IMG/VR virus record: IMGVR_UViG_3300045988_108820
Location: 1 to 64,000 of that record
Length of the DNA stretch: 64,000 nt
Source: a virus
Reading direction: 5' to 3' (one strand)
How positions within the stretch are numbered: position 1 is the stretch's first letter; every line of letters begins with the position of its first letter. Below are positions 1-64,000 of this stretch, in pieces. Under the pieces are notes generated by a model, which was given only the letters and a program-made list of their open reading frames with translations, did not search any database and had not been told where the DNA came from. Both the position numbers and the translations under genes were made by a program.

Positions 1-249
1 ATTTTTTTTTCTTTTGTAATATTATTATATTACCATATTCATCAAAAAGACGAATACAGTATTTAAAATAGATAGAAATGTTAAAAGTAATACATTGCCT
101 ATTACTCCCAATGTAATTGTTTCCCATCATTATAATCTAGGTTTGTTAGTATCAAACATATAATTAAATTAATTACAGCAAATATAATATAAATTATTAA
201 TACAATCATTTTTTATAATTTTATTTTTATAATATATAGTAATTATTTA

Positions 250-579
250 CTATATATAGTAATTATTTACTATAATATTATACATAAATACTTCAGTAAT
301 AATATCAAGATTCATTAATACTTGTTTATGAATATCCCATTTTTCTTTATATTTTTCAACAGGCCATTCACTTATAATAATCTCATATTCACATCTAGAC
401 CACCATTGATATTGAGATTCCTTTTTAATGAAGTCTTTACACTCATCAAATTCTTTTGGGCGATCTTCTTTCTTTAAGTTTTTATACTTACTTAGTAAAT
501 ATGGCATTATATCATACTTAGTAAAAGTTCTTCTATTTATATCGTAACAAATTACATTAAATCCTTTAGACTTTTTCAT
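250..579 (-). CDS. hypothetical protein (109 aa)
   Basis: Intact ORF co-oriented with the neighbouring minus-strand genes; no recognisable motif. Confidence 0.5.
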   Translation of the reverse strand: MKKSKGFNVICYDINRRTFTKYDIMPYLLSKYKNLKKEDRPKEFDECKDFIKKESQYQWWSRCEYEIIISEWPVEKYKEKWDIHKQVLMNLDIITEVFMYNIIVNNYYI

Positions 580-669
580 CTTATTATTGTTTTAAATTTT
601 AGTAAATACTTAATAATGAATACAATAAAAGGAGAAAAGTAGTTATTTCCACTCTTCTCCTTTCCTCTT

Positions 670-846
670 CTAAGTACCTGCGGCAACTATCTTTGACAGA
701 ACTTTACAAGCAACTTTTAATTTCTTTATATCTGTTTCTTTTACTCCTTTAAGTTCCATTTCTGATTGTTCAAACAAATATGAATTTAAAGCATTAAATA
801 CCTTTAAAGTTCTTTTATTTTTAGTTTTTACTGAATATGTAATCAT
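670..846 (-). CDS. small hypothetical protein (58 aa, below the ORF-track cutoff)
   Basis: Hand translation MITYSVKTKNKRTLKVFNALNSYLFEQSEMELKGVKETDIKKLKVACKVLSKIVAAGT; fills an otherwise empty gap and nearly abuts the next ORF. Confidence 0.3.
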   Translation of the reverse strand: MITYSVKTKNKRTLKVFNALNSYLFEQSEMELKGVKETDIKKLKVACKVLSKIVAAGT

Positions 847-849
847 AGT

Positions 850-1014
850 TTAATTTAATTTTACAGAATTATACCAATTTTTATCAACTAAATAAGTTGA
901 AGAGTCTATACCTAAATATGGATTAGGAGTAATTAAAGTACTATTCTCTTCAAACCCTTCTAATTCCATATATGCCTGAATCTCAGGCCATCCAATTACT
1001 ATAAAATCATCCAT
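850..1014 (-). CDS. small hypothetical protein (54 aa)
   Basis: Hand translation MDDFIVIGWPEIQAYMELEGFEENSTLITPNPYLGIDSSTYLVDKNWYNSVKLN; tightly packed with its neighbours. Confidence 0.3.
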   Translation of the reverse strand: MDDFIVIGWPEIQAYMELEGFEENSTLITPNPYLGIDSSTYLVDKNWYNSVKLN

Positions 1015-1025
1015 AATAGTTAAAG

Positions 1026-1169
1026 CTAAAATTCTTCAATATAGTCTGCATCAGGAAATTGCATATATACATCATCCCATGCTGCATCTCTTTCATGTTC
1101 GATATTTTCGTCATAGTGATTACTATAAGTTTCTCTATGACCGTCTTTAAAATGAATAATAAATGTCAT
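1026..1169 (-). CDS. small hypothetical acidic protein (47 aa)
   Basis: Hand translation MTFIIHFKDGHRETYSNHYDENIEHERDAAWDDVYMQFPDADYIEEF; starts 3 nt after the upstream stop. Confidence 0.3.
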   Translation of the reverse strand: MTFIIHFKDGHRETYSNHYDENIEHERDAAWDDVYMQFPDADYIEEF

Positions 1170-1171
1170 AA

Positions 1172-1735
1172 TTAATTACCTTTTACATAAACACTATAGT
1201 CTTTAGTTTCATAATCCTCGTCAGGATAATCATCATCTTCATTATCATTTCCTGTTTTTATGAAAGATTCTGTTGAAAATAAATAATTTAAAAGTTTAGT
1301 TTTATCGAAACAGATATCATATAGAAATGTAATTAATTCATCACAGTGGTCAACATAACCATCATCTTCATTACCTTCTTTATCGTAGAACCCATAATAA
1401 TCTACAAATTTAGATTTTATATACTTAGGATTATTATATTTAAACACTGCTTTTACTCCTACAGATTTAAGTATATGAGTTACAGAATTAATAAACTTAT
1501 TATGCTCAACGATGCCAAAATTTGCATCATTTGGGAATACTGATTTAATACCTTCCCATAAATAACTTGCTTTTTCTTCTGGAGTAGTAAGACGAGCATG
1601 TTCCCATCCATAGTATCCACTATCAAAAATAAGTTTCTTTGGAAATTTTAAATTATTTGAATTTTTAGTTATTGTTAATGTATGTACTGAACTAGAATTA
1701 GTTTCAAACACACTTTTTCTAATTTGTATTTTCAT
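1172..1735 (-). CDS. hypothetical protein with N-terminal MKIQIRKSVFETNSSSVH motif (paralog A)
   Basis: Start moved to the internal Met so the N-terminus aligns with the paralog at 2085 (MKIQVRQGLFETNSSSTH); acidic C-terminus. Confidence 0.6.
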   Translation of the reverse strand: MKIQIRKSVFETNSSSVHTLTITKNSNNLKFPKKLIFDSGYYGWEHARLTTPEEKASYLWEGIKSVFPNDANFGIVEHNKFINSVTHILKSVGVKAVFKYNNPKYIKSKFVDYYGFYDKEGNEDDGYVDHCDELITFLYDICFDKTKLLNYLFSTESFIKTGNDNEDDDYPDEDYETKDYSVYVKGN

Positions 1736-1742
1736 AGTATTA

Positions 1743-2085
1743 TCAATAAGCATAAATAGAAGCAACAACAGTATAATCAGTACCGTTTGAATCTTTTACT
1801 TTATCTATAATCATTTCGCATACGTCTTTATAATCATTCATATTTATCCAAGCCTTATAAGGAATATAGTCACAAAAAAAATATATCATCAGAGCTTTTT
1901 GGATCAAAAATAGATTTTCCTTCTGGAACATCTTCTCTCTTTATAAGTTTATTACTATATAAACTGTTTTCTATAACCAGTTTTCCTTCTTTAAATAATT
2001 CCCAGTCACTTCCTTTGAACATTACTAAAGAATGAGTAGAACTGGAATTTGTTTCAAATAATCCTTGTCTTACTTGTATTTTCAT
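1743..2085 (-). pseudogene. FETNSSS-motif paralog B, reading frame broken at a T8 run (A8 on plus strand, 1873-1880)
   Basis: ORFs 1870..2085 and 1743..1931 overlap. Removing one T from the run joins ...SSDDIFF to CDYIPYKAWINMNDYK... This could be an assembly error, slippage or decay. Confidence 0.5.
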
Positions 2086-2969
2086 AATTTATTATATTTA
2101 TTTTGAATAAAATGAAACATTTCATCCATGGTTTTATTACCAATAGGAAATCTTTCTTTAGATATTGAATTCTTAGCAAACTCTCCTTTCACCATATCAA
2201 TATAAAAAGTATAATTACCATCATCTCCCATATAAAATTCTTCCCACTCTTTTTCAGTTAAAATTCTTTTTACTTTTAATTGTTCAATAGCTAAATTATC
2301 AAAACTTATAACTTTAAAGTAACTTGTAATTTTATTTAAGTTGTCAAATAAATATTGAGAATTCTTTTTAATTAAATCATCATATTCTTTATGGTAATTA
2401 ATACCTCTTTGAAGGTCTTTATACCCAAGAAGTAATACTTTTAAATCATGATTTTTTAGTTTCTCAATATCATCTTCTGATAAGATACCAATAATAGTAT
2501 GAAGTACTGTATTAGGAATACTATTCATCTTTTCAATAAGTTCTTTTGTAGGATGAATAAGTGATACTCCTATTCCATATACTAATTTATTTTTAGACCA
2601 TTCTTTTATTTTATCATAGTTATTAAAGAATTGATTCTGATTTACTGTAATATTAGCAAATACTTTCTTTTCTTTAAGAAATTCAAGAAACTTATCAATA
2701 TCAGGATGGTTTAAATCATTGCCATTTAATGCTATTTCAGTGTGAGGATGAAGTGTATTTATAAAAGAAAATGAGAATAAATCACTGTGTTTGCCCTCTG
2801 GTGTGCATCCTTCATAACAAAATTTACACATCTGAGAACACTTATCAGTAATTTTACAGTCTATATTCTCACTAAATTCAGGAATAAATTCATCTTCTCT
2901 TGTTCTACGAATCTTTGTACCATCCTCTAGGATAGTCACAATATAATTACCATTTTTATAACTAGGCAT
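2082..2969 (-). CDS. radical SAM domain protein
   Basis: CX3CX2C cluster in DKCSQMCKFCYEGC near the N-terminus; ATGA overlap with the downstream FETNSSS paralog. Confidence 0.65.
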   Translation of the reverse strand: MPSYKNGNYIVTILEDGTKIRRTREDEFIPEFSENIDCKITDKCSQMCKFCYEGCTPEGKHSDLFSFSFINTLHPHTEIALNGNDLNHPDIDKFLEFLKEKKVFANITVNQNQFFNNYDKIKEWSKNKLVYGIGVSLIHPTKELIEKMNSIPNTVLHTIIGILSEDDIEKLKNHDLKVLLLGYKDLQRGINYHKEYDDLIKKNSQYLFDNLNKITSYFKVISFDNLAIEQLKVKRILTEKEWEEFYMGDDGNYTFYIDMVKGEFAKNSISKERFPIGNKTMDEMFHFIQNKYNKL

Positions 2970-3105
2970 ATTAATTAATAATATTTATTTAACTTTATAA
3001 TATATTATAGGTTCCGCATTATATAAATATAGCAAAGTGCAGCTCCACATATTACTCCATAAATAAATAGTAACATAATAACTACTATAGGAATTTCTAT
3101 CATAA

Positions 3106-3408
3106 TTACTCCTCCAAATTTACTACAAAATCATCTTCATTCCAATCACAAAATTCTTTAGTGTCTGTTGGTAATATTATTTGGTCCTTAACAGCTTGCT
3201 CTAAATTACAATCTGAAAAGTCATAATTGATACCATGATACCCCTCTTCATCCCAATCTTCCTCACATGTGTAATCAGTAACCTTTATTTTCACTGTTTT
3301 ACTTATAGTCATAGAAATAGTTACTTCAATCTCCTGTGGCTCAGGATCTACTTGATTCCAGGGTGCATCTGGGGTGTCTGCACCTATAGGATAATTGTAG
3401 TTATTCAT
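3106..3408 (-). CDS. hypothetical, strongly acidic 100-aa protein
   Basis: Rich in D and E (EEDWDEEGY, WNEDDFVVNLEE); 8-nt overlap with the upstream HicA-like gene. Confidence 0.55.
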   Translation of the reverse strand: MNNYNYPIGADTPDAPWNQVDPEPQEIEVTISMTISKTVKIKVTDYTCEEDWDEEGYHGINYDFSDCNLEQAVKDQIILPTDTKEFCDWNEDDFVVNLEE

Positions 3409-3595
3409 TATCTTTTATATTTAAATTATTTTCTTTAATAAGTCTAAGAGCTATAATACTTTTTAATTTGCGAGGAATGGATATATGTCTACCATTATTA
3501 TTTGTATAGATGAAATGACTACCACTACATCTATTAAAATAAAATCCATTTTTCTCAACTAGTTTTAAAAACTCTGACTGTGTATATTGTTTCAT
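3401..3595 (-). CDS. HicA-like (YcfA family) mRNA interferase toxin homolog
   Basis: 64 aa. The pattern ...FLKLVEKNGFYFNRCSGSHFIYTN..GRHISIPRKLKSIIALRLIKENNL matches the HicA layout (GSH, IP, C-terminal helix). Confidence 0.6.
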   Translation of the reverse strand: MKQYTQSEFLKLVEKNGFYFNRCSGSHFIYTNNNGRHISIPRKLKSIIALRLIKENNLNIKDNE

Positions 3596-3652
3596 AACCT
3601 ACTTATATATTGCAACAATATTATAGGGTTCTTTTATATCTTTGAGAGAATA

Positions 3653-3892
3653 TCAACTCTTAGGTATTCCACTTTCATTAATCTTTATAACTCTATTTGG
3701 GTTAAAATAATTATCCCAAGTTTTATTATCTGCTCTTACTGCCAAAATTCTAATATTACATATCTTCTTGACTATATAAAGCGTTGCAGTATTTCCATAA
3801 CTACAGCATACAATTAAGTCACCAACACAAAGTTTGTGACCTAATGCATCCTTAGTTGTGCCATATAGGCTATTATATTCTCTTTTAGTCAT
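3653..3892 (-). CDS. hypothetical protein (79 aa)
   Basis: Intact ORF with a 4-nt overlap to the upstream gene. Confidence 0.5.
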   Translation of the reverse strand: MTKREYNSLYGTTKDALGHKLCVGDLIVCCSYGNTATLYIVKKICNIRILAVRADNKTWDNYFNPNRVIKINESGIPKS

Positions 3893-4329
3893 TCTTCCAA
3901 TCTTTTAATTTCATCTTTAATATAAAACAATGCTTTCTTTAAATCCTCTATATGTTTTTGCTTATCACTTAAACCTTCTTCAGATTTATGTCCAGCTCGT
4001 AAAATATACTTTATAGTATTTCCAAGATTAAAATTCATGTGTCTAGTAATATCAATTACTTCAATTCCACATAAATCTTTAAGCCAAGTGTAATGAGAAG
4101 GATGTTCAACTCTATCATCTGATGAATTTTTAATAGGTAATGCACACTTTTTGAAGTATTTCTCAAAAGATTCTCTATTTGACCAATAGTGTGTATCATC
4201 ACATTCATCTACCAAAGAGCCATCTATATATGATTGATAAACTTTACCCTTCTTGTAAATAGGTCTATAGACCTCTCCTTCCATGTACACATCATTAGTA
4301 CATATATACGTTTCTCCTTTTTTAATCAT
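3889..4329 (-). CDS. DUF3310-family phage protein
   Basis: C-terminal half HPSHYTWLKDLCGIEVIDITRHMNFNLGNTIKYILRAGHK...EDLKKALFYIKDEI matches the remembered DUF3310 signature (HY..IE.ID....F..GN.iKY..R...K...DL.KA..Y). Confidence 0.6.
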   Translation of the reverse strand: MIKKGETYICTNDVYMEGEVYRPIYKKGKVYQSYIDGSLVDECDDTHYWSNRESFEKYFKKCALPIKNSSDDRVEHPSHYTWLKDLCGIEVIDITRHMNFNLGNTIKYILRAGHKSEEGLSDKQKHIEDLKKALFYIKDEIKRLEE

Positions 4330-4341
4330 GATAATTTCCTT

Positions 4342-6402
4342 TTAATGAATCCAATATGTTGGCAATGTTCCATCCTTAAGCCTAGATACCTCAGCATCAA
4401 GAGGAACAATCCTACAAATAAACTTTCCTGCTTTAACCATACACTCATGAAGTTTATTGGCAACCTCTTCTGCGATTTCTTCAGGAGCTTCAATATTAAA
4501 CTCATCGTGTACTGGTATGCAGAACTTAACCTTTCCAAACAATCCATTCTTCACTACCCAATTGAATAGATTTACTGCACATATCTTAAATATAGCACTT
4601 CCCCTGCTTTGTATCGGATAATTTATACTCTGTCTCTCAGAAACAGACTTCCTTTTGAAATAGTACCTTACCTCCTCAACAATAGAGTTAGTTGGGTCAG
4701 TAGCCTTAAGTCTTCTGTAAGTATCCCAAAAGTCTTTATTAAACTTATTTTGAATAGCTTTTAACTTATCATAATCATATATATAAGCCCTATAACCAAC
4801 TTCAGGACAAGTGTTTATATAACCTAACTGCATCACTACCTTTCTTTGATAAGCTTGATATGTTGCAACTCCTTTAAAACCCTTTCTATAGTTAGCTTCA
4901 ATCTGTCTAGCTTCTTCCTCTGGTATGTGGTCCCTACCTATCAAAGTATTAGCATCACCACCATAAGCAAATGTAAACTCAGGATCTTTAGCTTTCTTCC
5001 TTAAGTCAGGTCTAAGTTTCTTAACATCTTCTACAGGGATATCATGTAGCTCTTCTGGATAAACCATCTTAGCTACTAAGCTATGCAAATCTCCACAACC
5101 ATTAGTAAACAAATCAATCATTGCAGTATCTTTAGCAATATTGGCAAGGATTACTGACTCCTCCCCACTATAGTCTGCACTAATCCACTTGTTACCTTTC
5201 TCAGCACAGAAACATGCTCTAGTCTCAGCATCAGCAGGAAGGTTTTGCAAATTAACCAATGGCACTTTTTTGCCTAGAATAACCTCTTTATCTTCTCCTC
5301 CACCTGAGCTATATCTATGAGTGTCTGTTCCTATCTGATTGAAACTTGTGTGTAATCTTCCAGTGACAGGGTTTATAAGGTCTAAGAAGTTCTGACCATA
5401 AGTACTTGTTACTTTCTGAGCAGCTTTAAATTTAAGATAGACTTCAGCTATAGGATGAATATTCTTTTGTCCTTCAATGACTGTTGCATCTACAGATTTC
5501 TTTATACCACCTGTTGCCTTGTCTTTTGTTTCAAGCTTAAAACCTAGTGACTCTAAGAATAGAATTACCTGTTTAGAACTATTCCAATTGATATTACAAG
5601 CTGGACCAGCTTTAGAAAAACCAAATAAATCAGGCTCTATAATCTTTATGAACTTAGAAAAGCTCTTATCTTCTTTATACATATCAACAACAAAGTTATC
5701 AAGTCTTTCTTTAGCTTTATTAAGAGTTTCTTGGTCTTTAGCCATCTTAGCTTTCCACCTCTCAGTATCAAGATTAACTCCACAAAACTCAAAATATGCA
5801 GTAGGAAGAATAGCTCTATTTTCTACTTCAAGGGCAAGCTTTTGACCTCTGGGAAGAAGAATTTCAAGCTGTTTGTTCATAATATCTTCTAGATACTTAA
5901 CATCATTAGCAGAGTAAATTATAATCTCATCAGTGAGTTCTTTTCTCCAAATAATTTCACCTCTAATAGATTTATCAAGCTCAATACCCAAATAGTTTTC
6001 TCCTGCTGACTTTAGACTTAAACTATGCATACCACTAGGATAACCAAGCCATCTCATCTTCTCAGCTATGAAACCATCATATAATTTAGTAGGTACAATG
6101 CCATGATAGAACAAGAATTTTACATCAAATTTTAGATTCCAACCTATGAATAATCTATCTGATTCTAGATATTCCTTATAGAGTGTAACATCAACAGTTG
6201 TACAATCTATTACAACTTGAAAGTCTCTATTGCCAAGCTGCAATAGCAAAAGCTTCTTAAGAAAGGGACTGAAACCCTGGGTTTCAGTATCTAAACCTAC
6301 AATAGTTAAAGGATTGAGGAGCCTTAATGACTCCTCAACACTTATAACCTCATATATTTCACTTTCAAATAAAGTTCTCTGATTAGTTACTAAGTAAATC
6401 AT
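4342..6402 (-). CDS. family A DNA polymerase with N-terminal 3'-5' exonuclease
   Basis: Exonuclease motifs LDTET, NLKFD and YSANDV. Polymerase motif A DYSGEESVILA, motif B RKKAKDPEFTFAYG, motif C PVHDEF. Confidence 0.9.
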   Translation of the reverse strand: MIYLVTNQRTLFESEIYEVISVEESLRLLNPLTIVGLDTETQGFSPFLKKLLLLQLGNRDFQVVIDCTTVDVTLYKEYLESDRLFIGWNLKFDVKFLFYHGIVPTKLYDGFIAEKMRWLGYPSGMHSLSLKSAGENYLGIELDKSIRGEIIWRKELTDEIIIYSANDVKYLEDIMNKQLEILLPRGQKLALEVENRAILPTAYFEFCGVNLDTERWKAKMAKDQETLNKAKERLDNFVVDMYKEDKSFSKFIKIIEPDLFGFSKAGPACNINWNSSKQVILFLESLGFKLETKDKATGGIKKSVDATVIEGQKNIHPIAEVYLKFKAAQKVTSTYGQNFLDLINPVTGRLHTSFNQIGTDTHRYSSGGGEDKEVILGKKVPLVNLQNLPADAETRACFCAEKGNKWISADYSGEESVILANIAKDTAMIDLFTNGCGDLHSLVAKMVYPEELHDIPVEDVKKLRPDLRKKAKDPEFTFAYGGDANTLIGRDHIPEEEARQIEANYRKGFKGVATYQAYQRKVVMQLGYINTCPEVGYRAYIYDYDKLKAIQNKFNKDFWDTYRRLKATDPTNSIVEEVRYYFKRKSVSERQSINYPIQSRGSAIFKICAVNLFNWVVKNGLFGKVKFCIPVHDEFNIEAPEEIAEEVANKLHECMVKAGKFICRIVPLDAEVSRLKDGTLPTYWIH

Positions 6403-6656
6403 GTTTCAACTTCTATTATGTAACTACCATCAGACATACTAATAGATTTAACTACTCCAACTGAGAGTTTATCCTTCAAAGAAATCATAGGACCTCCACT
6501 AATATCAATAAAATTATATTTATCTTTTACTTCATCAATAGTACCTAGTCTAGTGTAAGGAGACCTATGTATAAGCTTATACTTATTATCTTTTATCTTT
6601 TCGAGATATACTTCATCATTATATCTATTAGGTAATCTTATTTTATTTTCTTGCAT
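6399..6656 (-). CDS. hypothetical protein (85 aa)
   Basis: Intact ORF overlapping both neighbours by a few nt. Confidence 0.5.
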   Translation of the reverse strand: MQENKIRLPNRYNDEVYLEKIKDNKYKLIHRSPYTRLGTIDEVKDKYNFIDISGGPMISLKDKLSVGVVKSISMSDGSYIIEVET

Positions 6657-7143
6657 AAACTTCTAAACTTTTAAAATCAATTACATACTTATAATTTTGT
6701 AAAAAGTCAGTTCCAAGTAGTCCATGTACTTCTACTCCAGTATTTTTTTTAATGTATTTAGTGGTCTCTTCAAGTTCTGCTGATATTGACATTTGTATCT
6801 CATATTTATTACTTAATGCATCCTTAAACTCAGCAGTACAAATAGTAACTCCCTGATTTACTGCTCCGAGACCAGCTATTTTAGTAGTATTATTAGTTCC
6901 AAGATGCTCATGCTTTATAAGAGCAGCAGCAGATGGACATATATGAGAAATATTACTCCCAGTATCAATAAGGAAATTGAGAGCCACACCATTATTAGTT
7001 AGAGTAATGACAGGTAAATCTCCTGGCATATATTTTTTAATAGAGATGCTTTCTTGAGTAATTCTTCCATCTTTCATAAAAATATTAACTATACTACCCA
7101 AGGCAGCAACCCCAGTAAGTATTAAAGTTGCTTCTAATATCAT
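6643..7143 (-). CDS. membrane-anchored retropepsin-like aspartic protease
   Basis: N-terminal hydrophobic helix (ILEATLILTGVAALGSIVNIF), catalytic FLIDTGSN and a downstream LLGTDFL flap-like motif. Confidence 0.6.
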   Translation of the reverse strand: MILEATLILTGVAALGSIVNIFMKDGRITQESISIKKYMPGDLPVITLTNNGVALNFLIDTGSNISHICPSAAALIKHEHLGTNNTTKIAGLGAVNQGVTICTAEFKDALSNKYEIQMSISAELEETTKYIKKNTGVEVHGLLGTDFLQNYKYVIDFKSLEVYARK

Positions 7144-7691
7144 TATTTAACTCCTGTTTTTCCATGACCTCCTCTATCTGCATTACCAAGCTTATTAACC
7201 CATACAAACTCAATTTTACTAGAAAAGAGCCATTTAAGTTTTTGCCACATAGTTGCAAATTGATTAGGTACAATTTCAAATTGACAAATTCTTTCTCCCT
7301 TATGAATAGTAGTTTTATCTATTGAATAGCAATAAAATCCCCACTCATCATTATCACCACAATAAATTGTATCAATAAATCCTGATGAAGCCACTACAAG
7401 TCTAAGCTTCTTAGTTGTGGAACTTCTTTGTTTAATCTTAGCACTAAATCCTTTAGGTAGTTGCATTGCAATGCCTAGTTTAATGAGTTGTTCATCAAAC
7501 TTTACATCTCTTGTTTTTATACCATCTTTTTGATGGAGAGTTCCTGCTTGAGGAGCATTAAATTTATAATTTTCAGCAGCTCTAAGATCTATACAGTCAC
7601 CAATTGGGTTAATAAAAGGAACTAATTTACCCTTTTCATCAATAGCTTCTGTATAAAGACCTTTTACTAATTCTTTTACTTTAATTTTCAT
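7143..7691 (-). CDS. dut: dUTP diphosphatase
   Basis: Motifs RSST, GFIDTIYCGD (G.ID..Y.G) and C-terminal RGGHGKTG. Confidence 0.75.
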   Translation of the reverse strand: MKIKVKELVKGLYTEAIDEKGKLVPFINPIGDCIDLRAAENYKFNAPQAGTLHQKDGIKTRDVKFDEQLIKLGIAMQLPKGFSAKIKQRSSTTKKLRLVVASSGFIDTIYCGDNDEWGFYCYSIDKTTIHKGERICQFEIVPNQFATMWQKLKWLFSSKIEFVWVNKLGNADRGGHGKTGVK

Positions 7692-7725
7692 AGTTTTTAA
7701 TTTAATTATACAAAAAGAGGGAGTA

Positions 7726-8202
7726 TTAATTACTCCCCCAAAATTTACTAGTTATGTCTTTTTTAAATACTTTATTATCTATAACTTTTATTTCAAGCAT
7801 TACTTGATTAGTTGTTTTACTATTAAGTGGACCTTTATCTTTATCATAATGACCATACTTAATAAAGTTGAAATTCTCTAGATTAATATCTTTACTAATA
7901 TAATCTCTGCCACTATACCATCCTACTTTTAGCTCTGGATAATATTCTTTTATATCTTCTGCAATATAGTCTATTTCACTTGGATCACTATCACCTCCCA
8001 TAAGACAAACACAGGTTATTCCTAGATTAGCATCTATTAAATCTACTAGATGCTCTAAATCAAGAGGTTCTCCTATATTATCTGCAAGATAAGGAGAATG
8101 ACAACCAATACATCCTATTTTACATCCTGTAATATTTATACATAATGTAATTTCGTCAGGTATTTCTGCAAATGTTACTTGGGTATTTGAATATTTCAAC
8201 AT
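7726..8202 (-). CDS. nrdG: anaerobic ribonucleotide reductase activating protein (radical SAM)
   Basis: CKIGCIGCHSP cluster; about 158 aa; directly downstream of nrdD. Confidence 0.85.
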   Translation of the reverse strand: MLKYSNTQVTFAEIPDEITLCINITGCKIGCIGCHSPYLADNIGEPLDLEHLVDLIDANLGITCVCLMGGDSDPSEIDYIAEDIKEYYPELKVGWYSGRDYISKDINLENFNFIKYGHYDKDKGPLNSKTTNQVMLEIKVIDNKVFKKDITSKFWGSN

Positions 8203-8320
8203 ACTTTTTAACTATATTAAATTTATCTATAGGTAATGGGTGCTTTTCTGCTAAAATATTAAGATATTCCATGTCTTTACTCTTTTTATAGACAATAGCT
8301 TCACTAAATTATTTTAATGC

Positions 8321-8350
8321 AAAGGTACTAAAATAATGCAAATAACAAAA
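8321..8350 (-). promoter_or_regulatory. candidate Bacteroidota-type promoter between nrdD and nrdG
   Basis: On the minus strand, TTTG (plus 8347-8350), an 18-nt spacer, then TACCTTTG (plus 8321-8328), which fits TAnnTTTG. Confidence 0.35.
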
Positions 8351-8363
8351 TCCCAAGGACAAA

Positions 8364-10535
8364 TTATACACCTTTACTATAAACTCTCTTGTTAGCTTCA
8401 ATCTGCCTGTCTTTACCAAATGACTTGATAGGTCTAAGATAGCCAATTACCCTTGTATATTGAGTTATATTCTTACTATGACACTTTGGACATTCAGTAA
8501 TAGGATGCTTAGTAATGTAACCACAATCATCACACTTACTATTTGGTATATTAAAGGTAAAGTAGTTAGTACCTTCTTTAACTGCAAATTCAATCAACTT
8601 AAGATACTGTTCTTTACTTAAATGGTCTTCAAGATTAATATGACAAGCTGAACCTCCATCACAATATTGTGCTGTCTGCCTTCCATGTAAAATCATCTTA
8701 TCTAGTACTGAAGTATCATCATGAGCATCAAAGAAATATGAGTTATAAAGATTTTCATCTTCAGGAACCCAATAGCCATCCTTTTTATCCCATCTATAGT
8801 TCTTACCACCAAGAGATTCAGCAGGAACTACCTCAGAATTAAACAAGAAAGGTCTCTTACTATCATGTATAGAGTGTAACTTGTTCTGTTCCTTAATAGT
8901 GCCAAGAATCAATTGCAAGAACTTAATATATTCAGAATTATTAGATACCTCAAGACCTAAGAATCTAGCTGCTTCATTCAAGCCATTGATACCAATGGTA
9001 CTATATAACTTGTTCATGTGTATATAGCCACCATTACAAGCTGCAAACATGCCTTTCTCTTCTTGCTCATAAAGCATTGTTTTATATGCTATATGATACT
9101 TATATACTCTTTGGAGAATATCTACTAAGTAATCTATAAGAAACGAAGTATTTTCTTTCCATCCCCCATTTCTCTTTAATCCATAAGCCTTATCACAATC
9201 TTGAACAATCCTATTAATGTTAAGAGTAATTACATTACATGAACCAGTCATTACACCAGTAAGACCTGATGTAGGATTGAAAGTATTCTCCGCAAGTTCA
9301 TTCCTCAACCTACAGCATGATGCAAGACTATCAGCACTATCTGAAATATAAGTGAAGAATGAATGTCCCTCTGCATACATTTCTGCACAAAAGTCCTTAT
9401 ATTCCTTATCTATAATATCTTTGTCATCATGTACCATTGCTAGAGTTTCAACAGGAAAAGTTAAAATCTGCTTAGTTCTAAGTTTATTGAAAAACTTCAT
9501 AAACATCTTCTGAAGAACATTAATTGCAGCCCATTCAGGCTTAGTTCCATCGGGGTAGTAAAACTCTCCAAACAATGAACTAAAGTATGTATGGTCATAA
9601 TAAGATATATTTGTAAATGGACTCTGATATGACCTATTACCAGCAGGTTGATTAATACCATAGATAAACTGTTTGAAAGCTTTCTCTATAAAATCTCTGA
9701 CTGTCCTTTGAGCCTTACAATGAGAATTTGTTACAACACAATCAAGCTTCTCATACCACTTATCTCCAAACTCTGCAATAATGTAATAATTTAGAGCAAT
9801 GAAATATTCTCCAAAGGCTACTGCACCTTTACACTGGGAAGAAAGCAAGAAGGTAAGATTAGTTATTTGTCCACTAAATGATTGTAGGTCATTAGGAGGA
9901 GTGGGTGTTACACCATCTATGTTACCTACACCTTCTGTCATAAGTGGATAAAGAGTATCTGCCTGACAATAGAACTTCAAAGTAGGTACACTAGCTTCAT
10001 CATGAGGATAGATTATATGATTCTCAACATCTATTTCATATTGCTTTGCTACCTCTGGATAAAGAACATTAAGTTCATCCTTCATCCTCTGTCTTTGAAT
10101 AATTCTATTCTTTGTCTTATAAACTTCTCCATCAAGATTGGCAACATTTTTCTGAGTTACATTAGCATTAGAGTCAGTCTCTGAAGAACTAGCAGCATTA
10201 TCATCAGAATCTGCATAGTTAGACATATAATCAATCCTTTCTCTAATAAACCTAGACTCTTCATGTTTACTTCTATAAATAATATAAGCTTTTGCTACAT
10301 CATAAGGTGCTAAATCCATAAGAATCTTCTCTACTTCCATCTGTATAGTAGCAACTCCCACTGTACTAGCTCCTACATGATAAGAGGGAATATAAGTTAA
10401 TTCCTTTAAAACTTCTTCATCAGGCTCTTTACCTTGAGAAGCATAAGCTTTCTTTACAGCATTGATTATTTTATTTAAATCAAATTCCTCAAGTTGACTT
10501 GGTTTACCTTTATTTGTTCTCTTTAGTACTTTCAT
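8364..10535 (-). CDS. nrdD: anaerobic (class III) ribonucleoside-triphosphate reductase
   Basis: N-terminal ATP-cone, C-terminal zinc ribbon CDDCGY...CPKCHS and glycyl-radical motif RVIGYLRP. Confidence 0.9.
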   Translation of the reverse strand: MKVLKRTNKGKPSQLEEFDLNKIINAVKKAYASQGKEPDEEVLKELTYIPSYHVGASTVGVATIQMEVEKILMDLAPYDVAKAYIIYRSKHEESRFIRERIDYMSNYADSDDNAASSSETDSNANVTQKNVANLDGEVYKTKNRIIQRQRMKDELNVLYPEVAKQYEIDVENHIIYPHDEASVPTLKFYCQADTLYPLMTEGVGNIDGVTPTPPNDLQSFSGQITNLTFLLSSQCKGAVAFGEYFIALNYYIIAEFGDKWYEKLDCVVTNSHCKAQRTVRDFIEKAFKQFIYGINQPAGNRSYQSPFTNISYYDHTYFSSLFGEFYYPDGTKPEWAAINVLQKMFMKFFNKLRTKQILTFPVETLAMVHDDKDIIDKEYKDFCAEMYAEGHSFFTYISDSADSLASCCRLRNELAENTFNPTSGLTGVMTGSCNVITLNINRIVQDCDKAYGLKRNGGWKENTSFLIDYLVDILQRVYKYHIAYKTMLYEQEEKGMFAACNGGYIHMNKLYSTIGINGLNEAARFLGLEVSNNSEYIKFLQLILGTIKEQNKLHSIHDSKRPFLFNSEVVPAESLGGKNYRWDKKDGYWVPEDENLYNSYFFDAHDDTSVLDKMILHGRQTAQYCDGGSACHINLEDHLSKEQYLKLIEFAVKEGTNYFTFNIPNSKCDDCGYITKHPITECPKCHSKNITQYTRVIGYLRPIKSFGKDRQIEANKRVYSKGV

Positions 10536-10951
10536 ATTTTATTAATCCAATCTTCAAGTTGGTTGGGATTTACCCTACTTATATTATTTGGAACAGCGGG
10601 TTTGTCCTTTAAATAATGTGATAACTCTTCTCCTATTGTAAATGGGTCTCTAAGGATTATTTGTTTATCCTTTCCAAGTGTTAAATCTCCCTTAGCTTCT
10701 GTTGATCTGAAATTCCATACAAGTGGTGTTAAAGTTTTCTTATTTGCTACTATAAACTTATAAGGAGCTAATTTGAAGTCTTTAAAATATAGATCTTTAT
10801 CCATATTATATCTAATTATTCTCCAATATAATCTAGCTTGAATGTCATAGTGCCACTCTAGGAAACTCTTATAGAAATCCCACTCTGTTTTAGAACTAGT
10901 TTTCAAATCCACAGGGACTACTAATTTCTTATCATGAAATACAATTAATTC
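10532..10951 (-). CDS. PD-(D/E)XK nuclease (RecB/YqaJ-like), exon 2
   Basis: The frame is open upstream of the track start. The inferred exon begins ELIVFHDKKLVVPVDLKTS, which carries the D-x-K of the nuclease motif. Confidence 0.65.
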   Translation of the reverse strand, partial: ELIVFHDKKLVVPVDLKTSSKTEWDFYKSFLEWHYDIQARLYWRIIRYNMDKDLYFKDFKLAPYKFIVANKKTLTPLVWNFRSTEAKGDLTLGKDKQIILRDPFTIGEELSHYLKDKPAVPNNISRVNPNQLEDWINKI

Positions 10952-12061
10952 CAGTTGTGTTATCTTATAGGCTCTTTATCCTATAATTCTACAGTTTCAT
11001 GTATATCTGTAGCTCGGACTATATCTTCATTTTTTCAAATGCTCGGCACTCTTGGGTATATTATATTCTATTTTATAGTTTCAATACCTAGTCTCTGAAC
11101 CTTCACTTTTTTAAAGGTGTGCTTGGCTGCTGATTGTCCCATCGGAGTTTCCAGCAATTCACCGAGTTTTAAGCGAACTCATACTTATTAATATTTGATA
11201 TTTATCATATTTTCTTTTTAAATAAAAATTAGAATCTAAGTATAGCCAATCTAAGATTTTCTTAACTTGATGCCCAGTATAATTAAGGTGATATACATCA
11301 TACTTTGTTTCCTTTCCTAGATAACCATTAGTAAGTGCTTGTTTTGTTATAATAGGTCTAACTTGTTCAAGGAAAACTTTTGATGCAGAAGTTAAATCAA
11401 ATCTACAATGATATATTTTATCTTGAAGTTGTAAACAACCGTCTCCATCAAAGAACCCTCTTATAAAGTGTCTATATAGAGATTTATCAATATTTGGAAA
11501 TTGGATTGTCCTAGTCTTATTAGGAGTACATCCCCAGCTTATTAAGTAATTACAGGATTTTTGAGAACTTACTTCTAAAACATAAGCATCATATCCTCTA
11601 TAAGTAACTTTTCTTATAGGATAATCACATTGTAGACAATCTCTAAATTTCATTATAATATCTTCATCTTTTAATTTTAGATAAAATTTATTTTTAGATA
11701 CACTGCCATCTGAATACATTAACCCTAGAAAATAAGCTTTTGCCTCTGTATCAATATATTCAAAGAAGTTTTCATCTATTAAGTGTCTTCCTACTCTATT
11801 TCTTCTATGCTTTGAATAATCTCTTTTATATATGATTCCTGCACTTCTAATATACTTTAATACTGTACTATTACTATATCCTAATTTTTCTCCTATTTCT
11901 ATAGGTTGCAATCCTTGATTATACAATTCAAGAATTGATTCTAAATTAATAACCTTTATATTCATACCTTTATTTTTAGATATATGTACAAAGGTAATGA
12001 TAATAAATCAAGTATACAAATCTGTAAGTAACTCTATAATGGAATTGTTATAAAGTTTTTA
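10952..12061 (-). mobile_element. group I intron 1 (about 1110 nt) in the nuclease gene
   Basis: Minus-strand core elements in order: P AATTGCTGGAAA (11148-11159), Q AATCAGCAGCC (11125-11135), R GGTTCAGAGACT (11090-11101), S AAGATATAGTCC (11016-11027). The 5' exon ends in U (GAT|taa) and the intron ends ...GATAACACAACTG|. Confidence 0.8.
11159..11965 (-). CDS. intron-encoded LAGLIDADG homing endonuclease with N-terminal HTH
   Basis: Two LAGLIDADG motifs (YFLGLMYSDGSV, FIRGFFDGDGCL); N-terminal HTH (GYSNSTVLKYIRSAG). Confidence 0.85.
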   Translation of the reverse strand: MNIKVINLESILELYNQGLQPIEIGEKLGYSNSTVLKYIRSAGIIYKRDYSKHRRNRVGRHLIDENFFEYIDTEAKAYFLGLMYSDGSVSKNKFYLKLKDEDIIMKFRDCLQCDYPIRKVTYRGYDAYVLEVSSQKSCNYLISWGCTPNKTRTIQFPNIDKSLYRHFIRGFFDGDGCLQLQDKIYHCRFDLTSASKVFLEQVRPIITKQALTNGYLGKETKYDVYHLNYTGHQVKKILDWLYLDSNFYLKRKYDKYQILISMSSLKTR

Positions 12062-12694
12062 ATCCGCCATACATCTATAATCAATATTATTGAAAGTTGC
12101 TTTAAATTTTAGTTGATAAAATCTTTGTATGCTATTATCAAATATATTATCTGGCTCAAAATAGAACTTAGTTGCATTAGATGTTTTAAGTGCATCAATA
12201 GTATTCTGAACATCATTATAAAGTTGAGTACTAATAATTTTCTTTTCCCCAGCTAAATATAATAGACTGTAGTATCCAGCACAATCTTCTTTAATCTTTT
12301 TGACTCTTGTTTTTGGTAGCCAATGATTATTCCATTGTATATCATTAATAGATAACAAAATGTCATCATCAGGAATATCCTTTAGTGTATGATATTTATC
12401 TTTAAAGTCATTAAATAATTTTTTAACAATGGCAACAAGAGTATCTGATAAATTATTATCAAGTTCTGCTACCATGAATAATTTATTAAATTCTTCTTCA
12501 CTTCCTGTAATAAGAGTATCTACACAAGAGCCAAAAATAAGAGAAGGAGTCTCTATCCTATCAAATAATTTGTCTAGGTTATTGAATCCTTCTCTTTCGT
12601 AGCGTGCTAAAATACTATATGACAAGGCAGGATCTGCTCTATATGTAGATTCATCTACCTGCCATGATATATCTTTTAGGCTTTTTCTTTCCAT
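12062..12694 (-). CDS. PD-(D/E)XK nuclease, exon 1
   Basis: Ends ...DYRCMAD directly before an in-frame TAA. Joined product: ...CMAD|ELIVFHDKKLVVPVDLKTS (G.iD....D.K pattern). Confidence 0.65.
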
Positions 12695-12710
12695 TTAATT
12701 AAACTTAAAT

Positions 12711-12986
12711 TTAATCTAGATCATCAGAAATATCAAACAAATCTAGATAAGAGGTATATTCTCTTACATCTAGAGTTAATTGTTCTAATTGACCTCTATC
12801 TACTTTTAACCACTTCTCTTTATGAATATCATTATAATCATCCCTTTTCTTCATAAATAAACAAGATTCAACTATTTCACGAAGCTTCAAGAGTTCTCTA
12901 TGTTCTAAGAATTGATTACAAAGTGCAGCATCTCTAGGTGGTAGGCATTTTAAGTTCTGCTGAATTCTTTGGTAAAGTTGGTTCAT
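12711..12986 (-). CDS. hypothetical protein (91 aa)
   Basis: Intact ORF with a 53-nt overlap onto the upstream gene. Confidence 0.45.
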   Translation of the reverse strand: MNQLYQRIQQNLKCLPPRDAALCNQFLEHRELLKLREIVESCLFMKKRDDYNDIHKEKWLKVDRGQLEQLTLDVREYTSYLDLFDISDDLD

Positions 12987-13473
12987 ACTCCTTAATTATT
13001 TCTATAGCTTGAAGTAATTGCTTCTTTGTGTAGATTTCAAAGTATATGGAATGTTGCTTAGTTCTAATAAATATATCATCTAAATATTTTCTAAAAAGTT
13101 TTTTCTTTAGATAGAAAACATCATTCTCTATACCTTTAGCTTCTACATACACATCTAAGTTACCATATTTGAAATAAAAGTCTGGGGTATATCTGATTCC
13201 AACAATTTTACCTGTTTTTAATGTTAATATTTTGCTCTTTGTAGTGCCACCATTATTTATTCTCTTAGTTTGCTGAGCATCAGATTCTTTATCATAGAAA
13301 GGAGTCATTGGAATAAACCCACTCCATAATTCATGTGTTTTAGGTTCATATTGTGGGTTAAATCCTTGTTCTAAAAGAGTTTTATAAATACTCTTTTCGA
13401 GTTGAGATTTAAAGGTCAGATTACCAGACTTACACTCTGTGGCATTTCTGATTTTCTTATTATTTTTAGGCAT
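12934..13473 (-). CDS. putative PD-(D/E)XK endonuclease (DUF1064-like motif)
   Basis: IRYTPDFYFKYGNLDVYVEAKG matches the remembered YtPDF....vEvKG core of DUF1064-type phage endonucleases. Confidence 0.45.
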   Translation of the reverse strand: MPKNNKKIRNATECKSGNLTFKSQLEKSIYKTLLEQGFNPQYEPKTHELWSGFIPMTPFYDKESDAQQTKRINNGGTTKSKILTLKTGKIVGIRYTPDFYFKYGNLDVYVEAKGIENDVFYLKKKLFRKYLDDIFIRTKQHSIYFEIYTKKQLLQAIEIIKEYEPTLPKNSAELKMPTT

Positions 13474-14005
13474 TCTTAAAAGTATTCTTTAGAAGCTCTT
13501 TAGTAATAGAGTATGCAATTTTAGCATCCTCAACGCTTCTAAAAGCTGGAAAAGCCCTATAACTCTTTATAGATTCTTTACAAATTTCATGTATTTTACC
13601 ATCTTGTGCTGTAATAGCAAATATCTTTTCACTATCATTAATATGATCTTTGTATTTCTTATCTAACTCAATAGCAATCTCTTTAAGTATAAATTGAGTA
13701 GTTGCCCATGGATTAACTTTATAAAGAGTTTCTAGGATTTTACTTACTTTTTCTATCTTCCAATTAGTTTTCTTTGATATTCTTTCCAATGAATTATTCC
13801 AAAGAAAATCAAAATCATTACTAGAATCTTCTACCTTCTTCACCTTACCATCTTTAATTAATTTTTGCAACATCTGTCTAGTAGCAATAGTGGTTTTAAA
13901 AACTTTTGTAATACCACCAACAGAGTTTTTGAAAATACTTACAATGGTAATTTCATCACCTATTCTGATTTCATTACCATCAGAAATTGAAATAAATTTT
14001 GTCAT
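13466..14005 (-). CDS. hypothetical protein (179 aa)
   Basis: Intact ORF; no motif recognised. Confidence 0.5.
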   Translation of the reverse strand: MTKFISISDGNEIRIGDEITIVSIFKNSVGGITKVFKTTIATRQMLQKLIKDGKVKKVEDSSNDFDFLWNNSLERISKKTNWKIEKVSKILETLYKVNPWATTQFILKEIAIELDKKYKDHINDSEKIFAITAQDGKIHEICKESIKSYRAFPAFRSVEDAKIAYSITKELLKNTFKNA

Positions 14006-14018
14006 TTTCTTATTTTAT

Positions 14019-14519
14019 TTATTTGTTAATAAACTCTTCTTTGAACCATTCTATTCTCTCTTCATAAAGATCATAGAGTATTTTATTTATTTCTACCCAT
14101 ATATTATGAGGAAATCTTTTATTAGTTCTTGCAAAGTATGAAGGATGGTCAGTTTTTATTATATAATTATCCTTCTCAATATAAGGTTCTAATATTTTTG
14201 CTTGACTTCCAAATAATACATAGATAGTTCCAGGTTTTAGCATTGACATTTTCTTTAAAAGGGAAATCATAAAAGGTCTCCAATTTAAAATGTGAACTCC
14301 AACTTTTCCAACTTCTGTAGTTAAGGCAGAGTTAATCATTAGTATTCCTTGCTTTGCCCAACTCTCTAATGAGTTGTCAAAGGTAATCAAATTATGCGGA
14401 ATTTCAAAATTTATAACTGATTCTTTTACTACTTTTAAAGACGGAGATAATTTATTTTCTGGAGTATTGAGGGAATTTCCAAATAGAATTCCTTGAGCTA
14501 TACCCTTTTGAGGGTAGGG
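14019..14519 (-). CDS. ung: uracil-DNA glycosylase (family 1), exon 2
   Basis: Begins PYPQKGIAQGILF (second half of GQDPY) and contains LMINSALT and the TDHPSYF (HPS) motif. Confidence 0.8.
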   Translation of the reverse strand, partial: PYPQKGIAQGILFGNSLNTPENKLSPSLKVVKESVINFEIPHNLITFDNSLESWAKQGILMINSALTTEVGKVGVHILNWRPFMISLLKKMSMLKPGTIYVLFGSQAKILEPYIEKDNYIIKTDHPSYFARTNKRFPHNIWVEINKILYDLYEERIEWFKEEFINK

Positions 14520-15444
14520 CAATTTGTTATCATAGAAGCTCTTTATCTTCTATATCTACATATTACTATGTAGTTCGGACTATATCTTCACTATTGCTAG
14601 TGCAGGGCACTCTTGTCAGGTTTATTATTTATGCTATTCACCTGTTAGTCTCTGAACCTTCTACATACTTTTATGCACTTCTGTAGCTTGGCTGCCGATT
14701 GTCCTAGTAGGATGTTCCAGCAATTCACCCTGTTTATACAGAACCCTTTCTCTATAATTAACCAATTTGTATTGCATTGATGGAATGATGTATTCCTTTA
14801 TTATAGAAACAAACAGTTTAAAGTCTTTGGCTTGCAAGTACATACTATTATCATGTTTTCCTACATTAAAATGTAAATTAAATTTTTTTAATAATATGTC
14901 AGACAGAAGCTTTTGTTCATCTAAGGTAAAAGAGCATGTAGATAATATACATGAATTTTTAGTTACATAGCCATCATCCATATACCAAATAGCTAATCCA
15001 AGAGCATCAATATCATCTACAAAGTCTTTTAGTACTCTTTTGTGACCTTGAGCATCATAATATTTCTCTCTTATATTAGTGAATATAGGATGTAATCTAG
15101 ATTTATGTCTACATTCTATCAACTCATGTGTATATCTTTTATTTCTAATAATATTATATCTTATAGTAGATGCTAGTCCATATTTATTCAGAATATCTAC
15201 TTTATATTGTAGGTATTCTTTTTGTTTTATGGAATGGGCAATACTTAGACACATATTTTTAGCAGTTCCTCCTGGGGAGCAAAAGCATCCATCTCCTAAC
15301 AAACTTCCAATCAAGAGCTGTTTCAAATCATTTCCAACTATTAATTCTTTATAATTCTTCATATCACTTTATTTTAGTGATACAAAGATAAGGTATTTGT
15401 CCTATTATTGCAATACTTTAAATAGACTATTTATAGATATGCTA
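14520..15444 (-). mobile_element. group I intron 2 (925 nt) in ung
   Basis: Core elements P (14714-14725), Q (14690-14700), R (14647-14658) and S (14577-14588) are near-identical to intron 1. 5' splice site GAT|tag; 3' end ...GATAACAAATTG|. Confidence 0.8.
14661..15362 (-). CDS. intron-encoded LAGLIDADG homing endonuclease
   Basis: LIGSLLGDGCF and LAIWYMDDGYV motifs; the C-terminus overlaps the intron core. Confidence 0.8.
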   Translation of the reverse strand: MKNYKELIVGNDLKQLLIGSLLGDGCFCSPGGTAKNMCLSIAHSIKQKEYLQYKVDILNKYGLASTIRYNIIRNKRYTHELIECRHKSRLHPIFTNIREKYYDAQGHKRVLKDFVDDIDALGLAIWYMDDGYVTKNSCILSTCSFTLDEQKLLSDILLKKFNLHFNVGKHDNSMYLQAKDFKLFVSIIKEYIIPSMQYKLVNYRERVLYKQGELLEHPTRTIGSQATEVHKSM

Positions 15445-15627
15445 ATCCTGCCCTATAAAGATAACTCTGCAACTATTATAAGGGCAAAGTTTGAATGCTT
15501 TAAATACATCTCTTATTGATGGACATAAAGTGGATTGATTAACACTTTTTAACCAACCCATTATCTTCATAGTCTCATTTCTATCTAGCACTTTCATCCA
15601 ATCCCCAAAATATTCATCTATTGTCAT
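15445..15627 (-). CDS. ung: uracil-DNA glycosylase, exon 1
   Basis: Ends ...CRVIFIGQD followed immediately by TAG. Joining to exon 2 restores GQD|PYP. Confidence 0.8.
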
Positions 15628-15991
15628 AGCTTTCTATTAACAATACACTCTTTTGCAATTTCAAGAAGTTTATCTTGTATGCTTTCAACTGTAGTTCCAG
15701 GTAATTCTGGGATATGAATTTTATATGTAGAATCTTCTTCTGTACCCATAGTTCCTTCATAGATTACTTTTGTTACATAACTACAGTCAAAGCCATCTTC
15801 TACATCTAAAGGAATAACATCAGAGTTCTCATCATATTGAATAATATCCATAGGAAGATAAGCACAAGTTCTAAGCTTTCCATAATTATCATAAGGAGGT
15901 ACAGCAACTACATCAGCAGGATTGATAAGACAAGCTAGTCCAGTATTTCCATAATAATTCTTCTTCAACCACCCTCTACCTCCAATGTGTA
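15624..15991 (-). CDS. rIIB: rIIB-like protein, exon 2
   Basis: The frame is open upstream of the TTG track start. The inferred exon starts (L)HIGGRGWLKKNYY.... KLRTCAYLP resembles T4 rIIB ...KMRTCQYEV (from memory). Confidence 0.55.
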
Positions 15992-17076
15992 CAATTTTAT
16001 TATCTATAGAGCTTTTTATCTCTATATTCTATAGGTATTTGGATTTCCCTATAGTTTAGCATATATTTTCACCCTCAATTAAGTAGGGTATGAGCACTCG
16101 TGGACAGATTATATTCTTATTTATAAGGTTCACTGTCTATGCGTTACACTGAGCATAACTCTTTAGTTTTATGCTTTAGCTCGGTATTGTTACAATAATT
16201 AATACTATTAATTGCATTTATATATTTTCTTCTCAAATAATAAGTACATCCTTCATAAAGGTTTTTACAGATAATTAAAACATCAGACTTCTTTTCATAG
16301 GATAAAGTATAATAGTTATTTATATGATGTAAATGTCCCCTACATTGACTGAAATAACTTTGTATCTCCTCCAATATTCTAGGTACTCCATTACACCAAG
16401 TAATACCTAATTTATACCATGTTCCTTGTTTGTCAAATCTAATACAGCCATCACCATCTGTATAGCCTCTTATAAAGTCTTTCTTATATTGGAATGGAAT
16501 TTTAAGTAGAATATCACAATTAGTATGTGTCTTATCAGTAGTAAAGCCTAATTCTTGTAATTTTTTATACAATCTTTTAGACCTAAATCTGATTTTTACT
16601 TGAGGATTTCTTTTTATATTTTGATAATTTATATATTGAATAATAGATGTTGGAGCTATAAATTTTTTAATAAGTTCTAATATCTCTACATCTTTTTCAT
16701 TTAATAAAATTCCTATTCTACCATCACTTGATATATAACCATCAGCATATAAAATTCCTAATAAATAAGCTTTTATTTCGGAGTCTATATTATCAAAGAA
16801 ATCATCCCTACACACATATTTTCTTTGGTCTGCGTTTTTTCCTAGCTTTTGTCTAATCCAATAATCCCATGTTCCTCTAGAAATATTGTATTTTTCTCTA
16901 ATTTGAGAATAAGAGAGCCTATTTTTAATATGCTCCTCTTCATAAATTTTTAAAAAGTTCATATCTTTTATATTAATACTGCAAAGATACGACCTTTTCT
17001 GCAATTATCCAAATAATTTCACCGATTTTGCTCAATATTTTACAATACTATTACTAGTAAAGTGGGCTACATATTA
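15992..17076 (-). mobile_element. group I intron 3 (about 1085 nt) in rIIB-like gene
   Basis: The 3' end GATAATAAAATTG| is shared with the other introns, and there is a conserved block ...GAGATAAAAAGCTC.... The core is more diverged. The junction was chosen by analogy and by reading-frame restoration. Confidence 0.6.
16144..17004 (-). CDS. intron-encoded LAGLIDADG homing endonuclease with HTH
   Basis: YLLGILYADGYI and FIRGYTDGDGCI; N-terminal HTH-like SYSQIREKYNISRGTWDYW. Confidence 0.8.
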   Translation of the reverse strand: MQKRSYLCSINIKDMNFLKIYEEEHIKNRLSYSQIREKYNISRGTWDYWIRQKLGKNADQRKYVCRDDFFDNIDSEIKAYLLGILYADGYISSDGRIGILLNEKDVEILELIKKFIAPTSIIQYINYQNIKRNPQVKIRFRSKRLYKKLQELGFTTDKTHTNCDILLKIPFQYKKDFIRGYTDGDGCIRFDKQGTWYKLGITWCNGVPRILEEIQSYFSQCRGHLHHINNYYTLSYEKKSDVLIICKNLYEGCTYYLRRKYINAINSINYCNNTELKHKTKELCSV

Positions 17077-17671
17077 ACCCTGTACTACAAGTATTCTCTT
17101 GTACAGTATCACATTTATCTCTATCCATAGTAACCATCTCACCAATTTTAATCTTGAAAGTATGAGAATGATGGTCAGTAAATACATTTTCTTCATTTGT
17201 ATTATCTACATTTCTGTAACCTACGAAGAATCCACATCTTGAAATGGTCATACCATATCTCTTTAAGAACCAAAATAGATTCTTTCTACATCTTTCATCT
17301 GGGTTAAGTGACATAAGTGTCCAAAAATTTCTATATGTAGAAATCTTTAAGTCATTATGCTCTAGTTCAGCATCTACAATAGCTTCTGCTAATTCTATTG
17401 GAATAGATAAACTAGACACATTATCCCAATAAATAGTATTATCATACACTCTAAGAAGTTTAGACTGTCTTAGTTTCTCAATTGTAGATAATACTTGATT
17501 ACGAGACTCTACTTCTTGCCCATACTCTGGGAATAAAATTTTTAGAACTTCATTATCTGACTGAGAATTAACTATCTCATTAAATTCCTCATCAGTAACA
17601 GTCCCCTCAACAAAGTTACCATTATTGAGAAAAACAGTAACTTTGTTATCAACTTTAATTACTTTCTGCAT
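17077..17671 (-). CDS. rIIB: rIIB-like protein, exon 1
   Basis: ...FTDHHSHTFKIKIGEMVTMDRDKCDTVQENTCSTG(L) parallels T4 rIIB ...FDCHSNTFDNSPGKVVKMPRTRVNDDDTQTCSRGLH (from memory). Lies directly downstream of rIIA. Confidence 0.55.
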
Positions 17672-19830
17672 AATACTCTTAAAAGTTTGTTGTTTTTTAT
17701 TTCATTATAGGCTTTCAGATTAACTCTAAAAGCTCTCTCTTTAATTACAATCGCTGTCATTAATAGGTTCTTTAGATCTCCATCATCAGTAGAGAGTCCA
17801 ACTTCTTTACTAAGGTTAGTGTATGCTGTAGTACATTCTTTAAATTTCTCACATATATATTTAGTATATGGATCTATTTTTTTGCATTTAGCTGCAATTG
17901 CTAGATAAGTGTTGCTAAGTAGAAATTTATTACAAAGATCAAGAATTTTAATGAACTCCACTCTAAGTTGAGGAGACACTATATTTAATACCCTCCAAAC
18001 ATCTCTCTTTAATGGTATATAACCAAATACTTCTAATATAGTATGAAGTTTTATTATAAAAGGATCTTCTGATAATACCCAATCCTTATTAACTAAGAAA
18101 GTGGGTTTAATTTCATTAAGACAATCAACTATTTCCTTTCTTGCCATAACATACTTAAATCCTCTTGAACAGGCAATACTATACCAACCACAAGAGTCTT
18201 TCATACCTGATAGAATTATTCCACTTTTTAGAGATTTTAGGTATTTAATACAAGATTGCAGATCATTAAAATATAATTTTTCTCTATAATCTCTATTCCT
18301 TTGAATATAAATAATAATGTCTCTGTAATTAGTCTGTACTTTAGTAGTTTTTGATGCCTCTTTGAAATCTAAAAAGGATTTATCATTATCTAGGTCTATA
18401 GTTTCAATTTTTGACATAACAAAGTCATACATATAACCAAAGACCATATCTTTTTTAGCAATTCTATCTATGCCTATTTGGAGATGTTTACTTAAATAAG
18501 TTATAAATTGTTCTTTACTGAAAGGAGCTACTATAGCATAATTTTTGTAGTTTTTTAATAACCAGTTTTTAATAACAGAAGTTAATCTAGAACTATTTAC
18601 AGATAATATAGATTCATAGCTCATTAATGTTTTATATCTAATACTATATGGAAATTTATTTTGATAAAACTTTCTATCACTAAGCACTCCCCGTAGATTA
18701 AATAGTTCTAAACTGAAGAATAATGCTAAAATGTCTTTATACTCTCCTAGGTCAGTAGAGCCTTTAAATGTGATAGAATTTGTATCCACCTTGGTATAGT
18801 ATCCATTTCTTACATAATAACTCTTTGTGGGTGTATAAGTGTTTGTTAGAGGGTTATAACATATCTCTGGTTCTAATGCTCTCCAATACTCATAGAGATT
18901 ATTATAATTCTTAGTAAGACACTTTTTCACCAAGGCATCCAGCTCTGCCTTAGCCATACGAATTTTATCATCTATCTTTGCTATGGTACTACTAGAGTAT
19001 ATAATACTTTCTCTGTTAGGAGTTATAGTTAAATCCCCCACATCAAAAGTTATTGCAATTCCTGAATATTTAATTTTTGATAAGAAATCTCTTGATTCTG
19101 GTGATAATAATAACTCGTTACAGGGGTATAGAACATTTCCAAGAAGTATCTTATTATTAACTTCTGTTGAAGATACTGCAAAATTATTAAATCTTTTAAG
19201 TTTAGTTTTGTTAATAGGACTAACAATGCCATCAACATATACATTAGGGAAGAATACTATATATGATAAAGCCGCTTTATATGGTTCTATTTTACTTATG
19301 TTTTTTATAGTAATCTCTACACCATTCTTTTCCTTTGTAGGCTTCTCAGTGACTAGATTAGTAGTAATAGTATTCTCACTTTTTACCATAACATACATAT
19401 ATGCAATTCCATTGTAATATGAAGTTATATAAACAGTATTACTACATGCTAGTGAGCTATATTTTCCAATACCAAAGCCTCCAATATAGTCATTACTCTC
19501 CCTCTTTGTGCTACTACCAATATTACAATAAACTTCTTTAAATCTCTCTAAACTTAGACCAGTACCAAAGTCCCTAATAGAAATTTCCCAATTATTATAA
19601 GAATTTTTATTAAATTTAATTATCACAGGAATATCCGTGGTTCCTGCTTCTACATGACTATCCCAAGCATTACTAACAATCTCTCTAATGAATGATTGCT
19701 CTGGATCTGAATATAAGTTAGATGATAGTAATGTAGTAATAAATTCCAAGTTCTTTGGATCTATGGAAGTTTTAAATTCTTTAACATCTCCTAAGACTTG
19801 TATATTTCCCTTTCTTGCATTTATTATCAT
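17659..19830 (-). CDS. rIIA: rIIA-like protein (GHKL/Hsp90-type ATPase N-domain)
   Basis: LSSNLYSD..FIREIVSNAWDSH, IRDFGTGLS, ESNDYIGGFGIGKYS and ITSYYNG parallel T4 rIIA blocks (LSSDLYTN, RELITNMIDAH, RDFGPGMS, ESNDFIGGFGLGSKS). Start moved to MIINARK, downstream of a terminator. Confidence 0.7.
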   Translation of the reverse strand: MIINARKGNIQVLGDVKEFKTSIDPKNLEFITTLLSSNLYSDPEQSFIREIVSNAWDSHVEAGTTDIPVIIKFNKNSYNNWEISIRDFGTGLSLERFKEVYCNIGSSTKRESNDYIGGFGIGKYSSLACSNTVYITSYYNGIAYMYVMVKSENTITTNLVTEKPTKEKNGVEITIKNISKIEPYKAALSYIVFFPNVYVDGIVSPINKTKLKRFNNFAVSSTEVNNKILLGNVLYPCNELLLSPESRDFLSKIKYSGIAITFDVGDLTITPNRESIIYSSSTIAKIDDKIRMAKAELDALVKKCLTKNYNNLYEYWRALEPEICYNPLTNTYTPTKSYYVRNGYYTKVDTNSITFKGSTDLGEYKDILALFFSLELFNLRGVLSDRKFYQNKFPYSIRYKTLMSYESILSVNSSRLTSVIKNWLLKNYKNYAIVAPFSKEQFITYLSKHLQIGIDRIAKKDMVFGYMYDFVMSKIETIDLDNDKSFLDFKEASKTTKVQTNYRDIIIYIQRNRDYREKLYFNDLQSCIKYLKSLKSGIILSGMKDSCGWYSIACSRGFKYVMARKEIVDCLNEIKPTFLVNKDWVLSEDPFIIKLHTILEVFGYIPLKRDVWRVLNIVSPQLRVEFIKILDLCNKFLLSNTYLAIAAKCKKIDPYTKYICEKFKECTTAYTNLSKEVGLSTDDGDLKNLLMTAIVIKERAFRVNLKAYNEIKNNKLLRVLCRK

Positions 19831-19841
19831 ACTAATAAAAT

Positions 19842-19883
19842 AAAAAAAGGTAAGCAGAACTAACTTAGTCAACTCTGCTTACC
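19842..19883 (-). terminator. rho-independent terminator
   Basis: 10-bp stem GGTAAGCAGA/TCTGCTTACC followed on the minus strand by a T run. Confidence 0.6.
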
Positions 19884-19893
19884 TAGTAAATCC

Positions 19894-20181
19894 TTATGAA
19901 TTAATGTACATAATTTCAGAATCAAGAAGAATGTGTTTCTTCTTTAAAACTTCAATTAATTTATCACACTTACAATTATTGATAAGTTCAAGATTTGGGT
20001 CTTTAACCTTATCCTTCTTTGTAATGTTTTTTGCAATGTTACTTGCAAGTTGAGCTGATTGAATAACATGAGCAAGTTCTATATTGCCCACTCTAGTGTA
20101 ATTATCACCATACACCTTTTTAACTTCATCTTGAAGATTAAGCTCTTTAATTTTTCTGTAAAGTTCTTTTCTAGTCATCAT
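19894..20181 (-). CDS. hypothetical protein (95 aa)
   Basis: Intact ORF followed by a terminator. Confidence 0.5.
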   Translation of the reverse strand: MMTRKELYRKIKELNLQDEVKKVYGDNYTRVGNIELAHVIQSAQLASNIAKNITKKDKVKDPNLELINNCKCDKLIEVLKKKHILLDSEIMYINS

Positions 20182-21160
20182 AAAATAACTTTAAAATCAT
20201 TTGTTTAAACTGTTCTTTATTATTTAGAACCTTATATAGGTCACTAATATCTTTACCACCTTTAAACTTTGGGAGAACTATGTTAATAAATCCTGTTTTA
20301 TTGGCTAAATGAACTCCATCTTTTAAACCAGTATCATCATTGTCAAAGCATATATAGACTTTGGTAAATCTTCTTCTTAGTTCATTTATTGCTGTATTGC
20401 CTATTCCATAACCTTCACCTTGTGTAGCTAATGCTGGAATACCTGTATTAGCCCATAAACATAAAGCATCTTTTAGAGAGGAACAAATACAAATTTTTTT
20501 ACCTTCTTTAGGTACTTTAGTCCATAAGCTAATTACAGATTTATCATGTCTGTTACTCCATTTGTAGCCATTTTTATTAAAAGGTTGATATATTTTTAGA
20601 GTTGTTCTACCTTCTTTGAATTCTACATAAGCATAAGCATATTTATCGGCTCCAAAAGCATAGCTTTTGTCGTTTTTTATAATTATCTTATGTGAAATTG
20701 GATATACATCTGCATATTTTAACCACTCTAGTGATATACCATAGGATTTCCAATACTCTAAATCATAGTTTCTCCATTCTCTTACTTTACATTGTAAATC
20801 AATATTGCTATTTATTTTACAACTCTTTATTCCTAAGTTACTAGTGTTAACCTTAGTACTATATGATTTATCTCCTAAGTCATTATAAACTTTTGCTACT
20901 GCTTCTGAAATACTACAATTCCACATCTTAGTCAATAAAGTCCATATAGTACCTGACTCTCCAGTGCTAAAGTCTTTAAAATTAACTTCAGTTCCACTAG
21001 GACAGTATAGAGCAAAAGATGGTTTGATATCCTTTCTCAGTGGACTATGTATTAGGCTAGGAATAGACTTAATATTTAGATAATAGGCAGCAATATCAGC
21101 CTGAGTTAAATTGCCTAAGTTTAAATAAGGTTCTTTTGATTTACTACCTTTACCTATCAT
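20171..21160 (-). CDS. DNA primase (Toprim/DnaG-like)
   Basis: N-terminal HSPLRKDIKPSFALY (primase zinc-finger-region pattern ..DK.PSF) and Toprim ICFDNDDTG. Confidence 0.65.
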   Translation of the reverse strand: MIGKGSKSKEPYLNLGNLTQADIAAYYLNIKSIPSLIHSPLRKDIKPSFALYCPSGTEVNFKDFSTGESGTIWTLLTKMWNCSISEAVAKVYNDLGDKSYSTKVNTSNLGIKSCKINSNIDLQCKVREWRNYDLEYWKSYGISLEWLKYADVYPISHKIIIKNDKSYAFGADKYAYAYVEFKEGRTTLKIYQPFNKNGYKWSNRHDKSVISLWTKVPKEGKKICICSSLKDALCLWANTGIPALATQGEGYGIGNTAINELRRRFTKVYICFDNDDTGLKDGVHLANKTGFINIVLPKFKGGKDISDLYKVLNNKEQFKQMILKLFYDD

Positions 21161-21166
21161 AGTTTA

Positions 21167-22105
21167 TTATGCAAATGGGTCACTTACATCTTCTGAAGGA
21201 GCATCAAATGGCATATTAGTATCTTCTGTAGAAGTGTGAAAACTTGTAGGAATTATAGAATATTCATGTACAAGCTCTGCTGAGTACTCTGTGTTAAGAA
21301 CTTTACCATTTTCAGAAGCATAAGCTATATCTGCTTGTAACATTTTATCAAGACTATTAAAATTAGTAGAAGCATTGCTCATAAACTTCTTAGTATATAC
21401 AGATTGAAACAATCTGCCAGAGTTTTGGTCTGTTCTTACACCAAGACAAACTTTTACCTTATTATTAGGTTGAAATCCAAGAATTTCTTTAATCTCTGAG
21501 AAATCACCCTTGAAGAGTTTCTCAAATGATTCTACTTCAAGCCTACATTCACAGTCTTCAGGTTTAACATCATTGTTAGGAACCATACATCTTTCATCAT
21601 TATCCCATTTGGTAATACTAGGAATACACAAGAATATCTTGATGAAAGCAGTAAGGTCTTCCTCACCAACGAAGGCAATTCTATAGTCATTACTGATGTC
21701 AGCTCTCTTACCATTACTATATGTAGGTATTTCTTTAGCAGAGATTTCTGCTTCTGTTGCCCAAGCAAATCTACCATACTTATCTACTACCTGATACTTG
21801 CCAGACTTAGCACCATGTTGCTTCTGATTAGTAACAAAAAGTGACATAGTTACAAGAGGCATCTCAAAACCAATCTTCTCCACATCAGGTTGCATTACTA
21901 CACTTATTCTCACATTCTTATAAGAGTTACCTTCGGCATCTTCTTTATCCTGTACATAAATAGGAGCTTCCTCCAAAGTAGTATTAAAGAGCTTCTCATG
22001 CTCTGCTTTGTTAGGATTTACTGCCTTTACAAATACTGGACAGACTCCAATATATCTCTTAAATTCTTGAGCCTCTTTTGAGGCATTTCCCTTGCTAATT
22101 GCCAT
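21167..22105 (-). CDS. putative single-stranded DNA-binding protein
   Basis: Position between primase and recombination ATPase; acidic C-terminal tail ending DAPSEDVSDPFA, like SSB tails. No OB motif verified. Confidence 0.4.
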   Translation of the reverse strand: MAISKGNASKEAQEFKRYIGVCPVFVKAVNPNKAEHEKLFNTTLEEAPIYVQDKEDAEGNSYKNVRISVVMQPDVEKIGFEMPLVTMSLFVTNQKQHGAKSGKYQVVDKYGRFAWATEAEISAKEIPTYSNGKRADISNDYRIAFVGEEDLTAFIKIFLCIPSITKWDNDERCMVPNNDVKPEDCECRLEVESFEKLFKGDFSEIKEILGFQPNNKVKVCLGVRTDQNSGRLFQSVYTKKFMSNASTNFNSLDKMLQADIAYASENGKVLNTEYSAELVHEYSIIPTSFHTSTEDTNMPFDAPSEDVSDPFA

Positions 22106-22133
22106 GATTTATATTCTATTTAGTTGTTTATTA

Positions 22134-22532
22134 TTAAAGTTCATCTGTTGACTCTGTAGGTTCATTATCTGATTCCTTATCACTTACCATAGTCTCTTCA
22201 TTGTTAACAGGAGTCTCTTCCTCAGTTACAGGGGGAACAATAGTATCAGGATAGATAAATTCAAATGTTACTTTCTTAATAACATTACCATTCTTATCTA
22301 CTTGATCAGTAGGAGTTACTACTTTCTTGATGATATCCTCTGTGTGATAACCAGTCATAGCTACAGTAGGAGCATCAGTAAGTTCAATTTGTTGATTAAC
22401 ATTTGCTAATTCAGCTTCAATTGTAGCTTTTTTAGCTTCTAGCTTGTTTTTCTGTTTGAGGAATCCCTCAACATTTTGAGCTGTTCTTTTCAACCTTGCA
22501 AGCTCAAACTTTGTAAATTCTTTTTTCTTCAT
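22134..22532 (-). CDS. hypothetical coiled-coil protein with acidic tail
   Basis: KNKLEAKKATIEAELANVNQQIE heptad-like segment. Confidence 0.5.
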   Translation of the reverse strand: MKKKEFTKFELARLKRTAQNVEGFLKQKNKLEAKKATIEAELANVNQQIELTDAPTVAMTGYHTEDIIKKVVTPTDQVDKNGNVIKKVTFEFIYPDTIVPPVTEEETPVNNEETMVSDKESDNEPTESTDEL

Positions 22533-22543
22533 TGTTGTGTTAA

Positions 22544-23350
22544 TTATTTGTTAATAAAAATTTTTGAAGTGTCAAATACCACTTCATTGTTATCATTTGA
22601 TTCTGCTACTTGAATCTTCTTACCTCTAAGATGTGGACATCTAGCTTCCCTTATTGTGTTATCTCCACCCTCAAATGATATATAAGTCTTATTTCCCTCT
22701 CTATAGATTAAGCCTATTGCATCCGCTTCTCCACAAATAATGTCTGCTGCTTTACCTGCCAAATCTACTGACATTTCAGACATCTCTTGAGAATCTTTTC
22801 TAATCTGTTTATCTTTTACATGAGTAACTAGAATAAGGGTTTCACATAGAGGTTTAAACATATCTATCATTTGTCTGATAGCTTTCCTTAGATACAAATA
22901 GCCACTTCCGTTGGGTAAGAGCCTTACATCAGCTTTAGGATCAATAACAGGTTGATTAGTTTTAGGATTTTTTATAATCATACCTTTACTATCTTTCATA
23001 ACTCCAAAACCTACACCCATAGGGGTATTTCTATAGAGTTCTGCTGCATAGGGAATACTCATTTCTTCAAGTCTAGTAGCGTTATCTATAGTAATAAACC
23101 TATAGGGGGCTTTATGAAGTTCCTTACCTTTGGTTATAATAGCATCCTTAATTTCCTGTAAATCTTTCATTGACCTAGCTTGTACTTTCATTACAGACAA
23201 TGCTCTATAACCATCCTCCAAATCAATAATAAGATTATCATCAATGGCTGCTACAAATGAACTTTTTCCTTGTTTTGGTCTACCCATTACAATAAGTAGT
23301 TTAGGATTGTAGTTATCAACTACACTTCTTTCTGTTGGTAATTTAATCAT
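22544..23350 (-). CDS. AAA_24/Sak4-like RecA-fold ATPase
   Basis: Walker A LIVMGRPKQGKSS and Walker B FITIDNA; about 268 aa. Confidence 0.55.
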   Translation of the reverse strand: MIKLPTERSVVDNYNPKLLIVMGRPKQGKSSFVAAIDDNLIIDLEDGYRALSVMKVQARSMKDLQEIKDAIITKGKELHKAPYRFITIDNATRLEEMSIPYAAELYRNTPMGVGFGVMKDSKGMIIKNPKTNQPVIDPKADVRLLPNGSGYLYLRKAIRQMIDMFKPLCETLILVTHVKDKQIRKDSQEMSEMSVDLAGKAADIICGEADAIGLIYREGNKTYISFEGGDNTIREARCPHLRGKKIQVAESNDNNEVVFDTSKIFINK

Positions 23351-24515
23351 GATTAAATAATTTATTTAGTTTATTTGTTATAATAAATGCTAATAATGTT
23401 ACTCTATTATTAATATTTTTCTTTTTATTTTCTATTTCTCTATAAATTCTTTCAATCTCTATACTATCTGAAGGTCTAGGTAATTCTTTATAAAAGTTAA
23501 CAGCTCCATTAAAATATAATGGGCATATTGTATTAGATTCTCCACTTCTATTAAGAACTATTTCAAGACATCTAAAGTTGCCTTTTAATATTTTAATGTT
23601 GTATCCTAGATATTCAGGTATTTCAAAACTAAAAGGATTAGTTATACCCAGCATTACATCTACCGCTTTACCTGTGTCCTTGCTATCAGCTAAACCTGCC
23701 AATGTTGGTCTGATTTTATTGCTCTTAAAAGCATCTAAGCCTATAGTTTCAATATTTTGCTGTTGAACTACTACAGGTATATAGTTATAGTTATTTCTGG
23801 CTATAATAAGATATTCACATAGCTTATTTATACTCTCTCTAAGAGTGAAACCTCTTTCAGTATCTAGCAAAGACACATGGTCTACTATAAACATTACATA
23901 TTCATTCTTTTTGTAAGGTTCATAATAGTCAAAAGCCTCTCCAGTTCTTTCAGTTCCATCTATATCTTTATATCTATAGCTCTTTTTATGTATTATTCCA
24001 TGATTCTTAGCATAAGTATTTATATCTTTCCATACTCCTGTTGGGTTTTTAGAGTCACAAAATCTTATATGTTCTTCATAGAAACTAAGAATATCTACTA
24101 TCTCCTTAGAATCTAAAAGATTTAATATTTCTTTGCTAACAGGTTTCTTTGCATTAGTTGAAGTTAAGTCCTTAGGACTTATTTCTATATTATATAATGT
24201 ATATAGTAAGTAGCACATGAACCTCAAAGTTATATTTTCTTTAGTTTCTTCTAGAGCATAATAGAATATTTTTGGAACTAGAATATTAGGGTTATTATAA
24301 GCAAATAACACAGTATTATAAAGAAATAGATAATTCATTATTTGTGTTTTAGAAGCTTTAGATGCTCCACTTACAAGATAAAATTTACCTTGTTCTATTC
24401 CTGGAAATTGCTCTGAAAATCTAGGAAATGGGGTAGGAATACAATTAACTTCTCCACTAAGTACTTTATTCCTTCTAGCTTCTATAAAATCTTTTAATCT
24501 TTCTCTTATACTCAT
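23343..24515 (-). CDS. DnaB-like replicative helicase
   Basis: Deviant Walker A SGASKASKT, Walker B MFIVDHVSLL and a VVVQQQN block (DnaB QLNR-like region). Confidence 0.55.
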   Translation of the reverse strand: MSIRERLKDFIEARRNKVLSGEVNCIPTPFPRFSEQFPGIEQGKFYLVSGASKASKTQIMNYLFLYNTVLFAYNNPNILVPKIFYYALEETKENITLRFMCYLLYTLYNIEISPKDLTSTNAKKPVSKEILNLLDSKEIVDILSFYEEHIRFCDSKNPTGVWKDINTYAKNHGIIHKKSYRYKDIDGTERTGEAFDYYEPYKKNEYVMFIVDHVSLLDTERGFTLRESINKLCEYLIIARNNYNYIPVVVQQQNIETIGLDAFKSNKIRPTLAGLADSKDTGKAVDVMLGITNPFSFEIPEYLGYNIKILKGNFRCLEIVLNRSGESNTICPLYFNGAVNFYKELPRPSDSIEIERIYREIENKKKNINNRVTLLAFIITNKLNKLFNHD

Positions 24516-25105
24516 ACCATATTACTTACCCAATCTTCTCTTTGAGCATCTAATTGACCACTGTTTTCAATAATAGACATAAGCTCTGATTTTACATCTA
24601 CATTACCATCTGCATCCTTTACAGATTTTAATATAAAATATTTAAGTAATTGCATATATCTATAATTTCCATTAAAGGAGCTTACATACTCCTTAGTAGC
24701 CTTTATCACACTCTCTTTATTAATAACAAACCCATATTTAACTACAAGTGTTTTGAGTTTTTTTGCTACCTCTGCTGTAGTTCCTCTCCACATATATGTA
24801 GTTCCATCTTTTCTTCCTGTTGGGTAAATTTCTCTTAGCTCAGTAGCTAATTCTGTAAATTCTGAATCTTTGTCAATTACATTTTTATCAGAATCTATAG
24901 AAATAGTAGATATCAAATCTTTTACCTTATCACTAATAACTAGTTTTCCACTAGAAAAAAGGTCTTTATCAGCAAAACCTTTAGCTACTAATGATTGTGA
25001 AATATCTCCAATATCTACCTCTTTAGCACTGAGGAACAAGACTAAAAACTCCTCTAGAGTTAAATTATTATTCTCAAGAATAGTTTGGTCTATAGTTAAT
25101 TTCAT
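24512..25105 (-). CDS. hypothetical protein (197 aa)
   Basis: Intact ORF with 4-nt overlaps on both sides. Confidence 0.5.
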   Translation of the reverse strand: MKLTIDQTILENNNLTLEEFLVLFLSAKEVDIGDISQSLVAKGFADKDLFSSGKLVISDKVKDLISTISIDSDKNVIDKDSEFTELATELREIYPTGRKDGTTYMWRGTTAEVAKKLKTLVVKYGFVINKESVIKATKEYVSSFNGNYRYMQLLKYFILKSVKDADGNVDVKSELMSIIENSGQLDAQREDWVSNMV

Positions 25106-26196
25106 ATCTTAATCTTTTTATAGTTATTGATTATAGTAACAAGTTTAGGGTTATAATTTTCAAGCATTTTATTAATTAATTCTTCTTCTCTTGTACCTAC
25201 AAAATAAGGAACAATAATGACTGGATTCTTATGTCTAAGTAATCTACCCATCCTTTGCAATACAATAGTATTAGAACCATTTAGATTAGCATAGATACCA
25301 ACTTGACAATTTACAAGATTCATTCCCTCATTGAGCATATTACAAGCAGTAATGTGGTTTATCTCACCTTTATTAAAGGCTTCAAGATATTCTATAGACT
25401 TTTTATTCTTACTGTTAATACAATATTCTCCAAGCATTTCTGTCTGTTCAATGCTATTACAAAATATTAGTGTTTTATGCTCGCCAAGGTGTAATAAGAT
25501 TTGTTGTACATAAGGAATTTTTTTATCACTCAGCCACTTTAATCTATCACTGCATAATCTAAGCCATTTATTCTTAGCTATCTCACTTCTTGATCTTAAG
25601 TATCTCTTTTTCCAATACTCAATTTGGTTATCTAATTCAGTAATATATTGTCTTTGGGTGCAATAAATTCTAACTGGGTTAGTTTTTTGCTTCATAAAGT
25701 TCCATCTCATAGCCCAAGAAGTTTCTATTAGTTTCCCCTTAGCTTTAGGATTCTTCCAAATAGATTCTGTTGGTAGATCAGTTCTAAGACTTAATGGTAA
25801 TATGTACACTTTTGGGTCTGGTAAAATATCATCATCTATTATATCCCTCAAGCTTTTCTTATATGATGTTAAATCATCAAATACCCCTACTAATTCATCT
25901 TTGAGCTTATTACCTACTGTTGCTGATAGTAATATACTATGTTGAATATCAAAATAGCATAAAGCTTCTCTACATCTTTCTGATAAGTGATGGCACTCAT
26001 CAAATATAGCACAATCATACTTCCCTGCATATTTAGGAAGAGAAACATAAGTAGTCATAGTAATTTTTAGATTACATTTTGACCACCATTTTTTAAACTC
26101 ATCAGCCCAATTCTGCTTATGAACATTTCTATTTACTACTAACAATAGAGTTTTTGCCTTTAAATCTTTAACTTTCTCTATAGCTAATCTGGATTT
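25102..26196 (-). CDS. SF2 (DEAD/SNF2-like) helicase, exon 2
   Basis: Inferred exon begins KSRLAIEKV... Motif II FDECHH, motif III LSAT, motif VI QRMGRLLR. Confidence 0.7.
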   Translation of the reverse strand, partial: KSRLAIEKVKDLKAKTLLLVVNRNVHKQNWADEFKKWWSKCNLKITMTTYVSLPKYAGKYDCAIFDECHHLSERCREALCYFDIQHSILLSATVGNKLKDELVGVFDDLTSYKKSLRDIIDDDILPDPKVYILPLSLRTDLPTESIWKNPKAKGKLIETSWAMRWNFMKQKTNPVRIYCTQRQYITELDNQIEYWKKRYLRSRSEIAKNKWLRLCSDRLKWLSDKKIPYVQQILLHLGEHKTLIFCNSIEQTEMLGEYCINSKNKKSIEYLEAFNKGEINHITACNMLNEGMNLVNCQVGIYANLNGSNTIVLQRMGRLLRHKNPVIIVPYFVGTREEELINKMLENYNPKLVTIINNYKKIKI

Positions 26197-27297
26197 CAAT
26201 TTTGTTATCATAAAGCTTTTTATCTTTATTTCTTATGCTTCATTTTACATAAGTTCGGCGTACATTTTCACCTTTAACTTAATAGTAAGGGTAGGACACT
26301 CTTGGGTCTATTATATTTATTCAAGACCTACGCTCTACACTACTAATTAACCTTTTGCAATTTAATTAGTTAGCACGGTATTGGCATCTCAGCTTTCACC
26401 GTTTTTGCCCTATAATCATATTAAGAATTTCTTCTTAACACGGCAAATCTATTGTATTTTCTATCTAAATATATAGTAGCATCTTCATATAGAATAGTAG
26501 CAAGCTTATCAGCTTTATCACAAGAGCAACTAATACTATAAGTGTTGCTAGTACTCCTTTTATTTCTAGCTACCTTTCCTGTAAAGAACTCAGGAAAATA
26601 ATTAATAATTCCATCTAGAAACTCTTTAGTTCCAATAATTTCAATTACTAATCTACCTGTTTTAGTATATGTTAAGCACCCATCCCCATCAATATACCCC
26701 CTTATAAAATCCTTGATTAATCCTGTATTTTTGAATATACTTTTATCAGGGAATTTTAGTATTAGAGATTTTCTAGGAATACACCCTAATTCAATTAGTC
26801 TATCATGGAAGTGCTTATCTGTAGCATTAAATCTACATCTTTGATAAGCCTTTCCATTACATCTAGAATTAGACAGCTTCACTTCATTCCTACTCTCTAA
26901 GAACTCTTTGAATTTTTGCAGATGCTCTTTATCTACACTAGCTAATGATAATTCTACTTGATTATCTCTTGCAGAGATACTTCCATCAGCATATAAGAAT
27001 CCTAGCCAATAAGCTTTCTCCTCAGTATCAATACTATCAAAAATTTTGTTGTTAAATTTTAGTTCATTATGATAGTTGTGAAGATTAATGCCTAGCTTTC
27101 TTAATTTCCTGTGTACTGTAGAATAATCTAAATTCAATATAGAACTTATCTCTTTTCCTGTCTTTCTTTTCTGAACTAGCTTTAATAATTCAGATGTTAC
27201 TTCTCTGTATTTGCCCATAATATTTGTAGTTTATTTGGCAAAGGCACAGATAATTATTTAGATATGCAATAGGTTAAGTAAATTACTTAACTATTTT
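26197..27297 (-). mobile_element. group I intron 4 (about 1101 nt) in the helicase gene
   Basis: The 3' end GATAACAAAATTG| matches introns 1-3. 5' exon ends GGT|. The core is diverged but shares the GGACACTCTTGGG block with intron 1. Confidence 0.6.
26421..27218 (-). CDS. intron-encoded LAGLIDADG homing endonuclease with HTH
   Basis: YWLGFLYADGSI and FIRGYIDGDGCL; N-terminal HTH LNLDYSTVHRKLRKLG. Confidence 0.85.
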   Translation of the reverse strand: MGKYREVTSELLKLVQKRKTGKEISSILNLDYSTVHRKLRKLGINLHNYHNELKFNNKIFDSIDTEEKAYWLGFLYADGSISARDNQVELSLASVDKEHLQKFKEFLESRNEVKLSNSRCNGKAYQRCRFNATDKHFHDRLIELGCIPRKSLILKFPDKSIFKNTGLIKDFIRGYIDGDGCLTYTKTGRLVIEIIGTKEFLDGIINYFPEFFTGKVARNKRSTSNTYSISCSCDKADKLATILYEDATIYLDRKYNRFAVLRRNS

Positions 27298-27378
27298 ACC
27301 AGTTCCAGTAGCTAGTTCTAGTAACCAATTAGTACCTTTAAGCTCTAATATTTCCTTTAATATATCTTCTCTTGTCAT
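27298..27378 (-). CDS. SF2 helicase, exon 1 (27 codons)
   Basis: Hand translation MTREDILKEILELKGTNWLLELATGTG. ATGA overlap with the upstream gene. Joining gives Walker A ATGTG|KS. Confidence 0.65.
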
Positions 27379-27920
27379 TTTTTTCTTTTATTTACAATTT
27401 TCTTTAATAATGGTATGTACTCTATACTTTCTGCATACTTAATTCTATTTAAAAATAGATAATAGTCCTCAGAAGGCTTATACCTCCGTTGAATCCAATT
27501 TTTGTAGGCTATAACACTTTCAGACCAATGATTGAATCTATAATATTGTTTCTTTCTACTATTATAGAGTCCAAATAAATTATTATATTCTAAACAAACT
27601 CTGGATTTAAAGTGTCCAGTTTCTAATATAGCTTGAGCATACACTATATCTTCATGATGTACTTTATAATAGATTAAAGCTTCTTCTAAACCATCTTTAG
27701 GAGATTGTGTAAGAAATTTTGGCTTTACCTTAAAAGTATCAGATGACTCTTTAGTATATAAACAAGAAACTTTCTTATTTGATGAGTCTACACTTTTATG
27801 TTCTATAATTTTGTACTCTGTTATTTGTAAGGATATTATAACTAAAATACAACATAGTGTAGTTAATACTATGAATATAATTCTCCCTAATGTGGGATTT
27901 CTTAACCATTTATTTACCAT
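27375..27920 (-). CDS. membrane-anchored peptidoglycan hydrolase (glucosaminidase/FlgJ-like domain)
   Basis: N-terminal TM helix (IIFIVLTTLCCILVIISL); AQAILETGHFKS...YNNLFGL matches the mannosyl-glycoprotein endo-beta-N-acetylglucosaminidase signature. Confidence 0.6.
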   Translation of the reverse strand: MVNKWLRNPTLGRIIFIVLTTLCCILVIISLQITEYKIIEHKSVDSSNKKVSCLYTKESSDTFKVKPKFLTQSPKDGLEEALIYYKVHHEDIVYAQAILETGHFKSRVCLEYNNLFGLYNSRKKQYYRFNHWSESVIAYKNWIQRRYKPSEDYYLFLNRIKYAESIEYIPLLKKIVNKRKK

Positions 27921-27937
27921 ATTTTATTATCATTTAT

Positions 27938-27989
27938 AAAAAAAATAAAGCTAAGTAGGATTTGCTATAAAATAACTATCCTACTTAGC
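27938..27989 (-). terminator. rho-independent terminator
   Basis: 11-bp stem GCTAAGTAGGA/TCCTACTTAGC followed on the minus strand by TTTATTTTTTTT. Confidence 0.65.
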
Positions 27990-28016
27990 TCAGTGGTTTT
28001 ACCACCCAAACTAAAA

Positions 28017-28418
28017 TTAATCTTCAAAAATAGTATAGTGAAAACTTATTGCACCTAAGTCTTGAGCTATAAGTTCACAATACTTCTTTATCTTAATATC
28101 TTCTGATAAAGTGTCCCATAGTCTTTTAGGTTTCTTACCCTTAGTAGCACTTATGAATCTACTATACTTAGGACTAATTGGTTCTTTTATTATTTGTTCA
28201 TAAGCTTCTTTTGACATTCTTAATACCTGTTTAGCAGGTATAGATTTTCTAGTCATAAAGTTTATAATTACAGGACCTTTATCTTTCTTAGATTTATCTC
28301 CCTTAAGAACAATTTTATGTTCTTCCATAAACTTTTTTGGTTTGTTTTCAGCCACCTGTTGGCTTATCATAGTACTTCCTGGAAGTACAAATGTAAGACT
28401 TAACTTTGGTTCAACCAT
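28017..28418 (-). CDS. hypothetical basic protein (133 aa)
   Basis: Intact ORF followed by a terminator. Confidence 0.5.
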   Translation of the reverse strand: MVEPKLSLTFVLPGSTMISQQVAENKPKKFMEEHKIVLKGDKSKKDKGPVIINFMTRKSIPAKQVLRMSKEAYEQIIKEPISPKYSRFISATKGKKPKRLWDTLSEDIKIKKYCELIAQDLGAISFHYTIFED

Positions 28419-28421
28419 AAA

Positions 28422-28766
28422 TTAATTAATAATGTCGTTGTTTATATTTTTCTTTATTTTCTCTTTAGAGTCTTTCTTCATAATAGATTCAAAGAACTTT
28501 ATCTTAGCTACTGACTTTACCATCTCCATGAGTACTATAAAGTTTCTTAGAGGCATAGTAAGCATTATAGAGGAGATAACAATCGTTACAAGATTAATAC
28601 TCTTTCCAGAGAAATTTTCAATGAGGCTTGTTACATCCTCAATCTTAATATTCTTCTCTTTGTATTCTTCTTCTTTCTCCTTGTAAGCTACCTTAATTGT
28701 TTCAAGTACTCTCTTAATGTCTTTCTCATTGATGATAGACATCTGATTTTCTTTGTCTGCTGCCAT
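28422..28766 (-). CDS. hypothetical protein (114 aa)
   Basis: Intact ORF; the antisense ORF 28432..28686 is judged a shadow. Confidence 0.5.
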   Translation of the reverse strand: MAADKENQMSIINEKDIKRVLETIKVAYKEKEEEYKEKNIKIEDVTSLIENFSGKSINLVTIVISSIMLTMPLRNFIVLMEMVKSVAKIKFFESIMKKDSKEKIKKNINNDIIN

Positions 28767-28815
28767 AATTTTGTTTATTAAAATTAATATAAAATAAATA
28801 GTGTTTTCTAAAAAT

Positions 28816-28929
28816 AGCTACTTAATTGATACATTATCAGTGTATTGCATTAACCACTATGCTAATCATCCATCTTTATGAGAATAATATAGGACTCGAA
28901 CCTATGAAATAATAGTATTGTAAGTAGCT
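28816..28929 (-). ncRNA. cassette f: circularly permuted tRNA-like RNA clamped by a 9-bp terminal stem
   Basis: Minus-strand order: AGCUACUUA-CAAUACUAUUAUUUC, then T arm ATAGG-TTCGAGT-CCTAT, 3' acceptor ATTATTC, T, a 9-nt linker, 5' acceptor GGATGAT, TA, D arm GCAT-AGTGGTTA-ATGC, anticodon arm ATACA-CTGATAA-TGTAT, CAAT, and UAAGUAGCU. Confidence 0.55.
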
Positions 28930-28979
28930 CAAATGCAGTAAAATATAAAATTTTACTATATGAAAGAAAGTAAGTTATT

Positions 28980-29040
28980 GGCACTGATATTATCCCTATA
29001 ATATAAATAAACATTGTAACCAATGTGTTTTGTAAGTGCC
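28980..29040 (-). repeat. cassette e: ACUUACAA-core hairpin unit (stem GGCACU/AGUGCC)
   Basis: Inverted repeat ggcact (28980-85) / agtgcc (29035-40), plus an inner hairpin ACATTG/CAATGT. Confidence 0.5.
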
Positions 29041-29045
29041 AAAAG

Positions 29046-29153
29046 CGGGGAAGGTAGGACTCGAACCTACATTTGATAGTTTATGAAATCTATTGCTTAT
29101 TATTAGTGTTGTAAGTATCCATGATACTATTAAACCATTTTAGCTACTTCCCC
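29046..29153 (-). ncRNA. cassette d: tRNA-like gene with an internal insertion of about 31 nt carrying the ACUUACAA core
   Basis: Perfect acceptor GGGGAAG/CTTCCCC, D arm GCTA-AAATGGTTTAA-TAGT and T arm GTAGG-TTCGAGT-CCTAC. There are 54 nt between the D and T arms, including hairpin AGTATC-ATG-GATACT and an ATAG-(A)TTTCATAA(A)-CTAT arm. Confidence 0.5.
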
Positions 29154-29164
29154 TTGTTGTTTAT

Positions 29165-29264
29165 AGTTACTTAATAATGTATGTTAGATTTGAACTAACT
29201 GTCTTTGAATTATAAATTCAACGCTTTACCAAATAAGCTAATACTATTAGTATTGTAAGTAACT
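29165..29264 (-). ncRNA. cassette c: tRNA-Ile(UAU)-like module inside a 9-bp leader/trailer clamp
   Basis: Clamp AGUUACUUA/UAAGUAACU. Inside (29175..29247): D arm GCTT-ATTTGGTA-AAGC, anticodon arm TTGAA-TTTATAA-TTCAA, T arm GTTAG-TTCAAAT-CTAAC. The acceptor pairs only 5 of 7. Confidence 0.5.
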
Positions 29265-29275
29265 TATATGTCTAT

Positions 29276-29339
29276 AGACACTAAAAAATCATAATACACA
29301 AATCCAAATTTAATTTTAGAGATTATATTGTAAGTGTCT
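29276..29339 (-). repeat. cassette b: ACUUACAA-core hairpin unit (stem AGACACU/AGUGUCU)
   Basis: Inverted repeat agacact (29276-82) / agtgtct (29333-39). Confidence 0.5.
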
Positions 29340-29347
29340 TTGAGTAA

Positions 29348-29381
29348 ATATAGGAGGTATTACTCCTCCTATATTTTTTTA
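29348..29381. terminator. strong hairpin, possibly a bidirectional terminator
   Basis: 10-bp stem ATATAGGAGG/CCTCCTATAT with a T7 run on the plus side and an A7 run on the other side; about 100 nt downstream of the vWA gene stop. Confidence 0.5.
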
Positions 29382-29401
29382 TTGATATTAAACTAATTAT
29401 T

Positions 29402-29456
29402 GATACTAAACTAAAATTAAATGCTTCAAGAAATTAATATATTAATTGTAAGTATC
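29402..29456 (-). repeat. cassette a: ACUUACAA-core hairpin unit (stem GAUACU/AGUAUC)
   Basis: Inverted repeat gatact (29402-07) / agtatc (29451-56). Confidence 0.45.
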
Positions 29457-29471
29457 AGTTATTATGCTTAG

Positions 29472-31298
29472 TTAAAGTACATTTTCCTTTACTATATCAT
29501 ATCTATTGCTCCTAAACAAAGATTGTAAAGGAGTATAAACATCCATAATATCCATATCTTTGAAGTTAGTTAAGAACTGCTCAATCTGTGCTACATTAGC
29601 AGGGATATAAATCATATTCTCAATACCTTCAAATCTATTGATAGAAGTACTTCTAAAACCCCAACCACCATCTACATCAATAGCTACAATGTAGGGTTTA
29701 AATCCAAAGTATCTTTGACATTTCATCATAAAACTATTCATTGAAGCTTCAGGAGATGGAAATGAGTTCCATTCACCATCACTAATAATAGTCCATACAG
29801 GATAATTCTTCAGAGCATCAAGTATTTGAGGATTACGCTGACATTCCAAATGTAAAGTATCTGGAATTTTATCAATATAAGTACAACCACCTTGGAATAC
29901 TGCATTACAGAAACTCTTAATAGATTGATAATTGTCATAGAAGCTCTTCTTAGGGTCAACAAATGGAGTTTGCTTAATCTTTACTGCGTTACTTCTAATG
30001 AGAGAGTTTGCAGAAGTAGCTTTTCTATCTATACAAGTATGCCAATGACTGTTACTATTGAAGAAACCAAGTAAGTTTCTACCATCATCATCTGGATTCT
30101 TACATAGACATACAGAAGCCAAGAATGAAGCAAAGTTAAAGGGTTTACCTCTCATAGAACCTGAATCATCTATAATTACAAGACTATTATAAGGAAGATT
30201 AACCTTAGTCATGAATGTTTCAAGCTTTAGTTTATCTACATTGCCATAGCAAATATCATTGTACAGCTCTTTGAAGTTAGTTGCACCTGTATTAACCTTA
30301 GCCTGCTTTGCAACTTTCCTTAACTTGATTTTATCTTCCTCTGTAGCTTGTCCCTGTCTAACTTTTTCCTCTAGAACTCTTTGTTCAGTTTGTTTAGATT
30401 CTTTATATCTCTCCCATTCAGTAAGCCAAGGTTGGAACTTAGAATATTTATCCTTCTCAGTATCTTTAATCTTACTATAAAGGATTCTGTTCTTAACTCT
30501 AAACCTTGCTTGTGAAGGAAGTTTGTCAAACCAATCAATAAATGACTGTTTATCAAACTCATTAATTTTACCTGTAGAAAATAGTACTGACTCAAGGTTA
30601 CCATTATAATCCTTTCTCCACTTTCTATAGCCTTTGAAGTTAGCATAGCCCTCATTTACTTCATACTCCCAACCCATAAGTTCTGAGAGCATTATAAGTA
30701 ACTTGATCTTATCTTCCATTACCTTTTTAGTTTCAGGAAGCATCTTGCTATGACCACTTCTCTTACCTACTCTAGGAAGTGTTAGAAATTTAGCAACAAG
30801 AGTTTTATTAAAAGGATTACTACCATTGATAACTTTATAGAGATAGTTTGCAATAACCTCTCTATATTTTGCTTCAGCAAAGAGATTATGTATTCTAATA
30901 ACTCTAGAACCTTTAGTTTGTACTCTATTTCTAAACAGCAAGTCAAAGCAAGTATATTCATTGAACAAACCTGCTTCAAGGAATTTTACAAATTGAGTTT
31001 GGTGTTTATTCCACATCCAATTAAGAACTACTTGAAAACCCTCTCTATTAGCATTACCACCACTGTCTTTTTTAACACCTTTAAAGATGTTATGTTGTCT
31101 AGCTGTAATATCTCCAATTGAAAAGAGTAAACTAAAGAACATTTTTCTTTTTTCTTTGTCATTCTTAACCTCTAACCAACAAGCATCTAGTAATGATGTA
31201 TCAATTGCATTACATACATTTTGGAAGAGTTTAAGACAATTTTTTAATCCATAAAAAGGATTATTGTTACTTTTGCTATTTAATTTAACTTGTACCAT
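29472..31298 (-). CDS. helical N-domain (DUF2828-like) plus vWA/MIDAS protein; Ro60-like architecture
   Basis: MIDAS motif D-x-S-x-S in SLVIIDDSGSMRG at about residue 375. The N-terminal FFSLLFSIGDITARQ...GGNANREGFQVVLNWMW resembles the remembered DUF2828 pattern (FylRdiR.GkGER..F...l.wL). Confidence 0.6.
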   Translation of the reverse strand: MVQVKLNSKSNNNPFYGLKNCLKLFQNVCNAIDTSLLDACWLEVKNDKEKRKMFFSLLFSIGDITARQHNIFKGVKKDSGGNANREGFQVVLNWMWNKHQTQFVKFLEAGLFNEYTCFDLLFRNRVQTKGSRVIRIHNLFAEAKYREVIANYLYKVINGSNPFNKTLVAKFLTLPRVGKRSGHSKMLPETKKVMEDKIKLLIMLSELMGWEYEVNEGYANFKGYRKWRKDYNGNLESVLFSTGKINEFDKQSFIDWFDKLPSQARFRVKNRILYSKIKDTEKDKYSKFQPWLTEWERYKESKQTEQRVLEEKVRQGQATEEDKIKLRKVAKQAKVNTGATNFKELYNDICYGNVDKLKLETFMTKVNLPYNSLVIIDDSGSMRGKPFNFASFLASVCLCKNPDDDGRNLLGFFNSNSHWHTCIDRKATSANSLIRSNAVKIKQTPFVDPKKSFYDNYQSIKSFCNAVFQGGCTYIDKIPDTLHLECQRNPQILDALKNYPVWTIISDGEWNSFPSPEASMNSFMMKCQRYFGFKPYIVAIDVDGGWGFRSTSINRFEGIENMIYIPANVAQIEQFLTNFKDMDIMDVYTPLQSLFRSNRYDIVKENVL

Positions 31299-31330
31299 CT
31301 TATTAATATTTATTATTATTTGTAAGTAAC
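31266..31330 (-). promoter_or_regulatory. cassette g: ACUUACAA core on the vWA gene leader, with a 6-bp stem enclosing the start codon
   Basis: Minus strand GUUACUUACAAAUAAUAAUAAAUAUUAAUAAG-AUG-...AGCAAAAGUAAC; arms gttact (31266-71) / agtaac (31325-30); ATG at 31298. Confidence 0.4.
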
Positions 31331-31382
31331 ATAGTTAGGATATTCTTTTTATCTTTGAATTATATATGTCTTCCTTATACTA

Positions 31383-31826
31383 TTAGAAAGTTTCAGCTTC
31401 ATCTATAGCTGAAAGCTCTGCTTCAAGTTCCTTAATTTTATCCTCAGGTGATTTCTGAGAATCTTTAAGTTCTTTAAGTTTAGCTGTAAGTTCAGCTTTT
31501 TTCTTGATATTTTCTTCAACCTCCATTTTATATCTCTTGTAACCTATTACAAGGTTTACAAGTTCTTTTTGTCTTTTTGCAATGTCTAGTTGTTGGGCAT
31601 TAATTTCACTTGCTATCCACTCATCTTGACTTTCAAGTTGCTTAATTTTATTAGATAAAGTAAGTCTAATATTATTAAGAGAGTTGATTGTAGTAGTGTG
31701 AAGCAACTCAACTACATTGATAGGTGTTCCTAGTTTAGAGCTTATTATTTCATTTCTAAGTAACATACCCATCAACAAAGTACACATTTTATTAAAGTGC
31801 TCTTTTGTAAAGTTAATCTTTGCCAT
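31383..31826 (-). CDS. hypothetical coiled-coil protein (147 aa)
   Basis: Heptad-rich C-terminal half (KKKAELTAKLKELKDSQKSPEDKIKELEAELSAIDE). Confidence 0.5.
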   Translation of the reverse strand: MAKINFTKEHFNKMCTLLMGMLLRNEIISSKLGTPINVVELLHTTTINSLNNIRLTLSNKIKQLESQDEWIASEINAQQLDIAKRQKELVNLVIGYKRYKMEVEENIKKKAELTAKLKELKDSQKSPEDKIKELEAELSAIDEAETF

Positions 31827-31830
31827 TTTA

Positions 31831-31995
31831 TTACAAAATTAATTTATAGTACTCTGAACCTACAGGCTTGATTTCTTTAATTAATTCTACCCTAGGTTCA
31901 TTTGTTTCATTTGAGTAGCTTACTACTACTCTTAGTTCTTTGTTTTCATCAAGGTTTTTTAATAATTCCTTGAGGTCTTTAATCTTTACTTTCAT
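31831..31995 (-). CDS. small hypothetical protein (54 aa, below track cutoff)
   Basis: Hand translation MKVKIKDLKELLKNLDENKELRVVVSYSNETNEPRVELIKEIKPVGSEYYKLIL; ATGA overlap with the upstream stop. Confidence 0.4.
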   Translation of the reverse strand: MKVKIKDLKELLKNLDENKELRVVVSYSNETNEPRVELIKEIKPVGSEYYKLIL

Positions 31996-32702
31996 TGTTG
32001 TTTACTTTTTTTTACTAGAATACTTTTATATGAATAATTATTTAGTATGTAAGAAAATATGTCAATAATATTTATAAGAATAACAACATCAGTTCTTGAT
32101 ATATTCTTTTTATCAGCACTAAATACTTTTATAAAGTTAATACCATTTTCTTTTAATTCTACATAAATGTATTTTCCAGTAGCACCACAAGCAAATTCTT
32201 GTATTGTACAAGGATGGTTATCTATATAAATTTCTTTTTTACAAAATTGGTCTATTTTTGGATCAGAAATAAGAGTAGATAAATTTATTGGCATAGACAG
32301 AGATGCTTTATTTAGTCTAAAAATCTGTCTAATACATTTATTATAAAGATCTTGAATTTCTTTATTAATACGAAGAAATTCTTTTGTTAGAATATCTGTA
32401 TTTTTTGGAGAACAATCATAAAAGTCTTCAATAAGTTGTAACACCTTATGAAGTTCTTCTATGGATTCTGCTTCAGGAAATGCTCCTTCAAGAGACCCTC
32501 TTATACCTTTAGATTTTAGGAATTCTTTTGGGTGCTCAATTCCTACTACATCAAAGAATTTTTTATTAGTTGTATTAGGTTCATCTGAGGCTAAGAATGC
32601 TGAATGTGGAATAGCAATTACATGCCCATTAACTGTTACATTGGGAAGAATTAATGTAATTTTACTTCCATTCTCTAGAGTTTTAAATTTAAAATATTTC
32701 AT
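31992..32702 (-). CDS. hypothetical protein (236 aa)
   Basis: Intact ORF. Confidence 0.5.
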   Translation of the reverse strand: MKYFKFKTLENGSKITLILPNVTVNGHVIAIPHSAFLASDEPNTTNKKFFDVVGIEHPKEFLKSKGIRGSLEGAFPEAESIEELHKVLQLIEDFYDCSPKNTDILTKEFLRINKEIQDLYNKCIRQIFRLNKASLSMPINLSTLISDPKIDQFCKKEIYIDNHPCTIQEFACGATGKYIYVELKENGINFIKVFSADKKNISRTDVVILINIIDIFSYILNNYSYKSILVKKSKQQ

Positions 32703-32720
32703 AATCTTTTTAAATTAATT

Positions 32721-33164
32721 TCACCATATATCCATTCGATAATTTCGAATTGTATAATAAAGGTTTTTACATTTTAGTTTATACACATCTCCTTTAAGCC
32801 ACAGTTCCTTGCTCCATTCTTTTAAAAAATCACTTTGATCCAAAGGCATAAATCTGCCAATATTTTTAAGATTGACATATCGTGTGAATTTGTATTTAAC
32901 AGGATGTATTGATATCATTTCCACATAGTCAACCTCTTCAGACAATACTTTAAGTAGGTATTCACAGATACGTAAATCACGTAATACATTGTTTTCACTA
33001 GTCACGTTGTTACCACTACTCCACCATTTTATCATTTTCTGAACTTTTCTAAGTTCAAGATGATAAAAGAATGTATAATCCCATTGTCTATCATTCCAAA
33101 TTACTCTGAAATAATAGATAAGATTTCCAATTCCTTGTTTGAATTTTCTATAATATTGTTTCAT
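32721..33164 (-). CDS. hypothetical protein (147 aa)
   Basis: Start trimmed to MKQYYRKF because the track N-terminus overlaps tRNA-Leu. Confidence 0.5.
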   Translation of the reverse strand: MKQYYRKFKQGIGNLIYYFRVIWNDRQWDYTFFYHLELRKVQKMIKWWSSGNNVTSENNVLRDLRICEYLLKVLSEEVDYVEMISIHPVKYKFTRYVNLKNIGRFMPLDQSDFLKEWSKELWLKGDVYKLKCKNLYYTIRNYRMDIW

Positions 33165-33179
33165 TGTTAATTTAATTAG

Positions 33180-33263
33180 TACAGGAAGTGGGACTTGAAC
33201 CCACACGTTCTAATGAACATCAGAGCTTAAATCTGAGGTGTCTACCAATTCCACCATTCCTGC
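33180..33263 (-). tRNA. tRNA-Leu(UAA), type II
   Basis: Acceptor GCAGGAA/TTCCTGT, anticodon arm TCAGA-TTTAAGC-TCTGA, long variable arm, T arm GTGGG-TTCAAGT-CCCAC. Confidence 0.8.
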
Positions 33264-33289
33264 AATACATAAAAATAAATAATAATTTG

Positions 33290-33360
33290 AGTCATGTGTG
33301 GGAATTGAACCCACGAATCAACATTGGAAGTGTTGCATTTTACCACTAAACTAACATGAC
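33290..33360 (-). tRNA. tRNA-Gly(UCC)
   Basis: Acceptor GTCATGT/ACATGAC, anticodon arm CAACA-CTTCCAA-TGTTG, T arm GTGGG-TTCAATT-CCCAC. Confidence 0.85.
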
Positions 33361-33562
33361 ATATAGTTAATAATGCAAAGTTAATAATAATTTTATATGT
33401 AACAAAGTTTTAATTGAAAAGCTTAAGTAAATAAAGTAGAAAACCACTCTATCTTCACAGACCGAGTAGTACACATCATTGAAATATTTAAAAAACAAAT
33501 GTATTAGATTTCTTTTATAACTAACATTTACACATAACTAAACTATAAATAACTTTTATTAG

Positions 33563-33633
33563 CTGATCTTATTGGAGTTGAACCAATATCTATAGTTTTG
33601 GAGACTATTGTTTTACCGTTAAACTAAAGACCA
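33563..33633 (-). tRNA. tRNA-Trp(CCA)
   Basis: Acceptor TGGTCTT/AAGATCA, D arm GTTT/AAAC, anticodon arm ATAGT-CTCCAAA-ACTAT, T arm ATTGG-TTCAACT-CCAAT. Confidence 0.8.
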
Positions 33634-33897
33634 GTTAAATAGGACAACCACTTAACCTATTATGGTACGATAAGTTTTTTTAATTACTCGCAGGGACGTA
33701 CTTTCAACTTAAACCCCGAAGTGGAAATTTTTATTTAGTTTTTATAATAATTAGTAATAATTTCAAAATCCTTTAAATTACTATACCTGGCTTCTATAAT
33801 AGTCATGCCAAAATACTTACTGAAATGTTTAGCGATTTTAATTGTTTCATAATAATTTAATTGATTTAGTTATTAATAAATGGTTAATTGTTTTGAG

Positions 33898-33971
33898 TAC
33901 TCCTTGTAGGACTTGAACCTACGACTCCCAAGGTATAAGCTTGGTGCTCTAACCGACTGAACTAAAGGAGT
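33898..33971 (-). tRNA. tRNA-Ile(UAU)
   Basis: Acceptor ACTCCTT/AAGGAGT, anticodon arm CCAAG-CTTATAC-CTTGG, T arm GTAGG-TTCAAGT-CCTAC. Confidence 0.8.
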
Positions 33972-34223
33972 AATTATAAACCTCTCAAGAGTACTATTTT
34001 TAATAATTAATTTAACTATTAAAACTTGAGAGGTTTAAGTCAAACAGAGATACAATTAATAAAAGAATTTAATAAGAATAAATTACAGCTCATCTACATC
34101 TATCTGTTGATTTTGATATTTTAAAGTAATAAAATATCTCAGGGTTACTGACTTTTATTCACTACTATTAACCCTTTTTCGCTTAAATTCTTTTATCTTT
34201 AAAACTTTAGACTATTATTTCTA

Positions 34224-34418
34224 CTAAAGGTTGTCCCAGTAATGTTCATAATTACTATTTAATTCTTTCTCAATAAGTATAGCATCTTGAAGATAAGCTT
34301 TTAAAAATTGCGAACAATCATCAAATGAATTAATATTTCCTTCAAATTCAATATTTAACCATTGTTCACAATATTTTATATCTTCTCTTTGCTTTTCTGT
34401 TGATTTAAGAAGTCTCAT
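34224..34418 (-). CDS. hypothetical protein (64 aa)
   Basis: Intact ORF between tRNA blocks. Confidence 0.45.
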   Translation of the reverse strand: MRLLKSTEKQREDIKYCEQWLNIEFEGNINSFDDCSQFLKAYLQDAILIEKELNSNYEHYWDNL

Positions 34419-34423
34419 CGTAA

Positions 34424-34732
34424 TTATAATTTTAATAACCTTTTAATTTTAGTCCATAATGAGCACTTTATAGATTTACTTTGTATGCCTTTGCCTGACT
34501 TTCTATTATTATAGATAGCATTTGGACTAACTACCATAAATGAAACTTTTAATTTTGAGGGATCTTTAGAAGGAGCTAGTACTTGATACCAATGTATTCT
34601 ACAAGCAGCTTCTGTCCTATTTAGATCTTTACTTACTTCCCTAAAAGCTTTATTAATGTTTTGAGGATAGGCTTCTATAGCCTGGACTAAAACTTTGTTT
34701 TCCTCATCAGTCCAATACTTTCTTTTTGTCAT
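34424..34732 (-). CDS. Myb/SANT-like DNA-binding domain protein
   Basis: YWTDEENKVLVQAIEAY...RTEAACRIHWYQVL fits the W..eE...L....G..W......RT...C..RW repeat pattern. Confidence 0.55.
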   Translation of the reverse strand: MTKRKYWTDEENKVLVQAIEAYPQNINKAFREVSKDLNRTEAACRIHWYQVLAPSKDPSKLKVSFMVVSPNAIYNNRKSGKGIQSKSIKCSLWTKIKRLLKL

Positions 34733-34768
34733 ACTTTATTACTTTGTTTCTTGTTTTTATTTATTTTG

Positions 34769-34840
34769 TACCCCTAGTAAGACTCGAACTTACATTTCAA
34801 GTTTAGGAAACTTGAGTTCTATCCTTTGAACTATAGGAGT
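34769..34840 (-). tRNA. tRNA-Arg(CCU)
   Basis: Acceptor ACTCCTA/TAGGGGT, anticodon arm CAAGT-TTCCTAA-ACTTG, T arm GTAAG-TTCGAGT-CTTAC. Confidence 0.8.
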
Positions 34841-34846
34841 TAATAG

Positions 34847-34920
34847 TCTTCCCAGTGAGACTCGAACTCACAACTTATGCTTTAGAAGAGCATTACTCTA
34901 ATCCATTGAGTTATGGGAAG
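34847..34920 (-). tRNA. tRNA-Arg(UCU)
   Basis: Acceptor CTTCCCA/TGGGAAG, anticodon arm ATGCT-CTTCTAA-AGCAT, T arm GTGAG-TTCGAGT-CTCAC. Confidence 0.85.
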
Positions 34921-34923
34921 ATA

Positions 34924-35038
34924 GTGCAGAGATTAGACTAAAAAATACTTAGTGCATTCTACTATGCTATCCATTCTATTGGCACAGGAGTTTGTCACCT
35001 GTTCTCTAAGTATTAGTTTTAGAAAAGAATCTCTGCAC
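34924..35038. ncRNA. 115-nt rod-like structured element (nested inverted repeats) within the tRNA block
   Basis: Outer 11-bp arms GTGCAGAGATT/AATCTCTGCAC, then CTAAAA/TTTTAG, TACTTAG/CTAAGTA, and an inner hairpin ACAGG-AGTTTGTCA-CCTGT. No ORF. Confidence 0.45.
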
Positions 35039-35170
35039 ATGGCACGTGAATTTGTAATTTATAGGCAATACTAGACCTATAAATTTTGGTTCTACCTTTT
35101 ATTGTACAATTATTTTGATAGCCTGGAATTATTTGGATTTGGTAATTATAGTATTCTATTCCACCCATGT

Positions 35171-35242
35171 GGGCTAGTAGAGGATTGAACTCTAAACCTT
35201 CACAGTATCAGTGTGATGCTCTAACCAATTGAGCTACTAGCC
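35171..35242 (-). tRNA. tRNA-Ile(GAU)
   Basis: Acceptor GGCTAGT/ACTAGCC, anticodon arm TCACA-CTGATAC-TGTGA, T arm AGAG(T)-TTCAATC-CTCT. Confidence 0.85.
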
Positions 35243-35343
35243 TATAATGCTATTGTTTCACAACAACAGCATTAATAAAACAGTATTAACAACCAAAACA
35301 GTATTAATAAGACAAATTAACTTTAATGAAACCTACATAGATT

Positions 35344-35583
35344 CTATTCTTTATCTATTTTAAATAATTTATTGCATAAGTTAAAGCCTGAAATTATTTT
35401 GAGTTCAGGTTCAGTTATTAATAAAGCACAAGCTAATATTAATAAAGTATCTAATACTACTGTACTTAAGAAAATAAAATATCCCTTGTCTGCTATACTA
35501 TCTATACCACATATTGAAAACCATACTACTAGTATAGTAATCCACAATAAGATACCTTTTACAATTAATTTAATTCTTTTCAT
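35344..35583 (-). CDS. small membrane protein (79 aa, 2 TM helices)
   Basis: Hydrophobic segments GILLWITILVVWFSICGI and IFLSTVVLDTLLILACALLI. Confidence 0.5.
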   Translation of the reverse strand: MKRIKLIVKGILLWITILVVWFSICGIDSIADKGYFIFLSTVVLDTLLILACALLITEPELKIISGFNLCNKLFKIDKE

Positions 35584-35878
35584 TGCTCTTGAAGTTTAGT
35601 TCTTTGTGTATTTGTTCTTTTATTTCTTTTGAAAGATATTGTTTATAAATTTTTCCAGTCCTCTTTGATTTTTTATTTACATAGACTGCCCCACTATTAG
35701 TAATATAAATAGGGTATTTATTACCACTTTTATCTTCCCAAATATATTTAGTTTGTTGTCCTTCACTCTTTGTAGTTTGAGAAGTTACAACTTTAAAGGT
35801 ATTACCTTCTCTTGTTACTTGAGCACAGCTTGTACAGCTTAATAAAGCTATAAACAAGCAGAAAATGAACTTTTTCAT
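35570..35878 (-). CDS. putative lipoprotein (102 aa)
   Basis: Signal peptide with a lipobox, MKKFIFCLFIALLSC. Confidence 0.55.
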   Translation of the reverse strand: MKKFIFCLFIALLSCTSCAQVTREGNTFKVVTSQTTKSEGQQTKYIWEDKSGNKYPIYITNSGAVYVNKKSKRTGKIYKQYLSKEIKEQIHKELNFKSNEKN

Positions 35879-36072
35879 TGTTTATTTTGTTTATTTTGTA
35901 TTATATACTTTATAAATATTACATAAGCTAACCATAATACTGCTATTTCTATTAATCCTAATATAGATTTTTGAAGTAAATAAATCATAATTTTAATTTT
36001 TTAAATCAGTAGAAATAGTTATATATTATTATTTTTACAAAGTTCTTGCAAAGGAAAAAGATAGATTGGAAT

Positions 36073-36117
36073 GGGAAAGATGATAGTTTATAAAATTTGC
36101 TTGACTATCATCTTCCC
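36073..36117 (-). terminator. rho-independent terminator of gene 36129..36440
   Basis: 14-bp stem GGGAA(A)GATGATAGT/ACTATCATCTTCCC directly after the stop codon. Confidence 0.6.
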
Positions 36118-36128
36118 AATATCAAATC

Positions 36129-36440
36129 TTAGAGACCAAGGTCTACATCTTCCCAAGAGCTATTACCTGGTTTGCAAAGCTTGAAGGTTCCTGACTCAAG
36201 CTCAACAACTTGCAAGCTGTCTTTCTGAGTAGCAATTTGCTGAGGTGTAAGCTCTCCAAGGTTAGAGCTGAAAGCTACAAGAGTAGTAACACCTTCAGAA
36301 TTAACAAAGGCACAAGACTTGAAAGGTTCACCAGTTTCCCTGTTTACAAAAGGAGCAACCTTCATCTTACCATGTGCTCTTGCAAAAGAAATCAAAGACC
36401 AAGAATTCTTAATACCTACATTCTGTGCTGTATTAGCCAT
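36129..36440 (-). CDS. small protein, paralog 1 of a duplicated 103-aa family
   Basis: About 70% identical by eye to 37288..37599 (shared blocks VGIKNS.SLISFA, HG.MKVAPF, VTTLVAFSSNLGELTP, LQVVELE.G.FKLCK.G...WEDVDLGL); own promoter-like element and terminator. Confidence 0.75.
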   Translation of the reverse strand: MANTAQNVGIKNSWSLISFARAHGKMKVAPFVNRETGEPFKSCAFVNSEGVTTLVAFSSNLGELTPQQIATQKDSLQVVELESGTFKLCKPGNSSWEDVDLGL

Positions 36441-36548
36441 AATAAACTATCCATTTCAGGACTACTGCATAAATTAAAGTATTATGCTACCTAGCTGCAT
36501 TACTAAATTAGATCATCAGAGACAGCTAACTTCTGATTAATCTTTTTC

Positions 36549-36583
36549 TATCAAAATATAGGTGGAGTTCTGTTTAGATTAGA
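36549..36583 (-). promoter_or_regulatory. conserved promoter-like element, copy 1
   Basis: Minus strand TCTAATCTAAACAGAACTCCACCTATATTTTGATA; near-identical to copy 2 and related to copy 3. Confidence 0.45.
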
Positions 36584-36814
36584 ACTTAACACAATATAAA
36601 CTTATCACACTAAGCTATTGTTATGATTAGATTAGTTTAGTGTTAAATTACTAACACTATTAATATGGCATAACTTTTCTATTCTATGCAATAGTTTACA
36701 TGATTTAAACCTAACAATATTGCTCTAAGAAAGAAAAGAACCAAAAGAAAGAAACTATTATTTATTATTAATTTATATATTCCTAAAAGAAAGAAATATA
36801 TAAAGAAAGAAAAG

Positions 36815-36851
36815 GGTTTAAAAATAGTGTAAAGTTTGCACTCTACACTAT
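36815..36851 (-). terminator. terminator-like hairpin after gene 36861..37160
   Basis: 8-bp stem ATAGTGTA/TACACTAT followed on the minus strand by TTTT and T-rich sequence. Confidence 0.45.
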
Positions 36852-36860
36852 TTGTATTTA

Positions 36861-37160
36861 TCACTCACCTTTCAAGGTTGCAATGAGTTCATTCCTTACA
36901 TAGTTTGGCATCATTATGCAAGGGAAACTATCATTAAAGCTCATAGGACTCTCTACAACATGGAGGTCAAAGAAGCCCCTAGCACTAGAAGAAATAGATA
37001 TAGGAGTATTATCTCTTATAATTCCAAATTCTTCATAAGTAAGGTCTGTCTTAGTTATTTCAAGAACATCACCTTGAAACATAATAGTATCAAAAAGATA
37101 ATTTACAAGTTCATTACATACAAACTCTATAAGTTCATCACAGCTGTTCAAGACTCTCAT
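36861..37160 (-). CDS. hypothetical protein (99 aa) between the two paralogs
   Basis: Minus frame chosen over the mirror plus ORF 36852..37172 because it has the conserved upstream element and a downstream hairpin. Start moved to ATG (MRVLNS). Confidence 0.45.
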   Translation of the reverse strand: MRVLNSCDELIEFVCNELVNYLFDTIMFQGDVLEITKTDLTYEEFGIIRDNTPISISSSARGFFDLHVVESPMSFNDSFPCIMMPNYVRNELIATLKGE

Positions 37161-37213
37161 AGTAAAGTATAGTTTCCACACTAGAGCAAACTAAAAAAGC
37201 TTTAAGTTATTTA

Positions 37214-37247
37214 TATCAAATTATAGGTGGAGTGTTGTTTGATTAGA
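37214..37247 (-). promoter_or_regulatory. conserved promoter-like element, copy 2
   Basis: Minus strand TCTAATCAAACAACACTCCACCTATAATTTGATA, 54 nt upstream of ATG 37160. Confidence 0.45.
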
Positions 37248-37251
37248 TAAA

Positions 37252-37278
37252 TAAAAAGAGAGGAGCTAAGCTCCCCTC
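37252..37278 (-). terminator. rho-independent terminator of gene 37288..37599
   Basis: GC-rich stem GAGAGGAGC-TAA-GCTCCCCTC followed on the minus strand by TTTTTATTT. Confidence 0.55.
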
Positions 37279-37287
37279 CCATCACTC

Positions 37288-37599
37288 TCAGAGTCCAAGG
37301 TCTACATCCTCCCAAGTGTCATGACCTGCCTTGCACAACTTGAAGTGTCCATTCTCCAGCTCAACCACTTGAAGTTCATCCTTCTGTGCTGCAATCTCTG
37401 CTGGAGTTAACTCACCAAGATTGCTACTAAAGGCTACCAAAGTTGTTACTTCATCAGAGTCAATGAATACACAACTCTTGAAATGCTCTCTGGTTTGCTT
37501 GTTGATGAATGGAGCTACTTTCATTCTGCCGTGAGTTTTAGCAAATGAGATTAATGACCGTGAGTTCTTGATACCTACTTCTGTTGCTGTTGTTGCCAT
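37288..37599 (-). CDS. small protein, paralog 2 of the duplicated 103-aa family
   Basis: See 36129..36440. Confidence 0.75.
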   Translation of the reverse strand: MATTATEVGIKNSRSLISFAKTHGRMKVAPFINKQTREHFKSCVFIDSDEVTTLVAFSSNLGELTPAEIAAQKDELQVVELENGHFKLCKAGHDTWEDVDLGL

Positions 37600-37691
37600 A
37601 ATTATACATTTTAAGGGTTAATAATCAAAAGTATGTAAGAGTCATGCTAAGATTAGATACCTCAGCAAAGACCCCAGGGGATTATCCCCAT

Positions 37692-37727
37692 TTCCAAAAG
37701 CTGGGTGGGGTGCTGTTGTAGATTATA
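37692..37727 (-). promoter_or_regulatory. conserved promoter-like element, diverged copy 3
   Basis: Minus strand TATAATCTACAACAGCACCCCACCCAGCTTTTGGAA; same register of TAATC...CA.CAC.CCACC....TTTG. Confidence 0.35.
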
Positions 37728-37778
37728 CCACACTCCTACACATCAAATAAAAAAAAATAAAAAAAATTTCAAAAAAAA

Positions 37779-37810
37779 TTTGGTAATTACAAAAATTATC
37801 TATAACTTTG
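37779..37810 (+). promoter_or_regulatory. canonical Bacteroidota sigma-A type promoter heading the plus-strand arm
   Basis: TTTG (37779-82), a 20-nt spacer, then TAACTTTG (37803-10), which fits TAnnTTTG; preceded by phased A-tracts. Confidence 0.6.
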
Positions 37811-37949
37811 CATAGTTAATTAATAATAATAGTCCCAACTATTAATAGTAATAACACTTAATGGGGCTTTAACCTTTCTGAGAGGTTGATGTTGTTTGTT
37901 GTTTGTGTTAATTAAACCTCCTTAATCTGGGAAGATGGAAGAGGTACAT

Positions 37950-38021
37950 GGAGCCATCATCTAATGGTTAGGATACAAGATTTTCAACCTTGAAATAGGG
38001 GTTCAATTCCCCTTGGCTCTT
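37950..38021 (+). tRNA. tRNA-Glu(UUC)
   Basis: Acceptor GGAGCCA/TGGCTCT, anticodon loop TTTTCAA (31-39 A.C mismatch), T arm AGGGG-TTCAATT-CCCCT. Confidence 0.75.
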
Positions 38022-38026
38022 CAATA

Positions 38027-38098
38027 GACTATGAAGTGTAATGGTTTTGCATACCACACTGTCAATGTGGTGGATGGGGTTCAATTCCCCCATAGTCT
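38027..38098 (+). tRNA. tRNA-Asp(GUC)
   Basis: Acceptor GACTATG/CATAGTC, anticodon arm CCACA-CTGTCAA-TGTGG, T loop TTCAATT. Confidence 0.75.
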
Positions 38099-38101
38099 GC
38101 T

Positions 38102-38296
38102 ATGATAAAAATATTAAGAAAGGAGGGTTGGATATTAAACCCTAATGATAAAATAGTAAATGCTATTTTAAAAAGAGTAGAATTAAATAATGGAGAGTGT
38201 CCTTGTCAAAATGATAGTAGTGATAAGCATTGTCCATGTACAGATTATAGAGATAAAAACTTATGTCATTGTAATCTCTATATCAAGTCAGAGTAA
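38102..38296 (+). CDS. ferredoxin-thioredoxin reductase catalytic-subunit-like small Cys protein
   Basis: CPCQ...CPC...CHCNLY spacing matches the FTR beta-chain CPC/CPC/CHC signature. Confidence 0.55.
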   Translation: MIKILRKEGWILNPNDKIVNAILKRVELNNGECPCQNDSSDKHCPCTDYRDKNLCHCNLYIKSE

Positions 38297-38319
38297 TATC
38301 TACTCTAGAACTAACTAAG

Positions 38320-38391
38320 GGGTGAGTGATGTAATTGGTAACATACTTCCTTTGCAAGGAAGAATTAAGGGTTCAAATCCCTCTTGCTCCA
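38320..38391 (+). tRNA. tRNA-Ala(UGC)
   Basis: D arm ATGT-AATTGGTA-ACAT, anticodon arm CTTCC-TTTGCAA-GGAAG, T loop TTCAAAT. The acceptor register is ambiguous (one register gives G3.U70). Confidence 0.7.
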
Positions 38392-38553
38392 CAATATTAA
38401 CTATAATTTATTAATATGAAAAAGATTTTATCTTTATTTAAAAGGGGACTTAATGCCTATTTAAATGCATTAGCTAAATGTCCTTATGTACCGTCAGGAA
38501 CTATCCCAATGGGAGTTTAGTTCCTTTAATTTAGAATTAATACTATAATATAT

Positions 38554-38626
38554 TGGCATATAGTATAAAGGTTTATTACGATTGACTGTTAATCAATGAA
38601 TCAAGGTTCGAGTCCTTGTATGCCAG
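38554..38626 (+). tRNA. tRNA-Asn(GUU)
   Basis: Acceptor TGGCATA/TATGCCA, anticodon arm ATTGA-CTGTTAA-TCAAT, T arm CAAGG-TTCGAGT-CCTTG. Confidence 0.85.
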
Positions 38627-38647
38627 CATAGAAAAATAATATATAAT

Positions 38648-38878
38648 ATGTGGTTATTGGAAAGTAATAGATCTAAACACCTACTTTATGCAATACCTTC
38701 AGCCTATATAGGTACTATATTATTTAGTACTGGTTTAGCTTTTGGTATGGAGTTTAAAGATAAACAATATGGTGGTAAATTTGATTGGCTTGATATAGCT
38801 GCTACTATGATAGGTGGTATAGTTGGTCAATTATTGCAGGTTAGTATGATAAGTTTAATCTATTTAACATTTAATTAA
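38648..38878 (+). CDS. small membrane protein (76 aa)
   Basis: Two hydrophobic helices (IGTILFSTGLAFG, IAATMIGGIVGQLLQV). Confidence 0.45.
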   Translation: MWLLESNRSKHLLYAIPSAYIGTILFSTGLAFGMEFKDKQYGGKFDWLDIAATMIGGIVGQLLQVSMISLIYLTFN

Positions 38879-38979
38879 TATGGAAGCACTTAATGTTATA
38901 ATTGGTATTGTAGGTAATGCAATAGTACTAGGTCTTATGTATTATTTTCTGGTAAAAAAGAAAGAATAATACTTAGGAT

Positions 38980-39065
38980 GCCTCCATGTTGGAATTAGTA
39001 GACAAGTTAGACTTAAAATCTAATAATCAGTAATGATTATGTGGGTGCAAGTCCCACTGGAGGTA
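38980..39065 (+). tRNA. tRNA-Leu(UAA), type II (second copy, opposite strand to 33180..33263)
   Basis: Acceptor GCCTCCA/TGGAGGT, anticodon arm TTAGA-CTTAAAA-TCTAA, long variable arm, T arm GTGGG-TGCAAGT-CCCAC. Confidence 0.8.
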
Positions 39066-39132
39066 CTATAGCAGCTCTTGAAGGGTGTAGAAAAGCATAG
39101 ACTTACTAGACTATTTAGACAATCTGCTATAA

Positions 39133-39215
39133 ACCCACTTGCTGGAATTGGTAGACAGGCTAGACTTAGGATCTAGTATCTAAATGATGTAAGAGTTCAA
39201 GTCTCTTAGTGGGTA
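39133..39215 (+). tRNA. tRNA-Leu(UAG), type II
   Basis: Acceptor ACCCACT/AGTGGGT, anticodon arm CTAGA-CTTAGGA-TCTAG, T arm AGAG(T)-TTCAAGT-CTCT. Confidence 0.8.
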
Positions 39216-39247
39216 CTAAAAATAATTATAAAAAACTTATAAAAAAG

Positions 39248-39278
39248 TTTGTAATTTCAAATAAATTACTTATCTTTG
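39248..39278 (+). promoter_or_regulatory. canonical Bacteroidota-type promoter in front of tRNA-Thr/Met
   Basis: TTTG (39248-51), a 19-nt spacer, then TATCTTTG (39271-78); the tRNA starts 15 nt downstream. Confidence 0.6.
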
Positions 39279-39292
39279 TAATTGTTGAAGAT

Positions 39293-39364
39293 GGTCTCTT
39301 AGTATAAAGGTTAATATCCTTGCTTTGTAACCAAGGGATGTAAGTTCGATTCTTACAGGGACCT
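39293..39364 (+). tRNA. tRNA-Thr(UGU)
   Basis: Acceptor GGTCTCT/AGGGACC, anticodon loop TTTGTAA with a 31-39 C.C mismatch, T arm GTAAG-TTCGATT-CTTAC. Confidence 0.7.
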
Positions 39365-39370
39365 CAATAT

Positions 39371-39443
39371 ACAGGGATGTTAGCAGTGGTAGCTAGTTAG
39401 CCTCATAAGCTAAAGGTCGTGGGTTCGACTCCCACTCCCTGAA
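39371..39443 (+). tRNA. tRNA-Met(CAU) (or Ile2/initiator type; acceptor register irregular)
   Basis: D arm TAGC-AGTGGTA-GCTA, anticodon arm TTAGC-CTCATAA-GCTAA, T arm GTGGG-TTCGACT-CCCAC. The top of the acceptor stem is mismatched. Confidence 0.7.
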
Positions 39444-39515
39444 CAAATTAAAATTAATAAATATATCTTCTTTGAAGAATACTTTATCTAGTGTATCATA
39501 TATAAAAATAACACT

Positions 39516-39719
39516 ATGGGAGACAAGAAAGAGTTTAATGATGAACCTGTTTTCTATTGTAAAAATTGTTTATCTTTAAAAATAAAGACAGTTCCAGGCA
39601 TGATAGAGTTAGACTACTGTGATGACTGTGGAGCAACTGATATATCTAAAACTGATATAGAAACATGGAGACAATTATATAAAGATAGATTTGGTTTTGA
39701 TTATTTAGATAAATTTTAA
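39516..39719 (+). CDS. zinc-ribbon protein (67 aa)
   Basis: CKNC...CDDC pairs. Confidence 0.55.
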   Translation: MGDKKEFNDEPVFYCKNCLSLKIKTVPGMIELDYCDDCGATDISKTDIETWRQLYKDRFGFDYLDKF

Positions 39720-39720
39720 T

Positions 39721-39951
39721 ATGGAAGAGAAAAAATTAACAGTAGAGCAGATTAAAGCTGCTGCAAATGAACAAATTGGTATTTTATATCAAAAGTTACA
39801 AGAAGCTAATTTAGCTAATACCTTTAAGAGACTTGATTATCTATTCAAGATAGTTGAAGGTAAATTTAATGAGGAACTAAAAAATAAAGCAATAGTAGAA
39901 ATTGACAATATTATATTTGGGTATCCTCAAGAAGATAAACAGGAGAAGTAA
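39721..39951 (+). CDS. hypothetical protein (76 aa)
   Basis: Intact ORF abutting its neighbours. Confidence 0.5.
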   Translation: MEEKKLTVEQIKAAANEQIGILYQKLQEANLANTFKRLDYLFKIVEGKFNEELKNKAIVEIDNIIFGYPQEDKQEK

Positions 39952-39954
39952 ACA

Positions 39955-40341
39955 ATGATTGGGAAAGTTAATAATGTAATAGGACTTTCCCAGTCACCAT
40001 TAGGTGATGAGTTCTTTAAATACTGGTTTATATTTCTAAGACCATTACACCATCTCACTGATAGAGAAATAGATGTGATAGCATCTTTTACTAAACATAG
40101 ATACAACCTATCTAAAGTAATAACTGATAATAGCTTATTAGATACTGTTCTCATGAGTGAGGAAACTAAAAGAAAGGTCAGAGAAGATTGTAATATAACT
40201 TTAGCCCATTTTCAAGTTATCATGGGAAAATTAAGAAAGAATAAAGTTATTATAGACAATAAAATAAATCCTAAACTTATTCCTAATATAGATAAAGATT
40301 CAAAAGGTCTACAATTATTAGTTTTATTTCCAATAAAATGA
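39955..40341 (+). CDS. hypothetical protein (128 aa)
   Basis: Intact ORF; the antisense ORF 39927..40154 is judged a shadow. Confidence 0.5.
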   Translation: MIGKVNNVIGLSQSPLGDEFFKYWFIFLRPLHHLTDREIDVIASFTKHRYNLSKVITDNSLLDTVLMSEETKRKVREDCNITLAHFQVIMGKLRKNKVIIDNKINPKLIPNIDKDSKGLQLLVLFPIK

Positions 40342-40610
40342 ATAAGAGCATTATTCTAAATGCATCTAGAACTCTAAAAATATCACCTGATGTTGTTGAG
40401 AAAGTTTATAAAGCTTATTGGTTATATATAAAAACAACTATAGAAGCTTTACCATTAAAAGAGGAACTTGATGAAGAAAGTTTCTTAAAGTTGAGAACTA
40501 ATTTTAATATTCCGTCACTTGGAAAGTTGAATTGTACACTATCTAAATACAATGGAATTAAAAATAGGTTTAAGTTAATAAATATTATTAGAAATGCTAA
40601 AGATAAATAG
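40338..40610 (+). CDS. hypothetical protein, weak HU/IHF-like layout
   Basis: An MNK... start, a helical N-half and FNIPSLGKLNC resemble HU (..V.L.GFG.F.V), but the beta-arm RNP.TG is absent. Confidence 0.3.
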   Translation: MNKSIILNASRTLKISPDVVEKVYKAYWLYIKTTIEALPLKEELDEESFLKLRTNFNIPSLGKLNCTLSKYNGIKNRFKLINIIRNAKDK

Positions 40611-41016
40611 TATTAAACCATTATTTAATAAAATAGTAACTACTTGTGATGTTTATACATCAGATAAAACACAAGGAGGTATTATTTTAAAAACAAATGG
40701 CACAATTAAGGAGTATCAAAGGGTTGAAGCAATTGGTTCAACTGTAAGAGATATAAAGGTTGGAGACCTAGTACTTATTAATCCTAAGAGATACATTGTT
40801 CCTCAACATAGAGAGAAAAAAGATGAATCTCTGAGAGGTATTATTAGTGATGAATTAACCATGGATGTTGATTTTCCTATGGTTGAATATGGTGGTAAAA
40901 AACACTTACTCATTTATGATCAAGACATTGATTATATTATTGATGGAGAGGAAGTTAAAGATGAGCAACCTAAGTCCTCATTGATACTCCCAGAGGACAA
41001 GAAAATTATTGTTTAA
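40594..41016 (+). CDS. GroES/gp31-like co-chaperonin
   Basis: IKPLFNKIVTT / TQGGIIL / RVEAIGS / IKVGDLVLIN / LLIYDQDIDYII align block-for-block with GroES IRPLHDRVIVK / SAGGIVL / EVLAVGN / VKVGDIVIFN / VLIMSESDILAIV. Confidence 0.65.
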   Translation: MLKINSIKPLFNKIVTTCDVYTSDKTQGGIILKTNGTIKEYQRVEAIGSTVRDIKVGDLVLINPKRYIVPQHREKKDESLRGIISDELTMDVDFPMVEYGGKKHLLIYDQDIDYIIDGEEVKDEQPKSSLILPEDKKIIV

Positions 41017-41027
41017 TATATAAGCTC

Positions 41028-41240
41028 ATGATTAAATTCATGAGCTTTTTTAGTTTTTACTTTGATATGAAGAAATGCAGTAAATGTAATAGACTTTTAC
41101 CAGAAAGTTCTTTTAAACTTAGGAAAGGTAAACTATATTATATGTGCAGAGAATGCGAAAAAGAGTACATGAGAGATAATCATATGAATATTATAAAATT
41201 AGCTAACTATTTGATAAAGGATGAAACTGTTCAGATATGA
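41028..41240 (+). CDS. zinc-finger protein (70 aa)
   Basis: CSKC...CREC. Confidence 0.5.
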   Translation: MIKFMSFFSFYFDMKKCSKCNRLLPESSFKLRKGKLYYMCRECEKEYMRDNHMNIIKLANYLIKDETVQI

Positions 41241-41769
41241 AGGATATAAAGTAGTTATATCTGAGGAAGCTTTTGCTTTAAAAGTATTTAGACAAATATG
41301 GAATAGAGATAGGAGTGTAAATAAAGATAAAGCTATTATGGAGTTAGGTTATATATACTTTATTTCAGATCCTAGAAGTGACTACCAATATATAGTAGAT
41401 GAAGAAGAGAGGTCTAAAGCTATTATTGAAGGTGAAGGATTACCAAGTAATTGGAAACCTGATAAAATAATTGTAGAAGCTATTAATTTTTATAAAAGTT
41501 TAAAATCCACCTCTGCTCTCCTATTAGAAGATACTAGAGCTGTTATAGATAATGTTAGAAAAACATTGAGAGAGTTTTCTTTTGATGATATGGAAGATAA
41601 GGATAGAGTAAATGCCATTAAAAGTGTGGCATCTACTATAGCTACTATACCTAAGTTAATTAAAGATTTAGATGAAGCAGAAAGAGCTGTTACTTCTGAA
41701 ATGCAGAATGTAACTGGTAAAGTTAGGGGACAAAAAGAAAAGTCATTATTAGAGGATGGTATATTATGA
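41221..41769 (+). CDS. hypothetical protein (182 aa)
   Basis: Intact ORF. Confidence 0.5.
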   Translation: MKLFRYEGYKVVISEEAFALKVFRQIWNRDRSVNKDKAIMELGYIYFISDPRSDYQYIVDEEERSKAIIEGEGLPSNWKPDKIIVEAINFYKSLKSTSALLLEDTRAVIDNVRKTLREFSFDDMEDKDRVNAIKSVASTIATIPKLIKDLDEAERAVTSEMQNVTGKVRGQKEKSLLEDGIL

Positions 41770-42032
41770 TGAATATAATAAATAGTATAAATAATGTATT
41801 AACAAAGGGAGAATTATTATTACATATAGAACCAACTTCCACAGCTATAAAATCTGTGTTGAAAATTAACTATAAATTGTACATTCTAACTAAAGATAAT
41901 GAATCTCCAAAAGAGATTCTTTTCTTCTCTAGTACTCTAACACCTGGGAATGTAATAAGTGATTTAGATGAATGGGCTACTCAAGAGATACTTAAATTTG
42001 TTATACATGGAGGGTTAAGAGATTATGAATAA
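41766..42032 (+). CDS. hypothetical protein (88 aa)
   Basis: Intact ORF overlapping terL by 8 nt. Confidence 0.5.
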   Translation: MMNIINSINNVLTKGELLLHIEPTSTAIKSVLKINYKLYILTKDNESPKEILFFSSTLTPGNVISDLDEWATQEILKFVIHGGLRDYE

Positions 42033-42582
42033 ATACCAAACAGAGTATTCTAAAGAATATATAGAGTCATTACCTAAAGAAGTTCAAGAACAATACTATG
42101 ACTTTATAACTAGTGTACCTTATATATCAAAGCTACTTTCTGATAATAGAAAGTATGCTAAAGATTTACCTAGAGATAATGAGGGAAAGATAATAATAGA
42201 TGTTACAGAACCACATATTTTAGAAAATACAGATTACTTTAGACCTAGTGCTATTCATTATCAACAATATGGTTGTTACACTAAATTAAAACCTAATGCT
42301 AATCCTAATAGTGAATATGGTAAATGGATTAGAGAAGAGGTTAGAAGGTGTTGGGAAGGTTATATTAGACCAGAAGATGGAGAATGGATAACAGGGGATA
42401 TGTATTTCTTTCTTAACTATTGTCCTATACAATTAATTAAAAAAGATAGTAATGGTAAGTCTATTAGAACTATTGACTTTCCTAAATTTTGGGATGGACA
42501 TTATTATAAATTTCATTATTTAAATCAATGTAGAAATGAAGGACATCATGCCGCAGAATTAGCTAGTAGAGGTAAGGGAAAA
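42025..42582 (+). CDS. terL: terminase large subunit, N-extein
   Basis: Ends ...ELASRGKGK, the first part of the Walker A P-loop. Confidence 0.8.
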
Positions 42583-43620
42583 GCACACCCTTATAGCCAA
42601 AAAATATTAACTCCTTTTGGATGGAAATACTGGGGAGACATACAAATTGGTGACTATATTTATGGAGATAATGGAGAATTAACAAAAGTAGTAGATATTC
42701 CTTATGATGAAGTGTCTGATATATACACTGTTACTTTATTAGATGGTAGAAAAGTACAATGTACAAATGGGCATTTATTTAAAGTAAAGAATCATAAAAC
42801 AAAAAGAATAGAAATAAAACCTCTAATTGAAATTATTAAAGATTACAAGAGTACTAGAAAAGTATCTAATAAAACCCCAAATGGTATAGAATATAATTAT
42901 AGAATACCAAAAATTACTAATGCTGTTTACTTCCCTTCAAAGAGAGTACCAATAGACCCTTATACTTTAGGTTTGTTACTAGGTGATGGGTGCTTTAGAG
43001 TAATCTCAGCAAAGAACTATGTACTATTTACTTGTGATAAAGAAGATTATTACACTTATGAAGAAAACATACCTTACAAGATAGATAAAGTAACAAATAA
43101 TAATTATACTCATGCTATAAGATTTTCTGTAGAACCTTTAATTAATTATAAATTATATGGATTAAAATCAGAGCATAAATTTATACCTAGAGACTACCTA
43201 GTAAATGATAGAAATGTGAGATTAGAAATACTTAGAGGACTTATGGATTCAGATGGAACAGTGGATAAAACTTCTGGTATTCCTGTCTTTAGTACTACAT
43301 CTGAGAAATTAAAGGAGGATTTTATATTCTTATGTAGGTCTCTAGGATATAATGTATCTTGTTCTTTACATGATTCAAAATTTAATAATATAACATATAA
43401 AAGTCATTATAGAATTAGAGTTATAACAAATGACCCTATCTTTAAATTAGGAAGGAAATTAAAGTTACTTAATAATTTTACTTCTAGCTATGCTAAAAGT
43501 AAGAGAGATTATACTACAATTATAGATATTCAATACTCACATAAAGAACAAGCAAAGTGTATAACAGTTAATAACGAGTCACATTGTTATATAATAGGAG
43601 ATTTTGTAGTAACTCATAAT
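42583..43620 (+). mobile_element. intein (346 aa) with LAGLIDADG endonuclease domain in the terL P-loop
   Basis: Block A AHPYSQKILTPFG (Ala1), block B TNGH, LAGLIDADG motifs YTLGLLLGDGCF and ILRGLMDSDGTV, C-terminal VVTHN followed by Ser+1. Confidence 0.8.
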
Positions 43621-45276
43621 TCATATAGTGCAGCATCAATGTTAGCTAAAAGATTTATACTAGGAGAATCTAATGATGTAAAGAAGAAAGTACAATGTGT
43701 TGCTACAGCTAGTGAGAGAAAATATATTCAAGGAGCTAACCAACTACTTGATATGTTTCAATACTACATTGATTTCTGTGCTAACAATACAGAGTTTCCT
43801 AGACAAAGAATCACTTCCTCTTTACAGAATTTAGCATGGACTATGGGCTATGTAGACTCTGAAACTAATACTAGGAGGGGAACTGAAAATAGTGTTATAG
43901 GTATTACTTCTAAGGATGATGAATCTAAGCTTAGAGGTTCTAGAGGTGTATTGTATCTTCTAGAAGAAGCAGGTTCATTTCCTAGACTATTAAATTTGTA
44001 TCAAGTGCTAAGACCATCTGTAGAAGATGGTAATAGTGTTTGGGGATTAATTTATTTATATGGTACAGCTGGTGATAGTGATTCTGACTTTAGTTCTATG
44101 CAAGAATTAATGTATAACCCTAAAGGTTATAATATTAAAGCAATAAATAATGTTTATGATAAAGAGGGTCAAGGAAGAAAGCAGTTTACATACTTTTTTC
44201 CTGGTTATATGAATAGAGCTGATTGTTATGATAAAGATGGAAATAGTGATGTCAATAAAGCCCTTATTGAAATACTTTTAGATAGGTATAAAGTAAAGTA
44301 TAATAGTACTGATATTAATGCAATTACTAAGAGAATTGCAGAAATTCCTATAACTCCACAAGAAGCTATATTAAAGACTAAAGATAATATATTCCCTATC
44401 ACAGAGTTAACTAAGAGACTTAATGAAATTGATAATAATCCTAATTTCTTTGATGATATTTATGTTGGAGATTTAGCTTTTAATAAACAAGGTAAAGTAG
44501 AGTTTAATGCTACAACTACAGACACTCCTATAAGAGACTTTCCTACTAAAGATAATAAAGTACAAGGAGCAATAGAAATATATGAAATGCCCCAAGAGAT
44601 ACATGGTAAAGTTCCTAATGAAAGATATATTTTATCACTAGATAACTATGAAAATGATCAAGCCCAATCAATGTCATTGGGTAGTGTATTTGTGCTAGAT
44701 CTATGGACTGATAGAATTGTAGCAGAATATACAGGAAGACCTATGTTTGTTGATGATTTAAATGAAATATGTAGAAAGTTATGTTTATTTTATAATGGTA
44801 AAGTGATGGTAGAAAATAATAAGAAAAATACCTTTGCCTACTTTAGTAAAATGAATAGTTTACATCTAATGGCTGATACTCCAGAATATCTTAAGAATAA
44901 ACAAATATTAAAAGTCAACACATTTGGTAATGCAAGTAAGGGATGTCCTGCTACAGTACCTGTGATTAATTTTTCTATGGAAAGATTAAGAGATTGGCTA
45001 CTAAAACCTGTAACTGTAACAGAAGAATCTAATGGGGAATCAATATCTACTACAATCCCCAATCTACACTTTCTAAAGAATAGAGCTTTAATTAAAGAAT
45101 TAATGCTTTATAATCCTGCTATTAATGTAGATAGAATTATGTCTATGTGTCAACTCATGTTATATAGAGAAGAAAAGATGATTCTTTATCAAGGAGAACC
45201 TAGAAGAGCAGAGAAAAGAATTGATTCTACTTATCTAGGAAATGATCCATTCTTTAATAAAAACTATAAACAGTAA
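43621..45276 (+). CDS. terL: terminase large subunit, C-extein
   Basis: Starts SYSAASM, so splicing gives RGKGK|SYS. Walker B VLYLLEEAG; nuclease half downstream. Confidence 0.8.
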   Translation, partial: SYSAASMLAKRFILGESNDVKKKVQCVATASERKYIQGANQLLDMFQYYIDFCANNTEFPRQRITSSLQNLAWTMGYVDSETNTRRGTENSVIGITSKDDESKLRGSRGVLYLLEEAGSFPRLLNLYQVLRPSVEDGNSVWGLIYLYGTAGDSDSDFSSMQELMYNPKGYNIKAINNVYDKEGQGRKQFTYFFPGYMNRADCYDKDGNSDVNKALIEILLDRYKVKYNSTDINAITKRIAEIPITPQEAILKTKDNIFPITELTKRLNEIDNNPNFFDDIYVGDLAFNKQGKVEFNATTTDTPIRDFPTKDNKVQGAIEIYEMPQEIHGKVPNERYILSLDNYENDQAQSMSLGSVFVLDLWTDRIVAEYTGRPMFVDDLNEICRKLCLFYNGKVMVENNKKNTFAYFSKMNSLHLMADTPEYLKNKQILKVNTFGNASKGCPATVPVINFSMERLRDWLLKPVTVTEESNGESISTTIPNLHFLKNRALIKELMLYNPAINVDRIMSMCQLMLYREEKMILYQGEPRRAEKRIDSTYLGNDPFFNKNYKQ

Positions 45277-45298
45277 ATTTAGTAGAAAGTAGTAAATA

Positions 45299-45333
45299 AT
45301 TCACTTAGATTATTGTCTGAGTGAATTTTTTTA
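45299..45333 (+). terminator. rho-independent terminator after terL
   Basis: 11-bp stem ATTCACTTAGA/TCTGAGTGAAT plus a T7 run. Confidence 0.65.
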
Positions 45334-45343
45334 TATAACTTTG
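45312..45343 (+). promoter_or_regulatory. candidate promoter for the portal gene
   Basis: TAACTTTG (45336-43) fits TAnnTTTG, with ATTG 20 nt upstream. Confidence 0.4.
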
Positions 45344-45365
45344 TGAAGTTAAATAAATAAGAATT

Positions 45366-47774
45366 ATGAGTGAATTTTTGCAATTTCCACCTCAGCAACT
45401 TCCTATGAGTAAGAAGACAAAGAAATGGAGAAAGCAGATTCTTGATTGGGGTTCTAATAGGGCTACTATCAGTAGTTCATTAGTTAGGAAAAGTGTAATA
45501 CATAAAAAGATTAATTATGATCTACTCAATGGTATAATACACCTTAATGATATGATGACTATAATTAATCCAGATAATATACAAGCACAGTTTATTCCTA
45601 ATAAAATTCAACATTACCCTATTATGAATTCTAAACTCAATGTCTTGAGAGGTGAAGAGTCTAAAAGGGTCTTTGACTTTAGAGTTGTTATCACCAACCC
45701 TAATTCCATCTCAGAAATTGAGAATAATAAGAAGCAAGCTTTACTCCAAGATATACAACAAGCAGTTGCTGATGAGTCACAATCAGAGGAAGAATTTAAT
45801 GCTAGATTAGAGAAACTGAATGATTATTATACATTTGAATGGCAAGATATGAGAGAAGTAAGAGCCAATGCTTTACTTAATCATTATGCTAAGGAGTATA
45901 ATATGCCCCTTATATTTAATAAGGGATTCATGGATGCTATGACAGTTGCTGAAGAAATTTATCAATGTGATATTGTAGGAGGTGAACCTGTTATTGAAAA
46001 GCTTAATCCAAATAAAGTTAGAATTTATAAATCAGGATATTCTAATAGAATAGAAGATGCTGATGTTATTGTAGTGGAAGACTACTGGAGTCCTGGCAGA
46101 ATAATTGATACCTATTATGATGTATTATCTAATAAAGATAGAGAATATATAGAAAATTTACCAGATTCTACAGGAGAAAGTGGAAGTGAATCTACTTACT
46201 TTTCTAACCCTAGAAATGAATTTATTAGGGTAGAAGATACATCACTTGGAGATGCTGTCTATAAAGATGGTTTCTTCTGGTCTCCAACAGGAGAAGGAAA
46301 TAGTTCCATGAATTCTATGTTACCTTATGATATAGAAGGTAATATCAGAGTAGTTAGAATGTTTTGGAAATCTAGAAGGAGAATTAAGAAAATTAAATAT
46401 TATGATGAGAATGGTGAAGAACAGTTTAAGTTTAGAGATGAAAACTATGTAGTCAACACTGATTTAGGAGAAGAAGAACAAATACTTTATGTTAATGAAG
46501 CTTGGGAAGGTACTAAGATAGGTGAAGATATCTATGTTAATATGAGACCAAGAGTAGTTCAATATAATAGATTAAGTAATCCTTCAAGATGTCACTTTGG
46601 TATCATAGGTTCTATTTATAATCTTAATGACGATAGACCTTTTTCATTAGTGGATATGATGAAACCTTTTAACTATCTCTATGATGCTATCCATGATAGA
46701 TTAAATAAGTTATTAGCTAAAAACTGGGGTAGAATAGTAACTCTAGATTTAGCTAAAGTTCCTACTGGATGGGATGTAGAGAAATGGCTCTATTTTGCAA
46801 AGACAAATAACATTGCAGTAGTAGATAGTTTCAAAGAAGGTAATATTGGTGCAGCTACAGGTAAGTTAGCTGGTGCTATGAATAATGCTTCTAGTGGAGT
46901 TATTGATGCTGAGCTTGGTAATTCTATACAACAGAATATTAATTTACTTGAGTTTATCAAGATGGAAATGTCTGATGTAGCAGGTATTTCTAAGCAAAGA
47001 GAAGGTCAGATTTCAAATAGAGAAACTGTAGGTGGTGTAGAAAGAGCTACATTACAATCTTCACATATTACTGAGTGGCTATTTGTAATCCATGAGGATG
47101 TTAAGAAAAGGGCTTTAGAGTGCTTTCTTGAGACAGCTAAGATAGCTCTTAGAGGTAGAAGTAAGAAGTTCCAATATATTCTTTCTGATGGCTCTATGAA
47201 GGTTATGGATATTGATGGTGATGAATTTGCTGAGGCTGATTATGGTCTTGTGGTTGATAATAGTAATGCTATACAAGAGTTACAACAAAAGATGGATATG
47301 CTAGCTCAGGCAGCCCTACAAAATCAAACATTAAATTTCTCTACTATTATGAAACTATATAATAGTTGTTCTATGGCTGAGAAGCAGAGAATAGTTGAAA
47401 GAAATGAACAAGAACTGATACAAAGACAGCAAGAAGCACAACAGCAACAGCTTCAACAGCAGCAACAACAAGCTGAAATGGAAGCCCAAGCTAAGGAACA
47501 AGAGATGCAGTTGAAAGATACAATGAATCAAAGGGATAATGAAACTAAGATTCTAGTAGCTACAATATCTGCTAACTCAAATCAAGAAAGTGATGATGGT
47601 GTTCAAGAACAACCATTTTCAGAGGAAGCTAGAGCTAATCTACTTGAGAAGATGAGACAATTTGATCAAAAAATGAAATTAGATAGAGAAAAACTAGAAT
47701 TGGATAAATATAAGTCTAGAGAGGATATTAGACTAAAAGAAAAATCATTAAATAAGAAAACTAATATTAAATAA
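45366..47774 (+). CDS. portal protein
   Basis: 802 aa immediately after terL; Gln/Glu-rich coiled C-terminus. Assigned by size and position, not verified by a motif. Confidence 0.65.
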   Translation: MSEFLQFPPQQLPMSKKTKKWRKQILDWGSNRATISSSLVRKSVIHKKINYDLLNGIIHLNDMMTIINPDNIQAQFIPNKIQHYPIMNSKLNVLRGEESKRVFDFRVVITNPNSISEIENNKKQALLQDIQQAVADESQSEEEFNARLEKLNDYYTFEWQDMREVRANALLNHYAKEYNMPLIFNKGFMDAMTVAEEIYQCDIVGGEPVIEKLNPNKVRIYKSGYSNRIEDADVIVVEDYWSPGRIIDTYYDVLSNKDREYIENLPDSTGESGSESTYFSNPRNEFIRVEDTSLGDAVYKDGFFWSPTGEGNSSMNSMLPYDIEGNIRVVRMFWKSRRRIKKIKYYDENGEEQFKFRDENYVVNTDLGEEEQILYVNEAWEGTKIGEDIYVNMRPRVVQYNRLSNPSRCHFGIIGSIYNLNDDRPFSLVDMMKPFNYLYDAIHDRLNKLLAKNWGRIVTLDLAKVPTGWDVEKWLYFAKTNNIAVVDSFKEGNIGAATGKLAGAMNNASSGVIDAELGNSIQQNINLLEFIKMEMSDVAGISKQREGQISNRETVGGVERATLQSSHITEWLFVIHEDVKKRALECFLETAKIALRGRSKKFQYILSDGSMKVMDIDGDEFAEADYGLVVDNSNAIQELQQKMDMLAQAALQNQTLNFSTIMKLYNSCSMAEKQRIVERNEQELIQRQQEAQQQQLQQQQQQAEMEAQAKEQEMQLKDTMNQRDNETKILVATISANSNQESDDGVQEQPFSEEARANLLEKMRQFDQKMKLDREKLELDKYKSREDIRLKEKSLNKKTNIK

Positions 47775-47775
47775 T

Positions 47776-48399
47776 ATGAGAAAATTTGCAGGAATTATTG
47801 AATCTACAACAGTAGCTCCTCCTACTAATTGTTTATGGATTAAAGGTAATGATGCTTTATATTTTACTAATGGTAAATGGGTATCTCTTTTAGCTGAAGA
47901 CAGTGCAGATAGAATAGAGCTTGAAACTAAAGTAGATGATTTAGATAAAGAGGTTGGACAAATTAAGAAAGATTTATCTGTTTTTGGTTCAGAACAGGGT
48001 GTAGTAGAATTAGCTATAGGCAATACTCCAGAAATAAAGGCAGCTAACTTAGATAAATTAAAGACTATTCAATCTAATGACCATACATTTTTCACTGATA
48101 TTAACTATGGTTATGGTACTGCATCTTGGTTACCTACTACAGGAGGTAATGCTCTTATTATAACTAACGAAGGTCATGCAGTTAAATATTCTATAGCTGC
48201 TGATGGTGAAGTTACTAAATTAAGTGAATTTACTTTAGGGGAATATACTTTACCTAAAGCTACTAAAACTACATTGGGAGGTATTAAAGCTATTATTAAT
48301 GTAGCTAATCTGGCTGAGGATGCTACTATTGCACAAGTTGTAGGAGCAGTTAATACATTATTAGGACAATTTAGAAATTGTGGTTTAATACAATTGTAA
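47776..48399 (+). CDS. putative fibre protein (207 aa)
   Basis: Short coiled coil (IELETKVDDLDKEVGQIKKDL) and a PKATKTTLGGIKA motif typical of phage fibre repeats. Confidence 0.4.
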   Translation: MRKFAGIIESTTVAPPTNCLWIKGNDALYFTNGKWVSLLAEDSADRIELETKVDDLDKEVGQIKKDLSVFGSEQGVVELAIGNTPEIKAANLDKLKTIQSNDHTFFTDINYGYGTASWLPTTGGNALIITNEGHAVKYSIAADGEVTKLSEFTLGEYTLPKATKTTLGGIKAIINVANLAEDATIAQVVGAVNTLLGQFRNCGLIQL

Positions 48400-48403
48400 T
48401 ATT

Positions 48404-51400
48404 ATGTTTTTTACTAGAGAAGATATAGAAAAAATTCACCAAGGCTTATTAAGATCTGGTATTAAAGACAGTGAATTACCAGAAACTATTAATGTTAATA
48501 GTGATGATACTTTAGCTGTGGTTCAAGATGGTAAAAATAAAAAGATTAATATTGAAGAATTCCTTAATAATATATCTCTTTTTAAGAAAGAAGGCTTTAT
48601 CAATATTACTGATAGATTTAACAAACATTCAATGTCATTAATGGAGGCTATTCAAACTGTACCAACTCATCAGAGAATAGATGGTTTGGTTATTACATTT
48701 GAGGATATTAATGGAGATTGGAGAATCTATCAGTTTAGAGGAGATGCAGTAGATTTCTTTGCTGAAAATAAATGGACTGATTTATATGACTATACTAATT
48801 ATATAGTAAAATCTATTACTCCAGATGAAGAAGATTTAACAGTATCTAAACCTGATAAAAATGGTAATGCTATAGTATCTTTAAAGGATAGAGCTTATGA
48901 TGAACCAAACTTTAGTGGGAAAGGTTATACGATACTTAGAAAGAATATTCAAACAATAGATGGGGTTAGAGGGAATATTCTTACTGACGATATGATAGAT
49001 GAATTTAATACTATATATGAAATTAGATATGACTTTGATTTAAATGGTAAGGAGATTACTATACCAAGAAATTGTGTATTAAAATTCAATGGAGGTAGTT
49101 TAAACAATGGTATTATAAATGGAAATTATGCAGAAATAGAAGCTGAAGCCTTAGATAATGTTCTTATTAATATAAAATACACTTCTCCTGTAAATTTTAA
49201 TAAACTCTATACTTATTATATTATTCCTAAAGTATGGGGTATTATTGAGGGATACATAGAGAAGGGAGAAGATGGACATTATACAGAAGAACAATATGAT
49301 ATAATGTATAATAATGGAGTAGGATTTACTAAAGCTATTGAATATGCCTCTAATAAGGGATTTAATAAAGTAGTATTTCCTAAAGGTAAATATTGTTTTA
49401 CACCATTTGACTCTGTTGTTAAATTTAGAAATTCTAACAGTATTTGGATTCATGATTTATATAATTTTGATATAGATTTAAATAGTTCAGAATTATATTT
49501 TCTAATAGATAGTACACAAAAAAGTAAATATGTTACTTTCAATTATGGTTCCATTTATGACATAAGAGGTAATTTAATAGGAATTACTACTTGCGAAAAT
49601 CTTAATATTCATAATGGAGTTATAATAGGAGATAGGCTTATTAGAACTTATACTAATAAAAATGAAAAAGGGGTTGAACAAACTTATGGTATAGTAGTAA
49701 GTGGCATTAATATTAATATTAAAATAAATGATATTGATGTTAGTAACTTTATGGGGGATGGTATTGCAGCCTTTATGAATAATATGGTACAAGTAGATTA
49801 TAAAGTAAATACTCTATCTAAGAGTACTGACAACTTACTTAGGAAAAAGTCTGAGAAACTGTATTATATTCTGAATGGTCAAATTGCTACCAATATTAAT
49901 TTAACATTTAAACAAGTAGGTTCTTCAATTACTGATTTTATAGATACAGATTCCTTAATTACTAATAATTATTTGAAACATAACCTGCTTAAAAGATATA
50001 GGAAGTCTTTTAGACTTGCTGGTAATGGAGGTTATACAAGATTAGCTAATTGCTATTGCCCTAATATAGATGTACTCGTATATGATAGTAATGCGGAAGA
50101 TGCTAAAGTTATTAGAATTATCCCGTGCTCTTTTCTTGAAGATTTTCAATTATATGAATATGAAAGATATATAAAATTACAGTTTATAAAAGATTTCGAT
50201 ATTCCTGATGAAGGAATTACAAGTAATCTTGTGGTTACTGTGAAAGGAGCTGATGGATTAACTATTAAAAATTGTTATATTCACAATAATCATAGAGGAA
50301 ATTTTACTGGAAGTATAAATAATACTACTATTAGAAAATGTATATTTGAAAAAGCTCTTACTTACAATCAAGATGTAGGTATTATAGATTACCCAGATAG
50401 TACTAATTATCATATAGATATTGAAGATTCTTTTTGTCGTAAAGTTACTATACATGATTGTGATTTTATAGGAATTGCTAAAGCAGAATTACTTTTCGGA
50501 TGCTATGATTTATCTTTTTATAATAATAGATGTAATCAGATGCCGACTATTTATAATAATATTAGTACTAATATTTATAATAATATATTTAAAAAAGGAT
50601 CAATCTTTGGGTTAGGTGTAAAAATATTTACAGAGGGAACTATAGGTGGAAGAAATAAATTACAAAGGTGTATTAATATACATGATAACTATATATATAG
50701 TTTAAACTTAAACACTGTATCATTGGATTTTATAAAAAACACAACTGTGTTATTTAACAATAACACGGGAGTTGTAAAAAGCTTTACTACTTATAACTTT
50801 AGTTCAACGGTAGAATCAGTTGCAAAATATATATTAGAAAATAATAATTTTATAGCTACAAATAATTATTTTTTCTTCTGTGACGATAACTATACAACTA
50901 TCATTACTCTTGGAAAGTGGGTAAATAATTTCTTTCTTAATAAGTTTGGAAATTTTGATAGGTATCAGTTTATAATAACTGCTGGGGATTTTATTGACAA
51001 TGTTGTTGACCTTACAGATTGTAGGATAAAATTAGGAGAATTTAGAAACAATACAATTACAAGACAAAAGTTCATTGGTTATTCTGAACTAGTAAGAAAC
51101 GCTGAAAATGACTATATGTATAAAAGTTTTAGTAACCTTGTTATAAAAAATTTACAGATAGACCCTCAGAGTAATATACCTAGTAACTCTGTTATAGAAT
51201 TTATAGACTGTGATATTACAATAAGTATTGATTATACATATCTACTAAGAAATGATAATACAACCCTTATATTTAATAGATGTAATTTCAATACAGATAA
51301 ATCTTATATTGTTAGAAATAGTATAAAGAAAGATGTAAACTGTAGATTAATTTTAAAAGATTGTACTCTTAATAATAAACCATGGTCTACTGATGTAGTA

Positions 51401-51562
51401 TTTGTATCAGGTGAGAAAAATCCAGTATGTATAAAAAGAGGGTCTTCTACTCAAAGACCTTTATATGCAGAAGATGACTTCTTATATTATGATACTACTT
51501 TAAAAAAGTATATAAGATGGAATGGAGAAGAGTGGGTTAATTCTGATGGAACAACATTATAA
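48404..51562 (+). CDS. tail spike/fibre with beta-helix (pectin-lyase-like) repeats
   Basis: 1052 aa with Asn/Ile-rich periodic repeats (IHNGVIIGD, IKNCYIHNNHRGN, IHDCDFIG). C-terminal FLYYDTTLKKYIRWNGEEWVNSDG motif, common at fibre termini. Confidence 0.55.
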   Translation: MFFTREDIEKIHQGLLRSGIKDSELPETINVNSDDTLAVVQDGKNKKINIEEFLNNISLFKKEGFINITDRFNKHSMSLMEAIQTVPTHQRIDGLVITFEDINGDWRIYQFRGDAVDFFAENKWTDLYDYTNYIVKSITPDEEDLTVSKPDKNGNAIVSLKDRAYDEPNFSGKGYTILRKNIQTIDGVRGNILTDDMIDEFNTIYEIRYDFDLNGKEITIPRNCVLKFNGGSLNNGIINGNYAEIEAEALDNVLINIKYTSPVNFNKLYTYYIIPKVWGIIEGYIEKGEDGHYTEEQYDIMYNNGVGFTKAIEYASNKGFNKVVFPKGKYCFTPFDSVVKFRNSNSIWIHDLYNFDIDLNSSELYFLIDSTQKSKYVTFNYGSIYDIRGNLIGITTCENLNIHNGVIIGDRLIRTYTNKNEKGVEQTYGIVVSGININIKINDIDVSNFMGDGIAAFMNNMVQVDYKVNTLSKSTDNLLRKKSEKLYYILNGQIATNINLTFKQVGSSITDFIDTDSLITNNYLKHNLLKRYRKSFRLAGNGGYTRLANCYCPNIDVLVYDSNAEDAKVIRIIPCSFLEDFQLYEYERYIKLQFIKDFDIPDEGITSNLVVTVKGADGLTIKNCYIHNNHRGNFTGSINNTTIRKCIFEKALTYNQDVGIIDYPDSTNYHIDIEDSFCRKVTIHDCDFIGIAKAELLFGCYDLSFYNNRCNQMPTIYNNISTNIYNNIFKKGSIFGLGVKIFTEGTIGGRNKLQRCINIHDNYIYSLNLNTVSLDFIKNTTVLFNNNTGVVKSFTTYNFSSTVESVAKYILENNNFIATNNYFFFCDDNYTTIITLGKWVNNFFLNKFGNFDRYQFIITAGDFIDNVVDLTDCRIKLGEFRNNTITRQKFIGYSELVRNAENDYMYKSFSNLVIKNLQIDPQSNIPSNSVIEFIDCDITISIDYTYLLRNDNTTLIFNRCNFNTDKSYIVRNSIKKDVNCRLILKDCTLNNKPWSTDVVFVSGEKNPVCIKRGSSTQRPLYAEDDFLYYDTTLKKYIRWNGEEWVNSDGTTL

Positions 51563-51800
51563 TATATAGATTTAAGAAATTATGTTTAAAAGCTTAAATT
51601 ATAAATATAATAAAATGAATAGAAGAAAAGTATAGTAGAAAGGCAGTTTGAACCTATAAATTTGACTTAATTAATTATACTAACAATATTATTCTGTCAG
51701 GAGTTAAGTCAAGAGAAGACATAACTAAGTACAAAGACTATCTTGACAAAGTGAAAATAAAAGAAAAAAGTACCAAAAGTTCTTGGTAAATAAATATAAT

Positions 51801-51835
51801 CTACTTACACTCTTGTGTAAGTGGATTATTTATTA
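51801..51835 (+). terminator. hairpin (terminator-like) built from an inverted pair of the ACTTACA core
   Basis: 10-bp stem CTACTTACAC-TCTT-GTGTAAGTGG followed by T-rich sequence; 24 nt upstream of ATG 51848. Confidence 0.45.
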
Positions 51836-51847
51836 TATATTTGCAGT

Positions 51848-52240
51848 ATGAAAAGATTAGTATTTATTGTAATAACTATCTTATTATTTTCAGCATGTAG
51901 AACCATTACAAAAACTATAGAAGTTCCTGTTGAAATACCTGTAGAAGTTGTAAAGAAGGAATATATACATGATACTAAAATAGATAGTATATATATCAGA
52001 GATAGTATTGATAGATGGCAAAAAGGTGATACCTTATATATTACTAAATGGCATACAAAGTTCAAGTATATAAATAAGGTAGATACTATAGTTAAGACTG
52101 ACTCTATTCCAAAGATAGTGCCAGTAGTGAAGGAAGTAGAAGTAAACCACATCTATTGGTGGCAAAAGACCTTAATGTGGGCAGGGGGTATATTATCAAT
52201 TTGTATAATAATCTCTTTAATTTATAATTTTAAAAAATAA
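51848..52240 (+). CDS. lipoprotein with C-terminal TM helix (u-spanin-like)
   Basis: Start moved to MKRLVFIVITILLFSAC (lipobox LFSAC); C-terminal TM TLMWAGGILSICIIISLIY. Confidence 0.5.
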   Translation: MKRLVFIVITILLFSACRTITKTIEVPVEIPVEVVKKEYIHDTKIDSIYIRDSIDRWQKGDTLYITKWHTKFKYINKVDTIVKTDSIPKIVPVVKEVEVNHIYWWQKTLMWAGGILSICIIISLIYNFKK

Positions 52241-52611
52241 TGATTGATGTTGATATATTAATAACAGGAGGAGTTGGATTAGTAACAAGTGCAGTTTCTA
52301 GTTGGACAGCTTGGTTTTTTGCAAGAAAGAAATATAATTCAGAGGTAGATTTAAATCTTGTAGAAAAGATGGAGAAGTCATTAGAATTTTATAGAAATCT
52401 TTCAGATGATAATAAAGCAAGACTTGAAGAGATAACAGAGAGGAATAATGAACTTGAGAAAGAAGTTGCAGAATTAAGGAAGCAAGTTCTTAATCTTACT
52501 ATGAATATATGTATGGATTTAACTTGTTCTCACAGAATTAAAGAAATAACTAAGAGAAATGGGAAAAATAAAAGTAGGCTCGATGAAACAACTAGCCCTA
52601 GTAGAGGGTGA
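52240..52611 (+). CDS. N-terminal TM plus coiled-coil protein (i-spanin- or holin-like)
   Basis: TM helix ILITGGVGLVTSAVSSWTAWFFA, then coiled coil KARLEEITERNNELEKEVAELRKQVLNL. Confidence 0.45.
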   Translation: MIDVDILITGGVGLVTSAVSSWTAWFFARKKYNSEVDLNLVEKMEKSLEFYRNLSDDNKARLEEITERNNELEKEVAELRKQVLNLTMNICMDLTCSHRIKEITKRNGKNKSRLDETTSPSRG

Positions 52612-52759
52612 TATTAATTTATTATCTAAGAATGAAGTTTTAATCTCAAGAGAAGAAGGATATACAATTCTTAGGAAGAAATTAGACTCTGGGAATATAG
52701 AAACATTTGTAATAGTACCATTAAAAGATTTTAATAGAAATGGAGATAGTAGTAGATAG
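52559..52759 (+). CDS. hypothetical protein (66 aa), uncertain
   Basis: Overlaps both neighbours by about 50 and 20 nt. Confidence 0.3.
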   Translation: MGKIKVGSMKQLALVEGDINLLSKNEVLISREEGYTILRKKLDSGNIETFVIVPLKDFNRNGDSSR

Positions 52760-53219
52760 AAGATTTAAGAAACCCACTTATACAATAAGTAATCTAACTA
52801 TTAATGGTAAGTGGTTCTGTAATGTAATAGAAGATACTGATAGAGACTTGGACAATACAATGTCTCCTTCATATATTAGAAAGGTAAAGGATGTAAATGG
52901 GAATGGATTAAATGATGATTCTATTACAGCTATTCCAAGAGGTACTTATAAAGTTACACTTGATGTAGTATCTCCAAAGTTTAACAAAAAGGAGTATTAT
53001 AGAAAATATTGTGGAGGAAAGGTTCCTAGAATACTTAATGTTCCTGGTTTTGATGGTATATTAATGCATTGTGGGTCTAGTGCCAAAAGCAGTGCTGGTT
53101 GTCTAATCTTAGGTTATAATAAGATTAAAGGGGGAGTAGTAGATTCCCAAAAGGCTTTTGAATTAGTGTATAGAGAGTTAATGAAAGATAAAAATAATCT
53201 AACAATTAAAATCTTATAA
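52740..53219 (+). CDS. DUF5675/YkuD-like putative cell-wall enzyme (endolysin candidate)
   Basis: IPRGTYKV...ILNVPGFDGILMHCGSSAKSSAGCLILG resembles the His...S.GC(I/L) catalytic pattern of L,D-transpeptidase-fold enzymes. Confidence 0.45.
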   Translation: MEIVVDRRFKKPTYTISNLTINGKWFCNVIEDTDRDLDNTMSPSYIRKVKDVNGNGLNDDSITAIPRGTYKVTLDVVSPKFNKKEYYRKYCGGKVPRILNVPGFDGILMHCGSSAKSSAGCLILGYNKIKGGVVDSQKAFELVYRELMKDKNNLTIKIL

Positions 53220-53291
53220 TTATGGCTAAAAGTGGTAAGAAGAGACCAAAACCAATGTCTCCTAAAGCAGGAGTGGGTAAAGGAACTAAAT

Positions 53292-53684
53292 ATGGTTGTG
53301 GTGGAAAAATTAAGAAGAAGTAGTTTCCATAAGCTATTACTGTTAGTGTTGAAATATATACCAATGGTAATAGCTTTATGCTATATGCTTAATACAATAC
53401 TTTATATAGAACCATTAAGTAATATAGCAGGAGTGTCTCTATTAACATGGATATTCTTATATTTAGTTTCTATTGCATTTGAGTTTTGCTCTTATCATAG
53501 AATGTTTCTTTGGTATATTCTAATAGATGACATATTAAATATAACTGATTACTATTGGAATATACCAATTAGCACTGATAATTTAATCAGAATACATAAT
53601 ATATTAGCAGGAATAACATTATTTGTAGTATTAGTTCTTTATGTTAAAAGTAATAAAATCACTATTAGAAAGAATAATAAATGA
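53292..53684 (+). CDS. multi-pass membrane protein (holin candidate)
   Basis: Start moved to the internal ATG; 3-4 hydrophobic helices (LLLLVLKYIPMVIALCYML, LLTWIFLYLVSIAF, ILAGITLFVVLVLYV). Confidence 0.45.
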   Translation: MVVVEKLRRSSFHKLLLLVLKYIPMVIALCYMLNTILYIEPLSNIAGVSLLTWIFLYLVSIAFEFCSYHRMFLWYILIDDILNITDYYWNIPISTDNLIRIHNILAGITLFVVLVLYVKSNKITIRKNNK

Positions 53685-53970
53685 TATAGATTGTGGTAAT
53701 AGTAATATCACAGAAGATGAAGCTATGGAAATAATAAAAGTTATTAAGTCTTACACAGATAAGACTCAGAAACTTAGTAAATGCCAAGCATGTCAGAAAC
53801 TTAATGTGAGTAGGGCTACCTTTGATAATTTAGTTAGAGAAGGTATTATACCTAGAGGAGAAAAGGTTATGGGTTTTAAAGAATTATTTTGGGAAGAAAG
53901 GACTCTAGATGAAGTAATAAAGAGTAGAAGAAATGGTAACAAAGAAAACAATCAAAGTTCCAATCTATGA
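53641..53970 (+). CDS. helix-turn-helix DNA-binding protein
   Basis: LSKCQACQKLNVSRATFDNLVREGIIP, an excisionase/MerR-type HTH. Confidence 0.5.
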   Translation: MLKVIKSLLERIINDIDCGNSNITEDEAMEIIKVIKSYTDKTQKLSKCQACQKLNVSRATFDNLVREGIIPRGEKVMGFKELFWEERTLDEVIKSRRNGNKENNQSSNL

Positions 53971-54271
53971 TTATAGAGTAATTATCATAGTAGTAGATAC
54001 TTGGGAAGAAGCACATGAACTCTATCCAAGTATAAAATGTAAAACAAGAGCCTGTGTGCTTGAAGGCCCAGACTATTCTATTATAGCTGTTCCACCTCAT
54101 AAGACTAATTTAATAGTCCATGAATGTGTTCATTTAAAAAACTGCATTTGGAATTACATAGGATATAAACCAGAAGCAAATAATGATGAAGTAGATGCTT
54201 ATTTAGTAGAATATCTATTTGACCAAGTATCAAAAGTTGTAGCTAAACATAACTTAGAAACTCAATGCTAA
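53933..54271 (+). CDS. small HExxH zinc-metallopeptidase-like protein
   Basis: LIVHECVHLKN (HExxH) with a downstream acidic NNDEVDAYLVEY. Confidence 0.4.
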   Translation: MVTKKTIKVPIYDYRVIIIVVDTWEEAHELYPSIKCKTRACVLEGPDYSIIAVPPHKTNLIVHECVHLKNCIWNYIGYKPEANNDEVDAYLVEYLFDQVSKVVAKHNLETQC

Positions 54272-54284
54272 ATATATAATTTAT

Positions 54285-54321
54285 AACACTCTTAAAGTTA
54301 ATGCTTTAGGAGTGTTTTTTT
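54285..54321 (+). terminator. rho-independent terminator
   Basis: 13-bp stem AACACTCTTAAAG/CTTTAGGAGTGTT plus a T7 run. Confidence 0.65.
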
Positions 54322-54434
54322 ATTCATTAGTATCATTATGTTTCTTGATAAAGTTTATATACCTTTGCTTTGTAAGCTTACAAAAAATAAATATTTTATA
54401 AACTATCAATTGAGAAACATTATGGAGAAAACTT

Positions 54435-54611
54435 ATGTTTTTGACACAGCTGAAGTTCATCAATACATTTGAGCATGAAAAGAACCACTTGGAGATGCAC
54501 ATCTGTGAGGCATTAGATATTAATCCTTATTCAGAGGAAGCTGCACACTTGAGTGGTGACTTAGCTCAATTAATTCTTGAAGAAGCCTTATATTCTATTG
54601 TGGAACTTTAG
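54435..54611 (+). CDS. small protein (58 aa, below track cutoff) bracketed by two terminators
   Basis: Hand translation MFLTQLKFINTFEHEKNHLEMHICEALDINPYSEEAAHLSGDLAQLILEEALYSIVEL; preferred over the antisense ORF 54320..54502. Confidence 0.4.
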   Translation: MFLTQLKFINTFEHEKNHLEMHICEALDINPYSEEAAHLSGDLAQLILEEALYSIVEL

Positions 54612-54631
54612 TAAAAAGGAGTACTTGTTAG
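54604..54631 (+). terminator. rho-independent terminator
   Basis: 11-bp stem AAAAGGAGTAC/GTACTCCTTTT. Confidence 0.6.
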
Positions 54632-54669
54632 TACTCCTTTTGCTATATTATAAATAACTTTATTATATA

Positions 54670-54701
54670 CTTGTCTAACCTATTTATTCTTATTAATTTT
54701 G
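54670..54701 (+). promoter_or_regulatory. candidate promoter for the capsid-assembly operon
   Basis: CTTG, 20-nt spacer, then TAATTTTG (54694-54701); 29 nt upstream of ATG 54730. Confidence 0.4.
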
Positions 54702-54729
54702 CAAAGAAGTTTAATAAGGAGTATAATAT

Positions 54730-55869
54730 ATGGAAGGTTTATCATTAGATAATATAATGACTGGAGAAGAGGCAGCAGCTCTCTTTGATCCAGAAACTAA
54801 GCAAGAAGGAACTGAGGAAACTCCCTCAAAGAATTCTGATGAAAATGAAAAGGAAAGTAAAGAAACTACTGAGGTTGTAGATGTAGATACCTTATTTACA
54901 GATAAGCCAGAGAGCGTAGGTAGTGAAGATCATAAGGGAAAGGAAGATACCTCTTCTAAAGAGGAAACTTCTCCCAACTTCTACTCTTCCATTGCCAAAA
55001 CCTTTGCAGAAGATGGTGTCTTCCAAGACCTTAATGATGAAGCTATTTCTAAGGTTAAAGATGCAGAGTCCTTTATGGATTTAGTAGAGGAGCAAATTCA
55101 ATCTAAGCTTGATGAAAGGCAAAAAAGAATTGACCAAGCTCTTAATGCAGGGATAGAACCTACACAAGTTCAGAGATTTGAGAATAACATCAAAATATTG
55201 AATAGTATTACTGATGAAGCTATCTCTGAAGAAGGTGAGAAAGGTGAAAATCTTAGAAAAAACATCATCTATGAGGACTATATTCAGAAGGGCTTCTCCA
55301 AAGAGAGAGCTATTAAAGCAGTTGAAAGATCTATAACTGCTGGTACTGATATAGAAGATGCTAAAGAAGCTCTACAAAGTTGCAAAGAACAAGTAACCAA
55401 AGCTTATAATAATGCAGTTAAAGAAGCAGAGGAAGTAAAGGCAAAGGAAGAAAAAGAGCTAAAAGAGCAAGCAGAAGCTCTTAAAAAATCAATTCTTTCT
55501 GATAAGAAACCTTTTGGTGACTTAGAGATAGATAAGAACACTAGACAAAGAGTATTTGATGCTATTTCTAAACCAGTATTTACTGATCCTGAAACAGGAG
55601 AAAGACTTACGGCAATTCAAAAGTTTGAAGCTGATAATCATAATGATTTTATGAAGTATGTTGGTCTTACTTATGTATTGACTGATGGTTTCAAATCACT
55701 TGATGGTTTAGTTAAAGGTAAAGTGAAGAAGGAAATTGGTAAGGGTCTAAAGGAGTTAGAACATACCTTAAATAACACTGCTAGAAACTCAGATGGTACA
55801 CTTAAATTTACAAGTGGTGTAAACTCAGACCCAGAATCTGCATTTAGTAGATTTACACTTGATATTTAA
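54730..55869 (+). CDS. putative scaffolding protein
   Basis: Acidic, Lys/Glu-rich, coiled-coil-prone 379-aa protein immediately upstream of the capsid candidate. Confidence 0.45.
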   Translation: MEGLSLDNIMTGEEAAALFDPETKQEGTEETPSKNSDENEKESKETTEVVDVDTLFTDKPESVGSEDHKGKEDTSSKEETSPNFYSSIAKTFAEDGVFQDLNDEAISKVKDAESFMDLVEEQIQSKLDERQKRIDQALNAGIEPTQVQRFENNIKILNSITDEAISEEGEKGENLRKNIIYEDYIQKGFSKERAIKAVERSITAGTDIEDAKEALQSCKEQVTKAYNNAVKEAEEVKAKEEKELKEQAEALKKSILSDKKPFGDLEIDKNTRQRVFDAISKPVFTDPETGERLTAIQKFEADNHNDFMKYVGLTYVLTDGFKSLDGLVKGKVKKEIGKGLKELEHTLNNTARNSDGTLKFTSGVNSDPESAFSRFTLDI

Positions 55870-55884
55870 TATTTAATAACTATT

Positions 55885-57390
55885 ATGGCTGGACAATTAG
55901 GTAAGTTTCAGATGGTTGGTTTTGATGGCTGGAAAGGTTTGTCAAAATTAAACCATATTTCAGCTATCTATGGTATGGGTGCTCAAAAAGCATCTAATAT
56001 GATGGTTGAGTTGTTAGCTTCTAAGATGGGTAATACTCTTGACACATTTCTGAGTAGACTCCCTATAAAGGAATTTGAAGATGATTCAGAGTATTATTGG
56101 GATATTATTTCTAGTGCAAGAAAGAATATTCCTTTGGTAGAAGCTAGAGATGAGGATGGTAAGAAAGTTGAACTAGGTGATAATCCTGTAGGTGTTGGTA
56201 CTACTCCTTTCTATTTAGTATTTGCAGAAGATTATTTCGCAGATGGCGAGGTGATTTTTGGTAGTTTAAATCAAGTATATCCTATTAGAGTACTTGGTGA
56301 TGCAAGAATGGAAGGTACTAATGCTGTGTATCGCTGTGAAGTGATGGGTGGTATTACTACAGGTGTTCCTTCTGAAAGACTACAAACTGGTGAAAGATTC
56401 TCTGTAGGTTTTGCTCCTGTTGAAAAGGAATTAAGCCGCAAGGTTGGAGATATTAGATTTAATACTCCTGTAAGTATGCGTAATGAGTGGACTACTATTA
56501 GACTTCAACACAAGGTTTCAGGTGCAATGCTTAATAGAAAACTTGCTGTTGGTATTCCTATGAAGGACACTTCTACAAATAAGACAGTGATTGCTAACTT
56601 ATGGATGCATAATGTAGACTGGACATTTGAAAAACAATGGAGTGATTACAAGAATATTGCAACAGCTTGGGGTACTTCTAACCGTAATACTAATGGTGAA
56701 TATCTAAACTTTGGTAAGAGTGGTGAAGCTATTAGAATGGGTGATGGTTTATTTGCTCAAATGGAAGTAGCTAACACTTACTACTATAATACATTCTCAT
56801 TAAAGATGATTGAAGATGCACTTTATGAATTAAGTGCAAATGCTTTAGACATCAAGGAAAGGGTGTTTGTTCTTAGAACAGGTATGAGAGGAGCATCTCT
56901 ATTTAGCAAAGCAGTTGGTGATATTGTTTCTGGATGGACTCAATTTACAGTAAATGCTGATAACTTGGGTATTGTACAAAAGACTAATAATGTACAACAT
57001 CAGACCTCCCTTGCAGCAGGTTATCAATTTACTGAATTTAGAGCACCTAATGGTGTGATTCTAAAGATTGAAGTTGATAAGTTCTATGATGATCCTGTAC
57101 AAAATAAGATTCAGCACCCACTTGGTGGTCCTGCAAGTTCTTATAGATTTGATATTATGGATATTGGTTCTATGGATCAACCTAATATCTTTAAGTGTCA
57201 AATCAAGGGAGAGCCAGAATATAGAGGTTATCAATCTGGTATGAGAAATCCTTTCACTGGAGCTATGAGTAATGACTTTATGTCTCATGATGAAGATAGT
57301 GCAACTATACACAAGATGACTACATTTGGTGTATGTGTACTAGATCCAACTAGAACAATGTCATTTATTCCTGCTGTGTTGCAAGGTTAA
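55885..57390 (+). CDS. major capsid protein candidate
   Basis: 501 aa, following the scaffold-like gene and followed by a GC-rich terminator. Assigned by position and size only. Confidence 0.6.
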   Translation: MAGQLGKFQMVGFDGWKGLSKLNHISAIYGMGAQKASNMMVELLASKMGNTLDTFLSRLPIKEFEDDSEYYWDIISSARKNIPLVEARDEDGKKVELGDNPVGVGTTPFYLVFAEDYFADGEVIFGSLNQVYPIRVLGDARMEGTNAVYRCEVMGGITTGVPSERLQTGERFSVGFAPVEKELSRKVGDIRFNTPVSMRNEWTTIRLQHKVSGAMLNRKLAVGIPMKDTSTNKTVIANLWMHNVDWTFEKQWSDYKNIATAWGTSNRNTNGEYLNFGKSGEAIRMGDGLFAQMEVANTYYYNTFSLKMIEDALYELSANALDIKERVFVLRTGMRGASLFSKAVGDIVSGWTQFTVNADNLGIVQKTNNVQHQTSLAAGYQFTEFRAPNGVILKIEVDKFYDDPVQNKIQHPLGGPASSYRFDIMDIGSMDQPNIFKCQIKGEPEYRGYQSGMRNPFTGAMSNDFMSHDEDSATIHKMTTFGVCVLDPTRTMSFIPAVLQG

Positions 57391-57402
57391 ATATAACTTA
57401 TA

Positions 57403-57425
57403 GGGGGAATTAAGTTTCCCCCTTT
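57403..57425 (+). terminator. terminator after the capsid candidate
   Basis: Stem GGGGGAA/TTCCCCC with loop TTAAGT, then TTT. Confidence 0.55.
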
Positions 57426-57440
57426 AATTAAATAAAATAT

Positions 57441-58337
57441 ATGGCAAAGGAAGATAAAATTAATGAGGAAAAACCTTTAGTTAATTGTCTAAAGAATGAG
57501 CAAATAATCATAAGATATTTGCCTAGACAGAGTAGAATGGTAACTAACCCTAAACATGTACTATTTGGAGGAATGGCAGAGAATGCTACAAGAACTTTTG
57601 TAGTTCCTATGTTGTCTTCTGGTAGATATGTTAATGTTCTTACAGATAGTGAAAAGGATTTCCTTGAAGAATTAATGGGATTACCTCCAAATGCACTTTC
57701 TATATATAAGAAAGTAGATAACTTTTGGGATGATGCTAATGAAGCTGGTATATCTAAAGTAACATTAAGAAAGCAAGATAATTATCTTAACTTAGCTAAT
57801 GTAGAAGATTATATTAGATATAAAATTCTACTAGCTAATAAAGACTATATTGCTCCTTCTCTAGAAGCTTTGGAAACTAACCCTAAGGCAACTTATCAAT
57901 TTGTAATTCTTACAGAAGACTCAGAAACCCAATCTGCTAAGAAGGGTATGACAACTTTAATGCAATGTTATACTGCTTATGGTAAGATTGAAGATGAAGT
58001 TGATACTCTTAGAGTTATTGTTGAAACTCTTACTGGTGTAAGAGTCCATAAGAATACTAAAAAAGAGTTCTTACAAACTAAGGTAAATGAGTTAATACAA
58101 GGTAACAGTAAGATGTTCTTAAAAGTTGCTACAGACCCTATGTTATCAACTAAAGTTCTTATCAGAAGATGTGTTGAAGAAGGATTAATAGCTCATAGAG
58201 GTAATCAGTACTACATTAAAGATGGTAATATCCCTATGTGTGAAGATGGAGAACCTACTTTAAATGTAGCAGCACAATGGATTAACTTACCAAAGAATCA
58301 AGAAATTAAGCTTAGTCTAGAAGCTAAACTTAAATAA
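57441..58337 (+). CDS. virion-module protein (298 aa), function unknown
   Basis: Intact ORF in the structural block. Confidence 0.5.
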   Translation: MAKEDKINEEKPLVNCLKNEQIIIRYLPRQSRMVTNPKHVLFGGMAENATRTFVVPMLSSGRYVNVLTDSEKDFLEELMGLPPNALSIYKKVDNFWDDANEAGISKVTLRKQDNYLNLANVEDYIRYKILLANKDYIAPSLEALETNPKATYQFVILTEDSETQSAKKGMTTLMQCYTAYGKIEDEVDTLRVIVETLTGVRVHKNTKKEFLQTKVNELIQGNSKMFLKVATDPMLSTKVLIRRCVEEGLIAHRGNQYYIKDGNIPMCEDGEPTLNVAAQWINLPKNQEIKLSLEAKLK

Positions 58338-58353
58338 TATAAATTGAAAGCCC

Positions 58354-59133
58354 ATGACCAATGAAGAATTTAGTAATGAATTTGATGTTCTTTACAATAA
58401 TATAACTAGTAATCAGGCTCCTGGGCTTGATGAATATGAGAAAAGTGTTTTCTTAACTAAGGCACAATCTGAAATACTGAGAGAATATTTTAACTATAGA
58501 GTAGATAATACTAATGGAGGTTTTGATGGGAGTCAAAAAAGACAATATGACTTTTCATTCCTAATTAAAACTGCTAAATTAGAAGCTAATGTTTCTAATG
58601 AGGGGGATGAGAACTATATTCCTAAGATGGATAATAGAGGCTCCCTATTTAACTTCCCAGAGGATTACTTTCTTAGTATCAATGAGGTTATTAGGGATGA
58701 TGCATCTAGTAATAAGTTTTACTCTGTAGTCTCAATAAGTTATTCTGATTATCAAAGATTAATGACTAAACCTTATGCTTATCCACCTAAAAGAATGGCA
58801 TGGAGGTTATTCATTGGAACAATACAAAAGACTTTAGAAGATACTTCTAAAGTAATAGTTCCTGTGGCAGAGATTATAGGAAAATTTGTTGGAGATCCAA
58901 CTACTTGGGACTACACTCTTAGATATGTAAAGAAACCTAGTCCAATTATTCTTATTAATTTAACTGATGATGACTTATCAATTGAAGGTGAAAAAGTAAA
59001 AACTCCTTGTGAGTTTCCTTCTCAATTACATCAAGAGATCCTTGAAAGAGCTGTGTCATTAGCTAAAATAGCATATCAGGCAGGTTCTACTGCTACTATT
59101 GCAGCACAATCTAGTAAAAATAATCAACAATAG
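58354..59133 (+). CDS. structural-module protein, tandem paralog 1
   Basis: The N-terminus MTNEEFSNEFDVLYNNITSNQAPGLDEYEKSVFLTKAQSEILREY and the C-terminal blocks (YVKKPSPIILINL, LSIEGEKVKT) match the next gene. Confidence 0.6.
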   Translation: MTNEEFSNEFDVLYNNITSNQAPGLDEYEKSVFLTKAQSEILREYFNYRVDNTNGGFDGSQKRQYDFSFLIKTAKLEANVSNEGDENYIPKMDNRGSLFNFPEDYFLSINEVIRDDASSNKFYSVVSISYSDYQRLMTKPYAYPPKRMAWRLFIGTIQKTLEDTSKVIVPVAEIIGKFVGDPTTWDYTLRYVKKPSPIILINLTDDDLSIEGEKVKTPCEFPSQLHQEILERAVSLAKIAYQAGSTATIAAQSSKNNQQ

Positions 59134-59138
59134 TAATT

Positions 59139-59825
59139 ATGACTACAGAGGAATTTAGTAATGAATTTGATGTCCTACTTAATAGCTATATTACTATTAA
59201 CCAAGATTCATTTAAACTAGATGAATATGAGAAATCAGTTCTTCTAACTGAATCACAAGAAGCTGTAATTAAGGAATTATATAATGGAAAACTAGCAGGG
59301 GAAGGATTTGAAGAAACAGAAGAAATTAGAAGAGGACTAGATAGTTTAGTCAACACTCTAGAACTAACATCTAAAGATATTTCAAAACCTAAGATGTCAG
59401 ATAAATCTCAGTTTTTTCAACTGCCAACAGATATATGGTTTATTACCTATGAATCAGCACTTTTATCAGATGAGTCTTTAGGATGTAAAAATAATACTAG
59501 AGTAATTGTAATTCCTATAAGACAGGATGAGTACCATAGTGTAGAAAGTAATCCCTTCAGAGGACCTTCAGATAAAAGAGTTTTAAGAATAGACACTGGC
59601 TCCTCAATAGTAGAACTTATATCTAAATATAATATTAAGAGCTATTTTGTAAAGTATCTTAGTAAACCTAAACCTATTATTTTACAGGACATCTCAAATG
59701 AGAATTTAACAATAAATGGTGAGAAATTAAAGATGGAGTGTAAATTAAATGAATCTTTACACAGAACCATCTTAGAGGGAGCTGTAGCTTTAGCCATTAA
59801 GAGACTTCCCTCGAAGAATGTATAA
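59139..59825 (+). CDS. structural-module protein, tandem paralog 2
   Basis: MTTEEFSNEFDVLLNSYITINQDSFKLDEYEKSVLLTESQEAVIKELY; YLSKPKPIILQDI, LTINGEKLKM. Confidence 0.6.
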   Translation: MTTEEFSNEFDVLLNSYITINQDSFKLDEYEKSVLLTESQEAVIKELYNGKLAGEGFEETEEIRRGLDSLVNTLELTSKDISKPKMSDKSQFFQLPTDIWFITYESALLSDESLGCKNNTRVIVIPIRQDEYHSVESNPFRGPSDKRVLRIDTGSSIVELISKYNIKSYFVKYLSKPKPIILQDISNENLTINGEKLKMECKLNESLHRTILEGAVALAIKRLPSKNV

Positions 59826-59842
59826 CTTAAACTAATTTAAAG

Positions 59843-60910
59843 ATGGCAGTTTTTTCTGTAAATCAAAACAGACAGCTTTATGTAGCAAATGCTTATAAAG
59901 CAACAGTAGCAGGAACTGACCCTGCTGGTACAATATCAGTTAAGGCTGATAAAGCAAAAAAGTATTTTTATTTTCCTTATGTAGGTGTTGATAACCTCAT
60001 GAGAAGTGATCTAATTGATGTAGATAAGGTAATGTATGCTAAGGCTACAGATGCTGATGCTCTAGCAATGAAGCTAAAATCAGTACTTGTAACTCTAGAT
60101 TCAGCAGTTAATGGTGGTGAACCTATCTCAGGTCAGGATTATATACTAAGGATAGCCTTTAGACAGTATTTTGGTAATTCAGATGGTAATATGTACTTTA
60201 AGCATGGTGCTGTTCATGGCTTTGCTGGTATGACTGCTTCTGTATTCTATGCTAAAATGGCACAGTCTTTAGCTCTTAACTTTAGTAGAGAAAGAGTTAA
60301 ACCTCTAGCTATTCACTTAGTAAGTGGTGACCTTGCAGATGGAGGCACTGATGAAGGTGAGGTGTTGCCAACTTCAGTTATTGCTAAAAAGAAGAGTGAT
60401 ACAAGTGATTTTGATCCTTTTACTACAACTTACACTGGTATTTTAATTGAGGAAGTAGAACAAGATTGGGTTCTTGGAACTAAAAAGCAAGTGCCTGTTT
60501 ACTTTGATGTATATCCTTCTACTGTTATTAGTGGTGGTGATGAAGTAATTTGGGGAACAGCTGAAGAGGTTGCTAGTAAAGAATCTATAGGTAATGGTCA
60601 TAATATTGCAGATCTTGAGTATTTCTGTATGGGTGAAAGAGGTGATCAATATAGAAATATTGGTTGGCCTAATGTAATTAAAACTAAGTATTTAGTAGAT
60701 CCTGAAAAGAAATATAATATCATTGATATACATTATGCTTATGTAGGTGATGGTGTCAGTGTACAGAAGTCAGAGAAAGATATTACTATTGTAGTACCAA
60801 AGGTTGGTGCTAATAATCAAGCTAGTAATAAACTGACTAATGATATTATTGCTGCAATAAACACAGCTACTGGTCTTAATATTGCTACACTTGATAATTC
60901 AGCAGGTTAA
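59843..60910 (+). CDS. abundant-looking virion protein (355 aa)
   Basis: Intact ORF followed by a strong terminator; function not recognised. Confidence 0.5.
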   Translation: MAVFSVNQNRQLYVANAYKATVAGTDPAGTISVKADKAKKYFYFPYVGVDNLMRSDLIDVDKVMYAKATDADALAMKLKSVLVTLDSAVNGGEPISGQDYILRIAFRQYFGNSDGNMYFKHGAVHGFAGMTASVFYAKMAQSLALNFSRERVKPLAIHLVSGDLADGGTDEGEVLPTSVIAKKKSDTSDFDPFTTTYTGILIEEVEQDWVLGTKKQVPVYFDVYPSTVISGGDEVIWGTAEEVASKESIGNGHNIADLEYFCMGERGDQYRNIGWPNVIKTKYLVDPEKKYNIIDIHYAYVGDGVSVQKSEKDITIVVPKVGANNQASNKLTNDIIAAINTATGLNIATLDNSAG

Positions 60911-60926
60911 GCTAGTATAAATTCAA

Positions 60927-60956
60927 AGTAGATGTGATGAGCATCTACTTTTTTTA
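60927..60956 (+). terminator. rho-independent terminator
   Basis: 8-bp stem AGTAGATG/CATCTACT plus a T7 run. Confidence 0.65.
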
Positions 60957-60974
60957 TTTTAATACATTACTAAT

Positions 60975-61622
60975 ATGATACACTATAACAATTTATATAT
61001 AACTGAGGATAGCAAGTATTTAGTAATAGATGTAGCTATAGATGAAGATTCTACCTATGATGATGTTTATCTGTATAGAATAGCTATAGACACTCAAGAT
61101 ACTTACATTACTAATGGTCCTAGTAATAATGCTAAAATTATCTTCCTAGATGAAGGTGATATAGAAAAACCTAGTATGAATGGTATTGAGGAAGTTAAAA
61201 ATAGTGGTAAAGATTCTAAAAAAGTAAAGCATACTAAACTAACTCTATCTGCTAAAGATTTAGGAGTTAATTTAAATAAGGATATGCTATTCATCTATAG
61301 TACAGCTTCAGGGTTTATACCAGAAGATAAACCAGATGTTCTCAAATATATAACTGATACAATACTTAATGTAGTTGTTAATACTTATGAAGTGTACAAA
61401 AGTATTATCCCTTTAATTAAGGAGATTGGTGAATTATGTAAGGATCCTATATCATTTATTGATAGAGAATTACAAATCAAAGCTGTAGAATACTCTATAA
61501 AAAATAGTAATTATCTATTAGCTATTAAATATTGGAAGAAATACTTTATGGATAATACAATTACATCCTCATCTAATAAATGTAACTGCAATGGAAACTC
61601 TCAATGTTCTTGCATTAGATAG
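60975..61622 (+). CDS. hypothetical virion-module protein (215 aa)
   Basis: Intact ORF; Cys-rich C-terminus CNCNGNSQCSC. Confidence 0.5.
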   Translation: MIHYNNLYITEDSKYLVIDVAIDEDSTYDDVYLYRIAIDTQDTYITNGPSNNAKIIFLDEGDIEKPSMNGIEEVKNSGKDSKKVKHTKLTLSAKDLGVNLNKDMLFIYSTASGFIPEDKPDVLKYITDTILNVVVNTYEVYKSIIPLIKEIGELCKDPISFIDRELQIKAVEYSIKNSNYLLAIKYWKKYFMDNTITSSSNKCNCNGNSQCSCIR

Positions 61623-61929
61623 TATTAATAAAATAATGAGTAGATTATCTAAAATTGGGTATTTAAACAAATGCTTTATTTACCCAGTATTAGCCTTAGT
61701 TTATTTATGTGATATATTAAATAAATATGGTCAATATGTATCAGAAGATGACTATAAATATATCACTAAAGCTATTCAAAATCTCTCTGATAATTCCTGT
61801 CTAATTGCTTTACCAGATTTCTATGAATTAAAGAATTCTCATCTACCACAATATAATCCACTGATAAGTAGAATTAGTGAGGACTCTCTAAGTAGATTAG
61901 CAGAAGATAATTCATTAAGACTATTATAA
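61591..61929 (+). CDS. hypothetical protein (112 aa)
   Basis: Intact ORF. Confidence 0.45.
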   Translation: METLNVLALDSINKIMSRLSKIGYLNKCFIYPVLALVYLCDILNKYGQYVSEDDYKYITKAIQNLSDNSCLIALPDFYELKNSHLPQYNPLISRISEDSLSRLAEDNSLRLL

Positions 61930-61951
61930 TATAATTAAATAAAAGATTATT

Positions 61952-62000
61952 CTCTTGTGTATAAGACTTGTATTTATTATCTTTGCACAAGAGAGTTTTT
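61952..62000 (+). terminator. terminator-like hairpin
   Basis: 8-bp arms CTCTTGTG/CACAAGAG with a 26-nt loop, then TTTTT. Confidence 0.4.
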
Positions 62001-62013
62001 ATTTTATACAGAT

Positions 62014-62739
62014 ATGACTTATAGAGAAATAATTTATATGTGCTTAGATGCACTAAAGATTACCTCAGATGATGCTATATTCAATGAAGATCATATATTG
62101 TTTCTTGTAAATAAATATAGAAATCTATTACTTCAACAAAAATATTCAGACATTAGAAATGCAGTTCTTGAAAGTAACTATCAAACACTTTGTCTAGATT
62201 TAGAAATAGATAATACTAAAAGTGTTAGTATATGTAATGAGGAGATACTCAGAAGTAGTAATAAGATACCAAAATTATTGAATGTTGGAAATACAGAAGT
62301 TACTTTAGATGACTATTATATTGGAGAAATAGCATTAGTATCCCCAAACAGAATGAGATATGTTGGTCATAATAGATGGTTACAAAATGCAATATATTGT
62401 TCAATATACTCTGATGATCATCTATATTTTAAATCAGCTAATTCTCAACATCTAAATTTAGAAACAGTGAGGCTAAAAGGTGTTTTTGAGGACCCAATTG
62501 AGGCATACAAATTATCCTGTGACTGCAATTCTAAAAATATGTGTGATTACCTAGACTTAACACTCCCATTGGAGGATGGTCTTGTTCCTAAATTATTAGA
62601 ATTAATAGTGCAATTTATAACTGCTGGTATTTATAAACCAGAAGATACTGAGAATAATGCAAAAGATGATTTATCCTCAATGATGCAGTTTATAAGAAGT
62701 AATATGAAATCCAATCTACAGAAACAAATAGAAGGCTAA
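62014..62739 (+). CDS. hypothetical virion-module protein (241 aa)
   Basis: Start moved to ATG (MTYREIIYM) downstream of the hairpin. Confidence 0.5.
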   Translation: MTYREIIYMCLDALKITSDDAIFNEDHILFLVNKYRNLLLQQKYSDIRNAVLESNYQTLCLDLEIDNTKSVSICNEEILRSSNKIPKLLNVGNTEVTLDDYYIGEIALVSPNRMRYVGHNRWLQNAIYCSIYSDDHLYFKSANSQHLNLETVRLKGVFEDPIEAYKLSCDCNSKNMCDYLDLTLPLEDGLVPKLLELIVQFITAGIYKPEDTENNAKDDLSSMMQFIRSNMKSNLQKQIEG

Positions 62740-63272
62740 TGGATGATTTTAGGAAAGAAATGCTTAAAATAAATGAATCAAGAGTTCATAAAGTAAAGAA
62801 TTCTTTAGGTGTTTACGATGCTTATAAATGGATAAGGAAGAATGAATGGTTAGGAATGAGTCCTATATCAGAACATGATTTTTATGCAATTATAAGAACT
62901 GTAAATAAAGCTCTTGCTAATAAATTTCTATACTCAGGCTCTATTAAATTACCATTAAGAATGGGAGAAATTGTATTAAGGAAATATAAACCTAGTATAA
63001 CTTTACAAGATGGTAAGATTAAAACTAATTTACCTATTGATTGGGATTCTACTTTACAATTATGGTCAGAAGATAAAGAGTCTTATAAAAAGAGAACTTT
63101 AATTAGAATAGAAGAAAAAGAGATATTTAAAGTACTTTATGATAAGAGTAAAGCACTATACAATAATAAATCCTTCTATGCATTTAGTCTTAATAGAGAC
63201 ATTAAGACAGCTCTTAAGAAACAATTAAAAAATGGATTATTAGATGCATTTATGTTATGTGGGAAGACTTAA
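62739..63272 (+). CDS. hypothetical protein (177 aa)
   Basis: Intact ORF. Confidence 0.5.
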   Translation: MDDFRKEMLKINESRVHKVKNSLGVYDAYKWIRKNEWLGMSPISEHDFYAIIRTVNKALANKFLYSGSIKLPLRMGEIVLRKYKPSITLQDGKIKTNLPIDWDSTLQLWSEDKESYKKRTLIRIEEKEIFKVLYDKSKALYNNKSFYAFSLNRDIKTALKKQLKNGLLDAFMLCGKT

Positions 63273-63997
63273 GTATGAAAGATAGAGCATCTCTTATCAA
63301 AATAGCTGTAGACAATGGAGTATATGACATTAATGAAATAAGAGGTAGCTATAACCAATATAAAAATGGAGGATATAAACCATCTGCTTCCATAAGAAAG
63401 ACAATAACAAATTGGGAGGGAAGGTCAATGAGAACTAATAGATCATTTGAAGCTGAAGCTAGAGACTTTAATAGAGCATTACCTAAAGGGGCTTTACAAA
63501 GATTAACTCAGCAACAACTTGATGGTCTTTATAGCTATAGTTATAATGTAGGTTCAGGCAATTTTAGAAGTAGAGTTGTACCTACTCTTGCAAAGTATTT
63601 AGCAGGAATGGCTTCTACACAGGATGTACAAAAAGCTATGTGGGCATCTGGAGATACTAGGCTTAGGGGATTAGCCAGAAGAAGAGCAGCTGAAAGAAGG
63701 ATGTTTGGTAGTAGTTCTTCACCAACAATTGCTCAAAGTGCTATTATTCCTGAGACTGTACAAGACTTTAACCCATATTCCTTAGTCTATGAAGAAGCAC
63801 CAGAGATTCCACCACTTAAATTTAATGAAGGTATAGTTGCTCCAGATATACCTAATTCAGAAGAACTAGATACTAAAGATACAATAGATGATACTAATAC
63901 TCCTGAACCAGATTATGGATCAATTGAACAATTATCTAATATATTAGATATGATACATACATCTAGGAGTCCTAGGGAAATAAATATTAATATATAA
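63257..63997 (+). CDS. lysozyme-like domain protein (probably virion-associated)
   Basis: ITNWEGRS...LTQQQLDGLYSYSYNVGSGNFRSSR resembles the E-G...Q.dAL.S..fN.G.g.f pattern of phage (GH24-type) lysozymes. Confidence 0.45.
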   Translation: MWEDLSMKDRASLIKIAVDNGVYDINEIRGSYNQYKNGGYKPSASIRKTITNWEGRSMRTNRSFEAEARDFNRALPKGALQRLTQQQLDGLYSYSYNVGSGNFRSRVVPTLAKYLAGMASTQDVQKAMWASGDTRLRGLARRRAAERRMFGSSSSPTIAQSAIIPETVQDFNPYSLVYEEAPEIPPLKFNEGIVAPDIPNSEELDTKDTIDDTNTPEPDYGSIEQLSNILDMIHTSRSPREININI

Positions 63998-64000
63998 TGG

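Follow-up and report, generated by a model that had tools for sequence, protein, structure and literature searches.

Does a locus of a gut crAss-like phage, in which the gene for a 608-aa vWA protein is followed on the same strand by an array of small structured RNAs (Table 1), encode a phage counterpart of the Ro60/Y-RNA particles, whose conservation extends from bacteria to humans? In bacteria and mycobacteriophages, Ro60 (Rsr) is described together with Y RNAs of the YrlA type (PMC4201824; RF02553; PF05731 + PF25045). Here we analyse this locus in a 64,000-nt stretch of an IMG/VR virus record (hereafter the window), together with 50 related crAss-like loci. By analogy, the module appears to be a new phage form of the Ro60/Y-RNA particle, with the RNA in multiple copies.

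Table 1. Features of the protein-RNA locus in the window
Feature	Position	Strand	Description
608-aa protein	29472..31298	minus	helical N-domain (aa 1-365) and C-terminal vWA domain with intact MIDAS
Coiled-coil ORF	31383..31826	minus	147 aa, acidic C-terminus; immediately upstream of the vWA gene
Leader clamp	31265..31331	minus	putative translational operator; 5' arm UGUUACU (31331-31325) + UACAA
C1	29401..29457	minus	clamp UGAUACU/AGUAUCA, short non-tRNA body
Hairpin between C1 and C2	29348..29374	minus	10 bp, -15.4 kcal/mol, z -4.9
C2	29276..29339	minus	clamp AGACACU/AGUGUCU, non-tRNA body
C3	29165..29264	minus	clamp AGUUACU/AGUAACU around a complete tRNA-Ile(UAU)
C4	29046..29153	minus	tRNA-like, acceptor GGGGAAG/CUUCCCC, T arm
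C5	28979..29041	minus	clamp UGGCACU/AGUGCCA, two small hairpins
C6	28816..28929	minus	circularly permuted tRNA-like

A preliminary description, made from the letters of the window, had proposed a 608-aa minus-strand ORF combining a helical N-region with a MIDAS-bearing vWA domain. The ORF, its AF2 model (pLDDT 90.4) and the pattern of invariant residues all agree with this proposal. In the model, residues 1-365 form a mainly helical domain with two small hairpins, followed by a vWA fold. The motif IIDDSGSMRG is, as judged by sequence conservation, a true MIDAS motif, with D377, S379, S381, T473 and D507 invariant among 66 diverse homologues. The family falls into 162 clusters at 50% identity, and none of 50,697 GenBank phage records contains it. 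Its sole functional annotation, the label 'cobalamin biosynthesis protein' carried by a close homologue in nr, is misleading. A coiled-coil protein of about 145-147 aa adjoins the vWA gene upstream in at least 43 of the 50 loci; the 147-aa representative in the window is a possible third component of the module.

How far does this protein resemble Ro60? The Ro60/Rsr architecture suggested for it is found in the two-domain layout, with a Ro60-type C-terminal vWA domain that carries an intact MIDAS and aligns to the vWA domain of Ro60 (hhalign probability 85.6% and 91.1%, E 1e-6 to 6e-6), but TROVE was detected neither by Pfam nor by hhalign or Foldseek. TROVE (PF05731, even at E<=10) and DUF2828 (PF11443) produced no Pfam match in the window protein or the 66 homologues; the positive control for TROVE detection, Bxz1 gp220, matches at 9e-50. 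Pfam also detected no vWA family in the window protein, and among the 66 family members it gave weak matches to PF25045 (two members) and a single weak one to DUF7788 (PF25043; one member, E 0.015). The hhalign probability of the N-domain against TROVE was 0.3-0.6%, and the reversed control scored alike. Ro60 was absent among the best 50 PDB matches listed by Foldseek, both for the full model and for the N-domain alone, the latter matching weakly HEAT/ARM-like repeats (TOG, CAND1; probability <=0.63, TM about 0.2). The likeness to Ro60 is, at the level of these profiles, confined to the vWA domain. The phage Ro family phrog_850, a PHROG that may be heterogeneous, matches the window protein at E 0.0059 and distant family members at 1e-19 (P0254), 6e-18 (P0233) and 1e-14 (P0263), partly spanning the N-domain; the Bxz1 Ro control scores 2.8e-140. 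The earlier idea of a DUF2828-like N-region, for which Pfam finds nothing, survives only as a fold, since the full-length model matches DUF2828/DUF7788 (VWFA) viral proteins (TMq 0.50-0.54, TMt 0.45-0.67, E 5e-11 to 2e-9; BFVD).

We also considered a MoxR-vWA or CobS-CobT pair, which was rejected: no MoxR-class AAA+ ATPase gene was found near the window gene or among the conserved neighbour families, and an AAA gene lies downstream of the array only in locus L001.

The RNAs of the array share a short recognition element. The octamer ACUUACAA occurs in seven copies on the minus strand (28918-31327). For ACTTACAA, 11 copies were counted in the window (expected 4.9 +/- 2.3; 0/100 shuffles reach 11), seven of them on the minus strand within 28918..31327, and one-mismatch variants of the motif occur at chance frequency. 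The complete element consists of a helix (5' N-G-N-Y-A-C-U / 3' A-G-U-R-N-C-N) followed on the 5' strand by single-stranded UACAA, with an extended consensus UACAA(W-A-Y-Y-A). This helix covaries over about 290 distinct sites from the 50 related loci, all located on the vWA-gene strand beside the gene. The constant core motif reported in the preliminary description is substantiated. In a non-circular test, 85% of sites can form the pair -2:+4 (44% in shuffles) and 82% the pair -4:+6 (49% in shuffles); the helix measures exactly 7 bp because the next outward pair is at chance. Among helices with exactly one non-Watson-Crick pair at the four variable pairs, G-U types outnumber A-C types (23 vs 4), which points to an element acting as RNA of the gene strand.

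The array of six cassettes anticipated in the window was confirmed, with two corrections: the region is not free of ORFs, as a mechanically called 53-aa ORF with a TTG start (28862..29023) overlaps C5 and C6, and terminal stems close five cassettes (C1, C2, C3, C5 and C6) but not C4. The ends of C4 are its own acceptor stem, and its clamp is an internal closed hairpin (AGUAUC-AUG-GAUACU, 29128-29114; 29128-29109 with UACAA) in the D-loop region. The predicted clamp is present in the MFE fold of all six cassettes. C1 begins 14 nt past the stop codon of the vWA gene, and the hairpin that separates it from C2 is conserved in loci L001 and L003, where stem letters have changed yet remain paired. 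Against RF00005 (gathering score 29 bits), the tRNA-Ile(UAU) enclosed by C3 (29247-29175) scores 58.9 bits despite two mismatches in the acceptor stem, while C4, which has a non-canonical 9-nt anticodon loop, falls below with 18.6 bits and a 28-nt insert. The orthologue of C5 encloses a full tRNA in loci L009 and L010. C6 is the tRNA-like unit that had been expected to have a loop-closed acceptor and ends emerging elsewhere: the 5' arm of the clamp, UACAA with a linker, the T arm, the 3' strand of the acceptor and a 10-nt loop are followed by the 5' strand of the acceptor, the D arm, an anticodon arm (GAU) and the 3' arm of the clamp. Its 5' half alone reaches 29.1 bits against RF00005, a borderline and partial match.

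Across the loci, the tagged RNAs derive from tRNAs. The element is present in four contexts: as a clamp that encloses whole tRNAs (54-65 bits, like real tRNAs) beyond their acceptor stem, as a hairpin inserted into the D-loop or the anticodon loop in tRNA-likes, at the variable-arm position in those tRNA-likes that are circularly permuted, and closing short decayed remnants. In total, 105 cassettes lack a T arm and keep the clamp. The permuted order runs from the T arm through a loop-closed acceptor to the D arm, and an anticodon arm may be present or absent; 41 distinct permuted units could be parsed in full, of which 13 miss the anticodon arm. Independently, RNAalifold finds in their alignment the stems of the clamp, the T arm, the closed acceptor, the D arm and the anticodon arm, with 21 of 27 pairs compensatory. 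Their covariation score is 0.729 (0.18 when shuffled, <=0.14 with partners slid). The units were pre-selected by a parser that requires stems, so the percentage paired owes something to this choice, whereas the compensatory changes do not. The parsed units, the RNAalifold consensus and the pair counts together uphold the proposed YrlA-like topology of a tRNA mimic. Where an anticodon loop is present it is canonical (U33 in 28/28, purine-37 in 27/28) and 16 different anticodons occur, varying even on near-identical scaffolds (GAU, UUU, GUU, GUC, UCA); in locus L027, the anticodon loop of a permuted unit reads CUUACAA. The closing loop starts with a discriminator base and CCA in 13/41 units, and linkers of 17-36 nt and 6-17 nt flank the helix. 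No bulge-helix-bulge was found at the termini, where the helix is continuous over 7 bp and the flanking positions pair no more than by chance.

The Rfam YrlA model (RF02553) gave no match at E<=10 in positions 28700-29520 of the window, and its sole match in loci L045 and L033 (25 bits, E 0.45) lies off every parsed permuted unit; the control, Bxz1, scores 32.5 bits, itself under the gathering score of 69. No description of permuted tRNAs from a phage was retrieved by literature search.

The vWA gene and the RNA array are, from their distribution in sequenced loci, a conserved and co-inherited module. Exact ACTTACAA copies in the 50 loci (631 kb) number 337 on the gene strand versus 27 on the opposite strand, and only two lie within ORF bodies. 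At least three copies occur within 2.5 kb of the gene in 44 of these loci, and the linkage persists down to 29% protein identity (L050). The array accompanies the gene on either side, upstream or downstream (L036, L037, L039 and L045), and in the window it lies within the distance of about 4 kb from the protein gene that is used to recognize YrlA. A motif-only triple search of IMG/VR retrieved true clamps only beside the gene, the remaining matches being coding tandem repeats, and the syntenic relative cr116_1 has neither gene nor array. No array was found here without the gene. Among distant family members (26% identity), L104 has the gene without an array and L105 has it amid ordinary tRNAs, so the link is clade-specific.

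A further copy of the core motif had been noticed on the leader of the protein's own gene, and it is indeed present (31320-31327). The 5' arm of this leader copy pairs with AGUAACA within codons 10-12 (31271-31265), and the clamp therefore encloses the ATG (31298-31296). The initiation region and ATG are enclosed in the same way in 33 of 48 loci, and in most of the others the 3' arm lies directly against the ATG. A compensatory change (T-A to C-G) distinguishes the window from L003; covariation of the 3' arm is otherwise scarce because it lies within conserved Ser-Asn codons. By its position, the leader copy would behave as a putative operator around the start codon.

Considering these features together, we give about an even chance to the reading that the module is a Ro60/Y-RNA-like RNP with translational autoregulation, analogous to Ro60/YrlA, in which protein and RNA are presumed to bind each other. 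The vWA gene would be co-transcribed with the array of tRNA-derived small RNAs, which starts so close to its stop codon. The helical N-domain would bind the helix-UACAA element, and the MIDAS/vWA domain would recruit a protein partner, which would put the 608-aa protein in a role functionally analogous to that of Ro60 with its Y RNAs of the YrlA type. When in excess over its RNA ligands, the protein would bind the clamp over its own start codon and repress translation, following the logic of ribosomal-protein operators. The particle may serve in tRNA surveillance or as a shield against host tRNA-directed nucleases, a role that fits the fast change of anticodons on otherwise identical scaffolds. 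Alternatively, RNA binding could fall to the conserved 145-aa neighbour, or to a factor of the host, instead of the 608-aa protein.

Other explanations account for part of these observations. The clamp could be a processing signal (for an endonuclease, ligase or RNase P/Z-type enzyme) that matures permuted, two-piece and insert-bearing tRNAs, the permuted acceptors being opened at the encoded N-CCA to give working two-piece tRNAs held by the clamp at the variable-arm position, with the vWA protein at most a chaperone. The CCA-bearing closing loops, the canonical anticodon loops with their 16 anticodons and the real-tRNA scores of the clamped whole tRNAs all speak for it. There are precedents as well: permuted tRNA genes are known from Cyanidioschyzon merolae, and permuted ssrA genes yield two-piece tmRNA. 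In M. smegmatis, RNase P cleaves the YrlA RNA, to which CCA is also added (PMC4201824). However, we saw no bulge-helix-bulge and, among the neighbours, no splicing endonuclease or ligase; the long linkers would leave an abnormal variable region whether joined or kept by the helix; inserts in anticodon loops could not be removed to yield a 7-nt loop; 13 of the 41 permuted units have no anticodon arm and many cassettes no tRNA body; and the clamp over the start codon is left unexplained, so that we regard this possibility as rather unlikely. We consider unlikely, by a further step, a composite in which private two-piece permuted tRNAs, opened at CCA, held by the clamp, switching anticodons rapidly between close relatives and escorted by the Ro-like protein, replace host tRNAs attacked by anticodon nucleases or act as bait for these enzymes.

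Could the array instead act as a decoy, or sponge, that titrates a host factor, such as a tRNA or anticodon-loop nuclease or a regulator recognising CUUACAA-like loops, with the leader copy protecting or regulating the vWA mRNA and the vWA protein having a separate role? The element is displayed in many copies on stable tRNA scaffolds whose anticodons are hypervariable, suggesting an arms race, and ACUUACAA resembles an anticodon-stem end joined to a CU-UAC-AA loop, as used in the permuted unit of L027. Yet the helix takes up the CU of the motif in base pairs, leaving no 7-nt loop to be presented, no candidate host factor is known and the strict co-inheritance with the vWA gene is not accounted for; we find this quite improbable. 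It is very improbable that a tRNA island invaded by a selfish repeat merely neighbours an unrelated vWA gene, acting in virion assembly with a MoxR-type ATPase or being CobT-like. Such a coincidence would suit the plasticity of phage tRNA regions, the cobalamin label and the AAA gene of L001, but the arms differ among copies and covary, unlike transposon inverted repeats, the leader carries the motif in nearly all loci, the array follows the gene to either side and is lost with it in cr116_1, no gene-free arrays were found here and the AAA partner is not conserved. Finally, an invariant, strand-specific octamer ahead of a gene could work at the DNA level, as a promoter for a phage RNA polymerase or as a recombination site or replication element, and a sigma-70-like match overlaps C5, though such matches are rarer than in shuffles. 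This we consider hardly credible: the motif is unused elsewhere in the window, sits within tRNA-like folds and shows long-range compensatory pairing that tolerates G-U but not A-C, as expected for a gene-strand RNA.

With this module, the crAss-like phages abundant in the human gut gain dozens of circularly permuted tRNA-like genes, some encoding CCA. If the composite reading with escorted two-piece tRNAs is true, these would be, as far as we found, the first permuted or split tRNAs beyond eukaryotes and archaea, and also a new protein-RNA recognition code. The phage system offers natural RNA variants (whole, permuted and anticodon-arm-less tRNAs and bare clamps) besides the operator copy; all bear one short, sharp element, and the binding rules and function are therefore directly testable. 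The differing anticodons on orthologous scaffolds possibly reflect an arms race around tRNA.

Several known systems share parts of this organization. Autoregulation by target mimicry is known from ribosomal-protein operators and from CsrA with its CsrB-type multi-site sponge RNAs; here, too, the element is multi-copy on non-coding RNAs and occurs once over the initiation region of the presumed binder, whereas neither the proteins nor the RNA element are related to those here, and regulation is suggested by anatomy alone. As in the permuted tRNAs of C. merolae and in two-piece tmRNA, the 3' half precedes the 5' half, a short acceptor-joining spacer may hold the CCA end and the break lies away from the acceptor. 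In contrast, our units belong to a bacterial phage, have no bulge-helix-bulge, in some cases lack the anticodon arm, and flank the break with the conserved 7-bp helix and UACAA. DUF2828/DUF7788 (VWFA) proteins, such as those of Pithovirus LCPAC304, CroV and Acinetobacter phage ME3 (BFVD models), share the full-length fold, but sequence models give no connection and no RNA partner is described for them in the literature searched.

The closest parallel is Ro60/YrlA. The phage module differs in its element, GNYACU-UACAA on an exact 7-bp helix instead of the Ro-binding motif GNCGAAN0-1G of YrlA (PMC4201824), in a protein without detectable TROVE, in having six to more than ten cassettes per genome instead of one or two, and in placing its tag also on whole tRNAs, in tRNA loops, on remnants and on the gene's leader; many permuted units also retain a full, hypervariable anticodon arm. 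In both systems, however, a helical domain and a C-terminal MIDAS vWA domain are joined in one protein, the non-coding RNAs lie within about 1 kb of the protein gene on a common strand, and examples are encoded by phages. The RNA ends pair in a stem with the conserved motif chiefly on the 5' strand, the tRNA-like parts run from the T arm via the loop-closed acceptor to the D arm, and 13 of the 41 phage permuted units dispense with the anticodon arm exactly as YrlA does.

The window belongs to an AT-rich crAss-like phage (30% GC), and close homologues of its 608-aa protein, in which a helical N-terminal domain is followed by a vWA domain with a MIDAS motif, are encoded by Crassvirales contigs of about 100 kb. 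The ORF for this protein (29472..31298, minus strand), reported in the preliminary description, was confirmed as real. The octamer ACTTACAA is present 11 times in the 64 kb (4.9 +/- 2.3 expected), and seven minus-strand copies lie between 28918 and 31327, six of them in the 640-nt spacer 3' of the gene and one in the leader, 22 nt 5' of the ATG. One-mismatch variants of the octamer are at chance level in the window, indicating that the signal is local and not genome-wide. The spacer contains six cassettes (C1 to C6, listed in the table), and the MFE structure of every one contains a clamp, i.e., a 7-bp helix whose 5' strand is followed by single-stranded UACAA. The hairpin located between C1 and C2 keeps its pairing through compensatory changes in the related loci L001 and L003; it corresponds to an intrinsic terminator with a T-run on the plus strand and to a weaker one on the minus strand, and its role may be partial termination or processing.

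Features of the spacer 3' of the 608-aa gene
Feature	Position	Strand	Basis
C1	29457-29401	minus	read from sequence
Strong hairpin, 10 bp, C1/C2 interval	29374-29348	minus	read from sequence
C2	29339-29276	minus	read from sequence
C3, enclosing tRNA-Ile(UAU)	29264-29165	minus	58.9 bits
C4, tRNA-like RNA, motif in internal hairpin	29153-29046	minus	read from sequence
C5	29041-28979	minus	read from sequence
C6, permuted tRNA-like	28929-28816	minus	read from sequence

ARAGORN detected 16 tRNAs in the window, which also contains one group I catalytic intron (10995-11233, minus strand; Rfam RF00028, 67.2 bits for a gathering score of 50). Fifteen canonical tRNA genes form two divergent clusters (33179-35243, minus strand, and 37950-39444, plus strand), and none of these 15 carries the ACUUACAA clamp. 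The cluster tRNAs Ile(UAU) and Ile(GAU) have the same anticodons as the clamped C3 and C6; their sequences indicate that they are no recent copies. A LAGLIDADG_3 homing-endonuclease domain was detected in a 265-aa ORF (26421-27218, minus strand) flanked by a glucosaminidase-domain ORF and a helicase/HKD-like gene.

To define the element shared by the units, we compared the window with 50 related loci, recovered with a 10-sequence protein alignment and encoding proteins of 96% down to 29% identity. Logos of 290 distinct sites give [A/U]-G(94%)-N-Y-A-C-U for the 5' strand of the clamp, followed by UACAA-W-A-Y-Y-A, and A-G-U-R-N-C(85%)-[U/A] for the 3' strand. When partners were picked on the invariant core alone and the untouched positions were then scored, pair -2:+4 was formed at 85% of sites versus 44% after shuffling (about 12 sd) and pair -4:+6 at 82% versus 49%. 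Pairing does not exceed chance at the outer positions -5:+7 and -6:+8, so that the helix is exactly 7 bp long. Where a single one of the four variable pairs is not Watson-Crick, it is of the G-U type in 23 cases and of the A-C type in 4, a pattern typical of a helix formed by gene-strand RNA. We rejected a genome-wide promoter, since the motif is limited to the locus and covariation links its upstream arm to a distant partner, and transposon- or MITE-like inverted repeats, since the arms differ among copies. Some D-loop inserts have a second helix beside the clamp, by which UACAA would become an internal loop; such a helix is not general.

The element is tightly associated with the vWA gene. 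The exact octamer was found 337 times on the gene strand of the 50 loci and 27 times on the opposite strand, with only two copies within ORF bodies; in 44 loci, at least three copies lie no further than 2.5 kb from the gene. Most loci have the array 3' of the gene, and five (L036, L037, L039, L045 and L050) have it in the interval that separates the gene from the ORF upstream, so the array moves together with the gene. A search of IMG/VR by motif only (three octamers at set spacings) returned 49 stretches, and those with genuine clamps were exactly those encoding the protein or originating from contigs already known to encode it. The others, the majority, are unrelated periodic coding tandem repeats, several on giant-virus MAG contigs; coding repeats that contain ACTTACAA (in L058, L073, L084, L088, L099 and others, with periods of 15, 45, 69 and 75 nt) have no clamps and are unrelated to the system. 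The phage cr116_1 (Steigviridae, Pamirivirus), the sole GenBank phage with DNA similarity to the window, retains the flanking synteny and lacks both gene and array.

The link between gene and array is lost at 26% identity: the array is absent from the contig L104, and the family member of contig L105 is surrounded by ordinary tRNAs. In the latter, a 443-kb contig of jumbo-phage size (region 7630-8300), the distant protein P0254 (26% identity) is encoded next to a TerD gene, among ordinary tRNAs and a sequence resembling a tRNA 5' half, and ACUUACAA is absent; this distant member may have a different RNA partner. The array of L001 is richer, with a closed clamp carrying the variant motif ACAUACAA (6585-6710) and a clamped tRNA whose anticodon loop has 8 nt, called 'cggg' by ARAGORN (6853-6965), so that counts of the exact octamer underestimate the number of cassettes. 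The locus L033 has, 5' of its vWA gene (4560-5201), a normal tRNA within a clamp (AGUCACU…AGUGACU) and, immediately after it, a phage tmRNA of the one-piece type (51.5 bits in Rfam for a gathering score of 47).

The cargo of the clamps is diverse. The 240 distinct open sites have arms 26-296 nt apart, and the 50 distinct closed sites are hairpins with a median loop of about 3 nt. The 232 distinct open cassettes comprise 105 without T arm (median body 52 nt), 67 with a tRNA in normal order, 56 in which the T arm comes first and 4 with the T arm in mid-body. Closed clamps occupy three positions: the D-loop (GGGGAxG class), the anticodon loop, directly 3' of position 36 in Ser(UGA)-like class II scaffolds, or the place of the anticodon loop itself. 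We rejected the idea that closed inserts are introns whose removal restores a 7-nt anticodon loop, because no consistent excision rule leaves a normal tRNA; the intron calls of ARAGORN are artefacts for the D-loop inserts. The tRNA-less cassettes look like decayed versions, and the counterpart of C5 holds a full tRNA in L009 and L010. It is the clamp that selection keeps.

Complete parses were obtained for 41 distinct units of the class with the T arm first, and reveal a permuted tRNA order: the 5' arm of the clamp, UACAA and 12-31 nt, the T arm, the acceptor 3' strand, a loop of 2-12 nt, the acceptor 5' strand, U8-N9, a D arm with GG, an anticodon arm (present in 28 units, absent in 13), a linker and the 3' arm of the clamp. 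RNAalifold recovered the same five helices from a plain MAFFT alignment of 22 of these units, with compensatory changes at 21 of 27 pairs. By pair counts, covariation in the permuted units is 0.729, versus 0.18 after shuffling and at most 0.14 with partners slid; as the units were pre-selected by a stem-requiring parser, the 99% of paired positions is partly by construction, which does not apply to the 155 double-change cells. The anticodon loops are canonical (U33 in 28/28, purine-37 in 27/28) and display 16 different anticodons, and N-CCA starts the closing loop in 13 of the 41 units. Orthologous permuted units from loci with proteins about 90% identical (window 28816-28929, L007, L008, L009, L010, L003 and L006) have near-identical stems with GAU, UUU, GUU, GUC or UCA as anticodon, the anticodon arm being lost in L003 and L006; their variation is concentrated at the anticodon and the acceptor-closing loop.

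The leader copy also forms a clamp. In the window, UGUUACU (31331-31325) pairs with AGUAACA within codons 10-12 (31271-31265), enclosing the ATG, and the outermost pair, T-A here, is C-G in L003. Of the 48 loci whose upstream region is complete, 33 have such an ATG-enclosing clamp. Several other loci (L030, L031, L033, L034 and L040) have an AGUAAC 3' arm 0 to about 17 nt 5' of the ATG, the octamer of L033 and L040 being about 95 nt upstream. This anatomy suggests a putative translational operator mimicking the RNA ligand of the protein, for which ribosomal-protein operators and CsrA are established precedents.

The protein family comprises 162 clusters at 50% identity, with invariant MIDAS residues. 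The AF2 model, which is confident (pLDDT 90.4, pTM 0.86), has a helical domain over residues 1-365, followed by a vWA fold. Foldseek against the PDB matched only vWA domains with the full model (best, the Mdn1 MIDAS domain, E 1.5e-4), with Ro60 absent from the top 50, and gave nothing significant for the N-domain alone, which had weak HEAT/ARM-like matches. Among viral models, the full-length model resembles DUF7788/VWFA proteins of Pithovirus, CroV and Acinetobacter phage ME3 (TM 0.45-0.67). Pfam detected VWA_2 in 23 of 66 members, with weak matches to vWA_Ro60 in two and to DUF7788 in one; neither TROVE nor DUF2828, the family to which the N-region had been likened, was found in any of the 66. 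A bona fide phage Ro protein used as control, Bxz1 gp220, matched TROVE at 9e-50 and vWA_Ro60 at 4e-54. In hhalign comparisons with this control, the vWA domains alone align (probability 85.6% and 91.1%), and the N-domain matches TROVE with a probability below 1%. No TROVE similarity was thus detected by sequence beyond the vWA domain with Pfam (E<=10), PDB profile searches (two alignments) or hhalign (full and N-only profiles). Matches to phrog_850, a possibly heterogeneous PHROG that includes phage Ro proteins, have an E-value of 2.8e-140 for Bxz1, of 0.006 for the window protein and of 1e-14 to 1e-19 for distant family members, in the last case partly over the N-domain. The proposed Ro60-like nature of the protein therefore holds for its architecture and a Ro60-compatible vWA domain; TROVE membership was not supported by Pfam, hhalign or Foldseek.

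The 608-aa protein has no match in PADLOC or NCBIfam, no homologue in 50,697 GenBank phage records (tblastn) and no conserved MoxR partner among its neighbours. Directly 5' of its gene, a conserved coiled-coil ORF of 145 aa (147 aa in the window, 31383-31826, minus strand), whose acidic C-terminus ends in …DEAETF, yields only weak coiled-coil-type matches. At least 43 of the 50 loci have this ORF immediately 5' of the vWA gene, and in L049 the two are fused; it could encode a MIDAS ligand or an RNA binder.

An RNP module is the most economical account of these data. The helix-UACAA element would be a protein-recognition tag, carried by tRNA-derived scaffolds and by the initiation region of the gene itself, and its likely reader would be the adjoining, co-inherited two-domain protein, whose MIDAS site would recruit another protein, as has been suggested for Ro60. 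The main rival is the possibility that the clamp directs the maturation of permuted or two-piece tRNAs, in favour of which are the CCA-bearing loops and the anticodons, at once canonical and fast-changing. This maturation role and the RNP module are not mutually exclusive.

We found neither the motif nor such arrays, nor phage-encoded permuted tRNA-like genes, described in the searchable literature. A tRNA-like partner has been noted for ROT/TROVE proteins of jumbo phages (PMC7824862). The phage module resembles the Ro60/YrlA system (PMC4201824) in its logic and RNA topology, but differs from it by the absence of a detectable TROVE domain in the 608-aa protein and by its recognition motif, copy number, scaffold variety and operator. 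If the permuted units prove to be working split tRNAs, the module could be more than an RNP of the Ro60/Y-RNA type.

Follow-up and report, generated by a model that had tools for sequence, protein, structure and literature searches.

A putative binding tag on tRNA-like RNAs encoded beside the gene for a candidate Ro60-like protein in crAss-like phages

Seven copies of a short motif, each joined to a helix whose two arms change together, lie beside and at the start of the gene for a 608-aa protein in the window, by which we mean the whole 64,000 nt stretch analysed (positions 1 to 64,000 of IMG/VR record IMGVR_UViG_3300045988_108820). The window belongs to a crAss-like phage; the nearest GenBank record is Steigviridae phage cr116_1, which in a DNA search against GenBank phages was similar only in flanking genes. 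We hypothesize that the helix together with the motif, ACUUACAA in the RNA of the gene strand, is a putative binding tag of the co-encoded Ro60-like protein, that the RNAs bearing it are Y-RNA-like tRNA mimics, and that the copy in the 5'UTR of the gene autoregulates its translation. We give this reading a probability of a little under 0.6, and prefer it because it is the simplest account of the invariant UACAA, the fixed helix length of 7 bp, the geometry shared by all contexts, the linkage to one gene and the copy at the start codon. The evidence suggests a relative of the Ro60/Y-RNA particle that has not been described before.

Tag copies and array units in the window

The sequence TTGTAAGT lies on the plus strand exactly at 28918, 29030, 29109, 29253, 29328, 29446 and 31320, as the original prediction had it. 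The genes around the locus are on the minus strand, on which the core reads ACUUACAA. Both strands of the window together hold 11 matches, about five being expected by chance; seven are these copies, and the remaining four are spread over the opposite strand. Variants of the core with one mismatch show no enrichment in the window. All seven cores have an exact inverted partner of 6–9 nt at the place predicted for it, the paired arms being TGTTACTT, TGATACT, AGACACT, AGTTACTTA, GATACT, TTGGCACT and AGCTACTTA; the partner of the GATACT arm lies 12 nt upstream, across a 3 nt loop. Of the checks proposed with the prediction, shuffling and folding came out in its favour. With shuffled flanks (n=2000) at most four of the seven cores were partnered, and random 6-mers drawn from the AT-rich window had a partner in 9.6 % of cases, which corresponds to P ~7e-8 for seven out of seven. 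The minimum free energy structure computed with RNAfold contained the closing helix, or the hairpin in the reversed unit, for every one of the seven. The pattern of core plus partner is confirmed as real and far beyond chance. Of the original interpretation, the selected stem with a constant core stands, as a compensating RNA stem on the minus-strand transcript with covariation across both paralogous and orthologous units; the tRNA content of the array, the gene for a vWA-containing, Ro60-like protein and the 5'UTR copy as such had gone unseen. The features of the locus, in gene-strand order, are as follows.

31265–31331, minus strand: tag copy in the 5'UTR and early coding sequence, UGUUACUU plus ACAA at 31331–31320, with its partner AAGUAACA at 31272–31265
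29472–31298, minus strand: gene for the 608-aa protein, with a predicted alpha-helical N-terminal domain (about residues 1–365) and a C-terminal vWA domain
29401–29457, minus strand: array unit 1, closing helix UGAUACU/AGUAUCA with ACUUACAA and a non-tRNA loop of about 38 nt
29346–29376, strand unassigned: conserved terminator-like hairpin separating units 1 and 2
29276–29339, minus strand: array unit 2, closing helix AGACACU/AGUGUCU with ACUUACAA and a 46 nt loop
29165–29264, minus strand: array unit 3, 9 bp closing helix AGUUACUUA/UAAGUAACU around a complete tRNA-Ile(UAU)-like RNA at 29175–29247
29046–29153, minus strand: array unit 4, tRNA-like gene with acceptor GGGGAAG/CUUCCCC, D-arm and T-arm
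28978–29042, minus strand: array unit 5, closing helix UUGGCACU/AGUGCCAA with ACUUACAA and two small internal hairpins
28816–28929, minus strand: array unit 6, circularly permuted tRNA-like RNA, followed by a U-run

The six clustered copies occupy a 705 nt gene-free stretch directly 3' of the 608-aa ORF, unit 1 starting 15 nt past the stop codon. A GAU-type orthologue of unit 1 is present in all close relatives, and the GAC unit orthologous to unit 2 encloses a tRNA-Lys(UUU) in locus L004 and a tRNA-Thr(UGU) in L006. Unit 3, in which the acceptor stem of the tRNA-Ile(UAU)-like RNA has two terminal mismatches, is the sole unit of the window detected as a full cloverleaf by ARAGORN and Rfam (58.9 bits); its orthologues have AGUCACU/AGUGACU, a compensatory change. 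What had been described as a cassette with adjacent arms in reversed order turned out to be unit 4, where the tag forms a tight hairpin (AGUAUC-AUG-GAUACU and then UACAA, 29128–29109) that separates the D-arm from an anticodon-like hairpin; the tRNA-like gene in which it lies has a perfect 7 bp acceptor. Unit 5 lacks a T-loop and folds with z = −3.6. Unit 6 begins with the closing helix strand AGCUACUUA, then CAA, a spacer, the T-arm, the 3' acceptor strand and a loop, and continues with the 5' acceptor strand, the D-arm, an anticodon arm (GAU) and UAAGUAGCU. Scans with Rfam, of the whole window at gathering thresholds and of 28700–29500 at E up to 10, found no Y RNA, ribozyme or intron; in the local scan only unit 3 and, as a borderline half-tRNA match, unit 6 were reported. 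Elsewhere the window encodes 15 canonical tRNA genes, all without the tag; normal Ile(UAU) and Ile(GAU) genes, whose acceptor stems pair perfectly, are among them.

Conservation of the tag and of the permuted RNA in related loci

We examined 46 related loci with protein identities of 47–96 %; in all of them the 8-mer ACTTACAA is unchanged and lies on the gene strand. The tag can be defined as a 7 bp helix in which one strand, 5'-W-G-N-Y-A-C-U-3', runs directly into single-stranded UACAA and the opposite strand is A-G-U-R-N-C-W; the length is fixed and the choice free at two base pairs. The extended logo of 241 non-redundant instances is W-G-N-Y-ACUUACAA-W-A-Y-U-A. At 32–42 % protein identity the core CUUACAA is kept and AGUUACAA variants arise. 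In nearly all related loci one copy is in the 5'UTR, mostly 9–100 nt upstream of the mapped gene start, and an adjacent array holds 1–9 copies on the same strand as the gene. The array usually starts 16–110 nt past the stop codon; in several more distant loci the array starts about 0.5–1.6 kb away or lies upstream. A scan of IMG/VR that was blind to the protein, for two motifs 66–96 nt apart, gave mostly chance matches, and the only two true arrays among the 120 loci listed both encode the protein.

The compensating arms proposed for the window recur in these relatives. A cognate 6 nt partner accompanies 94 % of the 241 instances, as against 27 % for non-cognate arms, and the helix is 7 bp long in 176 of the 181 long-range (forward) units. 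Where an exact partner is missing (20 instances), a G.U pair rescues the helix in eight and an A.C pair in one, which favours a signal at the RNA level, on the gene strand. Besides the 181 long-range units, the instances comprise 40 tight hairpins and 20 that are unpaired. Fifty of the long-range units enclose a tRNA detectable by ARAGORN, 52 have a T-loop without a canonical tRNA, and 79, which include the 5'UTR copies, have no T-loop. The hairpin-type tags, with about ten different compensating arm pairs, lie in 36 cases out of 40 inside tRNA-like genes with intact acceptor and T-arm. Long-range and hairpin contexts present the same geometry, a helix strand ending in ACU and then single-stranded UACAA. 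Splicing of an intron from the hairpin-type units was considered and rejected, the 'introns' called by ARAGORN being at inconsistent positions (26–42) with no common excision that restores a tRNA. In many units the enclosed tRNA looks complete and has a real anticodon, an observation that would also fit a role in tRNA maturation or protection.

The permuted arrangement of unit 6 is one of 35 distinct permuted units from diverged phages. RNAalifold, applied to 26 of the 35, recovered the closing helix, the T-arm, the acceptor-like stem-loop and the anticodon arm. Once the D-arm is included, pairing is seen in 94.6 % of cells, compared with 36–41 % when the partners are slid; changes on both sides are seen at 22 of 28 pairs, covariation extends to all five helices, and none of 500 shuffles reached the observed values. 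The permuted RNA is a real structured RNA. These units keep the T-arm, the D-arm and a 7 bp acceptor, and most keep a 5 bp/7 nt anticodon arm with a U33-like residue and A37. The anticodon arm is missing from the orthologous unit in L002, L009, L013, L014 and L016, which argues against an obligatory decoding role. The closing helix is a plain, continuous 7 bp stem with neither a bulge-helix-bulge nor conserved 3 nt bulges, and the single-stranded spacers flanking it are variable (12–27 nt and 4–20 nt) and long, so that no canonical variable region is restored. Between phages whose proteins are at least 90 % identical, the permuted RNA is near-invariant except in the acceptor loop and the anticodon triplet, which in near-identical phages can be GAU, UUU, GUU, GUC or UCA. 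Such a mutational hot spot at the anticodon triplet is not required by a purely structural mimic.

The 608-aa protein, its 5'UTR copy and explanations for the tag

The MIDAS of the vWA domain is intact, with D377, S379, S381, T473 and D507 invariant in 63 diverse homologues. More than 1200 homologues occur in metagenomic data and essentially none in cellular genomes. A tblastn search of GenBank phages with the protein gave no match, no family of Pfam or PHROGs was matched (TROVE, PF05731, was not recognised), and phmmer against the PDB returned nothing; a profile search of the PDB gave weak vWA matches only, TROVE proteins among them at E 0.056–1.7. A first AF2 model, built from 20 close homologues (pLDDT 70), produced vWA matches only and was set aside. 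The model used, built from the 63 diverse homologues, has a pLDDT of 90 and a pTM of 0.85, and its best match in the PDB is the D. radiodurans Ro/Rsr protein 2nvo, over the full length (629 columns, E 2.8e-6) with a TM of only about 0.3, all other PDB matches being isolated vWA domains. The best matches among viral models (BFVD) are uncharacterised DUF7788/VWFA proteins (TM 0.5–0.67, E ~1e-10). When aligned with vertebrate Ro60 by hhalign, the vWA domain alone aligns (E 1e-4, probability 57 %) and the N-terminal domain is left unaligned. As judged from the predicted fold, the architecture of the protein is Ro60-like, and homology to TROVE proteins is a possibility.

The seventh copy of the tag lies 22–29 nt upstream of the ATG of the 608-aa ORF, and its partner AAGUAACA makes up codons 9–11 (K-S-N) of that ORF, the helix enclosing the ribosome-binding region and the ATG at 31298–31296. 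This copy is kept in nearly all relatives, where the partner may be found at codons 8–10, at +51 or just upstream of the ATG; the helix brackets the start region throughout, although the position of the partner moves, and in L041 the pair is a compensatory GGACACUU/AAGUGUCC. A conserved element precedes the 5'UTR copy.

Our current working hypothesis is that the 608-aa protein encoded at the locus recognises the tag, which may be grafted onto RNA in three ways. As a leader–trailer helix it surrounds an entire tRNA-like RNA; as a closing helix it joins the 5' and 3' ends of a circularly permuted tRNA-like RNA, which consists of T-arm, closed acceptor stem-loop, D-arm and often anticodon arm; and as a capped hairpin it is set within a tRNA-like gene. 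The resulting RNAs, a family of tRNA mimics resembling Y RNAs, would load onto the protein and, by analogy with Ro60 and Y RNA, may tether it to tRNA-binding partners or targets. Excess protein would shut off its own translation by way of the 5'UTR helix across the start codon. The analysis establishes the helices with their covariation, the tRNA-like folds and a strict coupling of the tag to the gene in the genomes; physical binding, autoregulation and the cellular role are what we infer from these patterns.

One alternative is that the helix and ACUUACAA form an RNA processing signal, at which a host or phage endonuclease would release or mature special phage tRNAs from a polycistronic transcript, the adjoining protein being unrelated or only a cofactor. 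The helices do stand at unit boundaries, their fixed length of 7 bp would suit a measuring nuclease, and the 50 forward units with ARAGORN-detectable tRNAs have short leaders (4–14 nt) and trailers (1–13 nt). Yet the signal is absent from the 15 canonical tRNA genes of the phage, hairpin-type copies lie within tRNA-like bodies, and a full acceptor stem is present in just 14 of 48 helix-enclosed tRNAs as against 36 of 53 free-standing ones. The 5'UTR copy would, moreover, cut the mRNA of the adjoining gene within its first codons, and the strict coupling to one protein family would be left unexplained; we consider processing an unlikely function of the tag. The reading of the stems as RNase III sites or transcript boundaries, offered in the original prediction, likewise leaves unexplained the invariant unpaired UACAA, the fixed 7 bp, the internal hairpins and the 5'UTR copy. 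It also seems to us improbable that the units are genuine permuted or split tRNA genes, in which acceptor-loop cleavage (RNase P, trimming of the 3' end, addition of CCA) would give decoding tRNAs that the protein escorts or protects, whether or not the ends are also ligated at the helix. The tRNA arms that are kept, including in most cases the anticodon arm, would be expected of such genes, anticodon identity might matter, judging by the changes in the triplet from one near-identical phage to another, and YrlA of M. smegmatis is cut by RNase P and gains CCA (PMC4201824). Against this stand the five loci that lack the anticodon arm, the plain closing stem without bulge-helix-bulge, the spacers that leave the canonical variable region unrestored, and the neighbouring genes tested, among which no RNA ligase or splicing endonuclease was seen.

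A signal in the DNA itself is in our judgement very improbable; ACTTACAA would then be an operator, a site at which tRNA cassettes are exchanged by recombination, or the promoter or initiator of a phage RNA polymerase. Such a signal would fit the location of the motif, which marks the 5' edge in most units and closely precedes the gene, as well as the cassette-like variation in tRNA content of orthologous units between phages and the conserved element ahead of the 5'UTR copy. A DNA signal would, however, have no need of a covarying partner 30–130 nt away nor of hairpin-type copies internal to tRNA-like genes, and no recombinase is linked to the array. The DNA operator in particular, which had been raised as an alternative from the outset, is disfavoured because the motif is strictly on the gene strand, pairing is rescued by G.U (eight times) and A.C (once), some partners lie within coding sequence, and the enclosed RNAs are tRNA-like. 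Action as a promoter would be compatible with action as an RNA tag. It is also interesting to speculate, though we regard the idea as doubtful, that the array consists of protein-escorted tRNA decoys or split functional tRNAs with anticodon triplets under diversifying selection. A Ro60-like particle would then display anticodon loops to host factors specific for anticodons, such as defence nucleases, synthetases or modification enzymes, or would shield the decoding tRNAs of the phage from them. If so, it would be an anti-defence RNP of an undescribed kind, in the most abundant group of human gut phages.

Relation to known systems and significance

The binding-tag hypothesis invites comparison with YrlA RNAs, the known partners of Ro60, which are encoded less than 4 kb away on the same strand and are tRNA-mimicking Y RNAs with the order 5' stem, V, T-arm, acceptor-like stem-loop, D-arm, 3' stem (PMC4201824). 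The locus described here resembles the bacterial and phage Ro60 (Rsr)–YrlA systems in a protein that combines an alpha-helical domain with a vWA domain and MIDAS, in several non-coding RNA genes adjoining the protein gene on the same strand, in 5'/3' end pairing that closes the RNA, in a conserved motif, here a putative protein site, in the 5' strand, and in a tRNA-like module of permuted order (V, T-arm, acceptor-like stem-loop, D-arm). It differs in its N-terminal domain, which sequence comparison does not identify as TROVE, and in the tag, which is W-G-N-Y-ACUUACAA in a 7 bp helix whereas the known Rsr motif is GNCGAAN0-1G, or CGAA; the logo of the 241 instances contains no CGAA. Set against the closing stem of Y RNAs, the closing helix here has an invariant ACU/AGU and a flanking UACAA. 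Unlike YrlA, most permuted RNAs here keep the anticodon arm, the closing helix being at the position of the variable loop and not replacing the anticodon stem. The arrays of up to nine RNAs in three topologies, the Crassvirales context and the presence of a tag copy in the protein's own 5'UTR further set the locus apart.

Phage Ro60/Yrl particles exist and engage host PNPase, and the phiRo60 system of Thermus phage phiLo, with Yrl1 and Yrl2, is proposed to hijack a host RNA enzyme (PMC12135203). There too a phage ring/vWA protein has adjoining phage RNAs closed by a stem, but phiRo60 is a recognisable TROVE protein, unlike the 608-aa protein, and its RNAs have their CGAA motif within a bulge, no array of tRNA mimics being described for them (PMC12135203). 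Between the 608-aa protein and phiRo60 there is weak, vWA-level similarity only (E 0.056). The DUF7788/DUF2828-type VWFA proteins of phages and giant viruses, which are the best full-length fold matches, share an alpha-helical N-terminal region followed by a vWA domain; they have no known function or RNA partner, and their sequence similarity to the 608-aa protein is negligible.

Circularly permuted tRNA genes are found in Cyanidioschyzon merolae, some green algae and Thermofilum, where a bulge-helix-bulge is cut by the archaeal or eukaryal splicing endonuclease and the canonical tRNA is regenerated. They are like the permuted units in having the T-arm/3' acceptor half upstream of the 5' acceptor/D/anticodon half and termini that pair, whereas the units described here, from a bacterial virus, have a plain 7 bp helix, long spacers and an optional anticodon arm. 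Autoregulatory mRNA operators that mimic an RNA ligand are known from ribosomal-protein operons, the ThrRS operator and T4 RegA/gp32. In a similar manner, the mRNA of the 608-aa protein has a copy of the protein's putative RNA site across its translation start; here the regulation is deduced from sequence only, and a long-range helix (55–90 nt) encloses the start codon in place of an operator beside it. In text searches of the literature the motif was undescribed, and no vWA/Ro-like protein or tRNA mimics were reported for Crassvirales. What appears to be new is the tag sequence, a protein family that sequence searches miss, arrays of three topologies and a putative autoregulatory copy.

The Crassvirales are the dominant human gut phages; none of their non-coding RNAs and only a minority of their genes have been characterised. 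The locus offers a sharply defined, testable candidate RNA–protein pair, in which the tag is invariant down to about 47 % protein identity and for which genetics is built in, in the form of natural compensatory arm variants and an apparent autoregulatory copy. If the binding-tag hypothesis is true, the Ro60/Y-RNA principle would extend to a protein family invisible to sequence searches, and the permuted units would be the first circularly permuted tRNA-like genes of a bacterial virus that retain the anticodon arm. That the anticodon triplet is a mutational hot spot hints at a function in an arms race, and this may bear on the old question of why bacterial Y RNAs mimic tRNA.

Boundary and candidate transcription signals of the gene-plus-array module

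DNA similarity between window 28402-28815 and positions 10928-11333 of cr116_1 (MT774389), the nearest GenBank phage, breaks off precisely where the array of tagged RNA units has its outer edge. Because both the array and the 608-aa gene upstream of it are missing from cr116_1, the gene and array together look, on this comparison, like a module that has been inserted or lost. A homing endonuclease ORF lies two genes downstream of the array, and elsewhere a group I intron has ORFs on either side (10532-10912 and 11159-11965), a placement from which we infer that it probably splits a gene.

Intron and homing endonuclease of the window
26421-27218, minus strand: ORF, LAGLIDADG-type homing endonuclease (Pfam LAGLIDADG_3; PHROG 4645, E 3e-56)
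10995-11233, minus strand: catalytic intron of group I, scoring 67 bits against Rfam RF00028

Directly upstream of the tag copy in the 5'UTR of the 608-aa gene is a conserved element, GGAAGAC...ATAGTTCAAAG...GAATATCC (window ~31331-31380, minus strand), which is also found in the related loci L002, L006 and L019 and is preceded by a terminator-like hairpin at 31391-31414; this element is a candidate phage promoter of the gene-plus-array unit. A further hairpin lies within the array.

Hairpin within the array
29346-29376: GC-rich terminator-like hairpin between array units 1 and 2

The position of this hairpin is kept in L002, L004 and L006, and such conservation suggests either attenuation or that unit 1 has its own transcript.

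The 8-mer core of the tag also occurs in an unrelated viral contig (L136, 660-900), within iterons of ACTTACAA (ACTTACAAACTTACAAG...) that are repeated in both direct and inverted orientation. These iterons are probably an origin or operator, and the 8-mer is common to them and the tag by coincidence.

Canonical and helix-enclosed tRNAs

Canonical tRNA genes of the window (15 in all)
33179-35243, minus strand: first cluster
37950-39444, plus strand: second cluster

Several anticodons are duplicated: Leu-UAA occurs twice within these clusters, and the cluster Ile-UAU and Ile-GAU each have an additional tRNA-like counterpart among the tagged units, namely units 3 and 6 of the array. The tag is absent from all 15 canonical genes. 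In relatives, several tRNAs enclosed by the tag helix have 8-nt anticodon loops, for which ARAGORN gave the anticodons 'cggg', 'tttg', 'ttct' and 'ttgg'.

Helix-enclosed tRNAs with 8-nt anticodon loops (ARAGORN)
L004: 5874-5949
L006: 5208-5283
L009: 4761-4834
L021: 4488-4563
L021: 5284-5358

Across loci L002-L048 the 7-bp acceptor was fully paired in 14 of 48 helix-enclosed tRNAs, compared with 36 of 53 free-standing tRNAs from the same loci, and the mismatches were concentrated at pairs 2-3.

Anticodon of the permuted tRNA-like RNA

The circularly permuted tRNA-like RNA (window 28816-28929, minus strand) was compared with its orthologues in L010, L011, L012 and L018. Among these phages, whose homologues of the 608-aa protein are at least 90% identical, the anticodon triplets are GAU, UUU, GUU, GUC and UCA. 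Since the stem and remainder of the RNA are nearly invariant in the same phages, the triplet is a local hot spot.

Follow-up and report, generated by a model that had tools for sequence, protein, structure and literature searches.

YrlA-type bacterial and phage Y RNAs carry a conserved motif near the 5' end, within a stem formed with the 3' end, followed by an optional V stem, a T arm, an acceptor-like stem closed by a loop, and a D arm, and they are encoded next to the gene for Ro60 (Rsr) (Chen et al. 2014, PMC4201824; Rfam RF02553). Y RNAs with Ro60 homologs are already described in phages, namely mycobacteriophages, CcrColossus, phage G and the Thermus phage phiLo (PMC12135203; PMC7824862), and the YrlA of M. 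smegmatis is reported to be cut by RNase P and to receive CCA (PMC4201824). A second group with a comparable order of parts comprises the circularly permuted tRNA genes of Cyanidioschyzon merolae, some green algae and Thermofilum pendens and the split tRNAs of Nanoarchaeum; these rely on a bulge-helix-bulge motif, a splicing endonuclease and a ligase, and yield essential decoding tRNAs (PMC3978253). Here we examine a tRNA-shaped element in a crAss-like gut phage (IMG/VR record IMGVR_UViG_3300045988_108820, positions 1 to 64,000; this 64,000-nt stretch is referred to as the window). Our literature searches, within the papers open to them, returned no prior description of permuted tRNAs in phages, of Ro60 or Y RNA in crAss-like phages, or of the motif, the multi-topology arrays and the operator-like copy described below.

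A permuted cloverleaf closed by a 9-bp stem

The initial annotation described, from sequence alone, an RNA in which the T arm and 3' acceptor strand precede the 5' acceptor strand, D arm and anticodon arm, and interpreted it as either a permuted or split tRNA or a Y-RNA-style tRNA mimic. To determine whether this arrangement is present, we inspected the minus strand and found every listed element, so that the observation is confirmed:

28816-28929, minus strand: module U6, a complete tRNA cloverleaf circularly permuted at the variable region and closed by a 9-bp clamp
28921-28929, minus strand: clamp 5' strand AGCTACTTA (as RNA, AGCUACUUA), which with the next 8 nt forms the conserved motif AGNYACUUACAAWAYYA
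28906-28920, minus strand: linker CAAUACUAUUAUUUC, the single-stranded tail of the motif, at the position of the V region of YrlA
28889-28905, minus strand: T arm AUAGG-UUCGAGU-CCUAU
28865-28888, minus strand: acceptor-like stem-loop consisting of AUUAUUC (28888-28882), the 10-nt loop UCAUAAAGAU (28881-28872) and GGAUGAU (28871-28865), with 7 of 7 pairs, two of them G.U
28847-28862, minus strand: D arm GCAT-AGTGGTTA-ATGC (as RNA, GCAU-AGUGGUUA-AUGC), preceded by U8-A9 at 28864-28863
28829-28845, minus strand: anticodon arm AUACA-CUGAUAA-UGUAU, anticodon GAU at 28838-28836
28816-28824, minus strand: clamp 3' strand TAAGTAGCT (as RNA, UAAGUAGCU)

Taken alone, the window copy provides only weak evidence: ARAGORN finds no tRNA on the native sequence, the Rfam tRNA model gives 29.1 bits for the 5' half only, with the T arm skipped, and RNAfold recovers the clamp, T arm, acceptor hairpin and D arm but with a z-score of only -1.8. 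Moreover, a 9-bp inverted repeat within 150 nt is common in AT-rich DNA (we estimate about 140 per window). By contrast, when the sequence was rotated and the clamp removed, ARAGORN called tRNA-Ile(GAU) in 37 of 40 junction variants, for every variable-loop length of 2 nt or more. The element is not a recent duplication of the phage's own tRNA-Ile(GAU) at 35243-35169, as the two sequences are unrelated. An exact search of IMG/VR with 43 nt of the 5' half returned no match.

To test whether the fold is maintained, we parsed 30 distinct permuted units from related phage contigs by anchoring on the T loop, and compared pairing with that obtained after shuffling partners among units. The acceptor is 95.7% paired as compared to 57% when shuffled (25 distinct helices, 3-6 pair types per position), the T stem 99.3% as compared to 77% (16 distinct helices), the D stem 86.7% as compared to 64.5% (13 distinct helices), the anticodon stem, present in 16 of the 30 units, 100% as compared to 59% (12 distinct helices), and the clamp 94.4% as compared to 83.6%, with a shuffled maximum of 87.4% (18 distinct helices). 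Units were kept only if they had at least 6 acceptor pairs and at least 7 clamp pairs, which inflates the raw percentages; the shuffle control and the diversity of helices are the relevant measures. Compensatory changes are directly visible in the acceptor: GGAUGAU/AUUAUUC in the window, and AGAUGAU/AUUAUCU, GGAUGAU/AUUAUCC and GGUAGAU/AUUUACC in L001, L002 and L068, respectively (L numbers denote loci from related phages), with compensation also seen in L004. The minimum free energy fold of the L001 homolog gives exactly clamp, T arm, acceptor hairpin and D arm. Across these helices G.U outnumbers A.C 43 to 5, and 9 to 0 in the T stem, where no partner choice was involved; the structure therefore forms in RNA made from this strand.

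These data argue against the unit being debris, that is, the 3' end of one decayed tRNA gene joined by recombination between repeated motifs to the 5' part of another. The array is clearly in flux and the window z-score is low, as this view would have it, but the same permuted arrangement is kept in lineages whose adjacent protein is only about 70% identical or less, with different helix sequences but intact pairing. The G.U to A.C asymmetry, the matches to the YrlA model and the finding that the upstream GGATAAT is not a partner (both below) also speak against it, and we consider this explanation, which the covariation contradicts, very unlikely.

A row of modules with a shared stem

The same motif recurs beside U6. 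ACTTACAA occurs six times on the minus strand between 28918 and 29453, and the window as a whole has 11 occurrences against 4.9 expected, a count that no shuffle reached. In each copy the few bases before ACUUA are complementary to the bases after a downstream UAAGU or UUAGU, except in U4, where the complementary strand lies immediately upstream; the shared stem can be written AGNYACUUACAAWAYYA paired to UAAGURNCU, with the motif consensus drawn from 150 distinct occurrences in related arrays. U6 is the last of six modules (28816-29456), which, together with a seventh remnant and a hairpin, are arranged as follows:

29402-29456, minus strand: module U1, clamp GAUACUUA/UUAGUAUC, starting 16 nt after the stop codon of a 608-aa gene, with no tRNA cargo
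29346-29376, no strand assigned: conserved hairpin between U1 and U2 with a covarying stem in relatives, which reads as a terminator on the plus strand
29276-29339, minus strand: module U2, clamp AGACACUUA/UUAGUGUCU, with no tRNA cargo (it holds a tRNA in L005 and L068)
29165-29264, minus strand: module U3, tRNA-Ile(UAU) at 29247-29175 (called by ARAGORN; Rfam, 58.9 bits), enclosed by the clamp AGUUACUUA/UAAGUAACU, which shows a compensatory change in relatives (AGUCACU/AGUGACU)
29046-29153, minus strand: module U4, a tRNA-like RNA (GGGGAAG...CUUCCCC, CAU loop of 8 nt) with the clamp as an internal hairpin AGUAUC-AUG-GAUACUUACAA; the same module is found in relatives
28980-29040, minus strand: remnant of module U5, GGCACUUA ... 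UCAGUGCC, whose tRNA cargo, present in relatives, is largely deleted; it contains GGGATAAT
28931-28979, minus strand: remnant of module U7, in relatives a tRNA-like gene with the clamp as an internal hairpin, here mostly deleted

Loci retrieved through the upstream protein from IMG/VR and other assemblies carry the same array, usually with seven or more modules, and L068 has about twelve in 1.6 kb. In these relatives U5 holds a tRNA and U7 sits before U6, and module content differs between them. Two further searches that used only RNA patterns brought in arrays from more distant phages, including many permuted units with 9/9 clamps; many of the loci returned by the two-motif pattern search were unrelated tandem repeats and were set aside. 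Across these arrays the stem is used in several topologies: around whole, high-scoring tRNAs; as a hairpin inside the D loop or anticodon loop of tRNA-like genes; as the closing stem of permuted units, either at the variable region (as in the window) or in place of the anticodon loop; and on its own, with no cargo. The window's two ordinary tRNA clusters (33-35 kb and 38-39.4 kb) lack the motif. No known self-cleaving ribozyme or intron in the array matched Rfam at E<10, and a pairing of the motif tail AAUACU with the 5' acceptor strand of U3, seen in one minimum free energy fold, is in our reading not conserved in relatives.

The initial annotation had named in advance a result that would overturn it, namely that the T-arm half belongs to a conventional tRNA with the upstream GGATAAT (29003) as its 5' acceptor. 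This sequence lies in the tail of the U5 remnant, directly before the 3' clamp strand of U5, and has no counterpart in relatives; there is no D or anticodon arm in between, and ARAGORN and Rfam are silent. A conventional tRNA with a long insert is therefore rejected.

We next compared U6 with YrlA. The order of parts is that published for YrlA, more than one RNA is present per locus, and the tRNA-like features, a T loop of the form UUCRANY (UUCGAGU in the window), a D loop with GG (AGUGGUUA) and U8, are present in the window and in all 30 parsed units. The Rfam YrlA model aligns over its full length (1-114) to homologous units in L095 (46.2 bits, E 3.6e-7), L067 (45.3 bits) and L078 (29.7 bits), with E values from 3.6e-7 to 0.02. 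However, these scores are below the 69-bit gathering cut-off, and the window copy does not reach E<10. The published Rsr-binding motif GNCGAAN0-1G (or CGAA) is absent and AGNYACUUACAAWAYYA takes its place. We therefore do not assign the unit to RF02553; it has the same architecture with a different motif and, in the window, an additional full anticodon arm. Six to about twelve modules are present per locus, and the stem is also attached to whole tRNAs, inserted inside tRNA-like genes and present in the 5' UTR of the adjacent gene. The tRNA-like domain of tmRNA likewise has an acceptor stem and T arm with a large insertion in between, and the Rfam tmRNA model weakly matches the internal-hairpin modules (15-25 bits in L068, L074, L078 and L097), but these scores are far below the cut-off, there is no mRNA-like reading frame or pseudoknot, and the resemblance is limited to the split tRNA-like ends.

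The adjacent vWA protein and the stem around its start codon

The array directly follows a gene whose product combines a helical N-terminal domain with a vWA domain, and whose own mRNA carries the motif:

29472-31298, minus strand: 608-aa protein with a predicted helical N-terminal domain and a C-terminal vWA domain with an invariant MIDAS motif; Ro60-like architecture, candidate binder of the clamp motif
31266-31330, minus strand: the clamp motif in the protein's own mRNA, where GUUACUUACAA at -32 pairs with AAGUAAC in codons 9-11 and encloses the start codon (31298-31296); putative autoregulatory operator

The only INPHARED matches to the region are uncultured phage cr116_1 and IAS virus, at 70-75% identity over part of this ORF. 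The protein has no Pfam or PHROG match, and phmmer against PDB was likewise negative; its family has 162 representatives at 50% identity. In an alignment of 55 diverse homologs the MIDAS residues D377, S379, S381, T473 and D507 are invariant and VWA_2 is weakly hit in 21 of 55 members, but none has a Pfam TROVE (PF05731) hit, whereas the Ro60 of phiLo, used as a control, does hit TROVE. A first AlphaFold model from a shallow alignment was poor (pLDDT 71) and gave only vWA and HEAT-like hits; a model from the 55-sequence alignment is confident (pLDDT 89, pTM 0.84) and shows a helical N-terminal domain of about 365 residues followed by a vWA fold. Its best PDB match by Foldseek, and the only full-length one, is the Deinococcus radiodurans Ro protein Rsr (2nvo, E 1e-5, 630 columns), although the TM-scores are low (0.28-0.32). 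In BFVD the closest predicted structures are uncharacterized vWA/DUF7788 proteins (TM 0.5-0.6), and a "Ro-like RNA binding protein" of Gordonia phage VanLee is also among the hits. A profile search of PDB sequences gave weak hits to the TROVE proteins 9l5y and 9kop (E 0.02) and to Ro60, while a 64-aa Ro60 fragment used as a query found nothing. Aligning the profile by hhalign to a TROVE-family alignment built from the phiLo Ro60 gave 97.7% probability and E 1.4e-12, but covered only the vWA domain and the helices before it; vWA-vWA similarity alone is not specific to Ro60, and the N-terminal domain alone showed no profile similarity to TROVE (E 0.85). Thus the architecture is Ro60-like, while TROVE homology of the N-terminal domain is not demonstrated. 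Among the seven neighboring ORFs scanned, no RNA ligase, RtcB, PNPase or splicing endonuclease gene was seen.

To determine whether gene and array are linked, we examined loci recovered solely by RNA patterns. The gene of this family lies directly next to the array on the same strand in L073, L074, L078, L083, L088, L092, L095, L096, L097 and L025, and on the same strand but with the array 0.5-3.5 kb away in L075 and L079; loci without the gene are too short on the relevant side. The motif also sits about 30 nt upstream of the gene's start codon: in the window, GUUACUU (31330-31324) pairs with AAGUAAC (31272-31266), so that the start codon lies in the enclosed loop. This arrangement is conserved in about 25 loci, and where the N-terminal residues differ the partner moves and covaries (UUUUCACUU/AAGUGAAAA in L025; GGACACUU/AAGUGUCC, wholly in the 5' UTR, in L084; likewise in the 5' UTR in L074). 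The Ser-Asn pair is always encoded AGU-AAC, although these codons are only 28% and 37% of Ser and Asn codons in these genes. An RNA-binding protein that carries a copy of its target around its own initiation site is the classic form of translational autoregulation, and we take this as indirect support for the protein binding the clamp motif.

An alternative is that the motif is a phage promoter or RNase processing signal preceding each tRNA or tRNA-like gene, with the vWA protein unrelated to RNAs that are ordinary or odd phage tRNAs and their leaders. Consistent with this, the 17-nt sequence sits at the head of every unit and about 30 nt upstream of the ORF's ATG, the 3' clamp strands in L067 are followed by T-runs, and several units with an external clamp enclose high-scoring normal tRNAs. 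By contrast, the 2-5 variable bases in front of ACUUA covary with a partner 45-190 nt away, which a promoter does not require; the partner inside the ORF is kept by synonymous-codon choice; in U4- and U7-type units the motif lies inside a tRNA-like gene as a hairpin; the ordinary tRNA clusters lack it; and adjacency to one protein family is strict across lineages. We consider this alternative unlikely, although the motif could also overlap a promoter.

Together, these data lead us to favor, with moderate confidence, a small structured RNA of the YrlA/Y-RNA type. In this view, the neighboring protein of Ro60-like architecture binds the closing stem and motif of each module, the tRNA-shaped domain is displayed to tRNA-binding factors, either enzymes or host tRNA-targeting nucleases, and the protein also binds the same stem around its own start codon and so limits its own translation. 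Our analysis, which rests on sequence and predicted structure, shows the fold, its covariation, its formation at the RNA level on this strand, the shared motif, the linkage of gene and array and the operator-like copy; binding of the protein to RNA and the downstream function are inferred, and tRNA-type modification or RNase P cleavage of the unit could be proposed only by analogy. Of the two interpretations in the initial annotation, the Y-RNA-style mimic is supported and the permuted or split decoding tRNA is not, so that its interpretation is partly supported.

crAss-like phages are the most abundant viruses of the human gut, and most of their genes and non-coding regions have no assigned function; this locus would give them a Y-RNA/Ro60-type ribonucleoprotein. 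Four features are not described for known Y RNAs: the new putative recognition motif; a partner protein, itself inferred, too divergent for sequence-based TROVE detection, whose closest predicted structures are vWA/DUF7788-annotated viral proteins; the same stem on whole tRNAs and on the protein's own mRNA; and anticodon switching between near-identical phages. These findings also caution that tRNA counts and suppressor searches in these phages miss a class of tRNA-shaped RNAs.

Variation of the tRNA-shaped domain

We next asked whether U6 varies as expected of a decoding tRNA. Among six close relatives of U6, variation is confined almost entirely to the three anticodon bases (GAU, UUU, GUU, GUC or UCA), the outer acceptor pairs, the connector and T-loop positions 57 and 59, with only a few scattered single-base differences elsewhere; the other 14 nt of the anticodon arm are identical. 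In four other relatives (L001, L026, L027 and L056) the anticodon arm is deleted.

A genuine permuted or split tRNA gene could yield a decoding tRNA if RNase P and 3' processing with CCA addition open the acceptor loop and the two pieces either stay together through the clamp or are cut and ligated there. Several findings are compatible with this possibility. As in permuted tRNA genes, the 3' half precedes the 5' half, the termini are brought together by a helix, and rotation restores a full cloverleaf that ARAGORN calls tRNA-Ile. Anticodon loops keep the canonical C/U32-U33-NNN-R37 form in all 16 units that have the arm, and five permuted units (L004, L067, L079, L082 and L084) encode GCCA directly after the 3' acceptor strand. 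One relative has anticodon UCA, and crAss-like phages of the beta group are reported to recode stop codons, sometimes with no detectable suppressor tRNA (PMC7886860). However, the termini form an uninterrupted 9-bp helix without a bulge-helix-bulge motif, as do the clamps in relatives, and the break is at the variable region or replaces the anticodon loop. The anticodon is unstable and its arm dispensable, acceptor loops are only 2-4 nt in several units, leaving no room for a discriminator plus leader, and discriminator bases do not, in our reading, track the identity rules of the anticodon. The host is bacterial, and no splicing endonuclease or ligase was found among the ORFs scanned. A decoding permuted tRNA is therefore unlikely, although a two-piece tRNA produced by RNase P and CCA addition cannot be excluded.

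These features do not fit a stable decoding tRNA; they would fit a mimic whose tRNA identity is under changing selection, but this is speculation. A broader and doubtful possibility, of considerable interest if true, is that crAss-like phages carry a Ro60-like RNP system in which one protein recognizes a common stem tag attached in several topologies to a changing set of tRNAs and tRNA mimics. The positions that vary fastest between close relatives, namely the anticodon, the outer acceptor pairs and the acceptor-loop (connector) sequence, would fit decoys or sensors for host tRNA-targeting defense nucleases, or two-piece tRNAs that serve recoding. The anticodon of U3 also varies among relatives, being UAU, UGU, GGU or CAU.

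A putative operator and a protein model

The 5' UTR of the 608-aa gene, which neighbors the RNA array, carries the clamp motif (the shared closing-stem sequence of the array):
31266-31330 (-), clamp motif GUUACUUACAA, which pairs with AAGUAAC in codons 9-11 and encloses the start codon

This arrangement is conserved across lineages, with covariation and a fixed synonymous-codon choice, and represents a putative autoregulatory operator. Comparison of the 608-aa structural model with BFVD revealed that the closest predicted structures are annotated as VWFA or DUF7788 domain proteins of giant viruses (Pithovirus, CroV) and other phages (TM 0.5-0.6), with Ro-like proteins further down the list.

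Variation among the tRNA-like units

We next compared the tRNA-like units of the array, and a hairpin between two of its modules, with their counterparts in related phage contigs (designated by L numbers):
28836-28838 (-), anticodon of the permuted unit
29046-29153 (-), tRNA-like gene (GGGGAAG...CUUCCCC, T arm intact) with a 28-nt insert holding the clamp hairpin and an 8-nt CAU anticodon loop
29346-29376, 12-bp hairpin between modules U1 and U2 of the array

Between the window and the homologous units in L002, L003, L004, L005 and L100, the anticodon of the permuted unit differs in nearly every close relative (GAU, UUU, GUU, GUC, UCA), while the rest of the arm is identical; the arm is deleted in L001, L026, L027 and L056. 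Of these anticodons, UCA would read the UGA stop codon. The 8-nt loop of the tRNA-like gene is not the only one of this length, as ARAGORN also reports 8-nt 'tttg' loops for the tRNA of module U5 in L001 and L005. In the permuted units of L004, L067, L079, L082 and L084, GCCA is encoded immediately after the 3' acceptor strand, inside the acceptor loop, and in L097 an external-clamp tRNA ends ...A-CCA directly before the clamp's 3' strand. The hairpin between U1 and U2 is conserved, with a covarying stem, in all relatives; it scores as an intrinsic terminator on the + strand (antisense to the array), but lacks a T-run on the coding strand.

Other RNA genes and a probable endonuclease ORF

Beyond the array, the window holds the following features:
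10995-11233 (-), group I catalytic intron, Rfam RF00028, 67.2 bits (gathering score 50)
26421-27218 (-), 265-aa ORF matching PHROG 4645 'endonuclease' (E 3e-56), with weak LAGLIDADG and HNH homing-endonuclease hits, about 1.6 kb downstream of the array
33179-35243 (-) and 37950-39444 (+), two ordinary tRNA clusters on opposite strands

Together, the two clusters comprise 15 ARAGORN-called tRNA genes (a 16th lies in the array at 29175-29247), including duplicated Leu(UAA) and Ile(UAU) and Ile(GAU), and none carries the ACTTACAA motif. A full-length tmRNA match (73 bits, gathering score 47) was found at 10334-10723 (-) of L078, about 3 kb from that contig's array. The Rfam tmRNA model also weakly matches the internal-hairpin tRNA-like modules in L068, L074, L078 and L097.
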